64,000 bases of DNA from Eledone cirrhosa. Its lineage: Eukaryota. The stretch spans positions 39,432,001 to 39,496,000 of the forward strand of contig OZ024755.1 in assembly GCA_964016885.1 (NCBI GenBank). The letters run 5' to 3'. The translations under genes and the position numbers were made by a program. The notes beneath the pieces were generated by a model that saw only the letters and a program-made list of their open reading frames with translations, ran no database searches and was not told the DNA's origin. Shown piece after piece: positions 1-64,000 of this stretch. Each line of letters begins with the position of its first letter. Within the stretch, counting starts at the first letter, position 1.

Positions 1-930
1 CTGCAAACGCTCACAGCCTTCTACCAGCTGAGCACTAGTATCGGTGGAAAATCTACCTCGGCGTTCTATATAGGACTAGGGGAGGGGGAAGAATTACGAC
101 GTTCTCGGGGAGACCCTGGACGTCGAAGACGATCAGCTGTTCGCTCTCTTCAAGAGAACTTTCAGCCCGGGGCCTGGCATTGCTATCGGGGACCGTTGCC
201 GGTTCGAGATAAGCTCTCAAGGCACGGAAGTTCAGTCAGCCGAGATTCGCACAGAGCGACAAAACCGTTGTGTCCGCACTCGTTCAGTGTCCGAGAGTTA
301 CTGACTTGTGGAGCTATGTCAAACATTTGCTGTCGCGTGTAGGACGAATCCGGTTATCGACTGAGTTGATTGTGCAGATAGCTCCACCGTCCTCCTTTAA
401 GGAGGAGGAAGGACAGGCAGTTTTCATCTGCTTGGTGGCCATGGCGAAAGAGATTGCATGGTGGACAAGGTTGAAAGGATTGAAGACGGACACTTTCCTC
501 TTCGGCGAATCCCTGATTAACTTTTTCAAGTTGCATTGAAGAGGAGAATCAGGAGGGAGAGGCAAGTGCTGTGTTCTAGCAAGTTTGTTGAAAGGTGGGT
601 GAAAGTGGCGAATCTGGTTCGAGTTAACCGGCCCGTTCTGAGTATGCGCCTGTAGACTAAGGAGTGGGAGAACTGAAAGAGGGTGCTTGCCTTGGTGGTC
701 AGAGTGTCCATGGTCTTTTCTGTGGTTTTCACCACGAGGGACCTTCGGAGGTTTCCCTCTTTTGGGAGTATTTTATTGTTTGAATTTTTTTGATTTGTTT
801 TTACACATTCTATCTTCTTGTTATAACGTTTTTACACGGCCAAAACCCACTTTGTACCGTTCTCTGTCGTCTGTAATGTTTTTCTTCATGTTAGCCCTTG
901 TGGCCAATAAAGAGACCATTATTATTTTCC
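1..930 (+). mobile_element. 3' end of a degenerate L1/Tx1-type non-LTR retrotransposon (ORF2 C-terminal zinc-finger region plus 3' UTR)
   Basis: Frame leading into ORF 270..539 reads QSDKTVVSALVQCPRVTDLW, resembling the ETxxHxxxxC..W motif of L1/Tx1 ORF2 ends. Followed by a T-rich UTR and AATAAA at about 906. Confidence 0.55.
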
Positions 931-971
931 TTTCATCTTAAGATGTCGATAAAGTAAATACCAGTAATACA

Positions 972-2010
972 CTGCGTTGCTTCAGTTCCTCTATGATAAT
1001 ATTTAGCCTTTTCCTCCTAGTTTTGTACTTTATTTCCAGTCTATTTTTAGTGTCTATGTTTTTTAGCGTCCCATTCAGTAGGGACTCAAGCTTTCCAATG
1101 TCATTTCTCATTTCCCTGATTTGACCAGTCAGTCGTTTCCCACTATCATTGTTCATTGTGGATTGGCAGTATCGGTAGAGGGTCGGACGCCATGCTTTCC
1201 AGCATAGTTACGTCCCTTTACGATCTGAGTTCAAATCCCGCCGAGGTTGACTTTGCCTTTCATCATTACGGGGTCGATAAAATAAAGTACCAGTAATGCA
1301 CTGGATAATTGCTGGCCTTGTGCCTAAAGTAGAAAGAATTGTTCATTTCATCTACCACTAAGTTTAGGATAGCAACCAAATCATGTCCTAGCCCGTCAGC
1401 ATTCATCCCCTCAATGGCCGAATCTTTGTTCCAGGTATTATTTATTTCAGCATTCAGATCATTGTCTGCTTCGGATGGTTCCTCCGTTCTCTCAACCTCT
1501 TCACCTTCATTTCCAACTGGCTCATTTGTCTGGCATACTCCACTCTCCATTTCCAACCTAATCTCTCTGCTCAGTTCCTCCAGTTCCAGCTCGCTTATCC
1601 ACCCATTAGTTCTTATTACACGAGACTGCCCGGCCAATTTTTGTTCTTCTAATTAAAATAGACCAATCTCGTTCCAGATGTTATGCATCCGTTTCCTACA
1701 GCCTTTTTCCTTGGGGTTACTCTTCAGGTAACATTGCATAACAGTTCTATTCAATTCTTTCGTCCAATTCATTCTGGTCCCTTTCCTTCTTCTTCCTCCG
1801 ACACAAGCAGTATTTGGTTGACAGCCAGGTCCCTGCTGCTGGGCCAGGGAGCACATGCTGAGTGAGAGTCTGTCACATGACATTCCAGTCTCCACTTCAC
1901 CGTTATTCGAACTGTTTAGGTTCGACATTGAAACACTCTTATCGAGGATTGGTGAATGTATCGTTACATAACCACCGCTGATTTCATCACCTCCGCTAAT
2001 AACATTAGTA
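972..2010 (-). mobile_element. 5' fragment of R4/Dong-type RLE retrotransposon family A, internally deleted and interrupted by a SINE
   Basis: ORFs 938..1156 and 1266..1637 are close paralogues of the N-terminus of ORF 6798..8654 (AGQ.RVIRTNGWISELELEEL, KNRLEIKYKTR). ORF 1653..2063 adds the N-terminal WTKELN..VM.CY..S.P...G.RKRM..IW motif. Bounded by (ATT)n at about 2010. Confidence 0.75.
1157..1338 (+). mobile_element. tRNA-derived SINE (dominant family of this window) with target-site duplication
   Basis: A-box-like TGGCAGTATCGG and B-box GAGTTCAAATCCC, body GACTTTGCCTTTCATC..GGGGTCGATAAAATAAAGTACCAGT. ATTGTTCATT is duplicated on both sides (1148 and 1338). Confidence 0.8.
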
Positions 2011-2032
2011 TTATTATTATTATTATTATTAT

Positions 2033-4186
2033 TACAGTTGCATTTATCTTGCTTTATGTTCATACGAGTTACACCAAGTCACAACCAGTGACCTCAAGAG
2101 ACAACAAGGTCCGCCATGTTCAAGAAAGAACATACATACTCACACATGCATCTTTAGTGTTTAGACTTGTGATGTAATTATATTGACAGAATCTTCCTTA
2201 GTACTAATGGGAACTGCCCATATGCTATCTTTTGTATTTCTCCTATACGCGGGTTTCCTGGGATTTGCGATAAGTAATCATTAGACCCCTTAGGTATCAT
2301 TCCTAGAGCGCCTACAACCACTGGTATTGTTTTAGTTCTCAATTTCCACATTTTTCCAATTTCTATCTCCAGGTCCTTTTACTTGCTCAATTTTTCAAAT
2401 GTTTTTATAGATACATTCTTGTCTATTGGAACGGACATATCAATTAGCAGGCATACCCTCTTTTGAAAGTCCTTCAATATTATATCAGGTCTATTTGCAT
2501 CTATTTTTCGGTCTGTTTGGATGCTAAAGTTCCACAAGATTGAGATGTGATCTTTTTCAAGTATGGGAGGTGGTTGATGCTCCCACCAATTCTTTTGATG
2601 GGGCAGGTCAAAATGCTTACACATTATCCAATGTATGTATTGTGCAGCTCTGTCATGCCTGTTTAGGTATTCGGTTGGAACTATAGGACTGCACATTGAA
2701 ATTATATGGTCAATGGTCTCTGGTTGTTTTTTACATACACGACATAATGGGTTGCATCCATTTTTTATTATGTTGGCTTGGTAATTTTTTGTTGGCAGAC
2801 ACTGATCTTGTGCTGATATAATCAGTCCTTCAGTCTCCGATTTCAGTCCAGAGGTTGCCAACCACTGATGGGTTAAAGTTTTGTCAACATCAGGATTGTT
2901 AGCTCGTTCTGGGTATTTTCCATACAGAGGCTTTTCTTGCCATTTCTTAGCCAGTTTCTGTAGCAGTTCTTTCTTTGCAGTTACTTATACCTGCTTTGCT
3001 TTTTCTGTGTTTTCCATTTCAGCAGTAAATGGGACTTCTGAAATGTGTAGTCCATTACTGTATCTTTGTGCATCTTTTGTAATGGAGTATGATCTTTTGA
3101 TGCTTTCGTGTTTCAAAACGAGTTTGATCATCCAATCATGTGATACCCTTAGATATGTAGATAATCCAATTGTTGCAGTTTTCAACGCAATGTCTAACTG
3201 GATTAACCCACGTCCTCTTTCTTTCCTAGGGAGATATATTTTATCTGTATCTGCCTTAGGGTGATGCATTCTGTGCATGGTTAAGAATTTTCGAATTTTT
3301 GTATCGAGCCTACGGATCTCTGTGCTTGACCAGTTGATGACATTGTAACTGTAGGTTACTACTGGTATGGCAAGCGTGTTTATGGCATCGATCCTATTCC
3401 TTGCATTCAATTCCGTTCTTAAGATTGCTCTTACACTGCGGTAACATCCCTTCCTTATCCTTTCCCTCATTGTCGAGTGCTTGATTCCGTCTCCTTCACA
3501 AACACCTAGATATTTGTAAGTTTCCTCTTGATCAAGTTCTCTTATCACATTCCCTCGATCAAGATTAATGTGTGAACTCTTCAGCAGCTTTCCTCTGGTG
3601 AACGTTGCTTTGGCGCATTTATCTAGTCCAAACTCCATTTTAATGTCATCACTGAACTGCTCCACAGTGGATAATAGCCCTTGCAATTGTTCATCAATTT
3701 TTTGCAAATAGTTTCAGCTCATCCATGTAGAACAAGTGATTAATGGTTTTGTCATAGACTTTATATCCATGTTTTGTTTCATTGAGCATTTTACTTAATG
3801 GTATAAGTGCGATGCAGAATAAAAGCGGTGATAAAGAGTCACCCTGAAAAATTCCACAATTAATATTAACTTCTCCAGCTTCCAGTGATTTTTTTTCACT
3901 ATTCAAAAGGAGTGTCGTTTTCTATGTCTTCATACTGAATGACAAAAACCTCCTGACAACGGGAGATATTTTGTAAATCTCTAAACATTTTTCAATCCAA
4001 CTGTGTGGCAAATTATCGAATGCTTTTTTATAATCTATCCAAGCAATTGATAGATTTTTGTGTCTATTATGACAATCTTCCAGTATCATTTTGTTAACCA
4101 AAAGCTGATCCTTACAGCCATATGAGCCTCGTTTACACCCTTTCTGCTCAATGGGAAATAGGTCATTTGTTATCAGGTGGTCATAT

Positions 4187-4188
<2 letters not shown>
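2033..4188 (-). pseudogene. R4/Dong-type RLE retrotransposon family B, 5'-truncated, frameshifted copy 1
   Basis: ORF pieces: [65 protein letters not shown] (CCHC), RHD, RPDI..D (restriction-like endonuclease). (TAA)n on both sides. Confidence 0.88.
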
Positions 4189-4249
<61 letters not shown>

Positions 4250-4250
<1 letters not shown>

Positions 4251-5417
4251 AGTTCCATTTATCTTGCTTTATGTTCATACGAGTTATCACCAAGTCACAA
4301 CCAGTGACCTCAAGAGACAACAAGGTCCGCCATGTTCAAGAAAGAACATACATATTCACACATGCATCTTTAGTGTTTAGACTTGTGATGTACTTATATT
4401 GACAGAATCTTCCTTAGTATATGGGCAGTTCCCATTAGTACTATCTTTTGTATTTCTCCTATACGCGGGTTTCCTGGGATTTGCGATATGTAATCACTAG
4501 ACCCCTTAGGTATCATTCCCAGAGCGCCTACAACCACTGGTATTGTTTTAGTTCTCAATTTCCACATTTTTCCAATTTCTATCTCCAGGTCCTTATACTT
4601 GCTCAATTTTTCAAATGTTTTTATAGATACATTCTTGTCTATTGGAACAGACATATCAATTAGCAGGCATACCCTCTTTTGAAAGTCTTTCAATATTATA
4701 TCAGGTCTATTTGCATCTATTTTTCGGTCTGTTTGAATGCTAAAGTTCCACAAGATTGAGATGTGATCTTTTTCAAGTATGGGAGGTGGTTGATGCTCCC
4801 ACCAATTCTTTTGATGGGGCAGGTCAAAATGCTTACACATTATCCAATGTATGTATTGTGCAGCTCTGTCATGCCTGTTTAGGTATTCGGTTGGAGCTAT
4901 AGGACTGCACATTGAAATTATATGGTCAATGGTCTCTGGTTGTTTTTTGCATACACGGCATAATGGGCTGCACCCATTTTTTATTATGTTGGCTTGGTAA
5001 TTTTTTGTTGGCAGACACTGATCTTGTGCCGATATAATCAGTCCTTCAGTCTCCGATTTCAGTCCAGAGGATGCCAACCACTGATGGGTTAAAGTTTTGT
5101 CAACATCAGGATTGTTAGCTCGCTCTGGGTATTTTCCATACAGAGGCTTTTCTGGCCATTTCTTAGCCAGTTTCTGTAGCAGTTCTTTCTTTGCAGTTAC
5201 TTTTACCTGCTTTGCTTTTTCTATGTTTTCCATTTCAGCAGTAAATGGGACTTCTGAAATTTGTAGTCCATTACTGTATCTTTCTGCATCTTTTGTAATG
5301 GAATATGATCTTTTGATGCTTTCGTGTTTCAAAACGAATTTGATCATCCAATCATGTGATTCCCTTAGATATGTAGATAATCCAATTGTTGCAGTTTTCA
5401 ACGCAATGTCTAACTGT
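4250..5417 (-). mobile_element. R4/Dong-type family B, 5'-truncated copy 2 (CCHC plus RLE, 3' UTR)
   Basis: ORF 4394..5401 is near-identical to copy 1 and ends KYKDL...IPVVVGALG...LRKILSI. Same 3' UTR running into (TAA)n at 4188-4249. Confidence 0.88.
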
Positions 5418-5447
5418 TATTATTATTATTATTATTATTGTTGTTAT

Positions 5448-8400
5448 TCCTTGAATCTCAGTCATTGATGTTGGTTAACTGGAAAGTCCGTTGGAATGAA
5501 TATCAAGCCACTACCTGCAGCCTCAGATATTCAGGACGTATCGGAGGGTTCTTGCTGTTCCAAGCAAGCATGCCTTTTGAAGCGTTCCAAAAAGCGTGAA
5601 GGGGCCGATTTTCTTTAACCATACCTGGAAACTTTTGGAGATAGTCCCCAGTGCGCCTATGACAATCGGGATCACTTTGACTTCATGGCAGTTCCAAATC
5701 CTTTTCACCTCCCACTTTAGGTCCTGGTATTGGTTAATTTTCTCCCTCTCCTTCTCTTGCACTCTCGTGTCGAACGGGCAGGCCACATCCACAATCAGGC
5801 ACGATCTTTTTTCTTTGTCCATAACCACCAGGTCAGGTCTATTGTGTTCCAGTTTTTTGTCCGTCTGTATCCTAAAATCCCACAGCACCTTCACCTGACT
5901 GTTCTCCATCACCGCCTCTGGCCTATGCTCATACCATTTCTCAGAATGTGGTAGATTGTTTACTTTGCACAGGTGCCAGTGGATCACCCTGCCCATCACA
6001 TCGTGTCTCCAGCCCTTATAGTGGGTCTGGGCTAGGTGTTTACACTCGGACACAATGTGAGCCACAGTCTCCTCTCTCTCTCCACAGATCCTGCACAGTG
6101 GGCTAGCCTCCTCCTTGTAAATATGGTGCTTCAACCACTTCGTTTTGAGGGCCTGCTCCTGCGCAGCCATTAGCATTCCTTCTGTAGCATTTTTGAGGTC
6201 TCCTCTTCTCAACCAGTTCCATGTCTGTGGATCTCTAAATTCAGTTTTCTCAAAGAAGGTACTATGAAGGGATTTTCCCTTAAGGCTGCTCTTCCTCCTT
6301 GATGTTATTTCCTCCTTGGACATCCCCTGGCCTACTGTCCCCTCCTTCAGTACAGTTCTGAAAATTGGCTCCTTACTATAGGTCACGTATTTGTATAGGT
6401 TGTTTTTCTCCATCTGAACACAGTCCTCTATGCTGATAAGACCTCTTCCACCCTCAGATCTCCTTAGGTAGAGTCTATCGACATCACTCCTCTTGTGGAA
6501 CATGTTGTAGATAGTCAATAGCTTCCTAGTCTTCCTATCCATTTCTTTTTGTTCAGCAACATTCCATCTCAGAATTCCCGCACTGTACCTAATAATAGAC
6601 ACAGCTCGGGAATTTACTGCGTTCATGGCATTTCTGCTGTTCAGATGTGACTTCAATACGCTCCTTACTCTCCGAATGTATTCAGTTCTTAACAATTCCT
6701 TCATTTTTTTGTTCTTTATGCCATCAGCCTCCAGAACGCCCAAATACTTGTATCCTTCCTCAGAGTCAATTTCCTTTATCATCTCACCTGTTGGTATCTA
6801 GATCCCGTTACTTCTGCTCAACCTACCCCTCCTCATCACAATGACTCCACATTTACTAATACCAAACTGCATACATATATCACTGCTGAAAATACGGACA
6901 GTGTCAACAAGCACATCCAACTCCTTCTCACTTTTCCCGAAGAGCTTAAGATCGTCCATGAAGAGGAGGTGATTGATGGTAAGCTCTCCCTTTCCCAACT
7001 TGTATCCTGCTCTCACTTTTCGCAGCATAATGGTCAAGGGCATCAGGGCAAGGACAAACAACAGAGGGGACAGGCTATCTCCCTGGAAGATACCTCTCTT
7101 GATCTTCACGCTTCCCAAGGATACTCCAGTTGATGTCAACTCTGTCTCCCAGGACCCCATACTCCTGCCCAGCAACTGTCTGATGTTATCTGCCACCCTG
7201 AAGACCTCCAGGCTTTTGGTGATCCAGGAATGAGGCACCATGTCAAATGCCTTTCTGTAGTCTATCCATCCCATGGCAAGATCAGTGTGTCTCCTCCTGC
7301 AATTCCCCATTACCATCTTATCAATAAGCAACTGGTCCTTTGTACCACGTGACTTCTTTCGGCATCCTTTCTGTTCGTCCGGTAACAAGTTGTTTGTGTG
7401 GAGGTGATGGTAGATTTCCTCAGACACAATGCTCGTCAACAGTTTCCACATTACGGGCAGACATGTGATAGGTCTATAGTTGGTAACATCATTACCCTTG
7501 ATTCGGTCTTTCATTATCAGAACTGTGGTACCTTTTGTCAACCACTCTGGCACCTCACCCGACACCAAGCAGTCATTGAACATGGCCGTCAGCTTCGGGT
7601 GGAGGGATGTTAAATGTTTAATCCAATACCCCTGCACACCATCTGGGCCTGGTGATTTCCAGTTGGTTAGTTTTTTGGCTTGCCCCTTAAGAGTTTCAAC
7701 TGTGATACTCAAATCAGTCTGTTGTTGTGCCTTCTCACCGATCTCCCTCTGTACTGTCTCAATCCACCCTGCCTGGGCATTGTGTCTAACATCCTGCTCC
7801 CATATTCCTCTCCAGAATGTTTTAGCTTGTTCCGCCCCAGGGATCAAGTCGTTGCCTCTTTCTTTCCCCTCAAGCTGTCCAAACAACATCTTCTGGTTGT
7901 TGTCGAACATGCGGTTCTGTTTATACTGACTGACCCTGTTCTCGTATCGCCTGATTTTGGCACTCTTTGCTACAATGCGTTGCTTCAATTCCTCTATGAT
8001 AATATTTAGCTTTTTACTCCTAGTTTTGTATTTTATTTCCAGTCTATTTTTAGTGCCTATGTTTTTTAGTGTCCCATTCAGTAGTGACTCAAGCTTTCCT
8101 ATGTCATTTCTCATTTCCCCGATTTGCCCACTCAGTCGCTTCTTCCACCACGGCTCTGCTCTTTCTTGTCTGTTGTTTCCTCTCGCTTTTATACCAAGTA
8201 GTTTCCTCACCGTATTTGCTGTTGCTTTGAGGATATTGTTGCACTGGTGAAGACTCCTCGCCTCAAGGTATGGGATGACTTTGTTTACCTTAGCTGTTGT
8301 TTCTTTTAACTTTTTCCTGTCTACAAATCTTAGGTTCATAGGTCTCCCACTATCATTGTTCAATTCATCTACCACTAGATTTAGGATGTCAACCGAATCT

Positions 8401-8672
8401 TGTCCTAGCCCGTCAGCATTCATCTCCTCAGTGGCCGTATCTCTGTTCCAGGTATTATTTATCTCAGTATTCAGATCATTGTCTGCTTCGGGTGGTTCCT
8501 CCGTTCTCAGGACCTCCTCACCTTCATTTCCCACCGGCTCGCTTGTCTGGCATACTACACCCGCCATCTCCAAGCCATTCTCTCTGCTCAGTTCCTCCAG
8601 TTCCAGCTCGCTTATCCACCCATTAGTTCTTATTACCCGAGCCTGCCCGGCCAATTTTTGTTCATCTAATTT
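5448..8672 (-). mobile_element. R4/Dong-type RLE retrotransposon family A, near-complete ORF with one in-frame stop
   Basis: ORFs 6798..8654 and 5523..6782 are in the same frame. Motifs: KSPGPDG, NYRPITCL, IDYRKAFD, QGDSLSP, LFMDD, YKYLG, CRICGEREETVAHIVSEC, RHD, RPDLVV. (TAA)n at both ends. Confidence 0.9.
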
Positions 8673-8678
8673 AAATAA

Positions 8679-8711
<33 letters not shown>

Positions 8712-8993
8712 TATATACCTATTTATTTATTTTTCAGTTCCAATCTGTGGTTCAGTGTTGGAGGTTTCACTGATAATTCACTCAGTTATAGAGAAGAATA
8801 TGGATATTACCTTACAGACTCACCAGCCTTACACGACTCTCTTCCCTACTGGTATAACACACATTTAATCATCTTTTATACCTACATACATACATATATG
8901 CACACATACATACATACATAATACACACATACTTACATACATACACGATGAAGTTTCGTTTACATGTATTTATTGTTTTAATGTGTTTCGATC

Positions 8994-9084
8994 TTTTACG
9001 CACGTTTCGCAGAGGATTGGCTCAGCGTCACCCATAAAAATTATGGACCCGACTCCATCATCGGCCTGCTCTTCAGACTGACAA
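8994..9084 (-). ncRNA. Partial hammerhead ribozyme motif (stem I not evident)
   Basis: Minus strand: CTGAAGA-GCAG...CTGC-GAAA-CGTGCG-TA. Core, stem II and stem III present; stem I pairing poor. Confidence 0.45.
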
Positions 9085-9121
9085 TCCGACAAAAAAACAT
9101 AATTCATTGAATCACATACAC

Positions 9122-9192
<71 letters not shown>

Positions 9193-9308
9193 GGAGAGAG
9201 AGAGAGAGAGAGATGTATGTATTTATTTATTTATCTATTTATTTACACACGATTTCATATCAAAAACCTCGCAACACTAATTCATCGCCGTTATATATAT
9301 ATATATAT

Positions 9309-9443
<135 letters not shown>

Positions 9444-9450
9444 TATATAT

Positions 9451-9905
9451 ATTACAATTTAAAAAAATATGATCAACACTAATGTGTTTTTTATGCAAAA
9501 TGACAATATTTTTTTAGCCAGATAGAAGTACCTTAATTCAAGTACATATAGTCCGCGTGTATCGATCTAGAAAATATTAAATATTAAATCTATACTTACA
9601 GAGGTAAAATGGCATAGATTTAATATTTAATATTTTCTAGATCGATACAGGCGGACTATATGTACAGACGTAAAATGGCAACTGCCATTTTACGTCTGTA
9701 AGAATAGATTTAATATTTAATATTTTCTAGAACGATACAGGCGGACTATATGTACTTGAATTAAGGTACTTCTATCTGGCTAAAAAATTATTGTCATTTT
9801 GCAAAAAAAACACATTAGTGTTGATCATATTTTTTTAAATTGCAATGTAATGCTCAGAAGTATTTTCTTAGAGCTTAATAATTGTAATTGACTACTAAAT
9901 TGAAA
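9451..9905. repeat. Inverted-repeat island in (TA)n with nested internal inversion and one-sided tail
   Basis: 9451-9595 is the reverse complement of about 9700-9847, with an extra partial copy at 9613-9664. The tail (GCTCAGAAGTATTTTCTTAGAGCT..) resembles the tail at 10528. Confidence 0.85.
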
Positions 9906-9921
9906 TATATATATATATATA

Positions 9922-10589
9922 TAATTGAATAAACAAGAGAGATGAACACTAATATAAACATACATGTGTTCAAATCGTAAGGACCAAATTTGCGAGGGTG
10001 AAAAAATACTAACTACAGCAATATAGTTTGTTATCCTTAACTTTAAATATTAAATTAAGAAAAATTAAGAAAAATAACAGACCTATATTGGGCAAAATGC
10101 CTGATAAATAGCAGCCTGGCAGACAGGACGCTGCTATTTTTAGCGGCAGGGAATTTTGAGACAAGCTGGGTTCCGAATGACACGTGCGATAATTCATATC
10201 GTACACAATTCATTCTCTAATATTTTTAGAAGTGAAAGAATCACTAATTTCTCAACAACTATTGAGGAGCAGAGAAACGTGAGAACTTCACTTAATAAGT
10301 CGTTGCAAAACAGTCTCCAACACTGTCTAGTTTTTACCAGGCATTTTGCCCAATATAGGTCTGTTATTTTTCTTAATTTTTCTTAATTTAATATTTAAAG
10401 TTAAAATAACAAAGTATATTGCTGTAGTTAGTAATTTTTCACCCTAGCAAATTTGGTCCTTACGATTCGAACACATGTATGTTTATATTAGTGTTCATCT
10501 CTCTTGTTTATTCCATTATATTGTACGGCTCGGAAAAGCATTTTTCTTAGAGCTATTTAATTGTAAGAGACTATCCTGAGTTCTTAACT

Positions 10590-10592
<3 letters not shown>
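9922..10592 (+). mobile_element. Hammerhead-bearing non-coding element with inverted 5' arm (same family as 33922-34495)
   Basis: 9922-10105 is the reverse complement of about 10337-10520. Degenerate hammerhead at 10257-10332: AACTA-TTGAGGA-GCAG..TTGC-AAAA-CAG..CTGTC-TAGTT. (TA)n flanks. Confidence 0.7.
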
Positions 10593-10687
<95 letters not shown>

Positions 10688-10822
10688 GAATAGTGAATCT
10701 GTATCCAATGAATTATATCGTTGAAATTTTGTATTTTAAAATTTGCTTCACGACATCTTCTACATACAGATTACATTGAGTTCCACATACGGCTTAGACC
10801 CTACCACTAATTGGTGGATTTA

Positions 10823-10948
<126 letters not shown>

Positions 10949-11004
10949 TAAATATAGAAATATCTCAAATAAGGCAAAGACTAACCAAAGTGAAGATCGC
11001 AATG

Positions 11005-11125
11005 GACGTTAACTTTGCTTTTCATCTTTACGGGGTCAATAAAGTAAAGTACCAGTAATGTACTGAGCTAGATTTAATAGACTGTCTCCACCCACCAAAT
11101 TATTGACCTCGTGCCTAAGACAGAA
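11005..11125 (+). mobile_element. SINE 3' fragment
   Basis: GTTAACTTTGCTTTTCATCTTTACGGGGTCAATAAAGTAAAGTACCAGTAATG matches the SINE body. Confidence 0.65.
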
Positions 11126-11192
11126 ACCGATATTAACACAGGTTAAAAATATAAGCAAACAATTACTGCTTCAAAACGTTAGCGTAATGGGG

Positions 11193-11513
<321 letters not shown>

Positions 11514-11514
11514 T

Positions 11515-14224
11515 GTGTTCAGTGCAAAAACCAATCTATCGGTGAGGGAAATAATGCCTATCTCCCCGCGAGTGTTGAGGGTGACCTTCAATGGAAACCC
11601 AAGACTGACAGTCATCTCAGCCTATAGTCCAACCGAGGGGGACAGTGATGTGAATGCGGAGGAGTTCCATGAGGAGGTGTGTAGAGCTGTCAACACCACT
11701 CAGGCACACAATATCCTGCTTGTTTTGGGGGACTTCAATGCACATCTGAGTAAGGAGGGCAGTGAAGATCCTTGCTGGTACTTCCATAACAATACCAACC
11801 GAAATGGAAGACTACTGAGAGACACCCTGCTGGAGGCGAAGTTGATGGCGACCAACCTAAGGTTTAGGAAGAATCTGGGGAAGATGTGGACCTACATCTC
11901 AGATATGCACCTGTCCAAGTCCCAGATTGATTTCATTCTGGTGAGGAAAAAGTGGCGGAATAGTGTTCAGAACACGGAACCATACAGCTATTTCAGTACA
12001 CTGGGTAGTGACCACCGGCTCGTTATGAGTGAGGTCCGCGTGAGCTTAAGAATGAGCAAGGCTCAGCCCCGGAGAGCAATCTATGACTGGGGAGCTTTCA
12101 AGGAAGATGATAAGCTACAAGAGAGGTTCACAGTGGAAGTGAGAAACAGGTTTAGTGCTCTGTGTGGAGAGTCAGAGGAGAGAGAGATTGGATGGACTGA
12201 GGAGAGTATGACGAGGAGGTACGGGCACTTCACCAATGCAGTGGCGAAAGCAAGTGAAACCCTGGTGCCGAGGAAAAAGAACAAAGGGAAGCACGTCAGC
12301 TCTGCAAACCCAAAAGTGTGTGCAGCCAGAGAACACCTGAAAGCTGCCAGGGACCAATTCTATGCTGATCCTACGGAGGAGAGGATGGAGACTGTGGAGG
12401 TGATGAGGGAAGAGCTCTGTACCGCTTACACTGAGGTCAGAGAGGAGGCACTGATAGAGAAGATCAGAAGTGTGGAGAGAGCGGTTGACAGATCTGGATA
12501 TAAGGAGAGCTGGATGATCATCAACGAGATCACAGGGAGGAAGAAAAGGTGTTCGAGTCAGATCCAGGGAACGGGGCCCGAGGATAGGAAGAGGAAATGG
12601 CTAGACCATTTTAGGACCCTACTAGGAGAGCCACCCTCCACAGCCCAGAGCACTGGGGAGATCAGGCGGCTGTTTGAGGAACTGGATGTTGAGACAGAGC
12701 CCTTCACCAGAGAGGAGCTTCAGAGAGCCAAGAAGAAGATCAAGGAGGGCAAGGCTCATGGAGAAGATGGAGTGGCATCAGAGGTGATGAAGAGGTGTGA
12801 TTTTGATGATATCATCCTGGGGTTCTGTAACGGGGCACTGGAGAAAGGAGTTGCCCCGAATCAGTGGAGGATCAGTAACATCGTCCCAGTGCCAAAGAAG
12901 GGAGATCTCTCTAACACCAACAACTACTGGGGGATCTCACTGACGTCACTTGTGGCAAAGACGCTCAACAGGATGATTCTTAACAGGATCCAGCCTGAGA
13001 TGGAGAAGAAGCTCAGGGACAACCAGAACGGCTTCAGAGAGGGTAGATCAACCACCAGTCACATCCTGATGCTGAGGAGGATATTAGAGGGAGCTAGAGC
13101 AAAGTGCCTTCCTGCGGTCATGGTTTTCATTGACTTTAGGAAAGCCTTTGATTCTGTGGACCGTTACTGCCTGATGAAGATCTTACAGGCTTATGGAATC
13201 CCCAAGAGGATAGTGGACCTGATATCACTGCTCTACACCAACACCAAAGCCCAAGTCATTACACCTGATGGGATGACAGAGTTCTTTGAGATACTGGCTG
13301 GAGTGCTCCAGGGAGATACATTGGCTCCCTACCTTTTTATCATCGTAGTGGACTATTGTATGCGCCTGGCACTGGAGAAACACCAAGACTCTGGCTTTAC
13401 TGTAGCACCGGCTCAGAGCAGGAGAGTTGGGGCGAAAAAGGTATCGGATGCTGAATTTGCCGACGACATAGTTTTGGTGACAAATACAGTGAAGGAGGCA
13501 GAGGATTTGATGCGTGAGGTTGAGACTGTGTCGATGAGTGTGGGGCTGAGAATGAATGAGACTAAAACAAAATATCTGGTAGAGAATGTTGAGAAGCCAG
13601 AGGGGATTACTAATGTAGGCGGGAAGCCGCTGGAATTGGTTGAGGACTTCCTGTATTTGGAAGCAAAGATTGGGAATGCGGAGGATGATGTGGTTGAGAG
13701 GAAGAGCAAGGCCTGGGCGGCGTGCCACAGCTTGAGATCGGTGTGGAAGTTGGACCTTCGTAGAGACCTGAAAATCCGCCTCTTCATTGCTGTAGTGGAG
13801 TCTTTGCTGCTGTATGGGTCTGAGACTTGGACACTGACCAAGAAACCCACTCAGATGGTGGATGGGTGCTACACGAGAATGCTGAGGATGGCTCTGAACA
13901 TTAATCAGTATACACTGAGGATGAAAAACTCAGAGCTGTATGGGAGCATTCTAAAAGTCAGCTCAAAAGTGAGACAGAGGAGACTAAGGTTGGCTGGACA
14001 TGCTCACCGACATCCGGAGTTGACATTGCACTCAGTGCTCCTTTGGGAGCCCCTACATGGACACACTAGAAGAGGAAGACCAAGGTTAACATATGTTGAT
14101 GCCCTAAGGACAGACACTGGTCTGTTGGAGATGCAGGATATGGCAGCGATAATGAGGGACAGAGACCGCTGGAGAGAACTCGTCCATGGATCTCGGGAAT
14201 TTTACCCGCCTTAGATAGATAGAT
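11515..14224 (+). mobile_element. RTE/RTE-X-like LINE, 5'-truncated, open 899-aa APE-RT ORF, (TAGA)n tail
   Basis: APE motifs (SAYSPT, LGDFNA, SQIDFIL, SDHRLV) and RT motifs (QNGFREGRST, FIDFRKAFDSV, GVLQGDTLAPYLF, EFADD, LLYGSETW, RRLRLAGH, RGRP). Stop codon merges into TAGATAGATAGA. Confidence 0.9.
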
Positions 14225-14265
14225 ATATATCTATATATATGTATATATGATACTATATATATATA

Positions 14266-14407
14266 TGTGAGAAAAACCACAGACCCTCCATCTCAACTCA
14301 CCTTTTGAAAAGCAGAAGAACTGCGAAACCGGTAAAGGAACCAAATAACTATAGATATTTTTTTTTTAAATAAGACTTCAGTTGCATTTTCGATTTCATC
14401 CCTTTTT

Positions 14408-14411
<4 letters not shown>
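14266..14411 (+). mobile_element. Single arm of the 28313-28670 hammerhead-remnant family
   Basis: GTGAGAAAAACCACAGACCCTCCATCTCAACTC...GCGAAACCGGTAAAGGAACC...TTTCTT then (TA)n. Matches 28453-28606 and 40528-40685. Confidence 0.75.
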
Positions 14412-14444
<33 letters not shown>

Positions 14445-14637
14445 GATAAATCTACCAAGAGTTTACGGTAGTGTCCAATCCGTATGAAGAACTCAATGTA
14501 TTCCGGATATCATGGAAAGAAGAGATGTAATGAAAAATCACATTCGGTGAAAGATAAACGGTATACAGAGTCAAGATAAAATATTAAACAAATAATGAAT
14601 AAACAATGAAACAGTTCCTTATATTAAACAAAAAAAG

Positions 14638-14791
14638 TTCATTATTTAACGATCGTTTCTAGGGTATATATGTGTTAGAATTGGCATGCATATTCAACAG
14701 ATCTATGTACAAAATTATACAAAATTATACAAACTATCAAGATTAAATATACATACCAACACATATATACGCCGTCTTCAGAAATAATGAA
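14638..14791 (-). ncRNA. Type I hammerhead ribozyme with long stem II (left arm of giant palindrome)
   Basis: Reverse complement of 21231-21384. Confidence 0.75.
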
Positions 14792-15442
14792 ATATATTTA
14801 TTGATAATAACAACAATTCAAAATTTCAGGTCCCTTTGGGAACAAAATTGACCAATGAAAATACAAAAGGTTTAATGCAGTTCAGTGTGTGTATATACAT
14901 GTAACTACCCTTACACATATTTTACAAAAATGTATGCACAACTTGTATACGCATATCAAAAGGATGGATGCAAGTACACAATTTCAAGGTTAATGTCTCT
15001 GTAAGTTTATAAAGCACAGATAAGATGCGTATAGACACATAAATATGAAATAAGTGTATACACATATTCACATACTCAGACATATCCGTACAATCACACA
15101 CACACTCGCGTATATGCATAAACATACACATAACTAACGAACATACAAACACACACACACCCCCACTCACATATATATATGTGGATATAAAATCCTAAGC
15201 ACATGGATATTAATTCACTCACATAAACACTGGCAAACACATTTAGATCAAGATACAGAAATTAGGTGGGAGGGGGGGGGGGGAGGTCAGTATTCAACGG
15301 TTTGGGCAGACTGCTTAATATAGATGTATCTATAAACTAAGAAAATAAAAAATAATAAAATATAATAAAATAATAAATAATAAATAAACAATAAAAGGAA
15401 AGAAAAGAAAAAGAAAAAAGAAAAAAGAAATATATCAAGAAA

Positions 15443-15500
<58 letters not shown>

Positions 15501-15653
15501 ATACACATATATACACACATACATATATATATATACACATATACAAACACATACATACATATACACACATCCACACTTAGAACATACATACACACACATA
15601 TATAAACATATACATATACACACATACATACATATACACACATACATATAAAT

Positions 15654-15748
<95 letters not shown>

Positions 15749-16029
15749 CATACACATATAATCACACATACTATATAGACACACATATATATACACACAT
15801 ACACGCACATATACATACACTTACATACTTATATACATACAGATATACACATACATACCTATATATACACACACAAATACATACAGACATACATACATAC
15901 ATACAGACAAATACTTACGCATCTATATATCGGTATATACATACAAACACCACTACACTCTCACACAACTCAGACATACAAAGAAAAAGGTATATACCTA
16001 TACACAACTACATATACAAATAGAGAAAC

Positions 16030-16098
<69 letters not shown>

Positions 16099-16288
16099 GA
16101 CATACACACACATACACATACATACACATACATACATGTACACACACATAGATATATATACACATACACACATACACACATACATATATAGTCATACACA
16201 CACATACACATACACGAACATACACATACACATATATAAAGATATATACACACACACACACACACACATACACACACATATATATAAA

Positions 16289-16345
<57 letters not shown>

Positions 16346-16678
16346 TACATATATATACATACACACATACATAGACATATATGTACATACATACACATAC
16401 ACAGATACATACACACACATACATACATATATATATACACACATAGACATATACATACAAACACACACAACATACCTACACACATATATATTCATACATA
16501 GAATTAGATATATATTCATACATACACCTGCACTTACATATACTCATATATATAAATACATACGCATTCATATATGCGTATATACATAGAAACACCACTA
16601 CACCCTCACCCAACTCAGATATACAAAGAAAAAGGCATATACATATATATATATACACGCATTAATAGAGATATATAT

Positions 16679-16710
<32 letters not shown>

Positions 16711-16932
16711 ACACATACACTTATATATATATACCCACATACACATACAACCATAAATACACATACAAACACCCACATATACATATATATACACATATAT
16801 ATATATACACACACACATAAAAAACAGACATGCACATATATATTTTTTTACACACATATATACACATATATATACATATACACACCCTCACATATACACA
16901 CATACACATAAGTTATATAATAATAATAAATA

Positions 16933-16984
<52 letters not shown>

Positions 16985-17236
16985 GAATATAGACACATAT
17001 ACACACATAGATATATATATACACATATATATACACATACATATACACACACACATATACACACTCACATATATATGTGTGTGCAAACACATATATATAC
17101 ACATACACACATATACACATAAACACATATATGTGTATACATGCACACACACACATATATCCACATAGATACGAAGATAGACATATAAATAGAGACATAC
17201 ATATATATACACACACATACATATACATACATACAT

Positions 17237-17292
<56 letters not shown>

Positions 17293-18734
17293 GCATACAC
17301 ATACACATATATATACACATGCATATATACACATATACACATACATACACACATATATATACACACACAATCTTACATTCTTATTTGCATGCGCATATAT
17401 GTATTTTTATATTCAGATATAAATACCCAAACATATATACACCTACCTACATATATATTCATACATACACACTTACAAACACAGATGATAATAGTATGGG
17501 GGAAAGGGGGGGGGGGTGGAGAAGGGGATTATAGTAAATATATGTTTCAAGAAACATAGAATATTATCCGTATCTGGATCCAATGTATGTTTTTACATAG
17601 TTTCAGTGTTAGGAAATACAATAAACAAGAAATAAGGCAAAATTTATGCATTTCAAAATAAATAAGTATACCATTAATTATATGTTAACTAAACTAAAGA
17701 TAGTTAACATATTGATTTCTAAGGTGTAAATTAGTTAGGTTTATAATATTTGAAGCAGAATTTTGAAGTTAAAAAGTAGTAGAGTATTGATTATAGTATA
17801 ACTAAATTAAAGTTAATAACGTTATGGTATCAATATTAGGAAATGAATTTAGTAATAGGGAAAAAACAAATAAAGTATTACATCGGTAGTAGAATATAAA
17901 TTATAGGTTAACTAAATTAAAAATTATATATTTATTTCTATAGTATATGTTAATTAGGTATATAATAAATAAAACAGATATTGTATTTTATCAATAGCGG
18001 AATATAATTATATGCAAATAGAAATCAAAATTAATACTAATTAATGCAAATAGAAATCAAAATTAATACTAATTAACATATACTATAGAAATAAATATAT
18101 AATTTTTAATTTAGTTAACCTATAATTTATATTCTACTACCGATGTAATACTTTATTTGTTTTTTCCCTATTACTAAATTCATTTCCTAATATTGATACC
18201 ATAACGTTATTAACTTTAATTTAGTTATACTATAATCAATACTCTACTACTTTTTAACTTCAAAATTCTGCTTCAAATATTATAAACCTAACTAATTTAC
18301 ACCTTAGAAATCAATATGTTAACTATCTTTAGTTTAGTTAACATATAATTAATGGTATACTTATTTATTTTGAAATGCATAAATTTTGCCTTATTTCTTG
18401 TTTATTGTATTTCCTAACACTGAAACTATGTAAAAACATACATTGGATCCAGATACGGATAATATTCTATGTTTCTTGAAACATATATTTACTATAATCC
18501 CCTTCTCCAACCCCCCCGCCCTTTCCCCCATACTATTATCATCTGTGTTTGTAAGTGTGTATGTATGAATATATATGTAGGTAGGTGTATATATGTTTGG
18601 GTATTTATATCTGAATATAAAAATACATATATGCGCATGCAAATAAGAATGTAAGATTGTGTGTGTATATATATGTGTGTATGTATGTGTATATGTGTAT
18701 ATATGCATGTGTATATATATGTGTATGTGTATGC

Positions 18735-18808
<74 letters not shown>

Positions 18809-19063
18809 ATGTATGTATGTATATGTATGTGTGTGTATATATATGTATGTCTCTCTATTTATATGTCTATCTTCGTATCTATGTGGATATATGTGTGTGT
18901 GTGCATGTATACACATATATGTGTTTATGTGTATATGTGTGTATGTGTATATATATGTGTTTGCACACACATATATATGTGAGTGTGTATATGTGTGTGT
19001 GTATATGTATGTGTATATATATGTGTATATATATATCTATGTGTGTATATGTGTCTATATTCG

Positions 19064-19112
<49 letters not shown>

Positions 19113-19689
19113 TATTTATTATTATAATATAACTTATGTGTATGTGTGTATATGTGAGGGTGTGTATATGTATATATATGTGTATATATGTGTGTAAAAA
19201 AATATATATGTGCATGTCTGTTTTTTATGTGTGTGTGTATATATATATATGTGTATATATATGTATATGTGGGTGTTTGTATGTGTATTTATGGTTGTAT
19301 GTGTATGTGGGTATATATATATAAGTGTATGTGTGTGTATATATATATATATATGTGTATATATATCTCTATTAATGCGTGTATATATATATGTATATGC
19401 CTTTTTCTTTGTATATCTGAGTTGGGTGAGGGTGTAGTGGTGTTTCTATGTATATACGCATATATGAATGCGTATGTATTTATATATATGAGTATATGTA
19501 AGTGCGAGTGTATGTATGAATATATATCTAATTCTATGTATGAATATATATGTGTGTAGGTATGTTGTGTGTGTTTGTATGTATATGTCTATGTGTGTAT
19601 ATATATATGTATGTATGTGTGTGTATGTATCTGTGTATGTGTATGTATGTACATATATGTCTATGTATGTGTGTATGTATATATATGTA

Positions 19690-19766
<77 letters not shown>

Positions 19767-19962
19767 TTTATATATATGTGTGTGTGTGTATGTGTGTGTG
19801 TGTGTGTGTGTATATATATCTTTATATATGTGTATGTGTATGTTCGTGTATGTGTATGTGTGTGTATGACTATATATGTATGTGTGTATGTGTGTATGTG
19901 TATATATATCTATGTGTGTGTACATGTATGTATGTGTATGTATGTGTATGTGTGTGTATGTC

Positions 19963-20041
<79 letters not shown>

Positions 20042-20322
20042 GTTTCTCTATTTGTATATGTAGTTGTATATAGGTATATACCTTTTTCTTTGTATGTCTG
20101 AGTTGTGTGAGAGTGTAGTGGTGTTTGTATGTATATACCGATATATAGATGCGTAAGTATTTGTCTGTATGTATGTATGTATGTCTGTATGTATTTGTGT
20201 GTGTATATATAGGTATGTATGTGTATATCTGTATGTATATAAGTATGTAAGTGTATGTATATGTGCGTGTATGTGTGTATATATATGTGTGTCTATATAG
20301 TATGTGTGATTATATGTGTATG

Positions 20323-20371
<49 letters not shown>

Positions 20372-20524
20372 ATTTATATGTATGTGTGTATATGTATGTA
20401 TGTGTGTATATGTATATGTTAATATATGTGTGTGTATGTATGTTCTAAGTGTGGATGTGTGTATATGTATGTATGTGTTTGTATATGTGTATATATATAT
20501 ATGTATGTGTGTATATATGTGTAT

Positions 20525-20582
<58 letters not shown>

Positions 20583-21230
20583 TTTCTTGATATATTTCTT
20601 TTTTCTTTTTTCTTTTTCTTTTCTTTCCTTTTATTGTTTATTTATTATTTATTATTTTATTATATTTTATTATTTTTTATTTTCTTAGTTTATAGATACA
20701 TCTATATTAAGCAGTCTGCCCAAACCGTTGAATACTGACCTCTCCCCCCCTCCCACCTAATTTCTGTATCTTGATCTAAATGTGTTTGCGAGTGTTTATG
20801 TGAGTGAATTAATATCCATGTGCTTAGGATTTTATATCCACATATATATATGTGAGTGGGGGTGTGTGTGTGTTTGTATGTTCGTTAGTTATGTGTATGT
20901 TTATGCATATACGCGAGTGTGTGTGTGATTGTACGGATATGTCTGAGTATGTGAATATGTGTATACACTTATTTCATATTTATGTGTCTATACGCATCTT
21001 ATCTGTGCTTTATAAACTTACAGAGACATTAACCTTGAAATTTTGTACTTGCATCCATCCTTTTGATATGCGTATACAAGTTGTGCATACATTTTTGTAA
21101 AATATGTGTAAGGGTAGTTACATGTATATACACACACTGAACTGCATTAAACCTTTTGTATTTTCATTGGTCAATTTTGTTCCCAAAGGGACCTGAAATT
21201 TTGAATTGTTGTTATTATCAATAAATATAT

Positions 21231-21384
21231 TTCATTATTTCTGAAGACGGCGTATATATGTGTTGGTATGTATATTTAATCTTGATAGTTTGTATAATTT
21301 TGTATAATTTTGTACATAGATCTGTTGAATATGCATGCCAATTCTAACACATATATACCCTAGAAACGATCGTTAAATAATGAA
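21231..21384 (+). ncRNA. Type I hammerhead ribozyme with long stem II
   Basis: TTCATTATTT-CTGAAGA-[GTATATATGTGTT...AACACATATATAC]-GAAA-CGATCG-TT/AAATAATGAA. 10-bp stem I and palindromic stem III. Confidence 0.78.
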
Positions 21385-21437
21385 CTTTTTTTGTTTAATA
21401 TAAGGAACTGTTTCATTGTTTATTCATTATTTGTTTA

Positions 21438-21469
<32 letters not shown>

Positions 21470-21470
21470 A

Positions 21471-21520
<50 letters not shown>

Positions 21521-21560
21521 CACTATATATATCTATATATGTATATATATATATATATGA

Positions 21561-21618
<58 letters not shown>

Positions 21619-21690
21619 CTATATATATATATATATAATACTATATATATAATACTATATATATAATACTATATGTATATATATATATAA

Positions 21691-21738
<48 letters not shown>

Positions 21739-21751
21739 CTATATATATTTA

Positions 21752-21794
<43 letters not shown>

Positions 21795-21827
21795 CTATAT
21801 ATATATATATATATATAATACTATATA

Positions 21828-21876
<49 letters not shown>

Positions 21877-21934
21877 CTATATATATATATATATAATACT
21901 ATATATATAATACTATATGTATATATATATATAA

Positions 21935-21978
<44 letters not shown>

Positions 21979-21991
21979 CTATATATATTTA

Positions 21992-22051
<60 letters not shown>

Positions 22052-22085
22052 ATACTATATATATATATATATATAATACTATATA

Positions 22086-22138
<53 letters not shown>

Positions 22139-22276
22139 CTATATATATTTATATATATATAATACTATATATATTTATATATATATATATATATAAATAT
22201 ATAATACTATATATATTTATATATATATATATATATATAATACTATATATATTTATATATATATATATATATATAA

Positions 22277-22314
<38 letters not shown>

Positions 22315-22317
<3 letters not shown>

Positions 22318-22710
22318 TAGTTAGAGAAGCAAAAAATTGCTTATTGTGATCCAGTTTTTGGTTAAGAAAGCCAGATTCATGGGTGGTTTCAACGTACGGT
22401 TAGGGGTAACTCCATAAGTTTGTAAGAATTCCGTTCAATGTTGGAGTATGAAGTATAAAAGAGAAAAAACACAGGTAAGCATTAAGAGAAGGATTTTATC
22501 CAGGTATTTACGACCGTTTCATTGGTAAGTGCAACCTTATATTGCTATACTTTTCAAAATAGTTTGAACATTTGGACTGTGAACAACAAGTATAATTGAG
22601 TGGCTGCTATTTGCAGTATAGCAATATAAGGTTACACTTACCAATGAAACGGTCGTAAATACCTGGATAAAATCCTTCTCTTAATGCTTACCTGTGTTTT
22701 TCTCTTTTAT
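22315..22710. mobile_element. Inverted-repeat island with 3' half of a hammerhead in each arm and one-sided tail
   Basis: 22455-22549 is the reverse complement of about 22617-22710. Arms read outward GAAACGGTCGTA-AATACC. Left tail begins CTTCATACTCC on the minus strand. Confidence 0.7.
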
Positions 22711-22748
22711 ATATATATATATAATACTATATATATATATATATATAA

Positions 22749-22812
<64 letters not shown>

Positions 22813-22842
22813 CTATATATATATATAATACTATATATATAA

Positions 22843-22878
<36 letters not shown>

Positions 22879-22900
22879 CTATATACATATATATATATAA

Positions 22901-22961
<61 letters not shown>

Positions 22962-22963
<2 letters not shown>

Positions 22964-23498
22964 TTTTGAGTTTATGTTGGTTGTATACCAACACCTCAGT
23001 ATGCAGGCTGGAGCACTCGACGAAGTGCGCAGGTTGGTTTGGTTACTCCGGAGTAGTGTAAAATAAAGTTAAATAAAAGTCAAATGATTAAAATTTAGCT
23101 TCGTTTATTACTGCTATATATATTTCAGTGACAGCCATCTTTGGCTGTGACCTCTTCAGGCAGTTTGAATTAGTATGGTATAGACAAGTACATATGTTGT
23201 TTAGGTGTATGATATTGTCAATACTCTGATATGCCCAGTTCCTTGTTGGGTTGTTAATTCACTGGGGAACTGGAGTCATATGACTCCAGTTCCCCAGTGA
23301 ATTAACAACCCAACAAGGAACTGGGCATATCAGAGTATTGACAATATCATACACCTAAACAACATATGTACTTGTCTATACCATACTAATTCAAACTGCC
23401 TGAAGAGGTCACAGCCAAAGATGGCTGTCACTGATATATATATAGCAGTAATAAACGAAGCTAAATTTTAATCATTTGACTTTTATTTAACTTTATTT

Positions 23499-23500
<2 letters not shown>
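22962..23500. mobile_element. Loop-less palindrome (centre 23280/23281) carrying a hammerhead in each arm, with one-sided tail
   Basis: About 23059-23280 mirrors 23281-23500 (GGAGTCATA|TGACTCC). Tail at 22962-23058. Confidence 0.85.
23110..23164 (-). ncRNA. Minimal type I hammerhead ribozyme
   Basis: ACTGC-CTGAAGA-GGTCACAGCCA(AAGA)TGGCTGTCACT-GAAA-TATATA-TA/GCAGT. The mirror copy at 23395-23449 has GATA in place of GAAA. Confidence 0.78.
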
Positions 23501-23540
<40 letters not shown>

Positions 23541-23769
23541 GTAATAATAATAATAAATTTGAAGACTAAAATCCAAAGAAGGCTCGATAAGGATAAATAT
23601 ATATCAAATATATAAGAACCGTAGAGCAAAATATCGTCTTCCTGTCTTCCTCCGGTTGCAACGTTTTTTTGAAATATCCACTTCTGCGTTTACAGATTGA
23701 CTTTGTTAGTTTCAGAAGATCCCGTTAAGGGTGAAAGCAGCGATTTTTTGCTTAAACTTTAATCTGTTA

Positions 23770-23776
<7 letters not shown>
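23541..23776. repeat. Unclassified dispersed repeat (also 31691-31757, 35225-35571, 51945-52300)
   Basis: Shared AGAAGATCCCGTTAAGGGTGAAAGCAGCGATT..TTGCTTAAACTT. The 31691 copy is an internal-deletion derivative. Confidence 0.7.
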
Positions 23777-23847
<71 letters not shown>

Positions 23848-23853
<6 letters not shown>

Positions 23854-24480
23854 TTGGAGCTCTGAAATAGCAATATATATATGGATGTATATATAATGTA
23901 TTTTGCAATACACTTTATGCTTAATTAAAAGCATTTTGAAGACAGTATGCTATTGTTTTAGAGTAGTGACAAATTCACTTACTTTAATCTCAGCAAACAG
24001 GGGAGATAAGCCGACAAGGCCTTGTTTCGCTTTTGTTGAAGCTTATCAAGGCTAACTACCCCTCCTGTCTACTGAGATTACTGATGTTATATTCTTATAG
24101 AATTCTAAATGCTTTTAATTAAGCATAAAGTGTATTGAAAAATACATTATATATACATCCATATATATATTGCTATTTCAGAGCTCCAATTCTAATTTTT
24201 AATTTCTGCCTGACCAACAATCGCTCTGTATAATCAGTTCCTGATTATTTACTAGAATTCTATAAGAATCTAACATCAGTAATCTCAGTAGACAGGAGGG
24301 GTAGTTAGCCTTGATAAGCTTCAACAAAAGCGAAACAAGGCCTTGTCGGCTTATCTCCCCTGTTTGCTGAGATTAAAGTAAGTGAATTTGTCACTACTCT
24401 AAAACAATAGCATACGGTCTTCAAAATGCTTTTAATTAAGCATAAAGTGTATTGCAAAATACATTATATATACATCCATA
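23848..24480. mobile_element. Hammerhead element: inverted arm plus partial tandem, monomer about 317 nt
   Basis: 23848-24106 is inverted relative to 24107-24480. GCTTTTAATTAAGCATAAAG is directly repeated at 24111 and 24428. Confidence 0.8.
24298..24360 (+). ncRNA. Type I hammerhead-like motif with variant core UUGAUAA (mirror at 24000-24062)
   Basis: AGCC-TTGATAA-GCTT(CAACAA)AAGC-GAAA-CAAGGCCTTG-TC/GGCT, with stem I extendable to GGGG/CCCC. Confidence 0.65.
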
Positions 24481-24739
24481 TATATATATATATAAGTATG
24501 TATACGTACATACCTATATGCATACAGACGTACAGTATTATGTATATATATACATACATGCACACATATATGAGAAATGAAATTTCGTTTCATTTTTTCC
24601 ATTTATATACATATATATATACTATACTTATATATCTCAATTCTACTTTGGAAAAGCATAATATAATATTTCACGAATCCAATTTTCTTTTTGTGAAGTT
24701 TAGTTTGTGAGCCTGTGGGTGTCTTGTTATGTCAAGTAC

Positions 24740-25560
24740 TATGTGTTGAGTTCTAAACTATTAATTCCTTGCGGGTTGGATTGTGGCGGTGGATTGGCAG
24801 TATCGGTAGAGAGTCGGACGCCATGCTTTCCAGCATAGTTACGTCCCTTTACCGTCTGAGTTCAAATCCCGCCGAGGTTTACTTTGCCTTTCATCCTTAC
24901 GGGGTCGATAAAATTAAGTACCAGTAATGCACTGGGTAATTGCTGGCCTTGTGCCTAAGGTAGAAACAATTATTTCCTTGCGGGTTGAGTCTACATATGA
25001 GCAAGGCTTCCTTAATTCTTAAATTGCCCACATTTCTATCACTGGCTTTAATAGTAACGGTAATGTTTCTACACTTGTCAACGTGTTTTTGGAAGAATGA
25101 GGATGCGCGTGTATTGAGGTGATCTTTATTGAGAGTGTGGAGTGCTCGAGTTGTACTACCAATGTAGAACTCCTTACATTTGTTGCATTCAATACGGTAT
25201 ACCACATGCGTCCACTAGCATATAACTGTGTCGCGGATAGGGAAGTTAGTCAGTGAGCATTGATTGAAGTTGTTTCTGAATTGCTTTTTAGACAGGTATA
25301 TGAAGAGCGGGAGTGTGCTAATCGTTTGTCCACACCTTCTTTGCGGATCGTTCTGTTGGTAGCTGTGGTTGTGTTTTCGCTGAAATGTGGGAATTTCATG
25401 AAGCAGATGTTAGAGGTTGTCTAATGTCTGCGGCATCCTTGATTCTTAAGTCGATGCACTGTGGATGTTGGGTATCCGTTCGTCTCCAGTATATCTATGA
25501 AGTGTGCTGTGTGAATTCAGCTGGTCCTCTATCTTGCTGCATTTATTCCAGATATGTGTA
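24740..25560 (-). pseudogene. Penelope-like element remnant: RT C-terminus plus GIY-YIG endonuclease, interrupted by a SINE
   Basis: VVYRIECNKCKEFYIGSTTR..DHL..KH...LRIKEALLI..LNP in ORF 24897..25205. Upstream LETNGYP thumb-like motif. Confidence 0.75.
24779..24973 (+). mobile_element. tRNA-derived SINE, full length, 14-bp TSD
   Basis: Same family as 1157. TTCCTTGCGGGTTG is duplicated at 24765-24778 and 24974-24987. Confidence 0.85.
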
Positions 25561-25619
25561 AGTTAATTTCTTATGTATCCGATTTTAGCCCCAAAGGGAA
25601 GGGCTGATCTATAATGCAC

Positions 25620-26635
25620 AAACAACATCGCAACTGGTCGGCCGTTAATATATGTCACACCAACATCACAGCCAAACACAACCACATAACAACATCACAA
25701 CCAAACGCAACCACATAACAACATCACAACTGGCCGGCCGTCAATATATGACACAGCAACATCACACCCAAACACAACCACATAACAACATCACAACTGG
25801 CCGGCCGTCAATATATGACACAGCAACATCACAACCACACACAACCACATAACAACATCACAACCAAACACAACCACATAACTGCATCACAACTGGCCGG
25901 CCGTCAATATATGACACAGCAACATCACAAACACACACAACCACATAACAACATCACAACCAAACACAACCACATAACTGCATCACAACTGGCCGGCCGT
26001 CAATAAATGACACAGCAACATCACACCCAAACACAACCACATAACAACATCACAACTGGCCGGCCGTCAATATATGACACAGCAACATCACAACCACACA
26101 CAACCACATAACAACATCACAACCAAACACAACCACATAACTGCATCACAACTGGCCGGCCGTCAATATATGACACAGCAACATCACAAACACATACAAC
26201 CACATAACAACATCACAACCAAACACAACCACATAACTGCATCACAACTGGCCGGCGGTCAATATATGACACAGCAACATCACAAACACACACAACCACA
26301 TAACAACATCACAACCAAACACAACCACATAACTGCATCACAACTGGCCGGCCGTCAATATATGACACAGCAACATCACACCCAAACACAACCACATAAC
26401 AACATCACAACTGGCCGGCCGTCAATATATGACACAGCAACATCACAACCACACACAACCACATAACAACATCACAACCAAACACAACCACATAACAACA
26501 TCACAACCAAACACAACCACATAACTGCATCACAACTGGCCGGCCGTCAATATATGACACACCAACATCACAACATCAAATACAAAATGCAACCACATAA
26601 CAGTACCACAACCGGGTGTCCGTCAATATATGTCA
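25620..26635 (+). repeat. Minisatellite of about 96-bp and 67-bp units built from ACAACCACATAACAACATC subunits
   Basis: Recurring CAACTGGCCGGCCGTCAATATATGACACAGCAACATC. The 96-bp unit gives the 32-aa repeat ORFs. Confidence 0.92.
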
Positions 26636-27200
26636 CAACAAAACACCAACAGACCAGCATCTCATCCTAAATCAAGCCACAGATCGAACTATAACGAAGA
26701 GCCAGCACATAGGAAGGCCTCCAAATGTAACTGCCATCTGCCAGATAAATGCCCACTACAAAATAGATGCCTGGAGTCCAGTATGTTATACCTGTGCACT
26801 ATTAAGTCTGGTGACCAGGCGTGGTATTATATAGGTTCCACAGTCAGTGACGTCAAACAACGATGGTATGTGCATCGGCACTCCATAAAGAACCGGAGAC
26901 TCAGTAACGCAACGATGCTGGCCAATGAAATCTGGCAGCTTGTGGATAGTAATCAAGGATATGAAATAAGGTGGTCGATATTATCGAATACCAGAACCTA
27001 CTTTATGGGATGCCCCAATGCGGATTATGCAATATGGAATTACTCTATATTCTGCAATATAAGACTCTACTAAATAGCAAAATCGAAAGATCAATTTTCT
27101 GTAGGCACAAAACTGCCGGCAAATACTGGAATTACAAACCAAGATAAACAGGATTCGATCCAGCAACCTCATTATCTATATAAACAAAACAATTCCCTGG
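26630..27200 (+). pseudogene. Penelope-like GIY-YIG endonuclease remnant with CxCx5CPx4C linker
   Basis: KCNCHLPDKCPLQNRCL, LYLCTI...YYIGST...KQRWYVH..SI....NATMLANEIWQL...IRWSIL. Frameshift in the C-terminal Cys region. Confidence 0.78.
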
Positions 27201-27421
27201 ATTTATAGCGTCTGCAAAATTGGCGCCACCGAACCACTATACGATCTCCTTACCACCGTTAAGGATTAATCCCTCTACGAATAGTGATATATATATGAAT
27301 GTATGTATAGTATATTTGAAAATATACAGTATATTTAATTAAAAACATTTTGAAGACCATTCGCTATGAATTTTAAAGTAGTGACTATGTCACTTACTTA
27401 TTCTTGGCAAAAACAAATGCG

Positions 27422-27470
27422 AGTAATCGACAGTCTTGTTTCTCGCTCGTTAACGGTTATCAAGATTACT
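27422..27470 (-). ncRNA. Hammerhead-like motif with UUGAUAA core in a diverged relative of the 23848 family (element about 27265-27595)
   Basis: AGTAATC-TTGATAA-..-GAAA-CAAGACTG-TC/GATTACT. Flanks share TTTTGAAGAC, AGTAGTGAC, CACTTACTT and ATTCTTATAGAATTC with 23930-24105. Confidence 0.55.
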
Positions 27471-27609
27471 TACCCCTTTGTTTCCGCCGAGGATTATAGA
27501 AGCTGGATTCTTATAGAATTCCAATAATGTTTAAGAGCTGATTAAACAGAGTGGTTGCCGGTCCAGCAAAATTTAGGTTTATTATCAAATATACTACACA
27601 CACACACAC

Positions 27610-27660
<51 letters not shown>

Positions 27661-27663
<3 letters not shown>

Positions 27664-28007
27664 TAATAAAGAAGAAATTAAAAGATGGTTAAAAGAGTTC
27701 CATATATTTTATTATGCGCATTTCGAATACAATATCATCCTCGGACAAAAATTGTGTTCTCATCAGATAAAATAAGGTAACATAATATGAGGCATAATAG
27801 GACTTGTTTACAGGAAAGTGCTAAGTCTACAATTTCCTGTAAACAAGTACTATTATGCCTCATATCATGTTTCCTTATTTTATCTGATGAGAACACAATT
27901 TTTGTCCCAGGATGATGTTGTATTCGAAATGCGCATAATAAAATATATGGAACTCTTTTAACCATCTTTTAATTTCTTCTTTATTATATATACTCCAGTT
28001 CTACCAA
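27661..28007. mobile_element. Inverted-repeat island with an intact hammerhead in each arm
   Basis: 27663-27817 mirrors about 27831-27987. Right arm has the tail TACTCCAGTTCTACCAA. (TA)n flanks. Confidence 0.88.
27876..27945 (+). ncRNA. Type I hammerhead ribozyme (mirror at 27705-27774 on minus strand)
   Basis: TATTTTAT-CTGATGA-GAACACAA...TTGTATTC-GAAA-TGCGCA-TA/ATAAAATA. Canonical core, 8-bp stem I, palindromic stem III. Confidence 0.85.
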
Positions 28008-28234
28008 TATATATATATGCATAATAAAGTCTCCTTCCGCCTTTCTGAGATTTTCTCGCATGCTACGGACGTATGCAGTTAGGGCTCTTCCCTGAGGTGC
28101 TCCCTTGATAAGCTGGCTTACCTCACAACAATGTTACATATCTATGATATACATTTTTGCATAGTGACCAGCGAAACTGTACAGTCGGGACGAAAGAAAA
28201 AATAGGTATTTTGTATCTATTATTCCTTTTTATA

Positions 28235-28312
<78 letters not shown>

Positions 28313-28316
<4 letters not shown>

Positions 28317-28671
28317 GAAAAAAAGATGAAATCGAAAATGCAACTGGAGTCTTATTTTTAAAAAAAATATATATATTTATTTGGTTCCTTTACCGGTTTC
28401 GCAGTTCTTCTGCTTTTCGTTAGTAGAGTTGAGATGGAGGGTCTGTGGTTTTTCTTACATCTGTGAGAAAAACCACAGAGCCTCCATCTCAACTCTACTT
28501 TTGAAAAGCAGAAGAACTGTGAAACCGGTAAAGGAACCAAATAAATATATATATTTAAAAAAAAAATAAGACTCCAGTTGCATTTTCGATTTCATCTTTT
28601 TTCTTTATACTCTCACTCGTGTAGGAAACCTCGGTTATTTTTCATTTTGTAAAAAAACCCTCACTTTCTAA
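28313..28671. mobile_element. Inverted-repeat island with 3' hammerhead halves (GAAACCGGTA) and one-sided tail
   Basis: 28315-28449 mirrors 28452-28605. Tail starts ATACTCTCACTC. Confidence 0.75.
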
Positions 28672-28687
28672 TATATATATATATAGT

Positions 28688-29460
28688 TGTAGAACACTGG
28701 AAGGTAATATCCGTAGTGGTAGAGCACTCAGTCCATGGGGACGATTTACCTAGGTAGAAGTGGTTACACAACAGTCAGTTCACCATACCGAGAACAATTG
28801 TTTCACCTTAGCGGATCCTCAGCTCGTAATGGACATGATTATACGGAATAGGAAGGCCACCGTACGAACGCGCATACGCAGAAACGGTCACTTCCCTCTG
28901 GCAATTCTAAATTGTGTGCGAGAGGTGTAAGCGAGATAACTGCGAAAGTCCGACCCCATTTCACGCGCACGCGCGCTCTGCCGAATACCTCAGATATTCA
29001 AAACAACAAACAGCGAAGGACGCGTTCCGGACTTGTCCGACAGACAACCTTTTCCCCCAACCCGGAAAAAACCCCAGTTGATGGATGTGAATCCGAAATA
29101 TATAGGAACTATTAAATCTCTCCCAAGGTAACTCTCTCTTGTGTTGTTATTTTTATTTTATCCTTTATACTCTTCCCTTCATTCTACACATCTCACACAT
29201 CTTATACACACCACGCATCTCAACGTACACCCACTTACATCTCTCTCTCCACCACCGGACCTTGTTACCCGGAGATTTACCCATTTGCATTGTCGAGGCT
29301 TCCAAACGACTTAAAGATATTTACTTATTGTTCCACAATGCTTCAAGCAAACTTCAATACTCTCTTATATACTAAATATTTTGTTACAAAATTCAAAAAC
29401 ATTTTTATCTATAAAGCAAGTTTAAATACATATTAAATATGTATAGGGATATTTACTACA
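28688..29460. mobile_element. Dispersed repeat, possibly a solo LTR (partial second copy at 36391-36652)
   Basis: About 260 bp shared with 36391-36652. Begins TGTAG and a CTACA occurs at 29460, but no TSD seen. Confidence 0.35.
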
Positions 29461-29913
29461 ACCTATGCACATATCACCATCAGTATATGTATTTTATATA
29501 ATGTTAAGAATTATTATCTGAATTATTCTATTTACATTATAAAAAAGTTCAATTCATTGGTTGTCATTTTCTTAAAGGATTAATGAGTAGTTATATTTAC
29601 TCTTAAAAGTGTTATTATTTCGATTTTACTTCTGTAACTATGGTAGGATGTATTACATTGACAGAAGCTTACACGATTACAAACTGTATTCAGGAATGTA
29701 TTATTGAAACTACAAGCAATGCTGGAGCGATGATTCTAAAATTGTAATATTGAATATTATGTTGTAGAAGATTAGAAAAGTTGTTTTAAATCACCTGCCA
29801 TGTATTGTGTACTGTTAAAATGGAGCACATGAAGCACAGTTTTACTCATTCAAGAGACATGCCTGATAACACACAAACACAGACATAGACACACAAACAC
29901 ACGCACAGACATG

Positions 29914-30034
<121 letters not shown>

Positions 30035-30044
30035 TTTTCCTCCA

Positions 30045-30640
30045 CCCAGGCAATAATTCTGAAAAGAATAACTGAGGTGTGCTAGGTATGTTGTTCGTAT
30101 GGCTGTTGAACCTATCCCCAAGCAACTATTTTATGGGGAACTTAATCAGGGAAAAAGGAAACGAAGCAAGCCGAAGAAGCCTTTCAAGGGTGCCTTTAGG
30201 AAGAACATGATGAATGTAGGAATCAATTAAAAAAAAAATGGAAAGACTTGCAGTGAAACTATCTAGATGGCGGTTAAAAATATGGGATTTTGTGAAAACA
30301 TTTGAGACAAATAGACGAAATGCAAGTAAATATTAAGGAAAAAATATCCAGTAAGTGAGTACGAAATTAATGGGAATTTTTCTACTTGTACAGTTAATGG
30401 CAAAATCTGCCTGTCAGAAGCTCGACTTCAATCTAATATGAGAACACACCATAGAACACTTCCTACTGACATCAGAACATAACCAGTTATCAGAAGCTCG
30501 ACTTCAATCTAATATGAGAACACACCATAGAACACTTCCTACTGACCTCAGGACATACCAAACAGTTCACACTTATCATATATGTCACAAAATATGTAAA
30601 TCTAAAGGATGTCTAAAGAGACATTTCAAGGGTTCATCAC
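30045..30640 (+). pseudogene. Degenerate RTE/BovB-like LINE 3' remnant
   Basis: QLR..G.VVRM...[24 protein letters not shown] motif, followed by decayed zinc-finger-like segments. Confidence 0.6.
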
Positions 30641-30934
30641 GGTCACACAACTCAGACAGTTGGACCTAAACTGAAACTAAGGTGTAATTTATGGGAAAGA
30701 CATTTTAAAAGCCACATAAGTTCTCATGCCAGAACTGAGTCCCATGTATATTGAGGTGGTTATACTTTGTATTGAGCAGAAAACCATCATATATGTATGT
30801 ATATAGATACATGTGTGTGTATATATGCATGGATATATGTATATATATAGACATATAGACATATATATATACATGTATATATATGGGTTAACAAGTTATC
30901 GTGTAAATATATATACATGTATATATATATATAT

Positions 30935-31195
30935 ATAAGTATGTATGTATGTATACGTACATACATATATGTATACAGACGTACAGTAGTATGTATATAT
31001 ATACATACATGCACACATATATATATGCACGTATCGGTGCATATATATATGTGTGCATGTATGTATATATATATATACATACTGCTGTACGCCTGTATAC
31101 ATATAAGTATGTACGTATACATACATAAATACTTACATTTAAGTAAGTGCCGTTATAAGAGAAATGAAAGTTCGTTCCATTCTATTCCATTTATA
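30935..31195. repeat. Hairpin derivative of the 31791-32510 family
   Basis: Arms around the centre GCACGTATCGGTGC (about 31028-31041). The right arm ends CATTCTATTCCATTTAT then (TA)n. Confidence 0.7.
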
Positions 31196-31657
31196 TATAT
31201 ATAGACATATATATATATATACATATATATACATGTATATATAATAATAAGTAGAATATTATTTATACTTATATATACACTATATATAATTATAAACGGG
31301 AAAGGTCAGTAATTCATTACTACCTTATTACCAGTAAGAAAAATAGCTCAATGTAAATACATCAGATGTTTTACAGAGCCGGAATATAAATTACAGACAT
31401 TAAATGACACTGTTAATGACAACACTAACATCTATGTATCTTTACGATTGTTCTGTGGAATAGGGGGTTAATTATATGTCTAAAATTTGCGAGTGATCCG
31501 ATGATACCAAACTTTTCGTTTGGTATCATTGGAGCACTAGCATTATAATAAATGTTCGGTGAATCCATACGTACATATATATATGTGTGCATGTATGTAT
31601 ATATATATATACATACTACTGTACATCTGTATACATATATGCATGTACGTATACATA

Positions 31658-31694
<37 letters not shown>

Positions 31695-31790
31695 ATAATA
31701 ATAAATTTGAAGACTAAAGCAGCGATTCTTTGCTTAAACTTTAATCTGTTATTTTAATAAATATATTTATATATATATACATATATATAT

Positions 31791-32510
31791 CTTAAATGTA
31801 AGTATGTATGTATGTATACGTACATACATATATGTATACAGACCTACAGTAGTATGTATATATATATACACACATGCAAACATTTATATATATGCACGTA
31901 TCGGTTTACCGAACATTTATTATAATGCTCGGTTTGTTTGTTTGTAAACAAACAAACAGCCCGAATTACGGCGTACAGTGTTTAGGCAACCACGTCAGCT
32001 TTTTGTTCAACACTGACACAGGAACGATGTACTAGTTTCAAGTTTATTAGCTATCGTCAGCATCGTATACCTTCCAGCCAGATGGTTGAAAGTCTGAAAG
32101 TATATACTTTCCTAATGCATATTAACGGCTGGCAGCCTAATTTGCATATCGAGTGAGTTCAGTCGGCCGGGCACACTGAAAACGATAAATGGAATAGAAT
32201 GAAACGAAATTTCATTTCTCACTCTTAGTAGGCACTTACTTAAATGTAAGTATTTATGTATGTATACGTACATACATATATGTATACAGACGGGCTGTTT
32301 GTTTGTTTACAAACAAACAAACCGAGCATTATAATAAATGTTCGGTAAACCGATACGTGCATATATATATATATGTGTGCATGTGTGTATATATATACAT
32401 ACTACTGTACTCTGTATACATATATGTATGTACGTATACATACATACTTACATTTAAGTAAGTCCCGTACTAAGAGTGAGAAAGGAAATTTCGTTTCATT
32501 CTATTCTATA
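31791..32510. mobile_element. Hammerhead element: minus-strand monomer plus partial tandem (period 448 nt) and an inverted plus-strand arm
   Basis: CTTAAATGTAAGTAT..ATGTATACGTACATAC is repeated at 31791 and 32239. 32291-32510 is an inverted partial copy. Confidence 0.8.
32024..32066 (-). ncRNA. Minimal type I hammerhead ribozyme
   Basis: ACGATG-CTGACGA-TAG(CTAATAAA)CTT-GAAA-CTAG-TA/CATCGT. 6-bp stem I, palindromic stem III ACTAGT, weak stem II. Confidence 0.75.
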
Positions 32511-32515
32511 TATAT

Positions 32516-32926
32516 ATCAATAATATTAATAAATGGAAACTACCTTTATAAAACCATATTTATTTTATTATATATATTTCAAGGGTACCAAAATGTTGGC
32601 ACGCTTTCATCATATAAAATACAAAAGTTGTTTTACAGATAGTGCCATATTTGAATAGTCAAACAGAACGTAAAAAGATAAGTTCTGTTCTTGTTTTTGA
32701 ATATGTCACTATCTGTAAAACATCTTTTGTATTTTATCTTATGAGAATGTGCCAACATTTTGGTACCCTTGAATATATATATAATAAAATAAATATGGTT
32801 TTATAAAGATAGTTTCCATTTATTAATATTATTGATCTTATACTCCAGAAGAATACTGTAGAGTGGTTCGAATCTGTTATAAATGAATTTGTTGAATAAC
32901 CAACAAATTAAATAACTATTTGCTTA
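32516..32926. mobile_element. Inverted-repeat island with degenerate hammerheads (family of 56657 and 62339)
   Basis: 32516-32677 mirrors about 32679-32836. Arms: ATTTTAT-(ATGATGA or CTTATGA)-..GTGCCAA/TTGGTAC..-GAAA-TATATA-TA/ATAAAAT. Tail CTTATACTCC. Confidence 0.78.
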
Positions 32927-33184
32927 TATATATGTATATATATATATTACAGATCAGAGCAAACAACACGGACACTCTATCTCAAAATTATTTTTGAAAA
33001 GCATTTAGAAATGCGCAACCGGTAAAAACTTAAAAACTTAAAACCACAACTGAATACTAACCCATACAATTACTAATACTCTTTTATTCCTAATTAAACC
33101 ATTTTTCAACTGTGAACAATTTGTCAGCATTTTCTATTCCGTTTACCAATATATAATAACTTGTGTGTTACACCTCTATTCTTT

Positions 33185-33269
<85 letters not shown>

Positions 33270-33279
33270 ATATATAAAT

Positions 33280-33316
<37 letters not shown>

Positions 33317-33389
33317 AACATGTATGTATATATATATGTAGACATATATCAATATTTATACATGTATACATATGTATAAATATGTATGA

Positions 33390-33451
<62 letters not shown>

Positions 33452-33484
33452 CTGGGTGTGTGTTTGTGTGTCTATTTGTGTGTT

Positions 33485-33562
<78 letters not shown>

Positions 33563-33921
33563 AAACAGATAATGTTGTAGATACATTTTTAATATCTTGC
33601 AAATAAATAATATAGAAGTGATCAGAACATTAAAAATATAACATATATTACATCAACAATATATAGTTCTAATATTGTCGTAGAGAATGTTGGTTTGGGT
33701 CTTGAGAAAACAGAACAATTACTATAATTAGATGCATAATTAGTAATGTAAAAAAAACGACCCTCATCAGTGGGTTATCCTATTAATTAGAAAAGATATT
33801 GAATGTCCATAATTAATTTTGTGTCGAGTCAAAAACCTACATGTTTCTATGGCGGCTTCGAGATATATATCTATATCTATATCGATATATATATATACAC
33901 ACATATATATATATATATATA

Positions 33922-34490
33922 GCTCGGAAAAGATTTTTTCTTAGAGCTATTTAACTGTAAGAGACTACTCTCTCTGTTTCTAACCCAATATATATTTGTC
34001 GGTTCCGTCATGTAGAGCTAATTTTAATGTCCTGTCAACCAGACTGCTATTTTTACCGGCATGGAATTTCGAGACATGCTAGGTTCCAAAGACACGTGCG
34101 ATAATTCTTATCGTACACAATTTAGTCTTCTAATATTTTTAGAAGTGGAAGGATCACTAATTATTCAACAACTACCGAGGAGCAGAGAAAAGTGTGGACT
34201 TCAATTAATAAGATGTTGCGAACAGTCTCTAAAACTGTCTCGTTGTTACCAGGCGATTGCCTGATATAGATCTGTTATTTTTCTTAATTTAATACTCAAA
34301 ATTAAGTCTGACAAACCATATTGCTGTAGTTAGTATTTTTTCACCCTAGCAAACTTGGTCCTTATGATTCGACCACATGTATGTTTATATTAGTGTTCAT
34401 CTTTCTTGTTTATTCAATTATATTACACGGCTCGGAAAAGCTTTTTTCTTAGAGCTATTTAATTGTAAGAGACTACTCTGAGTTTCTAAC

Positions 34491-34495
<5 letters not shown>
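33922..34495 (+). mobile_element. Hammerhead element: 508-nt monomer plus about 65-nt direct terminal repeat in (TA)n
   Basis: GCTCGGAAAAG.TTTTTTCTTAGAGCTATTTAA.TGTAAGAGACTACTC at 33922 and 34430. Degenerate hammerhead at 34167-34247 (AACAACTA-CCGAGGA-GCAG..TTGC-GAA-CAG..CTGTC-TCGTTGTT). Confidence 0.78.
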
Positions 34496-34537
<42 letters not shown>

Positions 34538-35107
34538 TAGCAGAGGCGTAGTTCGCGTATTAAATAGCAGTTATGTATACCATTTATGTCAATACTTCAG
34601 TGCTGCTTCGAAAACTATACTTTTACAAAATCATTGGCTTTTTCCAAAAGGGGTTCCTGCCCCCAGGGGTCCGCTACTCAATATGTGCCAATTCTGAGAG
34701 TTCACATTCATCTGTAGATCAAACGTAGCCAATGTGTCAAGTTTTGTGAAAATCAGTTGCGAACTCCAGAAGTTATGACGTTTTGTTGTATTGCACTGCA
34801 GTGCTTCCGTCGACTCCAAGGAAGAGTTTAAAAGGGGTTATCTGCCGGGAGGCCCTATAATCAATATCTGGAAAAATGAAAGTGCCTATGACCCTCCGGA
34901 GTACATAAGTAACTTATGTCTTAAGTTTGGTGAAAATACTGTAGAAATGCATAAGGTTTACACACCCGCGCGCGTGTGTGTGTTTGTGTGTGTGTGTGTG
35001 TATGTATTTGTGTGTGCGTATGTATATGTATGTGTATGTCCGTCGGTGCATACGTATGTACTGGCCTAAATCTTCACTATTTACTTTTACTATTTTAAGG
35101 CAAAGTT

Positions 35108-35218
35108 AAAATCCCGTTGAGGTTAACTTTGCCTTTCATCCTTACGGGGTCGATAAAATAAAGTACCAGGAATGTACTAAAAAATTGCTGGCCTTGTGCC
35201 AAAAGTAGAAACAACTAT
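35108..35218 (+). mobile_element. SINE 3' fragment
   Basis: AAATCCCGTTGAGGTTAACTTTGCCTTTCATCCTTACGGGGTCGATAAAATAAAGTACCAG. Confidence 0.75.
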
Positions 35219-35726
35219 TTTAATAACCTCTCTCACTTTCGTTTACAATTTTATTTACATCATTCTTAAACTCCGGAGCTGGAAATCATTCAGTTATTTT
35301 AAATAGAACATTAGTGTAACGACTCCATTTATACCATAAACTTGGTCTTGTTTTGGCATGAAATTGTTCTTCTCGTTCCACATAACGACGTATTATCCTC
35401 GCTTTTTTCCGTTCATTGCCAGGGAACGTCTTCACGAACGAAAATATCGTCTTTCTATTTTCCTTCAGTCGCAATGTTTCTCGAAATATTTAATTCTGCG
35501 TTCACAGATTGAATTTTTTAGTTTCAGAAGATCCCGTTAATGTTGAAAGCAGCGATTCTTTGCTTAAACTTTCTTTCTCACCCCCTCTCCATTTTTCTCG
35601 TACCCTCTCTCTCTCTTCCTCTACAGAATTTGTTTAACAACTTTTGTTTAACAACTTTTCTACTGGTGGATATCTTCCTATCATCAACCATTTCATGCAG
35701 TGTCCTCGATTAACTACCAGACTAAT

Positions 35727-35806
35727 GAAGAAAAAGAAGAAGAAGAAGAAGAAGAAGAAGAAGAAGAAGAAGAAGAAGAAGAAGAAGAAGAAGAAGAAGA
35801 AGAAGA
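35727..35806 (+). repeat. (GAA)n microsatellite
   Basis: Read directly from the sequence. Confidence 0.95.
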
Positions 35807-36693
35807 TCTAATGATTCTGTCATTTACCGATCTTACATATTGCTCTTATATTAAAATACCATAACAGTTGGTAATTAAATCTAAATCAATTATTCCACGG
35901 TTAACTCCATGGAAAGCACCCGGATTATTATATCGCATCAAAAGTAAAGAAAGTGCCCTCTTCCAATATACTTCCTCCTGATTAGAAAAATATATTCAGA
36001 GTGGGTCTATTCCGTCTCGAGACACTTTAGTATTTAAAACAAAATTAGTTGTATTCAAAATAGAACCCAAATAACTATAAAACATGAGCGAATGCCGTCA
36101 TGTATTTTATTGTTTTCTATTTACGTCTTATCAATTTTATGATGCTCGGGTCTCTGTTATAAACTAAAATGAAGCTCATTACGATCTATTTATCCATAGG
36201 AGTAAGCTGATAACTTTACATCCCAATAGTTACGGTAAAATCATTATGGCTAGTTTTCATGGATTTTACAATGCGTCTGCTACTGATGAGTTTATTAACT
36301 TAAGGTACACGATAAGAAATTATATTTAGAACATTCTCAAAATATACATATCAACGTTATATATGTATCTATGTACATACATATATATATAGTGGTAGAA
36401 CACTGGAAGGTAATATCCGTAGTGGTAGAGCACTCAGTCCATGGGATGAGTTAGGTAGAAGTGGTTACACAACAGTTAGTTCACCATACCGAGAACAATT
36501 GTTTCACCTTAGCGGATCCTCAGCTCGTAATGGACATGGTTATACGGAACAGGAAGGACAACCGTACGAACGCCATGCACAGAAACGGTCACTTCACTCA
36601 GGCAATACTAAATTGCGTGCGAGAGCTGTAAGGGAGATAACTGCAAAAGTACGAAAGTTTCTAGCTGATAAAAAAATTAGGTTGTTCTTGTAA

Positions 36694-37890
36694 TTCAATC
36701 CGGAGCTTTGTAGTTATGTAAGAGGTGTTTCCAGACGTGTGGACAACGTGTGAAGAATTCATTTCTTGTGTTTAGGCAATCGCTATTGCGAAATCTCTTT
36801 AGAATATTTATTCGTTCATCAATACATAGTCCACACGACGGATTGCCCCTTGCGTATGGCTTGGACTTAGTGATGGCTTTCCATTGAATGGAGTAGTCTA
36901 TACTTGAGTCATTGAGGGACCATACGTGGCTCGCGAATTTCGTGGATGAACATCTGTCCGAGTACCTAAAGGTCGACTGGTGGTTCAGGAAACGTTCCTT
37001 AAATCGGCCCTTCGCCATACCCACATATGATTTGACCTCCTCTGGTTGATTTGGTCGGTTGGAAGTGACCACAGCTTCATAAACTACAACGGGTGTGTTT
37101 CATTGCTGTTGAAGGAGACAAGCTTCGGGCTTACGGCAAGAGCACCCTGGTGGTGTGTTGCTCTTAGGGCTGTTGGTGATGTGGACCTTCATGTTCTTAA
37201 TGTAGGAGTATCCTAGTTTTACTTTATGTCGGTTAAAGATGGAGCGGTATTTATGACCTATAGGAAAGTCTCTATCTAAGAGGGCTAGAAATGTTTTACC
37301 TACATTGGTTTTAACGTTGAGTGAGAAGGGAGGAGTGAACCAGATAGTTTCTCTATTATTACGTTTGTTTTCTTATTGCTGTTGTTGTTAATGGGAGAGT
37401 AAGTGATAGGTTGCGCGAAGCCGCTTTTAGCTAACGCCGTGTTATAGGAGGGTGCCGCTCTATCAAAGATAGCCTTATTAGAGGAGAGGTTTGAGATTCT
37501 AGTAGTGATATACTTTACGAATTTCTAAAAACAGTGGGAGGGTGGCATCAGTCCTTGTGAATGTAATTGAGTTTTTCGTTAAGCTTACGGAAGGGTCTGT
37601 AGGTATGTGTACGAAGGTCTAAATTAATGTCTAAGAAATCTACGCTAGAGAGGTTGGTAGCTGCTGTTATCCTAAGTCCTAACTCATTGAAGTAGAAGCT
37701 AAGTCCCTTTTAAACCGGTCGAGGTCGTGACCACTTTTATGGCCCGATAAGGTCAGTCCATCGTCGCGTTATATTCCCGTGTGGAAGTCCGGGAATCTAA
37801 CACGTAATATGTCTAAGATAAATAGGCCAACCAAGTCGCATACGTCAGCACTGTCAAACGATCCCATGGAGACGTGGAACGGGTCTGAAG
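36694..37890 (-). pseudogene. Penelope-like element remnant with RT and C-terminal GIY-YIG endonuclease
   Basis: Minus strand: SMGSFDSADVCDLVGLFIL, RDDGL, VDFLDINLDL, PFRKLN, WFTPPFS.NVKTNVG..FL.L, then CSC....C.L and ORF 36695..37072 (YVGMAKGRFKERFLNH...IQWK...CGLC..E...LNTRNEFFTRCPH). Several stops and frameshifts. Confidence 0.85.
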
Positions 37891-38151
37891 TTGTTTGTGT
37901 CTGGCTAGTTCGTCCTCAGATTTGATGTGATTTTTGTTGTGTTAACACTGGTCTGAGGATCAGGCAGTCTTGGAGTCTGGTCTGGCGTACCAACCCAGAT
38001 CACGAGCCAGTTGTTTGAGAAATATTGGTAACCAGGATGTTACATTTCCTATGTAACATCTCCACTTTGTCCTTATTATATCAACTCTGCTCTGTAGCGA
38101 ATGCTGACTTTGATACTCTCACAAGTTTTTTTCAGACTTACTAAACATTCT

Positions 38152-38331
<180 letters not shown>

Positions 38332-39761
38332 AGTTGTAATAAAAACGGTCTATTCCATTGCTCCCTTGTATAATCTATCATCTTTAAAGTTTAAAGAATA
38401 CTTTACAGACTTTGAAAGTTTCAGATATCATTGTCTACCTGAAGCTTATTAATTAAGGAGATGGGTTCTTTCTCGCCAAATCCATGTTCAATCATAAAAA
38501 AGGCCAATACATGAGGGAAAGTTGTTATTCAGGTATCTAGCATCACAAATGAGAAACTGAAACGGATGTCAGAAAAGCTATTTCTGCTGCATTTCCAGAC
38601 CACAAAGGTGATCCTATGAAGCTGACAGGTGACGTCTGTGCAAGGCACTGCCTCAGCAAAACTGGACTCAAAAGTCAGGCAATGAGACCAGTAGTTATCT
38701 ATGAGGCTGCTCTTAGAGATGCTCCTCATCACACCTGTCAAGCATGTGGAAGAGACTGGTGATCAGCAGGAAGACTCGAACGTATATGACACAGCCTGCT
38801 ATATCCAATGAACGTTTTTATCATACTTGCAATACACTTTAAATCATTAGCCAGTCTAAAAGGTCAATTTGATCGCAGTAACGATAAGACATTTTAAGAT
38901 GTTTTAAAAAGTTTTATTTTTTAAGATATCATGGGAATGCCATACTCGATAACGAGGGGGTAGCTATCATCTACGTATACATGTGTGTATATATGTATGT
39001 AAATATGTATGTAAAATGGTAAAGTGTCAATACATCATTCTGTCACGAATAACCTTGGACGTTGCACTTAGAAAGCCCCCTTCCGAGGCAAAATGTATTG
39101 TGGAAGATCAGCAGTCGTCCATGCAGAACATTCTTCACTCTCCACGCCACCGAAGTTGTCCAAGCGAAAAGCAAAGGCTGATAAGCTTGGCACCAGTGAC
39201 GCTAAGCGTCGGGAATCGAACTCACAGCCTCAGGAATGGAAATCCTATATTCTAACCGCTAAACCACAAATATATATATAGTTTCAAAAACAAAATCCGC
39301 ATAGCTACATCGTTAGCATATGAGTTCAGAAGGAGGCACACCGGATGATACCAATAATCTAAAAAAAAAAAGGAGAGACGAACAGTCTAATCTCTTCAGT
39401 CAACCTCTGGAAATCTCTATGGTTTCGGTTTTTAAGGTTGATACCATTCATTCCAGTGTATATTGGAACGTAAAACAGCAGTTAGAAACAAAGACATGAG
39501 AGGATTTGCCTTTCGGCGAATTTCACGTATAAGTATTCCAATCGCATCAGCTAACAAAGAAGAGAAAAGAAGACGCCATTGCCAGAGAAACATTTTAGAA
39601 GAAATGTACCCCGCCATCTCTGTACATTTGCTTCGATTTATTTCTGTTCTATGAATTCTAAATATGTAATTTTAAAACGTTTTGACATATCGTTGGGTTG
39701 GTGTGACAGCCGGACAATACAGCAATACAGTTATTGAAGAGTAGATTGCTTTTTAAAATTA

Positions 39762-39892
39762 TTTTGACGCCTATACAAAAACTTTTGAATGAATTATTCA
39801 GCAATGATGTTTGTAATGGATATATATATATATATCCATTACATACATCATTGCTGAATATTTCATTCAAAAGTTTTTATGTAGGAGTCAAA

Positions 39893-39893
<1 letters not shown>
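39762..39893. repeat. Near-perfect palindrome of about 130 bp centred on (TA)n
   Basis: TTTTGAC.CCTA...TAATGGA(TA)nTCCATTA...TAGG.GTCAAAA. Confidence 0.85.
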
Positions 39894-39923
<30 letters not shown>

Positions 39924-39928
39924 CACAC

Positions 39929-39960
<32 letters not shown>

Positions 39961-40019
39961 ATATATGTATATTTATATATATGTATGTATGTATGTATAT
40001 ATATATATATGTATATATA

Positions 40020-40077
<58 letters not shown>

Positions 40078-40096
40078 TACATATACATATATATAC

Positions 40097-40152
<56 letters not shown>

Positions 40153-40167
40153 ACATAAATATATACA

Positions 40168-40386
<219 letters not shown>

Positions 40387-40387
40387 T

Positions 40388-40426
<39 letters not shown>

Positions 40427-40495
40427 ATTTATATATATATATATATATTTATATGTATGTATGTATGTGTGTATGTATGTATGTACCTATGTATG

Positions 40496-40527
<32 letters not shown>

Positions 40528-40532
<5 letters not shown>

Positions 40533-40685
40533 AAAAAGAGATGAAATCGAAAATGCAACTGGAGTCTTATATTTTTATTTCTTTTTTTTTAAATATATAT
40601 ATATTTATTTGGTTCCTTTACCGGTTTCGCAGTTCTTCTTTTCAAAAGGTGAGTTGAGATGGAGGGTCTGTGGTTTTTCTCACAT
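40528..40685 (-). mobile_element. Single arm of the 28313 family
   Basis: Matches 28313-28450; (TA)n on both sides. Confidence 0.75.
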
Positions 40686-40692
40686 CTCTTTA

Positions 40693-40813
<121 letters not shown>

Positions 40814-41084
40814 GGTATATACTTACATACAAACATACACACATATATATATAATGCGTGTGTGTGTGTGTTTGTTTGTGTATGTATGTATATATAAAAC
40901 ATAAAAACGCTGAGCGATCGATATATTTACATATGTTTTCAACAATTCATTTGTCAGATATGATTGTATTTCAATAACATTTCCATTAAACTCTGTTGTA
41001 AAAGTAACAACTGTAAGACAGACATATGCCAAATATGTGTAATAATTCCAGAGATATTCTTTGACGGTTCTTCAAGTATCTTCA

Positions 41085-42725
41085 CAGACAGCGACACCCT
41101 CTCTGCCTCTAGTACTGATATTTCCCTCACCTACCCACATACAGCGACACCCTCTCTGCCTCTAGTACTGATATTTCCCTCACCTACCCACAGACAACGA
41201 CACCCTCTCTGCCTCTAGTATTGATGTTTCCCTCACCTACCCACATACAGCGACACCACCACAGCCTCTAGTATTGTCATCTCGCTCACCTACCCACAGA
41301 CAGCGACACCACCTCTGCCTCTAGTACTGATATTTCCCTCACCTACCCACAGACAGCGACACCACCACAGCCTCTAGTATTGTCATCTCGCTCACCTACC
41401 CACAGACAGCGACACCACCTCTGCCTCTAGTACTGATATTTCCCTCACCTACCCACAGACAGCGACACCACCACAGCCTCTAGTATTGTCATATCGCTCA
41501 CCTACCCACAGACAGCGACACCACCTCAGCCTCCGTATTGTCATCTCGCTCACCTACCCACAGACAACGACACCACCTCAGCCTCCGTATTGTCATCTCG
41601 CTCACCTACCCACATACAGCGACACCACCTCAGCCTCTAGTATTGTCATCTCGCTCACCTACCCACATACAGCGACACCACCTCAGCCTCCGTATTATCA
41701 TCTCGCTCACCTACCCACAGACAGCGACAACACCTCAGCCTCTAGTATTGTCATCTCGCTCACCTACCCACAGACAGCGACACCACCTCAGCCTCTAGTA
41801 TTGTCATCTCGCTCACCTACCCACATACAGCGACACCACCTCAGCCTCCGTATTGTCATCTCGCTCACCTACCCACAGACAGCGACACCACCTCAGCCTC
41901 TAGTATTGTCATCTCGCTCACCTACCCACATACAGCCAAACCACCTCAGCCTCTAGTATTGTCATCTCGCTCACCTACCCACATACAGCGACACCACCTC
42001 AGCCTCTAGTATTGTCATCTCGCTCACCTACCCACATACAGCGACACCACCTCAGCCTCCGTATTGTCATCTCGCTCACCTACCCACAGACAACGACACC
42101 ACCTCAGCCTCCGTATTGTCATCTCGCTCACCTACCCACATACACCGACACCACCTCAGCCTCTAGTATTGTCATCTCGCTCACCTACCCACATACAGCG
42201 ACACCACCTCAGCCTCTAGTATTGTCATCTCGCTCACCTACCCACAGACAACGACACCACCTCAGCCTCCGTATTGTCATCTCGCTCACCTACCCACAGA
42301 CAGCGACAACACCTCAGCCTCTAGTATTGTCATCTCGCTCACCTACCCACAGACAGCGACAACACCTCAGCCTCTAGTATTGTCATCTCGCTCACCTACC
42401 CACAGACAGCGACACCACCTCAGCCTCCGTATTGTCATCTCGCTCACCTACCCACAGACAGCGACAACACCTCAGCCTCTAGTATTGTCATCTCGCTCAC
42501 CTACCCACATACAGCGACACCACCTCAGCCTCTAGTATTGTCATCTCGCTCACCTACCCACATACAGCGACACCACCTCTGCCTCTAGTATTGTCATCTC
42601 GCTCACCTACCCACATACAGCGACACCACCTCACCCTCTAGTATTGTCATCTCGCTCAACTACCCACATACAGCGGCACCGCCTCAGTTCCAGCCTCCGT
42701 ATTGTCATCTCGCTCACATACCCAG
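41085..42725 (+). repeat. 52-53-bp minisatellite, about 30 copies
   Basis: AGCGACACCACCTCAGCCTC(TA/C)GTATTGTCATCTCGCTCACCTACCCACA(T/G)AC in contiguous units with no spacers. Confidence 0.95.
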
Positions 42726-43144
42726 ACATTGCTACCCCTAATGCATAAGGAAGATGGGGTAGGATGTCTGATGTAGCGGGTGTTACTAGCTGTTCTCCGT
42801 AGCAGTCGTTTCTCTATCAGGGAGGTGCAACTGAGATATACCATTATACACGGGTGTAGAATGTTCCTCTCCCCTTTTTATATTATTTAATGTACCTCCC
42901 ACTTTCTTCTCTCTCTTTCCCTTTATTTCTTTAGTCTTTTCTACTTTTTTTTAAACCCATTCGTTAATGTGTCTTTTTGTTCAACAATAACTTATATATT
43001 CAAGTCCATAGAGAGTTCTTCTGACAACGTAATCTTAAATGAAAAAAAAATATTAGGAAATATGTTCACATAACCTTTAAAATTACTTTTTATATATAAT
43101 TGATGATCTGTTCCCACCTGTCAATATCAGATCTAGATTGTGTG

Positions 43145-43267
<123 letters not shown>

Positions 43268-43321
43268 GTATATATATGTATATATATATATATACATATA
43301 TATACATATATATATATATAC

Positions 43322-43358
<37 letters not shown>

Positions 43359-43364
43359 CATACA

Positions 43365-43396
<32 letters not shown>

Positions 43397-43429
43397 CATA
43401 TATGTACATACATATATATATACATATAT

Positions 43430-43475
<46 letters not shown>

Positions 43476-43565
43476 GTATATATACATACATGTATATATA
43501 TACATATATATATATATATACATACATAAATATATATATACATATATATATACATATATATATAT

Positions 43566-43619
<54 letters not shown>

Positions 43620-43655
43620 AAATATATATACATACATATATATATAGTAAAAGAG

Positions 43656-43694
<39 letters not shown>

Positions 43695-43753
43695 CATTTA
43701 TATATATACATATATATATATATACATATATATATACATATATATATATATAC

Positions 43754-43804
<51 letters not shown>

Positions 43805-43921
43805 CATACATACATATATATATCTACATACATATATATATACATACATATATATATACATAGATATATATATACAAACATATATATATATACATACATA
43901 TATATATATATATATACATAC

Positions 43922-43952
<31 letters not shown>

Positions 43953-43965
43953 CATATATATATAC

Positions 43966-43996
<31 letters not shown>

Positions 43997-44033
43997 CATA
44001 TATACATATATATATATACATATATATATATAT

Positions 44034-44075
<42 letters not shown>

Positions 44076-44078
<3 letters not shown>

Positions 44079-44660
44079 CTTTGAATAACTTTGAATAACT
44101 TTGAAATGTTTTGGCCAGTATTGGCCCAGGCCATGTCTAACTTAATAGCACCACCTGGCGAAGTCTTTCAATTCAGGATTTGGGCACCATGGCCCATTCG
44201 AGAAGAGAATTACTGTTTGCGGAGACATATCCGGGTGTGGGTGGTTTGTCCGGGATTACTTGGAGGAATTTGTCCAAAGACTTCTTGAATTTTGTGTGGT
44301 CAGTTTCTGTTTTGACGTGTCCTGGTGTGATGTTGAAGAGAGCAGGGCCGATTGAGGTGAAATAATTGTGCCGTATTGTTGTTATGAGTTGCGATTTAGA
44401 TTTTTGAATGGGACGGATAGCACGGGGCCCAAGCCTTGGGTGTATCTTGAAGGCGATGCCAACATCATTTGGGCAGTGATGATGGAACATTTTCCACATC
44501 ATGCAGATAATATAACGCTCACGGCGACGTTGGAGTGAGTAAAGTTTCAGGTTTTCCAATCGACCCCAGTAGTCAAGGTCTGACATGCCATCTATCTTTT
44601 TCGTGATTGCCCTTTGAGGAGCTTCAAGTTTCATGATACTTTGTTTCGTGTGGGGAGACC
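44076..44660 (-). mobile_element. CR1-like LINE 3' fragment with tandem 10-bp tail, inserted in (TA)n
   Basis: WSPH....[36 protein letters not shown]...[13 protein letters not shown]. Tail (TTCAAAGTTA)x3. Confidence 0.8.
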
Positions 44661-44710
<50 letters not shown>

Positions 44711-44779
44711 ATATACATATATATATATACATATATATATGTATATATGTATATATATATATATATGTATGTATGTATA

Positions 44780-44846
<67 letters not shown>

Positions 44847-44853
44847 ATATATG

Positions 44854-44910
<57 letters not shown>

Positions 44911-44931
44911 ATATATATATGTATATATATG

Positions 44932-44981
<50 letters not shown>

Positions 44982-45011
44982 TACGTATATATATATGTAT
45001 ATATATATATG

Positions 45012-45143
<132 letters not shown>

Positions 45144-45198
45144 TTTATGTATATATATATGTATATATATATATATGTATATATACATATATGTATAT

Positions 45199-45247
<49 letters not shown>

Positions 45248-45293
45248 TATATTTACATATATACATATATATATATTTACATATATATACATT

Positions 45294-45327
<34 letters not shown>

Positions 45328-45338
45328 TATACATATAT

Positions 45339-45407
<69 letters not shown>

Positions 45408-45414
45408 CATATAT

Positions 45415-45461
<47 letters not shown>

Positions 45462-45500
45462 TATACATACATACATATATATATATATATACATATATAC

Positions 45501-45574
<74 letters not shown>

Positions 45575-45611
45575 GTATATATATATGTATATATATATAT
45601 ATGTATATATA

Positions 45612-46129
45612 TACAATTAAGTTAAAAATGTACATCCCCATATGTATACTGAAATACTAGTATGCATATGAATACACACACGTATACATATGTAGATGTA
45701 CCGAGTTTTTCACTGGTCACTTTACTGTGAGTGTCCAGCTATTCTGTATGTAAACACACAGACAAACCGGTTTTTAGAGTCATACTGGTTTTTGAGGAAA
45801 CACCTTTCCTCTATTCTCCAGAAAGCCAGACAATATTCCTTGTCTGGCTTTCTGGAGAATAGAGGAAAGGTGTTTCCTCAAAAACCAGTATGACTCTAAA
45901 AACCGGTTTGTCTGTGTGTTTACATACAGAATAGCTGGACACTCACAGTAAAGTGACCAGTGAAAAACTCGGTACATCTACATATGTATACGTGTGTGTA
46001 TTCATATGCATACTAGTATTTCAGTATACATATGTGGATGTACATTTTTAACTTAATTGTTTAAGCGTCAGTCATACAAAAGTGAGTTACAAACGAAACG
46101 AAATTTAATTTCGTTTCGTTATTTGTTTT

Positions 46130-46131
<2 letters not shown>
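45612..46131. repeat. Palindrome of about 450 bp in (TA)n with one-sided tail; no intact hammerhead core found
   Basis: 45613-45832 mirrors about 45840-46060 (mirror ORFs 45696+ and 45780-). The tail contains the small hairpin AACGAAACGAAAT..ATTTCGTTTCGTT. Confidence 0.9.
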
Positions 46132-46217
<86 letters not shown>

Positions 46218-46222
46218 TATAC

Positions 46223-46257
<35 letters not shown>

Positions 46258-46300
46258 CATATATATACATATATATATATATATACATATATATACATAC

Positions 46301-46331
<31 letters not shown>

Positions 46332-46839
46332 CATATATATACATATATACATATATATATATATATACATATATATACATACATATATATATATATATAT
46401 ACATATGTAGTGAAATCTTAGATATTTGTATTGGCATTACCATTTTATAACAGCAACTGCTTGTATACCTTTTACCTGACCTATTTTCACCCCTAAAATA
46501 AGCTTCAATTACTACTATTTTACCATTTGGCCAATTATTAACTTTCTATTGGTTAATTCTAAACCTCTTACCAAACAGACAGAATATATTAGATCTTTGT
46601 TGGTTTTATTCAATGAACAAATAAAATTATTTCTGAGTTCAGCATATGACCTATTTCTTCCCTAAAATAATCCTTCATTCATAATATTCTTTTCCATCCA
46701 AAACTGAAATCTACCTTTCTCTACCCATAATTTAAGGGTCTTCTACTACTATATTACTATCTTGACCCTCACTATCTCCTGATTGGTCAATTCAAAACCT
46801 GTTCCCAAACAGACCTATTGTATTGAATCTTTGTCTTTA

Positions 46840-46981
46840 TCATTATTTCTGAAGACAGCATATATATGTGTAGGTATGTATATTCCCTCTGATAGTTTGT
46901 ATAAATATTGTACATAGATCTATAGAATATGCATACCAACTCTAACACATATATATCCTAGAAACGATCGTAAAATGATGA
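46840..46981 (+). ncRNA. Type I hammerhead, diverged relative of the giant-palindrome ribozyme (element about 46780-47035)
   Basis: TCATTATTT-CTGAAGA-..ATATATGTGT...ACACATATAT..-GAAA-CGATCG-TA/AAATGATGA. Downstream AATATAAGGAACTGTTTC..TGTTTATTCATT matches 21397-21430. Confidence 0.75.
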
Positions 46982-47084
46982 ATTTTTTTAATATAAGGAA
47001 CTGTTTCTTTGTTTATTCATTATTTTATTAATTTATATATATACATATATATACATGCATACATATATATACATATATATATAC

Positions 47085-47125
<41 letters not shown>

Positions 47126-47154
47126 TATACATATATATATATATATATACATAC

Positions 47155-47236
<82 letters not shown>

Positions 47237-47875
47237 TGGCTGCCAACTCGTTTTCGAGTACGGCCACTACTTTATATCCATGTAGGAGAACCCTTATCGA
47301 TGCGCTGAACAAGTGTGAATTTTTAGTCCAGCCAGCCACTTGAAAACTCTGGTACAAACACTACACTTGTGACAATTATTGACACATAGTGCTGGGCCCA
47401 TGGTACCATGTGATGACAAGTGCAGAGGGATCTCAAGATACAAAGCAATGCCTGTGCCGTGAAGCTTTTATAGTGAGCAAAGGCACTGCACAAAGCCAGT
47501 CCCACTCTCTTAACGAAGATGATATTTACCGAAAAGAAGAACAAGTCAACATCATTAGATACCATCAGGGTTGCAGGTGTTATATCAGAGTTTTCCTTCA
47601 CCTAGAATTCTGCCTTGACAAAGGCTAAGGGGTCATCTCTCACGGTGATTTTGGATGGCCATTGACTCTTAAGAGCTCATTTGCCATTTGACAGGTTTTG
47701 TTTTTAGTCCTGCAAGATGTCCAGAGTCACCCTCCTCACCAAGAAACCTTGGTGGGGTTGCCAGTTTAGCCGCCAACGTCCCGACCAAGAGACAGGTTGT
47801 ACTGGGATACATGTTACCCCTAGCACCAACTGGTGACCTGACATATATACATATATATACATACATACATACATA

Positions 47876-48612
<737 letters not shown>

Positions 48613-48908
48613 TATATATATACTACCATACTACTTATATAGTACAGTGCGAGACTCACTCCATAGGAATATAACATTGAACTTCTAGAGGAACCGAAAG
48701 ATGATAGTGACTTAGCTTAACTAACATTATGTTACTTGTTTATTAAGTCTCTGATTTACACAACTCTATAATTAGAATTATTAAAGTAGCTTGTCTTTCT
48801 AATTGGTGATTGCCTAACATACGCTACTTCACCGGCCGACTCTGGGACTTTACTTATTCAATTATATTTTAAACATTTTTAAACATTCAATTCCTTAAAA
48901 TAACCCTG

Positions 48909-48966
<58 letters not shown>

Positions 48967-48973
48967 TGTGTTC

Positions 48974-49034
<61 letters not shown>

Positions 49035-49050
49035 AATATATATATATATA

Positions 49051-49249
49051 TAGGAAAATGTTTAACCCCGACGACAGAGCTCAAACCGTTTCGACGGCTA
49101 TTTCTGAGTCCATAAATAGCCGTCGAAACGGCTTGAGCTCTGCCGTCGGGGTTAAACATTTTCCTATTACCCACTCTACTACCCTAAGTATTGAGTACTC
49201 TGGTGTGTTATAGTACATCTGGTTCCTTACCACACTTCCTTCGTTATAA

Positions 49250-49250
<1 letters not shown>
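49051..49250. mobile_element. Hairpin island with 3' hammerhead halves and one-sided tail
   Basis: 49051-49103 mirrors 49115-49166. Outward reading GTC-GAAACGG(T/C)TT-GAGCTC. Tail TACCCACTCT. Confidence 0.65.
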
Positions 49251-49296
<46 letters not shown>

Positions 49297-49778
49297 TAAA
49301 TATATGTGTAGCTATGTATAGTATAGTATAGTGTAGTATATTGTAGTAATATACTATACTGTAACAATATATAGTATAGTATAGTAACTATGTATCATTT
49401 TTTTATGATGGGTGTTTTTTTAATTCTGTTAGATTTTGTTAGGTTAGATATTTGTTTCCAAATTGGGCACATATAGTTTCTATGGTGAATGTACGTAGCT
49501 TAATGGTTAGATTGGTCGGCTTACGATCGATAAGTCATCGATTATCAGTCTTTATTTAACGTTACTCCAGTCCTCTTCGCCAACAAAATATGATTATACC
49601 AGAAATTTAAAAGACCAGCCTCGTTACGTTCTCTATCACGTTGAATCTCTCCGGGAACTCGTTAAATGTCCATATCTTTATGGTAGTACTTAATTAGATA
49701 CATGTTAATTACAGGGACAAGGTGATCCATTGTTTGAACAGCTGCAGTAACCACCCTACCATATTCATACCACGTCAA

Positions 49779-50005
49779 TCTTCTTCTTCTTCTTCTTCTT
49801 CTTCTTCTTCTTCTTCTTCTTCTTCTTCTTCTTCTTCTTCTTCTTCTTCTTCTTCTTCTTCTTCTTCTTCTTCTTCTTCTTCTTCTTCTTCTTCTTCTTC
49901 TTCTTCTTCTTCTTCTTCTTCTTCTTCTTCTTCTTCTTCTTCTTCTTCTTCTTCTTCTTCTTCTTCTTCTTCTTCTTCTTCTTCTTCTTCTTCTTCTTCT
50001 TCTTC
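49779..50005 (+). repeat. Long pure (CTT)n microsatellite (about 75 units)
   Basis: Read directly from the sequence. Confidence 0.95.
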
Positions 50006-50169
50006 CAGAGAGGGTCCTAGGGAAGAGCCCCCAAACATTCCTTCCAACGGGTCTTGTCAGAAACAACCGTCTCCAACTAACCCGGCTGAATCCCCCAGCG
50101 AGACCAGTTGCCCGTAAAATCTGACTCTGTCCAGCAATTCGTTCGTGAGACATTCTGACCACATAGATC

Positions 50170-50306
50170 CTAACCCATAGTATCAGTTAGACTCTAACCC
50201 ATAGTATCAGTTAGACTCTAACCCATAGTATCAGTTAGACTCTAACCCATAGTATCAGTTAGACTCTAACCCATAGTATCAGTTAGACTCTAACCCATAG
50301 TATCAG
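50170..50306 (+). repeat. 24-bp tandem repeat, about 5.7 copies
   Basis: TAACCCATAGTATCAGTTAGACTC. Confidence 0.9.
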
Positions 50307-51143
50307 GGCTGAGCGATCTGAATTGAGAGATCACAGCCCGATACTAGCACGCCAATCATATGTAAATCACATTACACTTTTAAACTATTATTATTCCCAA
50401 CAGAATGTAAAAACAAATTATGAATAACATGAATTGAGAAGTATCATAGAGTATCTCTGCAAATGTATGTACATTGCATAATTACCACGCAACATCTAAT
50501 TGACAAAAAATTATATCCATGTTTATTGTCGTATAAAAACCCTTTCAATAAAACATATTATAAAATGATGTTTGTTTTTAACGGTAAGGTGGAAAACTCT
50601 CTTATAGTTCATAGATAGAAGTATGGAACTGTAATTGTTTATTTTTTATGGCTAATAAATTAACACAATACAGCGAGTTCTTTTGTTTATTATTGCTTAT
50701 AATTAAATAGATGATTGATGCATAACTAATTTCCTGTTGGGGAAATAAGAGAACAACATTGGATTGTGTGGAGAATGTATTAAAGAACTCATTAATATTG
50801 GAATGGATCGTAACTAGCTTCGTGATGGAGAAAGTGAGATTCTCATGTCAGCTGTGATTTTTAACTGAATCTCCTAAAACAGTAAATATATGATTAACAT
50901 CGAATATTTATTAGTAATAAAATCTAAAATAACATTTGTTCAGATGTCACCCGATATAAGCTCATTAATTCTTTGAATATGAAATAGATGTTATCTAAAT
51001 AACGTTGCTATGTTTTTCTCATTGTGTAACATTACTTCAGGATTTAGAACTTCTTTCTTTATATTATTTCATTATCATAATATTGACTCAATATTGGGAT
51101 ATGGCTTAAACTTTCTTCTATTATTTGTTTCTAACTAAGGACA

Positions 51144-51312
51144 GTGGATTGGCAGTATCGGTAGAGGGTCGGACGCCATGCTTTGACGCATAGAGTTATG
51201 GGCCTTGCCATTCTGAGTTCAAATCCGTAAAGGTTAACTTTGCCTTTCATCCTTACGGGGTAGATAAAATAAAGCACCAGTAATACATTAGGTAATTGCT
51301 GGCCTTGTGCAA
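51144..51312 (+). mobile_element. tRNA-derived SINE (subfamily with GGCCTTGCCATT middle, as at 54183)
   Basis: Same A/B boxes and body as 1157, with a variant middle segment. Confidence 0.8.
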
Positions 51313-52335
51313 ATAATTCTTTTGTCAACTGAGTGTATTAAATAAATATATATCAGCGTAATTACATCTTCAAGAAGAAACCTCATATTCATTCAACTTC
51401 GATGAACATAGCCTTGGCCAGGAGGTGCTGATGTCATTAGACGGTATCCAACGTTTATTGGGTGTTTCCACCCTCAACCGTAACACCCTCTCGCTTGGTG
51501 GGTCTGCAATGGTGTTTAAATTACTGCCAGTCATCACCTCTCTCCTGCTCAAAAACCAACAAGAGACATTTTCTGCTGCCTTCCCTATCCTCCGAACTTC
51601 AACCTTCTTCTCTCTTCCTGTTATTCCTATTCGGAGTGAGGCGGGAATCCCCTGCAACCAACATATCTCGACTGGAAATAGCCATGGCTACCAATGTTTT
51701 TCCCTACACTCCTTGCACAGGTTTGACACTCTTCTTCCCGTAGGACTGATTAGGATTATCTTTTTTATCCTTTCAGACCAAAGTACTACATCGGGCCTCA
51801 GGGATGTTTGAACGAAGGAACTGCAACGTTCCTCTCAGATCAATCCTCATATCCCATGATTGGATCATTTGCGTAAGCGTATACCTATGCACGGGTCTAA
51901 ATCTTATAACAATAATTTAATATTCTAATCATTATTTACTTCATTAGTAACCTCTGTCGTTTTCGTTTAATAATTTTATTTACATTAATCTCAAACTCCG
52001 GAGCTGGAAATCATTCGGTTAAACTAAACATAATATTAGTCTAACGATTCCCGTTATAGCATAAACGTGGTTTTGTCTTTGCGTAAAATTGTTCTCACCG
52101 CCCCACATAAGGACGTATTATCCTCGCTTTTTCCTGTTCATTGTCAGGGAACGTCTTCGCGAACCGAAGTATCGTCTTCCTGCTTTCCTTTTGTTACAAC
52201 GTTTTTCGAAATATTTACTTCTGCGTCCACAGATTGATTCTTTTCAGTTTTAGAAGATCCCGTTAAGGGGGAAAGCAGCGATTCTTTGCTTAAAGTTTAA
52301 GCTGTCGAAATGGCCGTCGGTGTCCTGACTCTTTT

Positions 52336-52394
<59 letters not shown>

Positions 52395-52540
52395 AGGGTT
52401 GACGGACCCAGCATATTTATCAATGCCAGTACCGGTTGTATCTCAGCGCACTCAATGGGCAATGTAAGATACATTACCAGAGTATACACATAGTTATTTA
52501 CCTCAACACAACACACGTAAAACGGGTGCCCATTAAGGTT

Positions 52541-52650
52541 CCCGGACTCGAGTTTCTGCCGCACTAATGCAGCAGTAAGGTGCACTGCACCATCTGTCTG
52601 CATATAGTATGCAACAATGCACAATCGGCTTATGCGGCTTCATCAGCGGG
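52541..52650 (-). ncRNA. Type I hammerhead ribozyme in a non-coding island of about 275 bp between (TA)n tracts (52391-52665)
   Basis: CCCG-CTGATGA-A-GCCGCA...TGCGGC-A-GAAA-CTCGAG-TC/CGGG. Canonical core, GUC triplet, palindromic stem III. Confidence 0.82.
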
Positions 52651-52661
52651 TATCGCCTAAT

Positions 52662-52699
<38 letters not shown>

Positions 52700-52948
52700 T
52701 AAAAAACTTTTCGCTCAATAAATGTAATCTGAGTTTTTCGAATATTAATAATAATATTCGGTTCGTTTGCAATTATACAAACAAGTCTCATTTTTAAAGC
52801 CATGTCAGGAGAATGAGCCCCTTATTCTTGTTCTTGTGTTGGCATGTAAACAGAACTGCAGACACTACTAATGTTTCTGAGTATCACCCTTTATCAGTAC
52901 AGTTCACTGCCAACTGTCCGAGTTAATGAAAATATATTTGACTCTTTT

Positions 52949-53010
<62 letters not shown>

Positions 53011-54182
53011 ATTGTTGTACTCTGTTTTATATATATAGAGAAAACATTGCTGTATGACTGAGTTATACATAGTGTATGTTGTAGTATGTCATCTGTGTGA
53101 TGAATAGTGTTTTATATACTCTGTGTTAAATAGATAAAGTACATTATTTTCAATCACACCTTTTCTAACCTAAATAACCTTTTTATATAGTTCAATTTTT
53201 TTATTTACATTTTCAGACAAGATGACACAAACCGATCCATAAATAAAGACAGACATAATATAAGTTTTATATATTTCAGGTTTGAGTTCAATTTGTATTT
53301 GATTAGATATCAAAAGATGTCTCTTTTTATAGAAAACTGACTGCGACAATGTAATTCTCTGGTCGAAATTAACCTCGTTATTGGAGCTGATTTCCTAGAT
53401 AAATATATTTTATAGGACTGCCATAAATTGGGAGACCGGTAGTTGGCAGTCTCTTTTCAATGATCATAATTATCTTTAATGCAATAATAATGTTTAACAT
53501 TACCACAATGTTTCTAAACATAAGTAAGAACAATCATTACTTTAGACCTGTGAGGATTTTCAATCTTTCTTTATGATTCACTTGTGTTGCCGTGAAATGT
53601 GTTTCTCTTTCACCCATGCAGAAACAACTGGTGTGTTACTAATAAAAATTTGTTCATCGACTTTCGGCAAATCGGATCGAGGAGACAATGTTTCCGTCCG
53701 TCTTTCCAACTGCTAATACTATCTATCGGTCGCAACTCCAGGTAGAAGGAGCAATATGAAATAAAACGTCTTGCTCAAGGACATAAGACATCAACCGGGT
53801 GTTACTAAGTATGTGTTTTAATCACAACAAATATAAGTTCCTCAGCCTTCTCGTGTTACATCTTCCCAAGTAATTACACAGGGGGTGTCTACAACATGAT
53901 GTATTCTCTTATCACAACAGTATTGGGGTCAGAGGTGTTGATATTACCACATCATTGCTTTCCCCACAATGATGGGATGAATGCCATTGATAAAACCGGT
54001 GAAATGGAAAATCAAAATGGACGAAAGTAAAAATAAATTCAGGATAGGATTTTCTCTAGTGACCTATATAATGGTGTCCTCCTCCTTCTTCTTCTCCCCC
54101 TCATCCCCTCCTCCCCCTTCCACTATAACCATACTATAACAATAAGTGTCATATCTAGCCCCCAATATCAATATTATATATA

Positions 54183-54370
54183 ATTGTTTCTACGTTAGGC
54201 ACAAGGCCAGCAAAAACCCAGTGCATTACTGATACTTTATTTTATCGACCCCGTAAGGATGAAAGGCAAAGTTAACCTTGGCGGGATTTGAACTCAGAAT
54301 GGCAAGGGCCGTAACTCTATACGTCAAAGCATGGCGTCCGACCCTCTACCGATACTGCCAATCCACCGCC
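54183..54370 (-). mobile_element. tRNA-derived SINE
   Basis: Reverse complement of the family consensus, full length. Confidence 0.85.
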
Positions 54371-54548
54371 CTAATATTATATATAATAACTCTATATCTA
54401 TTTTATCTCGCAAAAACCTTTGAAAATATTTACAATTCATTGAAAAGAAATCATTGTTCACTGTCAACAGTGTTGCCTATATGTCTAGCCCCCCTCTCTC
54501 TCTCTCTAGCACTCTATATATATATATTATTATATATATAATAATATA

Positions 54549-55030
54549 GTTTTAATATAGATGAGATTCTACAGGACTAGAACTGTTTCATTCTTTAGAA
54601 ATCATCAACGTATATATATATATATATTATTATATATATACATATATATATATTACAAAAATTAATCAGTAATATACATCACATGAATATTATCGCTTAG
54701 AACTTAATTCAGAGAAGCTTATAAATACAAAGATTGAGATATCTTAAATAAGGCTCAAAATTGACTTTAGGGAATATCACATTAGAGTACGTTAAAATAA
54801 AAGAACACCATACGTGTATTAGCCCAGATGCTTAACAATAAATATTTGCCTCTGGGATGATACGTGTTTTGGGTTCCTTTACTTTAAGGTACTCTAATGT
54901 GATCTTCCCTTTACTCAATATGTTAGTACGTCTTCAGGACAGAAACCTGCTTCATTCGTAATGACTCATCATGATGATTTCTTACTAATGAAACACTTCT
55001 AGTCCTGAAGATGTCATTTCTATAACGAAA
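54549..55030. repeat. Old, diverged inverted pair with hammerhead remnants
   Basis: Minus strand 54549-54610 (TTGATGA-TTTCT..AGAAT-GAAACAGTTCTAGTC-CTG) resembles plus strand 54971-55030 (ATGATGA-TTTCTTACTAAT-GAAACACTTCTAGTC-CTG). Confidence 0.45.
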
Positions 55031-55075
55031 TGAATATATATATACATACACACACACACACATATATATATATAT

Positions 55076-55106
<31 letters not shown>

Positions 55107-55210
55107 AATATATGTATATACACGAATATATATAGACACACACACATAGACATTCCCACACATATCGAAACACACACACACTTATATATATGCATATATA
55201 TGTATATATG

Positions 55211-55246
<36 letters not shown>

Positions 55247-55271
55247 CAGAGAGAGAGTGAGAGAGAGAGAT

Positions 55272-55327
<56 letters not shown>

Positions 55328-55391
55328 GTTTTGTGGGTTCACTTTCGTTAAACTGTTGTTTTAATCTACGGCGCTCATTTCCTTCATATCA

Positions 55392-55800
55392 AATAATTGT
55401 TTCTACTTTTGGTACAAGGCCAGCAAATACCCAGTGCATTACTGGTACTTTATTGTATCGACCCCGTAAGGATGAAAGGCAAAGTTAACCTCGGCGGGAT
55501 TTGAACTCACACCGTAAAGGGACGTAACTATGCTGGAAAGCATGGCGTCCGACTCTCTACTGATACTGCCAATCCACAAATAATTGTTTCTACTTTAGGC
55601 ACAGGGCCAGCAATTACCCAGTGCATTACTGGTACTTTATTTTATCGACCCCGTAAGGATGAAAGGCAAAGTCAACCTCGGCGGGATTTGAACTCATATC
55701 ATAATGGGACGTAACTATGCTGGAAAGCATGGCGTCCGACCCTCTACCGATACTGCCAATCCACCGCCTTCCACTGCCAATCCACTGCCAATCCACAAAT
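55392..55800 (-). mobile_element. Head-to-tail SINE dimer
   Basis: Two consecutive reverse-complement copies (55392-55577 and 55578-55768), plus duplicated 5' heads CTGCCAATCCA. Confidence 0.85.
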
Positions 55801-56593
55801 AATGAAGTTATAACTGTTGTCATTTTTTCTCTTTCCAGAACCATCTCTAACTATGTTCTGTATATAATAATTGTCATGTAAATTCCAGCCTAGTTTACAA
55901 CTAGGAATATTAGTTCCATATGACACTAAGTGATATACATTACATATTGATAATTTATTTCACCTATTTCTAAGACGAACTTATTACAAATATAATATCT
56001 ATTTCATTTCATATAATTACTTTATCCTCATATATTGTTGTCTAGTTTAGACACGCATTAATACTGAAAATTGTTATCGATAAATCTTTCCAATGATATA
56101 TACAGAAATCTGCTTGTCAGAGCTTTTACATTTAATTAGTTTTAATATTGATATTAGTAAATATATAATATGTAAGTTAAAAAATATAATTGAGAGTGTA
56201 GCAATATCGGTTTAAAAAATTACGGAAGTAAATTATGGCAGCATTTAGTTTCCAATCTCCAGATTCCACACTTCTTATTCATACGAGAAACTAATATTTC
56301 ATTCAATATATTGTGATCAATAAAAAGTAATAATTCTAGCAATACACTCCGGTATATTTAATTTGGTAGATTTCAAAGACTTGCTACAAATACTGATCTA
56401 TTTTCTACCAACACGGAAAGAAAAGAAAATGACTATATTATACATGGCGAACGTGTTACCCCAGGGAATGGTGAAGGAGAGGCGCTGTAGGTGTCACTTC
56501 TCTGTGAGGTGTTTGGCAGCACAAAAGCAAACATGTTTGAGCCACAAAAAAGGTACAAACAAATGCACAAACACAGGAGATATTTAGTGTTAC

Positions 56594-56656
<63 letters not shown>

Positions 56657-56657
<1 letters not shown>

Positions 56658-56893
56658 GATATTAACAAATGGAAACTATATTTATAAAACCATATTTATT
56701 TCATTATACATATTTCAAGGACACCAAGTTAAATTATGGTGTCCTTGAAATATGTATAATGAAATAAATATGGTTGATAAATACAGTTTCCATTTGTTAA
56801 TATCGTATTTTTACTCCAAATATTTGTTGAGTGCTTTATATCAGTTATAAAAATATTTGCTTGTTGTATCCCAACAATTTAAATAGAACTTTT

Positions 56894-56896
<3 letters not shown>
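56657..56896. mobile_element. Hairpin island of the 62339 family, inverted inside hammerhead stem II
   Basis: 56657-56726 mirrors 56737-56808. Only the GAAATATGTATA half of the hammerhead remains. Tail TTTTACTCC matches 62619. Confidence 0.8.
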
Positions 56897-56966
<70 letters not shown>

Positions 56967-57124
56967 AAAGTTCTATTTAAATTGTAATTAAACCACGCAC
57001 ACACATACACACAAACACACATATATATATATATAATACTATAAGGACGAGTTTTTAAGCTTCATTACGTTTATTGATTGGTGACGCGCCTTTCGCTATT
57101 AATCAGCTCAAGGTTCGATCTGAA

Positions 57125-57155
<31 letters not shown>

Positions 57156-57166
57156 CATACATACAT

Positions 57167-57243
<77 letters not shown>

Positions 57244-57250
<7 letters not shown>

Positions 57251-57754
57251 ATGCTTTGGGAGGGTCATGTTGCCAATAAGAAACACACGCACCAGTTGCT
57301 TTCACTTCAATTAAATTAAATCTATAAATTTAGGAATTTATAAATTTCCGGTTGGTTGGTTGGTTTCAGAACCAGACGATTGTTCATATATTGTCAAAGT
57401 TCTTTCGTCACATATTTTGTGACCTCTTCAGTGACTGGGGATTATTTTCTTTGTTTGTGTGCCCCTCCTTTGTTCTGTCCTAGGACAGAACCAAGGAGAG
57501 GCACAAAACGTGACGAAAGATCTTTGTGACGAAAGAACTTTGCAAATATATGAACAATCGTCTGGTTGTGGAACCAACCAACCAACTGGAAATTTATAAA
57601 TTCCTAAATTTATAAATTTAATTTATAATAAATTGAAGTGAAAGCAACTGGTGAGTGTGTTTCTTATTGGCAACATGACCCTCCCAAAGTATAACAATAT
57701 CGGTTTCAACACACGTTTTCAGATAAAGAATCTTGCTAAACAAATTCAGAAACG

Positions 57755-57757
<3 letters not shown>
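57244..57757. mobile_element. Inverted-repeat island with hammerhead in the left arm
   Basis: 57244-57412 mirrors about 57525-57700. One-sided tail at 57701-57757. Confidence 0.82.
57393..57435 (-). ncRNA. Minimal type I hammerhead ribozyme
   Basis: GTCA-CTGAAGA-G-GTCACA(AAATA)TGTGAC-GAAA-GAAC-TT/TGAC. Confidence 0.72.
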
Positions 57758-57800
<43 letters not shown>

Positions 57801-57966
57801 GGAGGTGCGAAGGAGTAGATAAAGATTAACGTGAATAGACAGGGAACGAATTTCATCGTTCAGAATCACACAGTGTTATGTAGTGGTAAAGCCACGTGTT
57901 TAACTCTTCAATGGAGAAAAGCCCAGATTTTGGCAGATGAATTCAGTAAGTGTAAAATTAATGCAA

Positions 57967-58155
<189 letters not shown>

Positions 58156-58168
58156 CAGAATAAAGACG

Positions 58169-58700
58169 TATGAGGTGGTGCTGAAAGGTTCCTGGTTTTA
58201 GGTAAAGGAAAATACAGGAGGATCAGCTAAAAGAAAATAGAAGAGGATCAGTTAAAATAAATTACAGGAGGCTCAGTTAAAAGGAAATACAGGAGGATCA
58301 GCTAAAAGAAAATAGAAGAGGATCAGTTAAAATAAATTACAGGAGGCTCAGTTAAAAGGAAATACAGGAGGATCAGCTAAAAGAAAATAGAAGAGGATCA
58401 GTTAAAATAAATTACAGGAGGCTCAGTTAAAAGGAAATACAGGAGGATCAGTTAAAAGAAAATAGAAGAGGATCAGTTAAAATAAATTACAGGAGGCTCA
58501 GTTAAAAGGAAATACAGGAGGATCAGCTAAAAGAAAATAGAAGAGGATCAGTTAAAATAAATTACAGGAGGCTCAGTTAAAAGGAAATACAGGAGGATCA
58601 GTTAAAAGAAAATATAGAAGGATCAGTTTAAAGAAAATATAGAAGGATCAGTTTAAAGAAAATACAGGAGGATGAGTTAATTAGGATTTTATTTAACACT
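58169..58700 (+). mobile_element. Tc1/mariner-like end followed by an expanded 25-bp / 75-bp tandem array
   Basis: Starts TA-TGAGGTGGTGCTGAAAGGTTCCTGG (mariner-like TIR). Array of AAATACAGGAGGATCAGTTAAAAGA variants in a three-monomer higher-order repeat. Confidence 0.5.
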
Positions 58701-58774
58701 AGGCCACCTGTGACCCGTTGGGTAACGTTCACTTCAAAATGTTTTTTAAAATTCATGTTCACTTAAAAATAATT

Positions 58775-58900
58775 TTTAAATAATTAAAATATACACAGAC
58801 ATGTATATAATGTGAAATGAAATAGGAAGGCCCATATATATGGGCCTTCCTATTTCATTTCACATTATATACATGTCTGTGTATATTTTAATTATTTAAA
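58775..58900. repeat. Perfect palindrome of about 126 bp
   Basis: TTTAAATAATTAAAATATACAC...GGCCCATATATATGGGCC...GTGTATATTTTAATTATTTAAA. Confidence 0.9.
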
Positions 58901-59597
58901 TATGGAAATATATAAATGTGTATGGAAATATATAAATGTGTGTGTATACATAATATATATATGGGTGTCTGTGATCTATATACACTGGTCATAGACACAC
59001 ACATACATATACACACACATATATATCTATATATACACACACACTCATATATATACACAACAACACCACCAGCTCTTCCATTCTCCTTCTCTCTCTCTCC
59101 TCTCCCTCTCTCTCTATCTCTCTTTCAATCTACTCTCTCACAACCACTATCTCTTTCTCTCTATCCTTCTTTCTCTCTCTCTCTGTTTATGAAGGTACCC
59201 GGGAAAACCCCATATGTCCGGAACCCGTGCTCCGATTTATGCGAAATTTATTTTATTCCATTTATATTCCCATTTCAAGGTCAACTTCCTTTCAAAGTAT
59301 TTTCCCATTATACGCCCTTTTGGCTGTATTACATCACAGACAAGCAAGCAAGGTATCACATAGTTTTAGTATTGTATAGATATTGCCCTCTCGGAATCAC
59401 AATTATTGCAGCGGTCCTACCTTCCCTGTAAAGGTAACAGCTCTACCCCCTCGCGATACCCTTAAAATCAGGTACTTGTCAACGCTTCCTCGTATATGGC
59501 TCCCTATACATCCTTATTTTTAACCGCGCTCTGTTAATGTTGAAGCTTGCACTATATGTAAAAAGTTTGTTTACACAATCCATAAGTTATTATCTTC

Positions 59598-59774
59598 TGG
59601 CAGTATCAGTAGAGGGTTGGACGCCATGCTTTCTAGCATAGTTACGTCCCTTTACGGTTTGAGTTCAAATCCCGTCGAGGTTAACTTTGCCTTTCATCCT
59701 TACGGGGTCGATAAAATAAAGTACCAGTAATGTACTAGGTAATTGCTGGCCTTGTGCCAAAAGTAGAAACAATT
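59598..59774 (+). mobile_element. tRNA-derived SINE
   Basis: Matches the family consensus. Confidence 0.85.
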
Positions 59775-60281
59775 CTCTTCTATACTTCAGCATCCTGCAA
59801 TAACTGTTCGTTGCTGAAGATGGAGGGTCTTATACAATGGTATAACACTAGTACTGCTAGTGCTGAGGCAGCTGTGATATGATCACGAATTAAAATATAC
59901 ACAGCGATAATGTGTATGTATATTAGACATAAATGTAATATATATATATATATACGCCATGTTGTGTTAGTGATATGGCTTATATCAAACACAGATATGT
60001 CGTAATTACATAATGAAGAAGGCAAAAATATCTAAATTAAATTAAATTGGACTCTTATTTCGGGAAAGAGAAGGAAGACCTAACGGCGGTGTTGGCGGTT
60101 TTCAGAGAAAAGGGAGATTCATTTCAAGATATTAGGAATAATTTCAGAGATAATTTAATAGAATTAGGGCAACATTATATTATTATCACCAGGAACATTC
60201 TCAAAGTTTGTATACCATACTTATCTCTCTCTCGCTCTCTCTCTCTTTCCTTCTCTTCCCCTCTCTCTCTATCTCTCTCTG

Positions 60282-60356
<75 letters not shown>

Positions 60357-61061
60357 TGTGTGTGTGTATGTGTGTGTGTGTGTAAATTTGTAAACGCTCA
60401 TGTATATATGTGTAAACAGCGTAAACACTCATATATATACATATATGTATGTAGGGGTGTATGTGTGTGTGTCTATTTGGAGCAACAACAGCCGCACCCC
60501 CAACAGCAGCACCACCAACAACAATAATAACACCAACAACAACACCAGCAACAACACGTAGGTTTTAAAATCATTGAATAAATAACCCCGTTTTCCATTT
60601 CCCACATAAGAGATGTCGTGGAACTCCAATAAAACTTACATAAATCATTTAAGACTTAAACGAATGTTCCTTACAAACAAAACAGCTGAGAGCTCTGACA
60701 ATGTGTGACAATATACTCCAGGTTTAATGAAGACAGGCCGACGGCTGACAGATTGGTTGTTTAAGTATATACACTCTACATGTGTATTATGGGAAAGTAG
60801 AGGAAAGAACTATGAAAGCCATACATGAGAGGAAAGTGGGGAAACCAAGGAATCTAATACCACAGAAAAGGGGAGGGTGATGAGTTCTGGGAGGGATTCA
60901 AGGCTACGAATGTGATACAATTGTAGAAGTCGTTTATGATGATTCTATAATACAAGGCGTTCCAGTCGAGACCATCCATTCATAGTGTTAAAAATAAGAA
61001 ATAAAATATGGCCCCATCCCGGAGGTTCATCAGATTAGAGGTTAACCTGGTTTCTTTGGTC

Positions 61062-61433
61062 TTAACCCTTTAACATTTATATTACTCTATATATACTATT
61101 GTATTTTCATGGTAAAGGCTTTGTCTCACATAATATCTCACATAACATTTATATTGCTCTATATATACTATTGTATTTTCATCGTAAAGGCTTTATCTCA
61201 CATAATATCTCACATAACATTTATATTACTCTATATATACTATTGTATTTTTGCAGTAAAGGCTTTATCTTACACAATTGTCTCACATAATATCGAATCT
61301 ATGAGATTTTGATGTTATTTATTTTGAGAACAATACCGTAACGTCAGTATGAGCGGCCAGTTACAGTTGGTTTCAACAGAAAAAGGTGAGAGAATTCTGG
61401 CCGGATATGGCCGGTTTAAATGCTAAAGGATTA
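61062..61433. mobile_element. piggyBac-type MITE with internal 72-bp tandem repeat
   Basis: TTAA-CCCTTTAACATTTA ... TAAATGCTAAAGGA-TTAA: imperfect TIRs with TTAA on both sides. The 72-bp unit starts at 61072, 61144 and 61216. Confidence 0.65.
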
Positions 61434-61696
61434 AGTGATTGAGAGTACAGTACTCCATCCTGGATGGGGGACCAACATATCGCAAGTTTAAACCTACAAT
61501 TGCTGCTGGTACTAATATTTAGCTGAGTAAAGTTCAAGTATTTTGCTACCCGGACAAGGGATGAAACCCATGGCATTACGATTGCGTGTCCAGCATCTAA
61601 CCATTTGTTGGCGCACCTTTAATCATACAGACTGTTCTCATAAAACTACCACCTGTTATATGTGCTCAGTAAACGTCTAACTTCCAAACGTGAAAG

Positions 61697-61805
61697 TCTG
61701 ACCGGTGCTGTCCAGATGTCCAAGTCTGACCGGTGCCGTCCAGATGTCCAAATCTGACCGGTGCCGTCCAGATGTCCAAGTCTGGTCGGTGCAGTCCAGA
61801 TGTCT
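61697..61805 (+). repeat. 28-bp tandem repeat, four copies
   Basis: TCTGACCGGTGC(T/C)GTCCAGATGTCCAAG. Confidence 0.85.
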
Positions 61806-62210
61806 ACCGGTATTCGGAATTAACAAAAAAAAAAAGATGTCATATGACTGATCTATCAAACACTATCACGTGACCCGATGAAACCAATGGGCGCCCACAA
61901 TGACTCAATAATTTGCTACCATGTCTGCAATATTTGTTTACGTACACGAAACCAATGGTAATGTAAGGAGAAGTCGAACTGTTAATTCTTATGTTTACCC
62001 TCCGCATTAAGTCCTCATTGCGCTTTTCATTCGTTTGCATACACACACACTTCTATGTGTGTGTGTGTGTATGTTTGTGCGGGTGTGTATGTATGCCTGA
62101 ATATATGAACGCACACAAACACACACACACATCTATATGCGTGTGTGTATGTGTTTGTGAGCGTGTTTATGTATGCCTGAATATATTAACACACACAAAC
62201 AATCCCCCCA

Positions 62211-62703
<493 letters not shown>

Positions 62704-62869
62704 ATATATATATATATATTATTTATGTATTATGAAACACATATTGTCATTTGTGGTGGTTGAATGGTTCTGTCACACTTCATACACAGATTTCTGTGTA
62801 TGAAATAAGTTAAATTTCTGTTTACATAAAGAAAGAGAGAGAGAGATAGCTATGTGGTTAAAAAGCTCA

Positions 62870-63530
62870 CTTGATATTATATACACGGCAAAGTAGGAGT
62901 GGGGTTTAGTAGTACACTTGATATACACACGGGGAGGTAGCAATGAGTTTTTGAGGTTCACTCGATGATATATACACGGGAAAGTAGTAGTGAGGTTTTG
63001 AGGTTCCATAGATGATATATACACGGGAAGGTAGCAGTGAGGTTTTGAGGTTCTCGAGATGATATTTACATGGAGAGATAGCAGACAGGTTTTGAGGTTC
63101 TCGAGATGAAATATACACGGGAAAGTAGTAGTGAGGTGTTGATGTTGTCTTGATGATATATACACGGGAAGGTAGCAGTGAGGTTTTGAGGCTCTCGAGC
63201 TGATATTTACACGGAGAAGTAGCAGTGAAGGTTTAGAAGTTCACGAGATGATATATACACGGGAAGGTAGCAGTGGGGTTTTGAGGTTCTCGAGTTGATA
63301 TTTACACGGAGCGGTAGCAGTGAAGGTTTAGAAGTTCACGAGATGATATATACACGGGAAGGTAGCAGTGAGGTTTTGAGGTTCTCGAGTTGATATTTAC
63401 ACGGAGCGGTAGCAGTGAAGGTTTAGAAGTTCACGAGATGATATATACACGGGAAGGTAGCAGTGAGGTTTTGAGGTTCTCGAGTTGATATTTACACGGA
63501 GCGGTAGCATCTTTGTTTAGAAGTTCACTT
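62870..63530 (+). repeat. 47-48-bp minisatellite with alternating A/B dimer (about 95 bp)
   Basis: GATGATATATACACGGGAAGGTAGCAGTGAGGTTTTGAGGTTCTCGA alternates with GTTGATATTTACACGGAGCGGTAGCAGTGAAGGTTTAGAAGTTCACGA. Confidence 0.92.
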
Positions 63531-64000
63531 GGTAAAGATCTGAGGTGTTTTTGGCAATGTGGTTCTTGGATTAAAATTTACCACCAGTTAACCTGGGTAA
63601 GTACCTTGTAATTATATCCTTGCTTGTGTCCAGTGGAATGTGATCCTAATTTAGTATATGGGAACCTTATACGTGTGTACCTATATTTATATCTGTGAGG
63701 GTAGCTTAGTTGTTACAGGGGTCAGCTCATGATCGCAAGAACGGGAATTAGATTCTTGGCGGTGCTACGTTTCCTTGAACAATAAATATATTTTAAGTTG
63801 GTCCAGTCCACTGAGGTAGTAAAACATTTAGTTGTACATATATTTCAAAGAGCCAACCCTATTACATAATCTTTCATGTTGGATCTTCCTGAGAACTATG
63901 TTAAGTGTATAGGTGCCGGTGGAAAGCTCAGGAAAGTGTGACATTTCCAGAGAAGACTGTTCCGTTGTTAAAGCAACTGGAAGACTCCTCGTCGGAACCG

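Follow-up and report, generated by a model that had tools for sequence, protein, structure and literature searches.

A 6.9-kb palindrome in Eledone cirrhosa formed by two inverted 3' UTR copies of a young Penelope-like retroelement

In (TA)n sequences, Penelope-like elements are known to leave inverted copies that lack the 5' part and bear a tail on one side (PMC8557442), and a palindrome as such is an expected Penelope product. The family described here matters for the question of how Penelope elements come to have inverted arms and tails (PMC8557442, PMC11167929): two clear-cut rules can be read from its thousands of young copies, namely the pairing of a tailed with a tail-less end and an arm stop within stem I of the hammerhead. 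In the available parts of their description (Craig et al., 2021; PMC8557442), Hydra clade elements resemble the Eledone family in having a single ORF with a reverse transcriptase (RT) as well as a GIY-YIG endonuclease (EN) at the C-terminus, the motifs DKT, RW[KR], CxCx5C, CxxC and CxH, (TA)n targets, a type I hammerhead (predicted in Eledone) close to the 3' end, partial tandems, inverted copies that lack the 5' part and a tail on one end. From the same parts of that source the Eledone family differs in several respects. Its unit of 6.67 kb compares with 1.4-3.0 kb in the 20 Hydra families whose table rows were available (lengths are 'generally' below 3 kb, which is not a strict limit) and is twice as long as published Hydra elements. 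Further differences are a 4.1-kb 3' UTR with 47% simple repeat, a tail of 135 nt (30-40 bp in Hydra), a disordered RT-EN insertion of about 100 residues and a hammerhead helix II of 115 nt, compared with stems of 4-7 bp and loops of 4-9 nt in five Hydra rows (Table S2). This helix is closed by C.A; a U.U closure is known from the published Hydra-1_aJap.

Biochemical data are available for Poseidon PAc of Anolis (Frangieh et al., 2024; PMC11167929), an element of another clade in which hammerhead and ORF start overlap. The purified protein nicks and extends both strands of AT-rich targets, two RT start sites bound the tail and uncut RNA is the main template, all of which parallels what is proposed below for Eledone. 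In vitro, the start site did not differ between strands, whereas one of each was found in 34/35 Eledone end pairs; the strict pairing is therefore not explained by that study. Published type I hammerheads, as far as covered by the available sources, share with the Eledone fold a palindromic helix III of a kind suited to dimerisation, one additional nucleotide following A9 and occurrence in opposite-strand pairs. Their helix II has 4-8 bp with a conserved G10.1-C11.1 (115 nt and C.A closure in Eledone), and their pairs lie 100-700 bp apart instead of 6.5 kb. Penelope elements of penaeid shrimp likewise include young copies that move internal microsatellites (Yuan et al., 2021; PMC7878876); the accessible part of that report is silent on their clade, on the anatomy of the UTR and on inverted doubling. 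Animal non-LTR retrozymes (bioRxiv 10.64898/2026.07.22.740005, available portion) likewise have a type I hammerhead and Penelope-related ends, but are short non-coding tandem units. A retrozyme assignment was rejected for Eledone, given its 6.7-kb unit with an intact, enzyme-coding ORF.

Layout of the palindrome and common origin of its arms

The window, i.e. the whole 64,000-nucleotide stretch of E. cirrhosa DNA analysed here, was compared with itself by BLAST, and a single inverted match was obtained at 14576-21446, precisely where the original prediction had placed a palindrome. The left arm (14441-18037, minus strand) maps by k-mers onto the full unit from position 6672 down to 3171; it is entirely 3' UTR and ends with a tail. 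The right arm (18069-21446, plus strand) covers unit positions 3251 to 6537, is likewise 3' UTR, starts 80 nt inside the extent of the left arm and runs to a tail-less end. An extra tail on the left arm had been foreseen from 14443; it is indeed present, on this arm only, but begins at 14441 and comprises 135 nt (14441-14575, minus strand). By genome-wide end counts, it fills the interval from one fixed element end to the other. In a global alignment of the arms (about 3,370 columns), 11 substitutions and 12 indels were found, with every indel in a simple-repeat or homopolymer run. Although the arms had been called mostly low-complexity, alternating simple repeat makes up 52%, about half. It includes a TA/CA block carried by the family (15430-17381, minus strand; mirror copy at about 18646-20595). 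A degenerate copy of the last ORF codons lies inside the AT-rich UTR core (18272-18295, plus strand), as seen in the sequence, in a fuzzy match in the unit and in self-alignment. No ORF was found in the arms by tblastn, and the window copy is without the element ORF.

On the left, the palindrome is flanked by a (TA)n target tract (14411-14440), situated where an unrelated hammerhead stub (14264-14410) ends, and on the right by a (TA)n-rich tract (21447-22000, examined up to 22000). As had been predicted, there is a tandem duplication of 32 bp (18012-18075, plus strand); it straddles the point where the left arm gives way to the right one, and its copies (18012-18043 and 18044-18075) are identical. 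Arm mapping leaves a junction insert of 31 nt (18038-18068, plus strand), and the arms join without intervening (TA)n. The 'spacer' of the original prediction is not foreign DNA, but consists of the longer left arm plus this insert.

Variants of the arms were scored against the majority of 21-24 other copies. Twenty of 25 variant sites are common to both arms and are spread over the whole arm. The arms differ from each other at 2/690 bases, compared with 9-16 differences from other copies; both derive from one source lineage.

The element family and its 3' UTR

Both arms represent the 3' half of a Penelope-like retroelement of 6.7 kb that is young and autonomous; each arm is cut inside the 3' UTR. 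Full units have a tandem period of 6,672-6,724 nt, an ORF of 813 aa and a 3' UTR of 4.1 kb, 47% of which is simple repeat. The whole arm recurs attached to the ORF at dispersed loci with 97-99% identity, and arm-end matches were 99-100% identical in 40/40 scored out of 1,192 candidates. Carriage of microsatellite DNA by the element, as suggested earlier, is shown by the UTR repeat block, which has 97.5-98.7% identity with four further loci. With each UTR copy, some 1.9 kb of simple-repeat DNA can be moved, which by a rough estimate amounts to 0.1-0.2% of the genome. Kilobase double-stranded RNA from the palindrome would require host read-through across both arms.

A structure model of the 813-aa ORF (pLDDT 75.5) had telomerase RTs as its top nine PDB structure matches, while a PDB sequence search returned one retron RT (E 0.008). 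No Pfam family was recovered with the ORF; GIY-YIG was matched weakly in 1/12 family members (E 0.012). Together with a C-terminal VY..YIG..R motif that is conserved across the protein alignment of family members, this homologue match argues for a putative GIY-YIG endonuclease in the ORF. Protein alignment and structure model further indicate a disordered insertion of about 100 residues between RT and EN. DKT (not DKG) is present in 12/12 aligned proteins, RW is followed by K or R (RWR in the 813-aa protein of the reference unit), and the element protein contains a CxCx5C linker (CNCRNKANC), CxxC (CRLC) and CxH (CNH), these last two flanking the conserved E and N. CCHH is absent on inspection of the element protein by itself. 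Partial tandems, inverted 5'-truncated copies and a one-sided tail are all present in the family. These features suggest that it belongs to the Hydra clade, a placement by motifs. Assignment to Naiad/Chlamys was rejected because the endonuclease is C-terminal, not N-terminal.

Hammerhead folds and a putative start of the element RNA

Identical type I hammerhead folds are predicted in both arms, 6.5 kb apart and on opposite strands. The left copy (14638-14791, minus strand) has its core at 14781, GAAA at 14659 and a predicted cut after 14648; the right copy (21231-21384, plus strand) has the core CUGAAGA at 21241-21247, GAAA at 21363 and a predicted cut after 21374. In the right copy, stem I pairs 21231-21240 with 21375-21384 (10 bp), helix II (21248-21362, 115 nt) is closed by a C.A mismatch and helix III (21367-21372) is palindromic. 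An intact hammerhead about 60 nt from the edge of each arm had been predicted. The core, the 10-bp stem I and its position, 62 nt from the arm edge, agree with this, but the long helix II, its C.A closure and the lack of an Rfam match do not fit the word intact. Neither the 150 best window matches listed by Rfam nor its search of 21150-21450 included a hammerhead, the hits being only chance hairpins of the microRNA type, and a first hammerhead scan with helix II limited to 44 nt missed the motif; hammerhead folds with a very long helix II thus escape Rfam and short-stem descriptors. Covariation in seven rows from about three lineages was not in excess of shuffles (paired cells 102/500; score 258/500), and no second hammerhead was seen by eye on the opposite strand of the tail.

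Of 32 stub arms in the family, 21 stop at unit 6321-6327, inside hammerhead stem I; the stop is 6325 in 13 of these. No stub arm stops at the predicted cut site 6465/6466. In the right arm of the window this stop site corresponds to 21230-21236 (plus strand), most often 21234. These stops suggest that the element RNA begins inside stem I of its own ribozyme. A literature search, with most subscription papers outside its reach, returned no description of such an RNA start, of hammerheads with a long helix II in retroelements or of twin priming in Penelope.

End pairing and routes of palindrome formation

Exact ends abutting (TA)n were counted genome-wide, and 4,237 tailed plus 2,036 tail-less ends (6,273 in all) were obtained, with 0 in controls. 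Outward-facing pairs in the first 99.6 Mb of C1 comprised 34/35 tail/tail-less, one tail/tail and no tail-less/tail-less combination (P ~1e-9 versus independent choice), so one tailed and one tail-less end per insertion is the rule in this family. At one young locus, on C13, both ends are tailed. In a C1 sample, 64/100 tailed and 11/45 tail-less ends had no exact-match partner, numbers to be read with the wider range of subfamilies caught by the tail search pattern. TA-repeat flanks were found at the 16 mapped double-ended loci, the right one being short and impure at a single locus. Palindromes measuring 6-29 kb are frequent in this genome; 16 pairs of at least 5 kb were found in the 99.6 Mb of C1, and by extrapolation there are probably several hundred palindromes of this size genome-wide. 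Since the same family makes islands of about 550 bp and multi-kb palindromes, the idea of a small-island design scaled up held.

The palindrome is best read as one insertion of two 5'-truncated 3' UTR copies placed back to back in (TA)n, likely by two-strand priming; to this reading we assign a probability of about 0.8. Priming from both target strands is suggested by the pairing of a tailed with a tail-less end in 34/35 double-ended insertions. The element enzyme would nick both target strands, and reverse transcription would be primed from each, one primer starting at the tail end and the other 135 nt upstream, on uncut RNA of one source locus. Both cDNAs would end early and be joined through short microhomology, here with a 32-nt slip, with the microsatellite block riding along as UTR cargo. 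If the RNA starts inside stem I, priming on the first end copy would give the islands of about 550 bp, and priming on the downstream end copy multi-kb arms like those of the window. A wider proposal is offered tentatively, as its parts together may well not all hold: Penelope integration might be an obligate reaction of two primers, with a different fixed start site for each target strand on RNA that starts inside its own hammerhead. A single family would then produce islands of 550 bp as well as palindromes of 5-30 kb, read here from thousands of nearly identical copies. In the Eledone family the hammerhead would be active, with a helix II of 115 nt that escapes current descriptors, and every inverted insertion would double a microsatellite cargo of 2 kb.

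Among the alternatives, fold-back of a single primed cDNA of the same element fares best, although it is unlikely. The first cDNA would turn back 80 nt from its end and be copied into the second arm. At the window locus, where the right arm lies within the left by this 80-nt offset, such a route is possible; private variants common to both arms fit copying, and the tail-less arm is contained in the tailed one at 9/16 mapped double-ended loci (near-equal at 1/16). At 6/16 loci, however, neither arm contains the other, and the tail-less arm reaches further 5' yet lacks the tail, so that neither can have templated the other. Fold-back also offers no reason to halt at exactly unit 6537 in 2,036 places, and it is disfavoured as a general route. 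The earlier notion of an arm copied into an inverted duplicate may thus apply at the window locus, but fails at these six sister loci.

Two independent back-to-back insertions, later homogenised by gene conversion, are highly improbable. Copies of the family do nest in each other's (TA)n tracts, as at the C13 locus, and inverted arms can undergo gene conversion, but here the arms are joined without (TA)n, their 20 shared variants span the whole arm, and conversion would not yield the tail/tail-less rule. As poorly placed as double insertion is the original prediction of a giant non-coding element or of flanking host DNA captured by read-through. The arms without an ORF would agree with it, and for the mid-UTR (unit 3812-6104) no alignment was obtained with sister subfamily B, which has a UTR of 1,438 nt, as would fit an ancient capture into the family UTR. 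However, the arm is a constant 3' UTR of an element coding for RT and endonuclease, recurs in full units and has thousands of ends in the genome, the UTR of an older subfamily already measures 4,202 nt, and UTR growth is in part internal duplication of the ORF end and UTR segments; flanking capture is refuted for the window insertion.

Least credible of all is an artefact, with a fold-back in the assembly or in a read: chimeras typically take the form of long inverted repeats in DNA of low complexity, and junction support is short-read only and from runs X1 and X2 of one sample, possibly the source sample of the assembly (X4 and X20 had no junction coverage and are uninformative), but the palindrome is confirmed as real by 62-nt short-read contigs that match the junction with 0 differences (depth 7.7 and 4.4) and by arms that differ at 11 bases and in their ends, both of which are typical of the family.

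Structure and origin of the inverted insertion

Self-comparison of the window confirmed one long inverted repeat (14576-21446), with an exact 32-bp duplication at its centre and, as had been predicted, a tail outside the left arm only (135 nt, 14441-14575). (TA)n lies on both flanks of the palindrome. Alignment of the left with the right arm gave 11 base differences over about 3,370 columns and 12 length differences, all at simple-repeat or homopolymer runs. The original prediction had described the arms as mostly low-complexity; a purine-pyrimidine alternating repeat is indeed present, but it makes up about half of the arm (52%). The junction was covered by a 62-nt short-read contig with 0 differences in sequencing runs X1 (depth 7.7) and X2 (depth 4.4), which represent one sample, possibly the source sample, while X4 and X20 gave no junction coverage. 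These contigs counter an assembly artefact and support that the palindrome is real. Among the mapped loci, L048 likewise has a duplication at its junction, and L042 has one at its 5' end.

Searches of the 3.0-Gb genome yielded 1,192 candidates for the arm end (40 scored, all 99-100% identical), 1,793 for the AT-rich core and 1,076 for the ORF start. The unit obtained from tandem copies has 6,672 nt and consists of a 153-nt leader, a 2,442-nt ORF (813 aa) and a 4,077-nt 3' UTR. Telomerase reverse transcriptases were the top nine structure matches of the predicted protein model, and the best named homologue was from Argonauta hians (42% identity, query coverage 56%). The protein carries the motifs given for the Hydra clade of Penelope-like elements (PMC8557442, section 11), which suggests membership of the family in this clade. 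In unit positions, the left arm corresponds to 6672-3171 (minus strand) and the right arm to 3251-6537 (plus strand); thus both end early within the UTR, without the ORF. Penelope-like elements are known from the literature to have inverted 5'-truncated copies and one-sided tails (PMC8557442), and the palindrome is a known kind of Penelope insertion. The published Hydra families used for comparison are 1.4-3.0 kb long with a short helix II; in the family described here the unit has 6.7 kb, helix II 115 nt and the tail 135 nt.

The same type I hammerhead fold was predicted in each arm, in line with the original prediction: its core is canonical (CUGAAGA/GAAA/UH), stem I has 10 bp, helix III is palindromic, and helix II, 115 nt long, has a C.A mismatch at its closing position. 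Folding of the 358-nt end region gave z = -6.7 against 100 shuffles; covariation over 7 rows did not exceed shuffles, and the arm-end region had no Rfam match. Helix II domains of 49-91 nt also occur in other loose hammerhead matches at the retrieved loci, four of which have mismatch closure, and a long helix II is therefore not unique to the family. At retrieved loci L104:250(-), L110:5963(+) and L037:6324(-) and at window 52646(-), unrelated hammerheads share with the family an N.A mismatch that closes helix II before GAAA; their helix II domains have 50-91 nt.

Five unique segments of the arms were compared with the majority of 21-24 other copies. An arm departed from the majority at 25 sites, 20 of which were common to both arms. 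Over 690 bases, 2 differences separated the two arms, and 9-16 separated them from other copies; within-locus arm distances elsewhere were 0-3. This pattern of shared differences argues that both arms arose in one event from one source.

Ends of the family and a proposed insertion mechanism

Genome-wide, exact ends adjoining TA repeats numbered 4,237 with the tail (unit 6672) and 2,036 without it (unit 6537), with 0 in reversed controls; because the tail pattern takes in more subfamilies, the two counts do not give a clean ratio. Pairing was analyzed in the first 99.6 Mb of contig C1 of the same genome (100/4,237 tailed and 45/2,036 tail-less ends). Among 35 outward-facing pairs within 30 kb, 34 were tail/tail-less, one was tail/tail and none tail-less/tail-less; by exact patterns, 64 tailed and 11 tail-less ends had no partner. 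A young copy on contig C13 with two tails is an exception to the rule. Spans of the 35 pairs were bimodal (16 below 1 kb and 16 of at least 5 kb, 12 of these reaching at least 6.5 kb).

Sixteen double-ended loci, the window locus included, span 6.0-29.4 kb and, having been picked from top matches, show occurrence, not frequency. At C1:183.733-183.763 Mb, a single 29.4-kb insertion holds an inverted arm and four tandem units that are nearly identical (0-1 differences per 689 bases) and of which several have an intact ORF. The tail-less arm extends further 5' than the tailed arm at 6 of the 16 mapped loci (9 nested, 1 near-equal), so that neither arm contains the other there, which rules out fold-back as the general route; the window locus itself may have originated by fold-back.

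The stub set comprised all 16 pairs below 1 kb of the C1 sample. Of its 32 arms, 21 end at unit 6321-6327 (13 at 6325), which places their stop in stem I of the hammerhead, on its 5' strand. A single arm runs past this point and none ends at the predicted cut site. Pausing of reverse transcriptase at a helix is expected at the helix 3' foot, and an RNA 5' end is therefore the simpler reading of the stop, by which the element RNA would start within stem I. Unit 6325 is the A of TCA-TT, which we take to resemble an initiator element.

In a Penelope element of another clade, both target strands are nicked and extended, the tail is bounded by two start sites and uncut RNA is the main template (PMC11167929). 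In the mechanism proposed here, each target strand would prime on RNA of a single source locus, one strand at unit 6672 and the other at 6537, and both cDNAs would end early and be joined via 0-5 nt of microhomology or a short insert. If priming took place on the first end copy of the RNA, synthesis would run into the RNA start and give the islands of about 550 bp, while a downstream copy as priming site would give long arms. For the other-clade element, start-site choice in vitro showed no dependence on the strand (PMC11167929), in contrast to the tail/tail-less arrangement in 34/35 pairs here. An 11-nt hairpin, TTTC-ACS-GAAA, occurs exactly twice per unit (6561 and 17), 23 nt past one fixed end and 16 nt past the other, against 0.003 expected per unit for a motif picked after the fact; the copy in the window's tail, 14542-14552 (-), has one base changed. 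In the largely open-access literature searched, neither twin priming in Penelope, nor a start of the RNA in stem I, nor a retroelement hammerhead with a long helix II was described. The copy statistics of the family make the Penelope insertion mechanism testable.

The repeat-rich UTR

Alternating repeat makes up 47% of the UTR (1,907 nt). The repeat-rich stretch of the window matches that of four other loci at 97.5-98.7% identity (gaps excluded) and hence was carried along rather than grown per site, bearing out the idea that the element moves microsatellite DNA. Precedent exists in shrimp, where Penelope elements carry microsatellites (PMC7878876). As the two arms are oriented outwards, the kilobase dsRNA originally envisaged would depend on read-through from the host.

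Sister subfamily B (about 88% protein identity) has a UTR of 1,438 nt with 19% repeat; its stub at 46700-47040 (+) has a 105-nt helix II and 1,168 genome candidates. An older copy of the family's own lineage already has a 4,202-nt UTR. Growth was in part due to a duplicated ORF end and duplicated internal segments. The UTR middle does not align to subfamily B and may therefore stem from ancient capture. At C13:23.03-23.06 Mb a young insertion lies within an older copy's repeat-rich UTR, and at 185.667-185.682 Mb of contig C2 a different GIY-YIG element lies within a young copy's UTR; the repeat cargo can thus act as a landing site.

Neighboring elements in the window

A short (TAGA)n tail terminates an RTE-like LINE ORF at 11494-14214 (+), open over 906 aa and with Pfam matches to RVT_1 and Exo_endo_phos_2, onto whose 3' end first a hammerhead stub (14264-14410) and then the giant insertion are stacked. 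Another LINE-like element, 2000-8726 (-), has a reverse transcriptase match at 6801-8726 and a 1.2-kb direct duplication (2004-3200/4219-5416, 97%). More distant Penelope-like ORFs, with 30-43% identity to the family protein, have left remnants at 36707-37894 (-) and 26678-27141 (+), and a tandem array at 41083-42724 repeats about every 53 bp. The window has at least ten further type I hammerhead motifs from unrelated stub families (14305, 22557, 23159, 24049/24311, 27766/27884, 28105, 28501, 32060, 36523, 40645, 52646 and 62437), several with a U3-A8 core variant and with helix II domains of 10-83 nt.

Follow-up and report, generated by a model that had tools for sequence, protein, structure and literature searches.

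Structure of the insertion

The DNA at positions 31791–32507 of the window (the whole 64-kb stretch analyzed here) is a single insertion that meets (TA)n at both of its outer ends (Table 1). It comprises a long minus-strand arm, covering slightly more than one copy of a 448-nt unit, and a shorter plus-strand arm, and the two meet head to head at 32291 with a junction overlap of 1 nt. From 32291 to 32458 the plus arm mirrors 31963–31791 at 93% over 175 columns, the first 59 nt being identical; over their length the arms differ by several substitutions and indels. A ~48-nt extension is present at one outer end only.

Table 1. Features of the 448-nt family and of neighboring Penelope-like elements (PLEs) in the window
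Feature	Position	Strand	Description
Long arm	31791..32291	-	501 nt, 1.12 units; 5'-truncated at 32291; proximal, tail-less 3' terminus flush with (TA)n
One 448-nt unit	31791..32238	-	36.6% GC; longest ATG-started frame 53 aa (either strand, circular reading)
TA/GTAT-rich 3' segment	31791..31905	-	~115 nt; predicted long hairpin
Two adjacent hairpins	31905..31964		Include AAAC/GTTT
Type I hammerhead	32024..32066	-	6-bp helix I, CUGACGA core, GAAA, 2-bp palindromic helix III, GUA triplet
Copy-specific substitution	32043	-	Turns third helix II pair into a mismatch
Internal copy of ~48-nt tail	32191..32238	-	Holds stem-loop; rest of unit directly after
Partial tandem	32239..32291	-	53 nt from the 3' end of the unit before; matches 31791-31843 at 52/53
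Inverted 5'-truncated copy	32291..32507	+	217 nt, without hammerhead; distal 3' terminus, adjoins (TA)n
Tail of plus arm	32459-32506	+	48 nt, then (TA)n at ~32507
Third head-to-head insertion	24492..24602		Inverted tail-less piece joined to tail-only piece
Second family insertion	30937..31191		Head-to-head arms; 48-nt tail on right arm only; (TA)n at both ends
Family piece, 5'-truncated	31539..31661	+	Proximal terminus in (TA)n
Second CxCX5C PLE piece	26558-27070	+	Decayed, Hydra-type
Decayed autonomous PLE (context only)	36390..37950	-	RT, CxCX5C linker, GIY-YIG-type nuclease with CxxC/CxH

The unit is defined by the direct repeat between the partial tandem and the start of the long arm, at a period of 448 nt. 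Searching the window for other ungapped matches to this 53-mer, we found that the top six (43–52 of 53 positions) are all pieces of the same family, while the best match in an unrelated microsatellite reaches only 41/53, and we reject chance low-complexity similarity as the source of the repeat on this basis. The initial annotation had proposed a 448-nt monomer with a partial tandem and a switch at 32291 to a plus-strand partial copy ending next to (TA)n, all within one insertion, and had named independent low-complexity similarity as the finding that would overturn it; the repeat and the mirrored arm bear out the proposal as a single event. The AAAC/GTTT hairpin and TA-rich tract that it placed within the monomer are both there.

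The length of the longest frame in the unit (Table 1) leads us to reject an ORF, and no ORF remnant was found in any of the six frames. The ORF of an autonomous PLE (PLE RT plus GIY-YIG) is likewise absent, the family path being contiguous without it. We rejected identity as a tRNA-derived or pol III SINE on finding no A box on either strand of the unit and no B box on its sense strand. The predicted fold of the unit is strong, with a z-score of about -5.4 read as linear RNA and -6.6 read as a circle, beating all 100 linear and all 40 circular shuffles. The locus is a decayed copy without sign of host function.

The hammerhead motif

A single hammerhead lies within the 1.12 units, and no second ribozyme is present at the locus. 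Its predicted cut falls between 32030 and 32029 on the minus strand, and its helix II has a U·U at the base and a 6-nt loop. The locus copy retains the basal U·U and two pairs, followed by a mismatch (32050/32043). A strict type I descriptor finds nine motifs in the 64-kb window, against a mean of 0.04 (maximum 1) in 100 local dinucleotide shuffles. Rfam returned no hammerhead for the region alone at E <= 10 (two irrelevant matches) and none among the best 150 of 297 matches for the whole window at E <= 1; the whole-window matches listed are almost all microRNA models on TA-rich hairpins.

The motif had been annotated as a minimal hammerhead. It lies where it was described, and its subtype is a different one. 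Minimal type I hammerheads are reported to have a helix II of 7–8 bp, a helix I of 4–5 bp, and an extra unpaired base (PMC4209133, Cervera and De la Pena 2014). They share with this motif the type I topology and a predicted need for a dimer; the motif differs in its 6-bp helix I, short helix II, and 2-bp helix III, which correspond to the canonical form of the same paper. Neither the 7–8 bp helix II, nor a short helix I, nor an extra base after A9 is found here, and the presence of helix III together with the short helix II and 6-bp helix I leads us to reject the "minimal" label in favor of a canonical metazoan type I hammerhead, with helices I, II, and III and the core in place and helix II intact in the family (see below). 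The canonical metazoan form is described as needing a second copy to cut well (PMC4209133), and the locus copy, with one ribozyme, is predicted to be incapable of releasing a monomer.

Other copies in the window and their 3' termini

The window holds four insertions of the family. Fragments noted initially near 24495–24605, 30935–31195, and 31540–31660 were all recovered, with the bounds in Table 1. Three of the four insertions are head-to-head with a tail on one arm (48 nt in two copies, partial in the third), and the remaining one consists of one piece that stops at the proximal site. The arm ends fall at two sites: four at the proximal site (three at the same TTA, with the 31791 copy ending 8 nt further on) and three at a distal site 48–56 nt downstream. 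All seven outer 3' ends abut TA runs, most overlapping them by a few TA bases.

Measured downstream from the ribozyme cut, the two 3' termini are at 239 and 287 nt. They are therefore internal on any ribozyme-made RNA, which fits the behavior of a PLE and not that of a LINE. The initial annotation had not mentioned these two termini ~48–56 nt apart, which delimit a PLE tail, nor the PLE footprint as a whole, nor the broken helix II.

The family in public sequencing runs

Parts of the stretch occur in 16 public runs from 12 studies, none of which contains half of its words. No RNA run is among those listed, which has no bearing on expression. Four runs were compared at 80% likeness: X1 and X17 (organism A), X5 (organism B), and X7 (organism D). 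Family matches comprise 7,515 contigs in X1, 43,689 reads in X17, and 53 contigs in X5; X7 gave no family contigs at this likeness, and organisms C–M have small word shares. The family is very high-copy, non-coding, and common to two labeled species. Pattern scans of metagenomes with the hammerhead motif and the tail motif gave no matches.

Contig pieces tile 31886–32230 without a break, and two of them cross from the tail's end into the remainder of the unit, covering no less than 31 nt to either side. This comparison masked the TA-rich ends, including 32241–32291, so that the continuity of tail into unit is seen in contigs while the head-to-tail junction lies in masked sequence. The best-supported loose ends in X1 are unit variants or TA flank, and one upstream of the tail (51 contigs) reads as the unit's own 3' end. 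Among the loose ends listed none continues into ORF-like sequence, and the share of X1 running into unlike sequence is 0. Summed X1 depth is 2.6e5–1.9e6 across 31889–32233, against 10–25x for minor contigs. From the rough ratio of the two we infer a copy number of 10^4–10^5, summed contig depth being no copy number in itself. The locus copy departs from nearly the whole of X1 depth at seven of 345 positions, a private divergence of ~2%.

The pairing letter at 32043 is carried by >99% of X1 depth, 94–98% of X17 reads, and all X5 depth, so the helix II mismatch of the locus copy is private decay. The initial annotation had held that a hammerhead not conserved in other copies would refute it. Family reads show no variant in the invariant core, in helix III, or at the U·U among the best 40 of 85 variant rows, where the positions that do vary are N7, one loop II base, and one helix I base; apart from N7, then, the core is free of listed variants. 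At the helix I base, 32063, roughly half of the X1 depth has a mismatch for which the variants listed offer no compensation, and this speaks against strict conservation of the structure.

The ribozyme cut site shows no fall in read depth and coincides with none of the strand-switch joints listed. At least eight listed joints link positions from 31953 to 32071 with 32229–32230, and one of these also occurs in an X1 contig. They suggest that a form consisting of an inverted piece plus tail only, like that at 24492–24602, is common, as expected if one RNA serves both start sites; they are a lead only, given that the locus copy diverges from the family there and that masking begins at 32241. X17 comes from a restriction library, with molecule ends that fall on the three AATT sites, so we do not interpret its depth profile biologically, and joints touching 31953, 32139, or 32208 were left out as likely ligation chimeras.

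Neighboring PLEs, fold-backs, and hammerheads

The decayed autonomous PLE at 36390–37950 is putatively assigned to the Hydra clade by its motifs (RT motifs, CxCX5C linker, CxxC, and CxH) and looks by eye like Hydra-1_Obim, a family of Octopus bimaculoides. The element carries a hammerhead of its own at 36523, again with U·U at the base of helix II. A decayed Hydra-type PLE at 28690–28950 (minus strand) shares its 3' end and hammerhead (36523 and 28822) with this element. Pfam recognizes neither of two Hydra-type nuclease pieces. A GIY-YIG fragment at 24900–25214 (minus strand) belongs to a different PLE type (PF01541, E 2.7e-4, just under the cut-off). Of the protein searches, one gave a set with GIY-YIG at 41% of cluster members, another gave 3,601 relatives, and the others gave LINE relatives or none.

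We examined fold-backs at 18 sites between 9448 and 62621. In 13 of them, including three of the 448-nt family, one arm is flush with (TA)n and the other carries a tail of 39–140 nt; two more have tails of ~20–25 nt by eye, and the other three lack this pattern. Hammerheads belonging to other families are found in several of the fold-backs. Beyond the 448-nt family, then, the window contains at least 10 fold-back-plus-tail insertions from several unrelated families.

A second hammerhead family occurs at 32516–32925, 56654–56900, and 62332–62705, with a tail of 82–89 nt; its motif is preserved at 62437, and at 32516–32836 it has decayed in both arms. The copy at 32516 shares a short (TA)n with the end of the 448-nt plus arm. 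Further type I hammerhead-like motifs lie at 27766 (minus) and 27884 (plus), 23159 (minus), 57431 (minus), and 48345 (plus), most of them inside fold-backs.

Other repeats and the microsatellite content of the window

A LINE at 11497–14211 (plus strand) has an open APE-RT frame of 905 aa, 77% to its best public relative. Other LINE sequence lies at 5523–8726 (minus strand) and, with repeats at 1266–5416, forms stacked copies separated by (ATT)n. A decayed stretch at 31400–31542 translates with a DDTKLF motif, which we take to be LINE RT-like, and a 55-nt local inversion there adjoins the family piece at 31539. A SINE-like repeat, presumably an octopus SINE, is found at 24800–24980 and 55390–55764, with two 187-nt tandem copies at 55390. 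Together with the microsatellite load and the likeness of the PLE at 36390–37950 to Hydra-1_Obim, this repeat points to an octopod as the probable host. Minisatellites are present at 25617–26641 (period ~67–259 nt), which runs into the PLE fragment at 26558, and at 41083–42724 (53 nt) and 58203–58680 (25 nt).

It had been proposed that part of the apparent microsatellite sea derives from the element. This holds in kind, for 5' truncation leaves mostly the TA/GTAT-rich ~115-nt 3' end of the unit, and is small in amount: tandem arrays with period <=6 occupy 12,085 nt of the window, and of the 1,210 nt in pieces of the family only 128 nt fall within them. We therefore reject the 448-nt family as a main microsatellite source. 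A 6.9-kb fold-back at 14576–21446, with 3.4-kb arms at 96% identity, is largely TA/CA-rich and has (TA)n near both sides. Either a large PLE-type insertion or misassembly could explain it, and it would account for far more microsatellite-like DNA than the 448-nt family.

A PLE footprint and a proposed origin

The footprint of PLEs is described as a partial tandem, an adjacent inverted 5'-truncated copy, and a tail of 30–40 bp at one end (PMC8557442, Craig et al. 2021), and such fold-back and tail structures are treated as known curation features (PMC8969392). In vitro, a PLE protein extends both strands of the target, with reverse transcription beginning at two positions inside the RNA that delimit the tail (PMC11167929, Frangieh et al. 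2024). The insertion described here has a pLTR-like partial tandem, an adjacent inverted 5'-truncated copy, a tail at one end, and a (TA)n target. Two observations count against this reading: the tail, at 48–56 nt, is longer than the usually cited 30–40 nt, and a target-site duplication is unreadable in (TA)n.

The element can be compared with two known systems. Like Hydra-clade PLEs, it targets (TA)n and combines a partial tandem with an inverted 5'-truncated copy and a tail at one end, and it has a canonical hammerhead near the 3' end with the U·U common in that clade. It differs from them in having no RT/GIY-YIG ORF and no detected homology, and in its 48–56-nt tail and TA-rich 3' segment (PMC8557442). 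With the Poseidon element PAc of Anolis it shares two internal RT starts bounding a tail, extension of both target strands, an AT-rich target, and a stem-loop where RT starts; PAc, an autonomous element, has its ends inside the ORF start, whereas the 448-nt element is non-coding (PMC11167929).

The features that point to dependence on the Hydra clade are the U·U-based canonical hammerhead, the (TA)n target, and the Hydra elements in the genome, and none of them is specific. Hydra elements have canonical hammerheads and use (TA)n as insertion sites, and by our own count from the published table 14 of 25 Hydra-clade families have U·U at the base of helix II (PMC8557442). The hammerhead of Hydra-1_Obim is different and lacks the U·U (PMC8557442), and the axolotl retrozyme motif HHR_Amex2 has the same U·U at the helix II base as the motif at 32024–32066 (PMC7229834), so that this pair is not diagnostic of Hydra. 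A (TA)n target is also seen in Naiad PLEs (PMC8557442), and this and the GIY-YIG piece of another PLE type at 24900–25214 count against the Hydra assignment. No homology of the 448-nt unit to any autonomous PLE was found within the 64-kb window, and six short motifs (four from the family and two from the hammerhead of the neighboring PLE) have no match in the accessible part of the PMC8557442 supplement.

Taken together, these data lead us to regard the locus, with a probability of roughly 0.8, as a decayed copy of an abundant non-coding 448-nt hammerhead element that was likely copied into (TA)n by a PLE RT-endonuclease, probably of the Hydra clade. A source locus would have been transcribed and, by analogy with animal retrozymes, its oligomeric RNA may have been cut by paired hammerheads and possibly ligated into a 448-nt circle. 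A PLE protein would have cut both strands of a TA tract, and reverse transcription would have started at two internal sites ~48–56 nt apart, as placed by the ends of the copies. The proximal-site cDNA would have reached 501 nt, crossing the ribozyme cut site and exceeding a full unit, which implies a circle or an uncut multimer as template, and the distal-site cDNA 217 nt. The two 5'-truncated cDNAs, seen joined head to head at 32291, would have been connected during repair. Decay of ~2%, including the loss of the helix II pair, would have come later.

Alternative explanations

The family may also be a full non-LTR retrozyme, whose dimers and multimers self-cleave, whose 448-nt circular RNA is abundant, and whose circle was copied at this locus. 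This is a stronger version of the explanation above, not its opposite, and we give it about an even chance. The canonical type I hammerhead, whose helix II the family preserves, a unit size and GC within range, the strong circular fold (z -6.6), a cDNA that crossed the cut site and a full unit, and the lack of any depth drop or listed joint at that site all speak for it. Against it stand the single hammerhead at the locus, the insertion of a lizard PLE in vitro without need for hammerhead cleavage (PMC11167929), and the behavior of predicted Xenopus retrozyme dimers, eight of nine of which did not cleave in vitro (bioRxiv 10.64898/2026.07.22.740005, Li, Clavereau and Pollet 2026). It is unlikely that the unit, instead of forming a self-spreading family, is only the pseudo-LTR of an abundant autonomous PLE or one of its rare by-products, "gutted" by internal deletion. 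Such a by-product would leave the same footprint as autonomous PLEs do, the hammerheads of Hydra elements lie ~100–210 nt from the 3' end (PMC8557442), and Logan contigs are short and break at branch points. Yet X1 depth does not collapse to single-copy level anywhere from 31889 to 32233, contigs of two species bridge every candidate deletion point (32017–32149, 32095–32215, 32096–32225, and 32143–32230), and neither the loose ends listed nor the six frames of the unit hold any trace of an ORF.

We consider it very improbable that the unit is a SINE-like element moved by a LINE (RTE or similar) and inverted by ordinary twin priming, even with LINEs abundant in the window, near-intact LINE ORFs at 11497–14211 and 6801–8726, and a 1-nt overlap at the inversion junction. 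LINE priming occurs at the RNA 3' end. The family instead has two fixed internal 3' termini, whose positions do not coincide with the ribozyme cut, and a one-sided tail, and it lacks a poly(A) or simple-repeat tail of its own as well as the promoter boxes sought above. Fold-backs in microsatellite-rich DNA are prone to misassembly, and 32241–32291 is masked in the independent reads; even so, an assembly artefact or a chance low-complexity similarity has a negligible probability, given arms that differ from each other, a tail asymmetry that recurs in unrelated families, a family-specific 53-mer, and family reads in two species.

Relation to retrozymes

Non-LTR retrozymes are described as tandem units of ~170–400 nt with type I hammerheads and circular RNA, for which PLEs are a strong candidate mobilizer (PMC7229834, Cervera and de la Pena 2020). 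Mobilization by PLEs has since been supported by co-occurrence and pLTR homology, in a study with no mollusc among the classes it names as sampled (bioRxiv 10.64898/2026.07.22.740005). In the accessible text of both papers, mobilization is argued without insertion footprints. The 448-nt family resembles animal non-LTR retrozymes in its short non-coding unit with GC below 45% (448 nt, 36.6%), its type I hammerhead with a weak helix III, its high copy number, and its co-occurrence with PLEs. It differs at this locus in having 1.12 units, one ribozyme, an inverted arm, a tail, and a (TA)n target. Because retrozymes are recognized by two hammerheads in tandem and the locus has one, we file it as a non-autonomous, PLE-dependent, retrozyme-like element; the class that fits best is a non-autonomous, retrozyme-like parasite of a (TA)n-targeting PLE. 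Known biology covers the feature, which is probably another family of a known sort and not a new mechanism.

Literature searches on octopus and cephalopod hammerheads brought up no description of the family and no cephalopod retrozyme, and Repbase, Dfam, or subscription journals may carry it under another name. A 2026 repeat annotation of O. vulgaris reports 31 recently active PLE families, and the words "hammerhead" and "ribozyme" are absent from its accessible text (PMC13282606). This is likely the first retrozyme-like case in a cephalopod.

The fullest picture that the data allow is a tentative one, and we think it rather less probable than not. An octopod retrozyme family of 10^4–10^5 copies might make a 448-nt circular RNA that is copied by a Hydra-clade PLE, with both PLE start sites on one template, which would be direct footprint evidence that animal retrozymes are moved by PLEs; its TA-rich 3' end might plant new (TA)n targets, so that the parasites would cluster and help to build the microsatellite sea. 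Apart from that picture, the family indicates that many of the fold-backs inside TA tracts of this genome are PLE insertions, which matters for repeat annotation and for assembly. Arguments about which enzyme mobilizes animal retrozymes still draw on co-occurrence and pLTR similarity, and an ORF-free, high-copy hammerhead family with a full PLE footprint makes the question of the mobilizer testable by alignment and in vitro assay.
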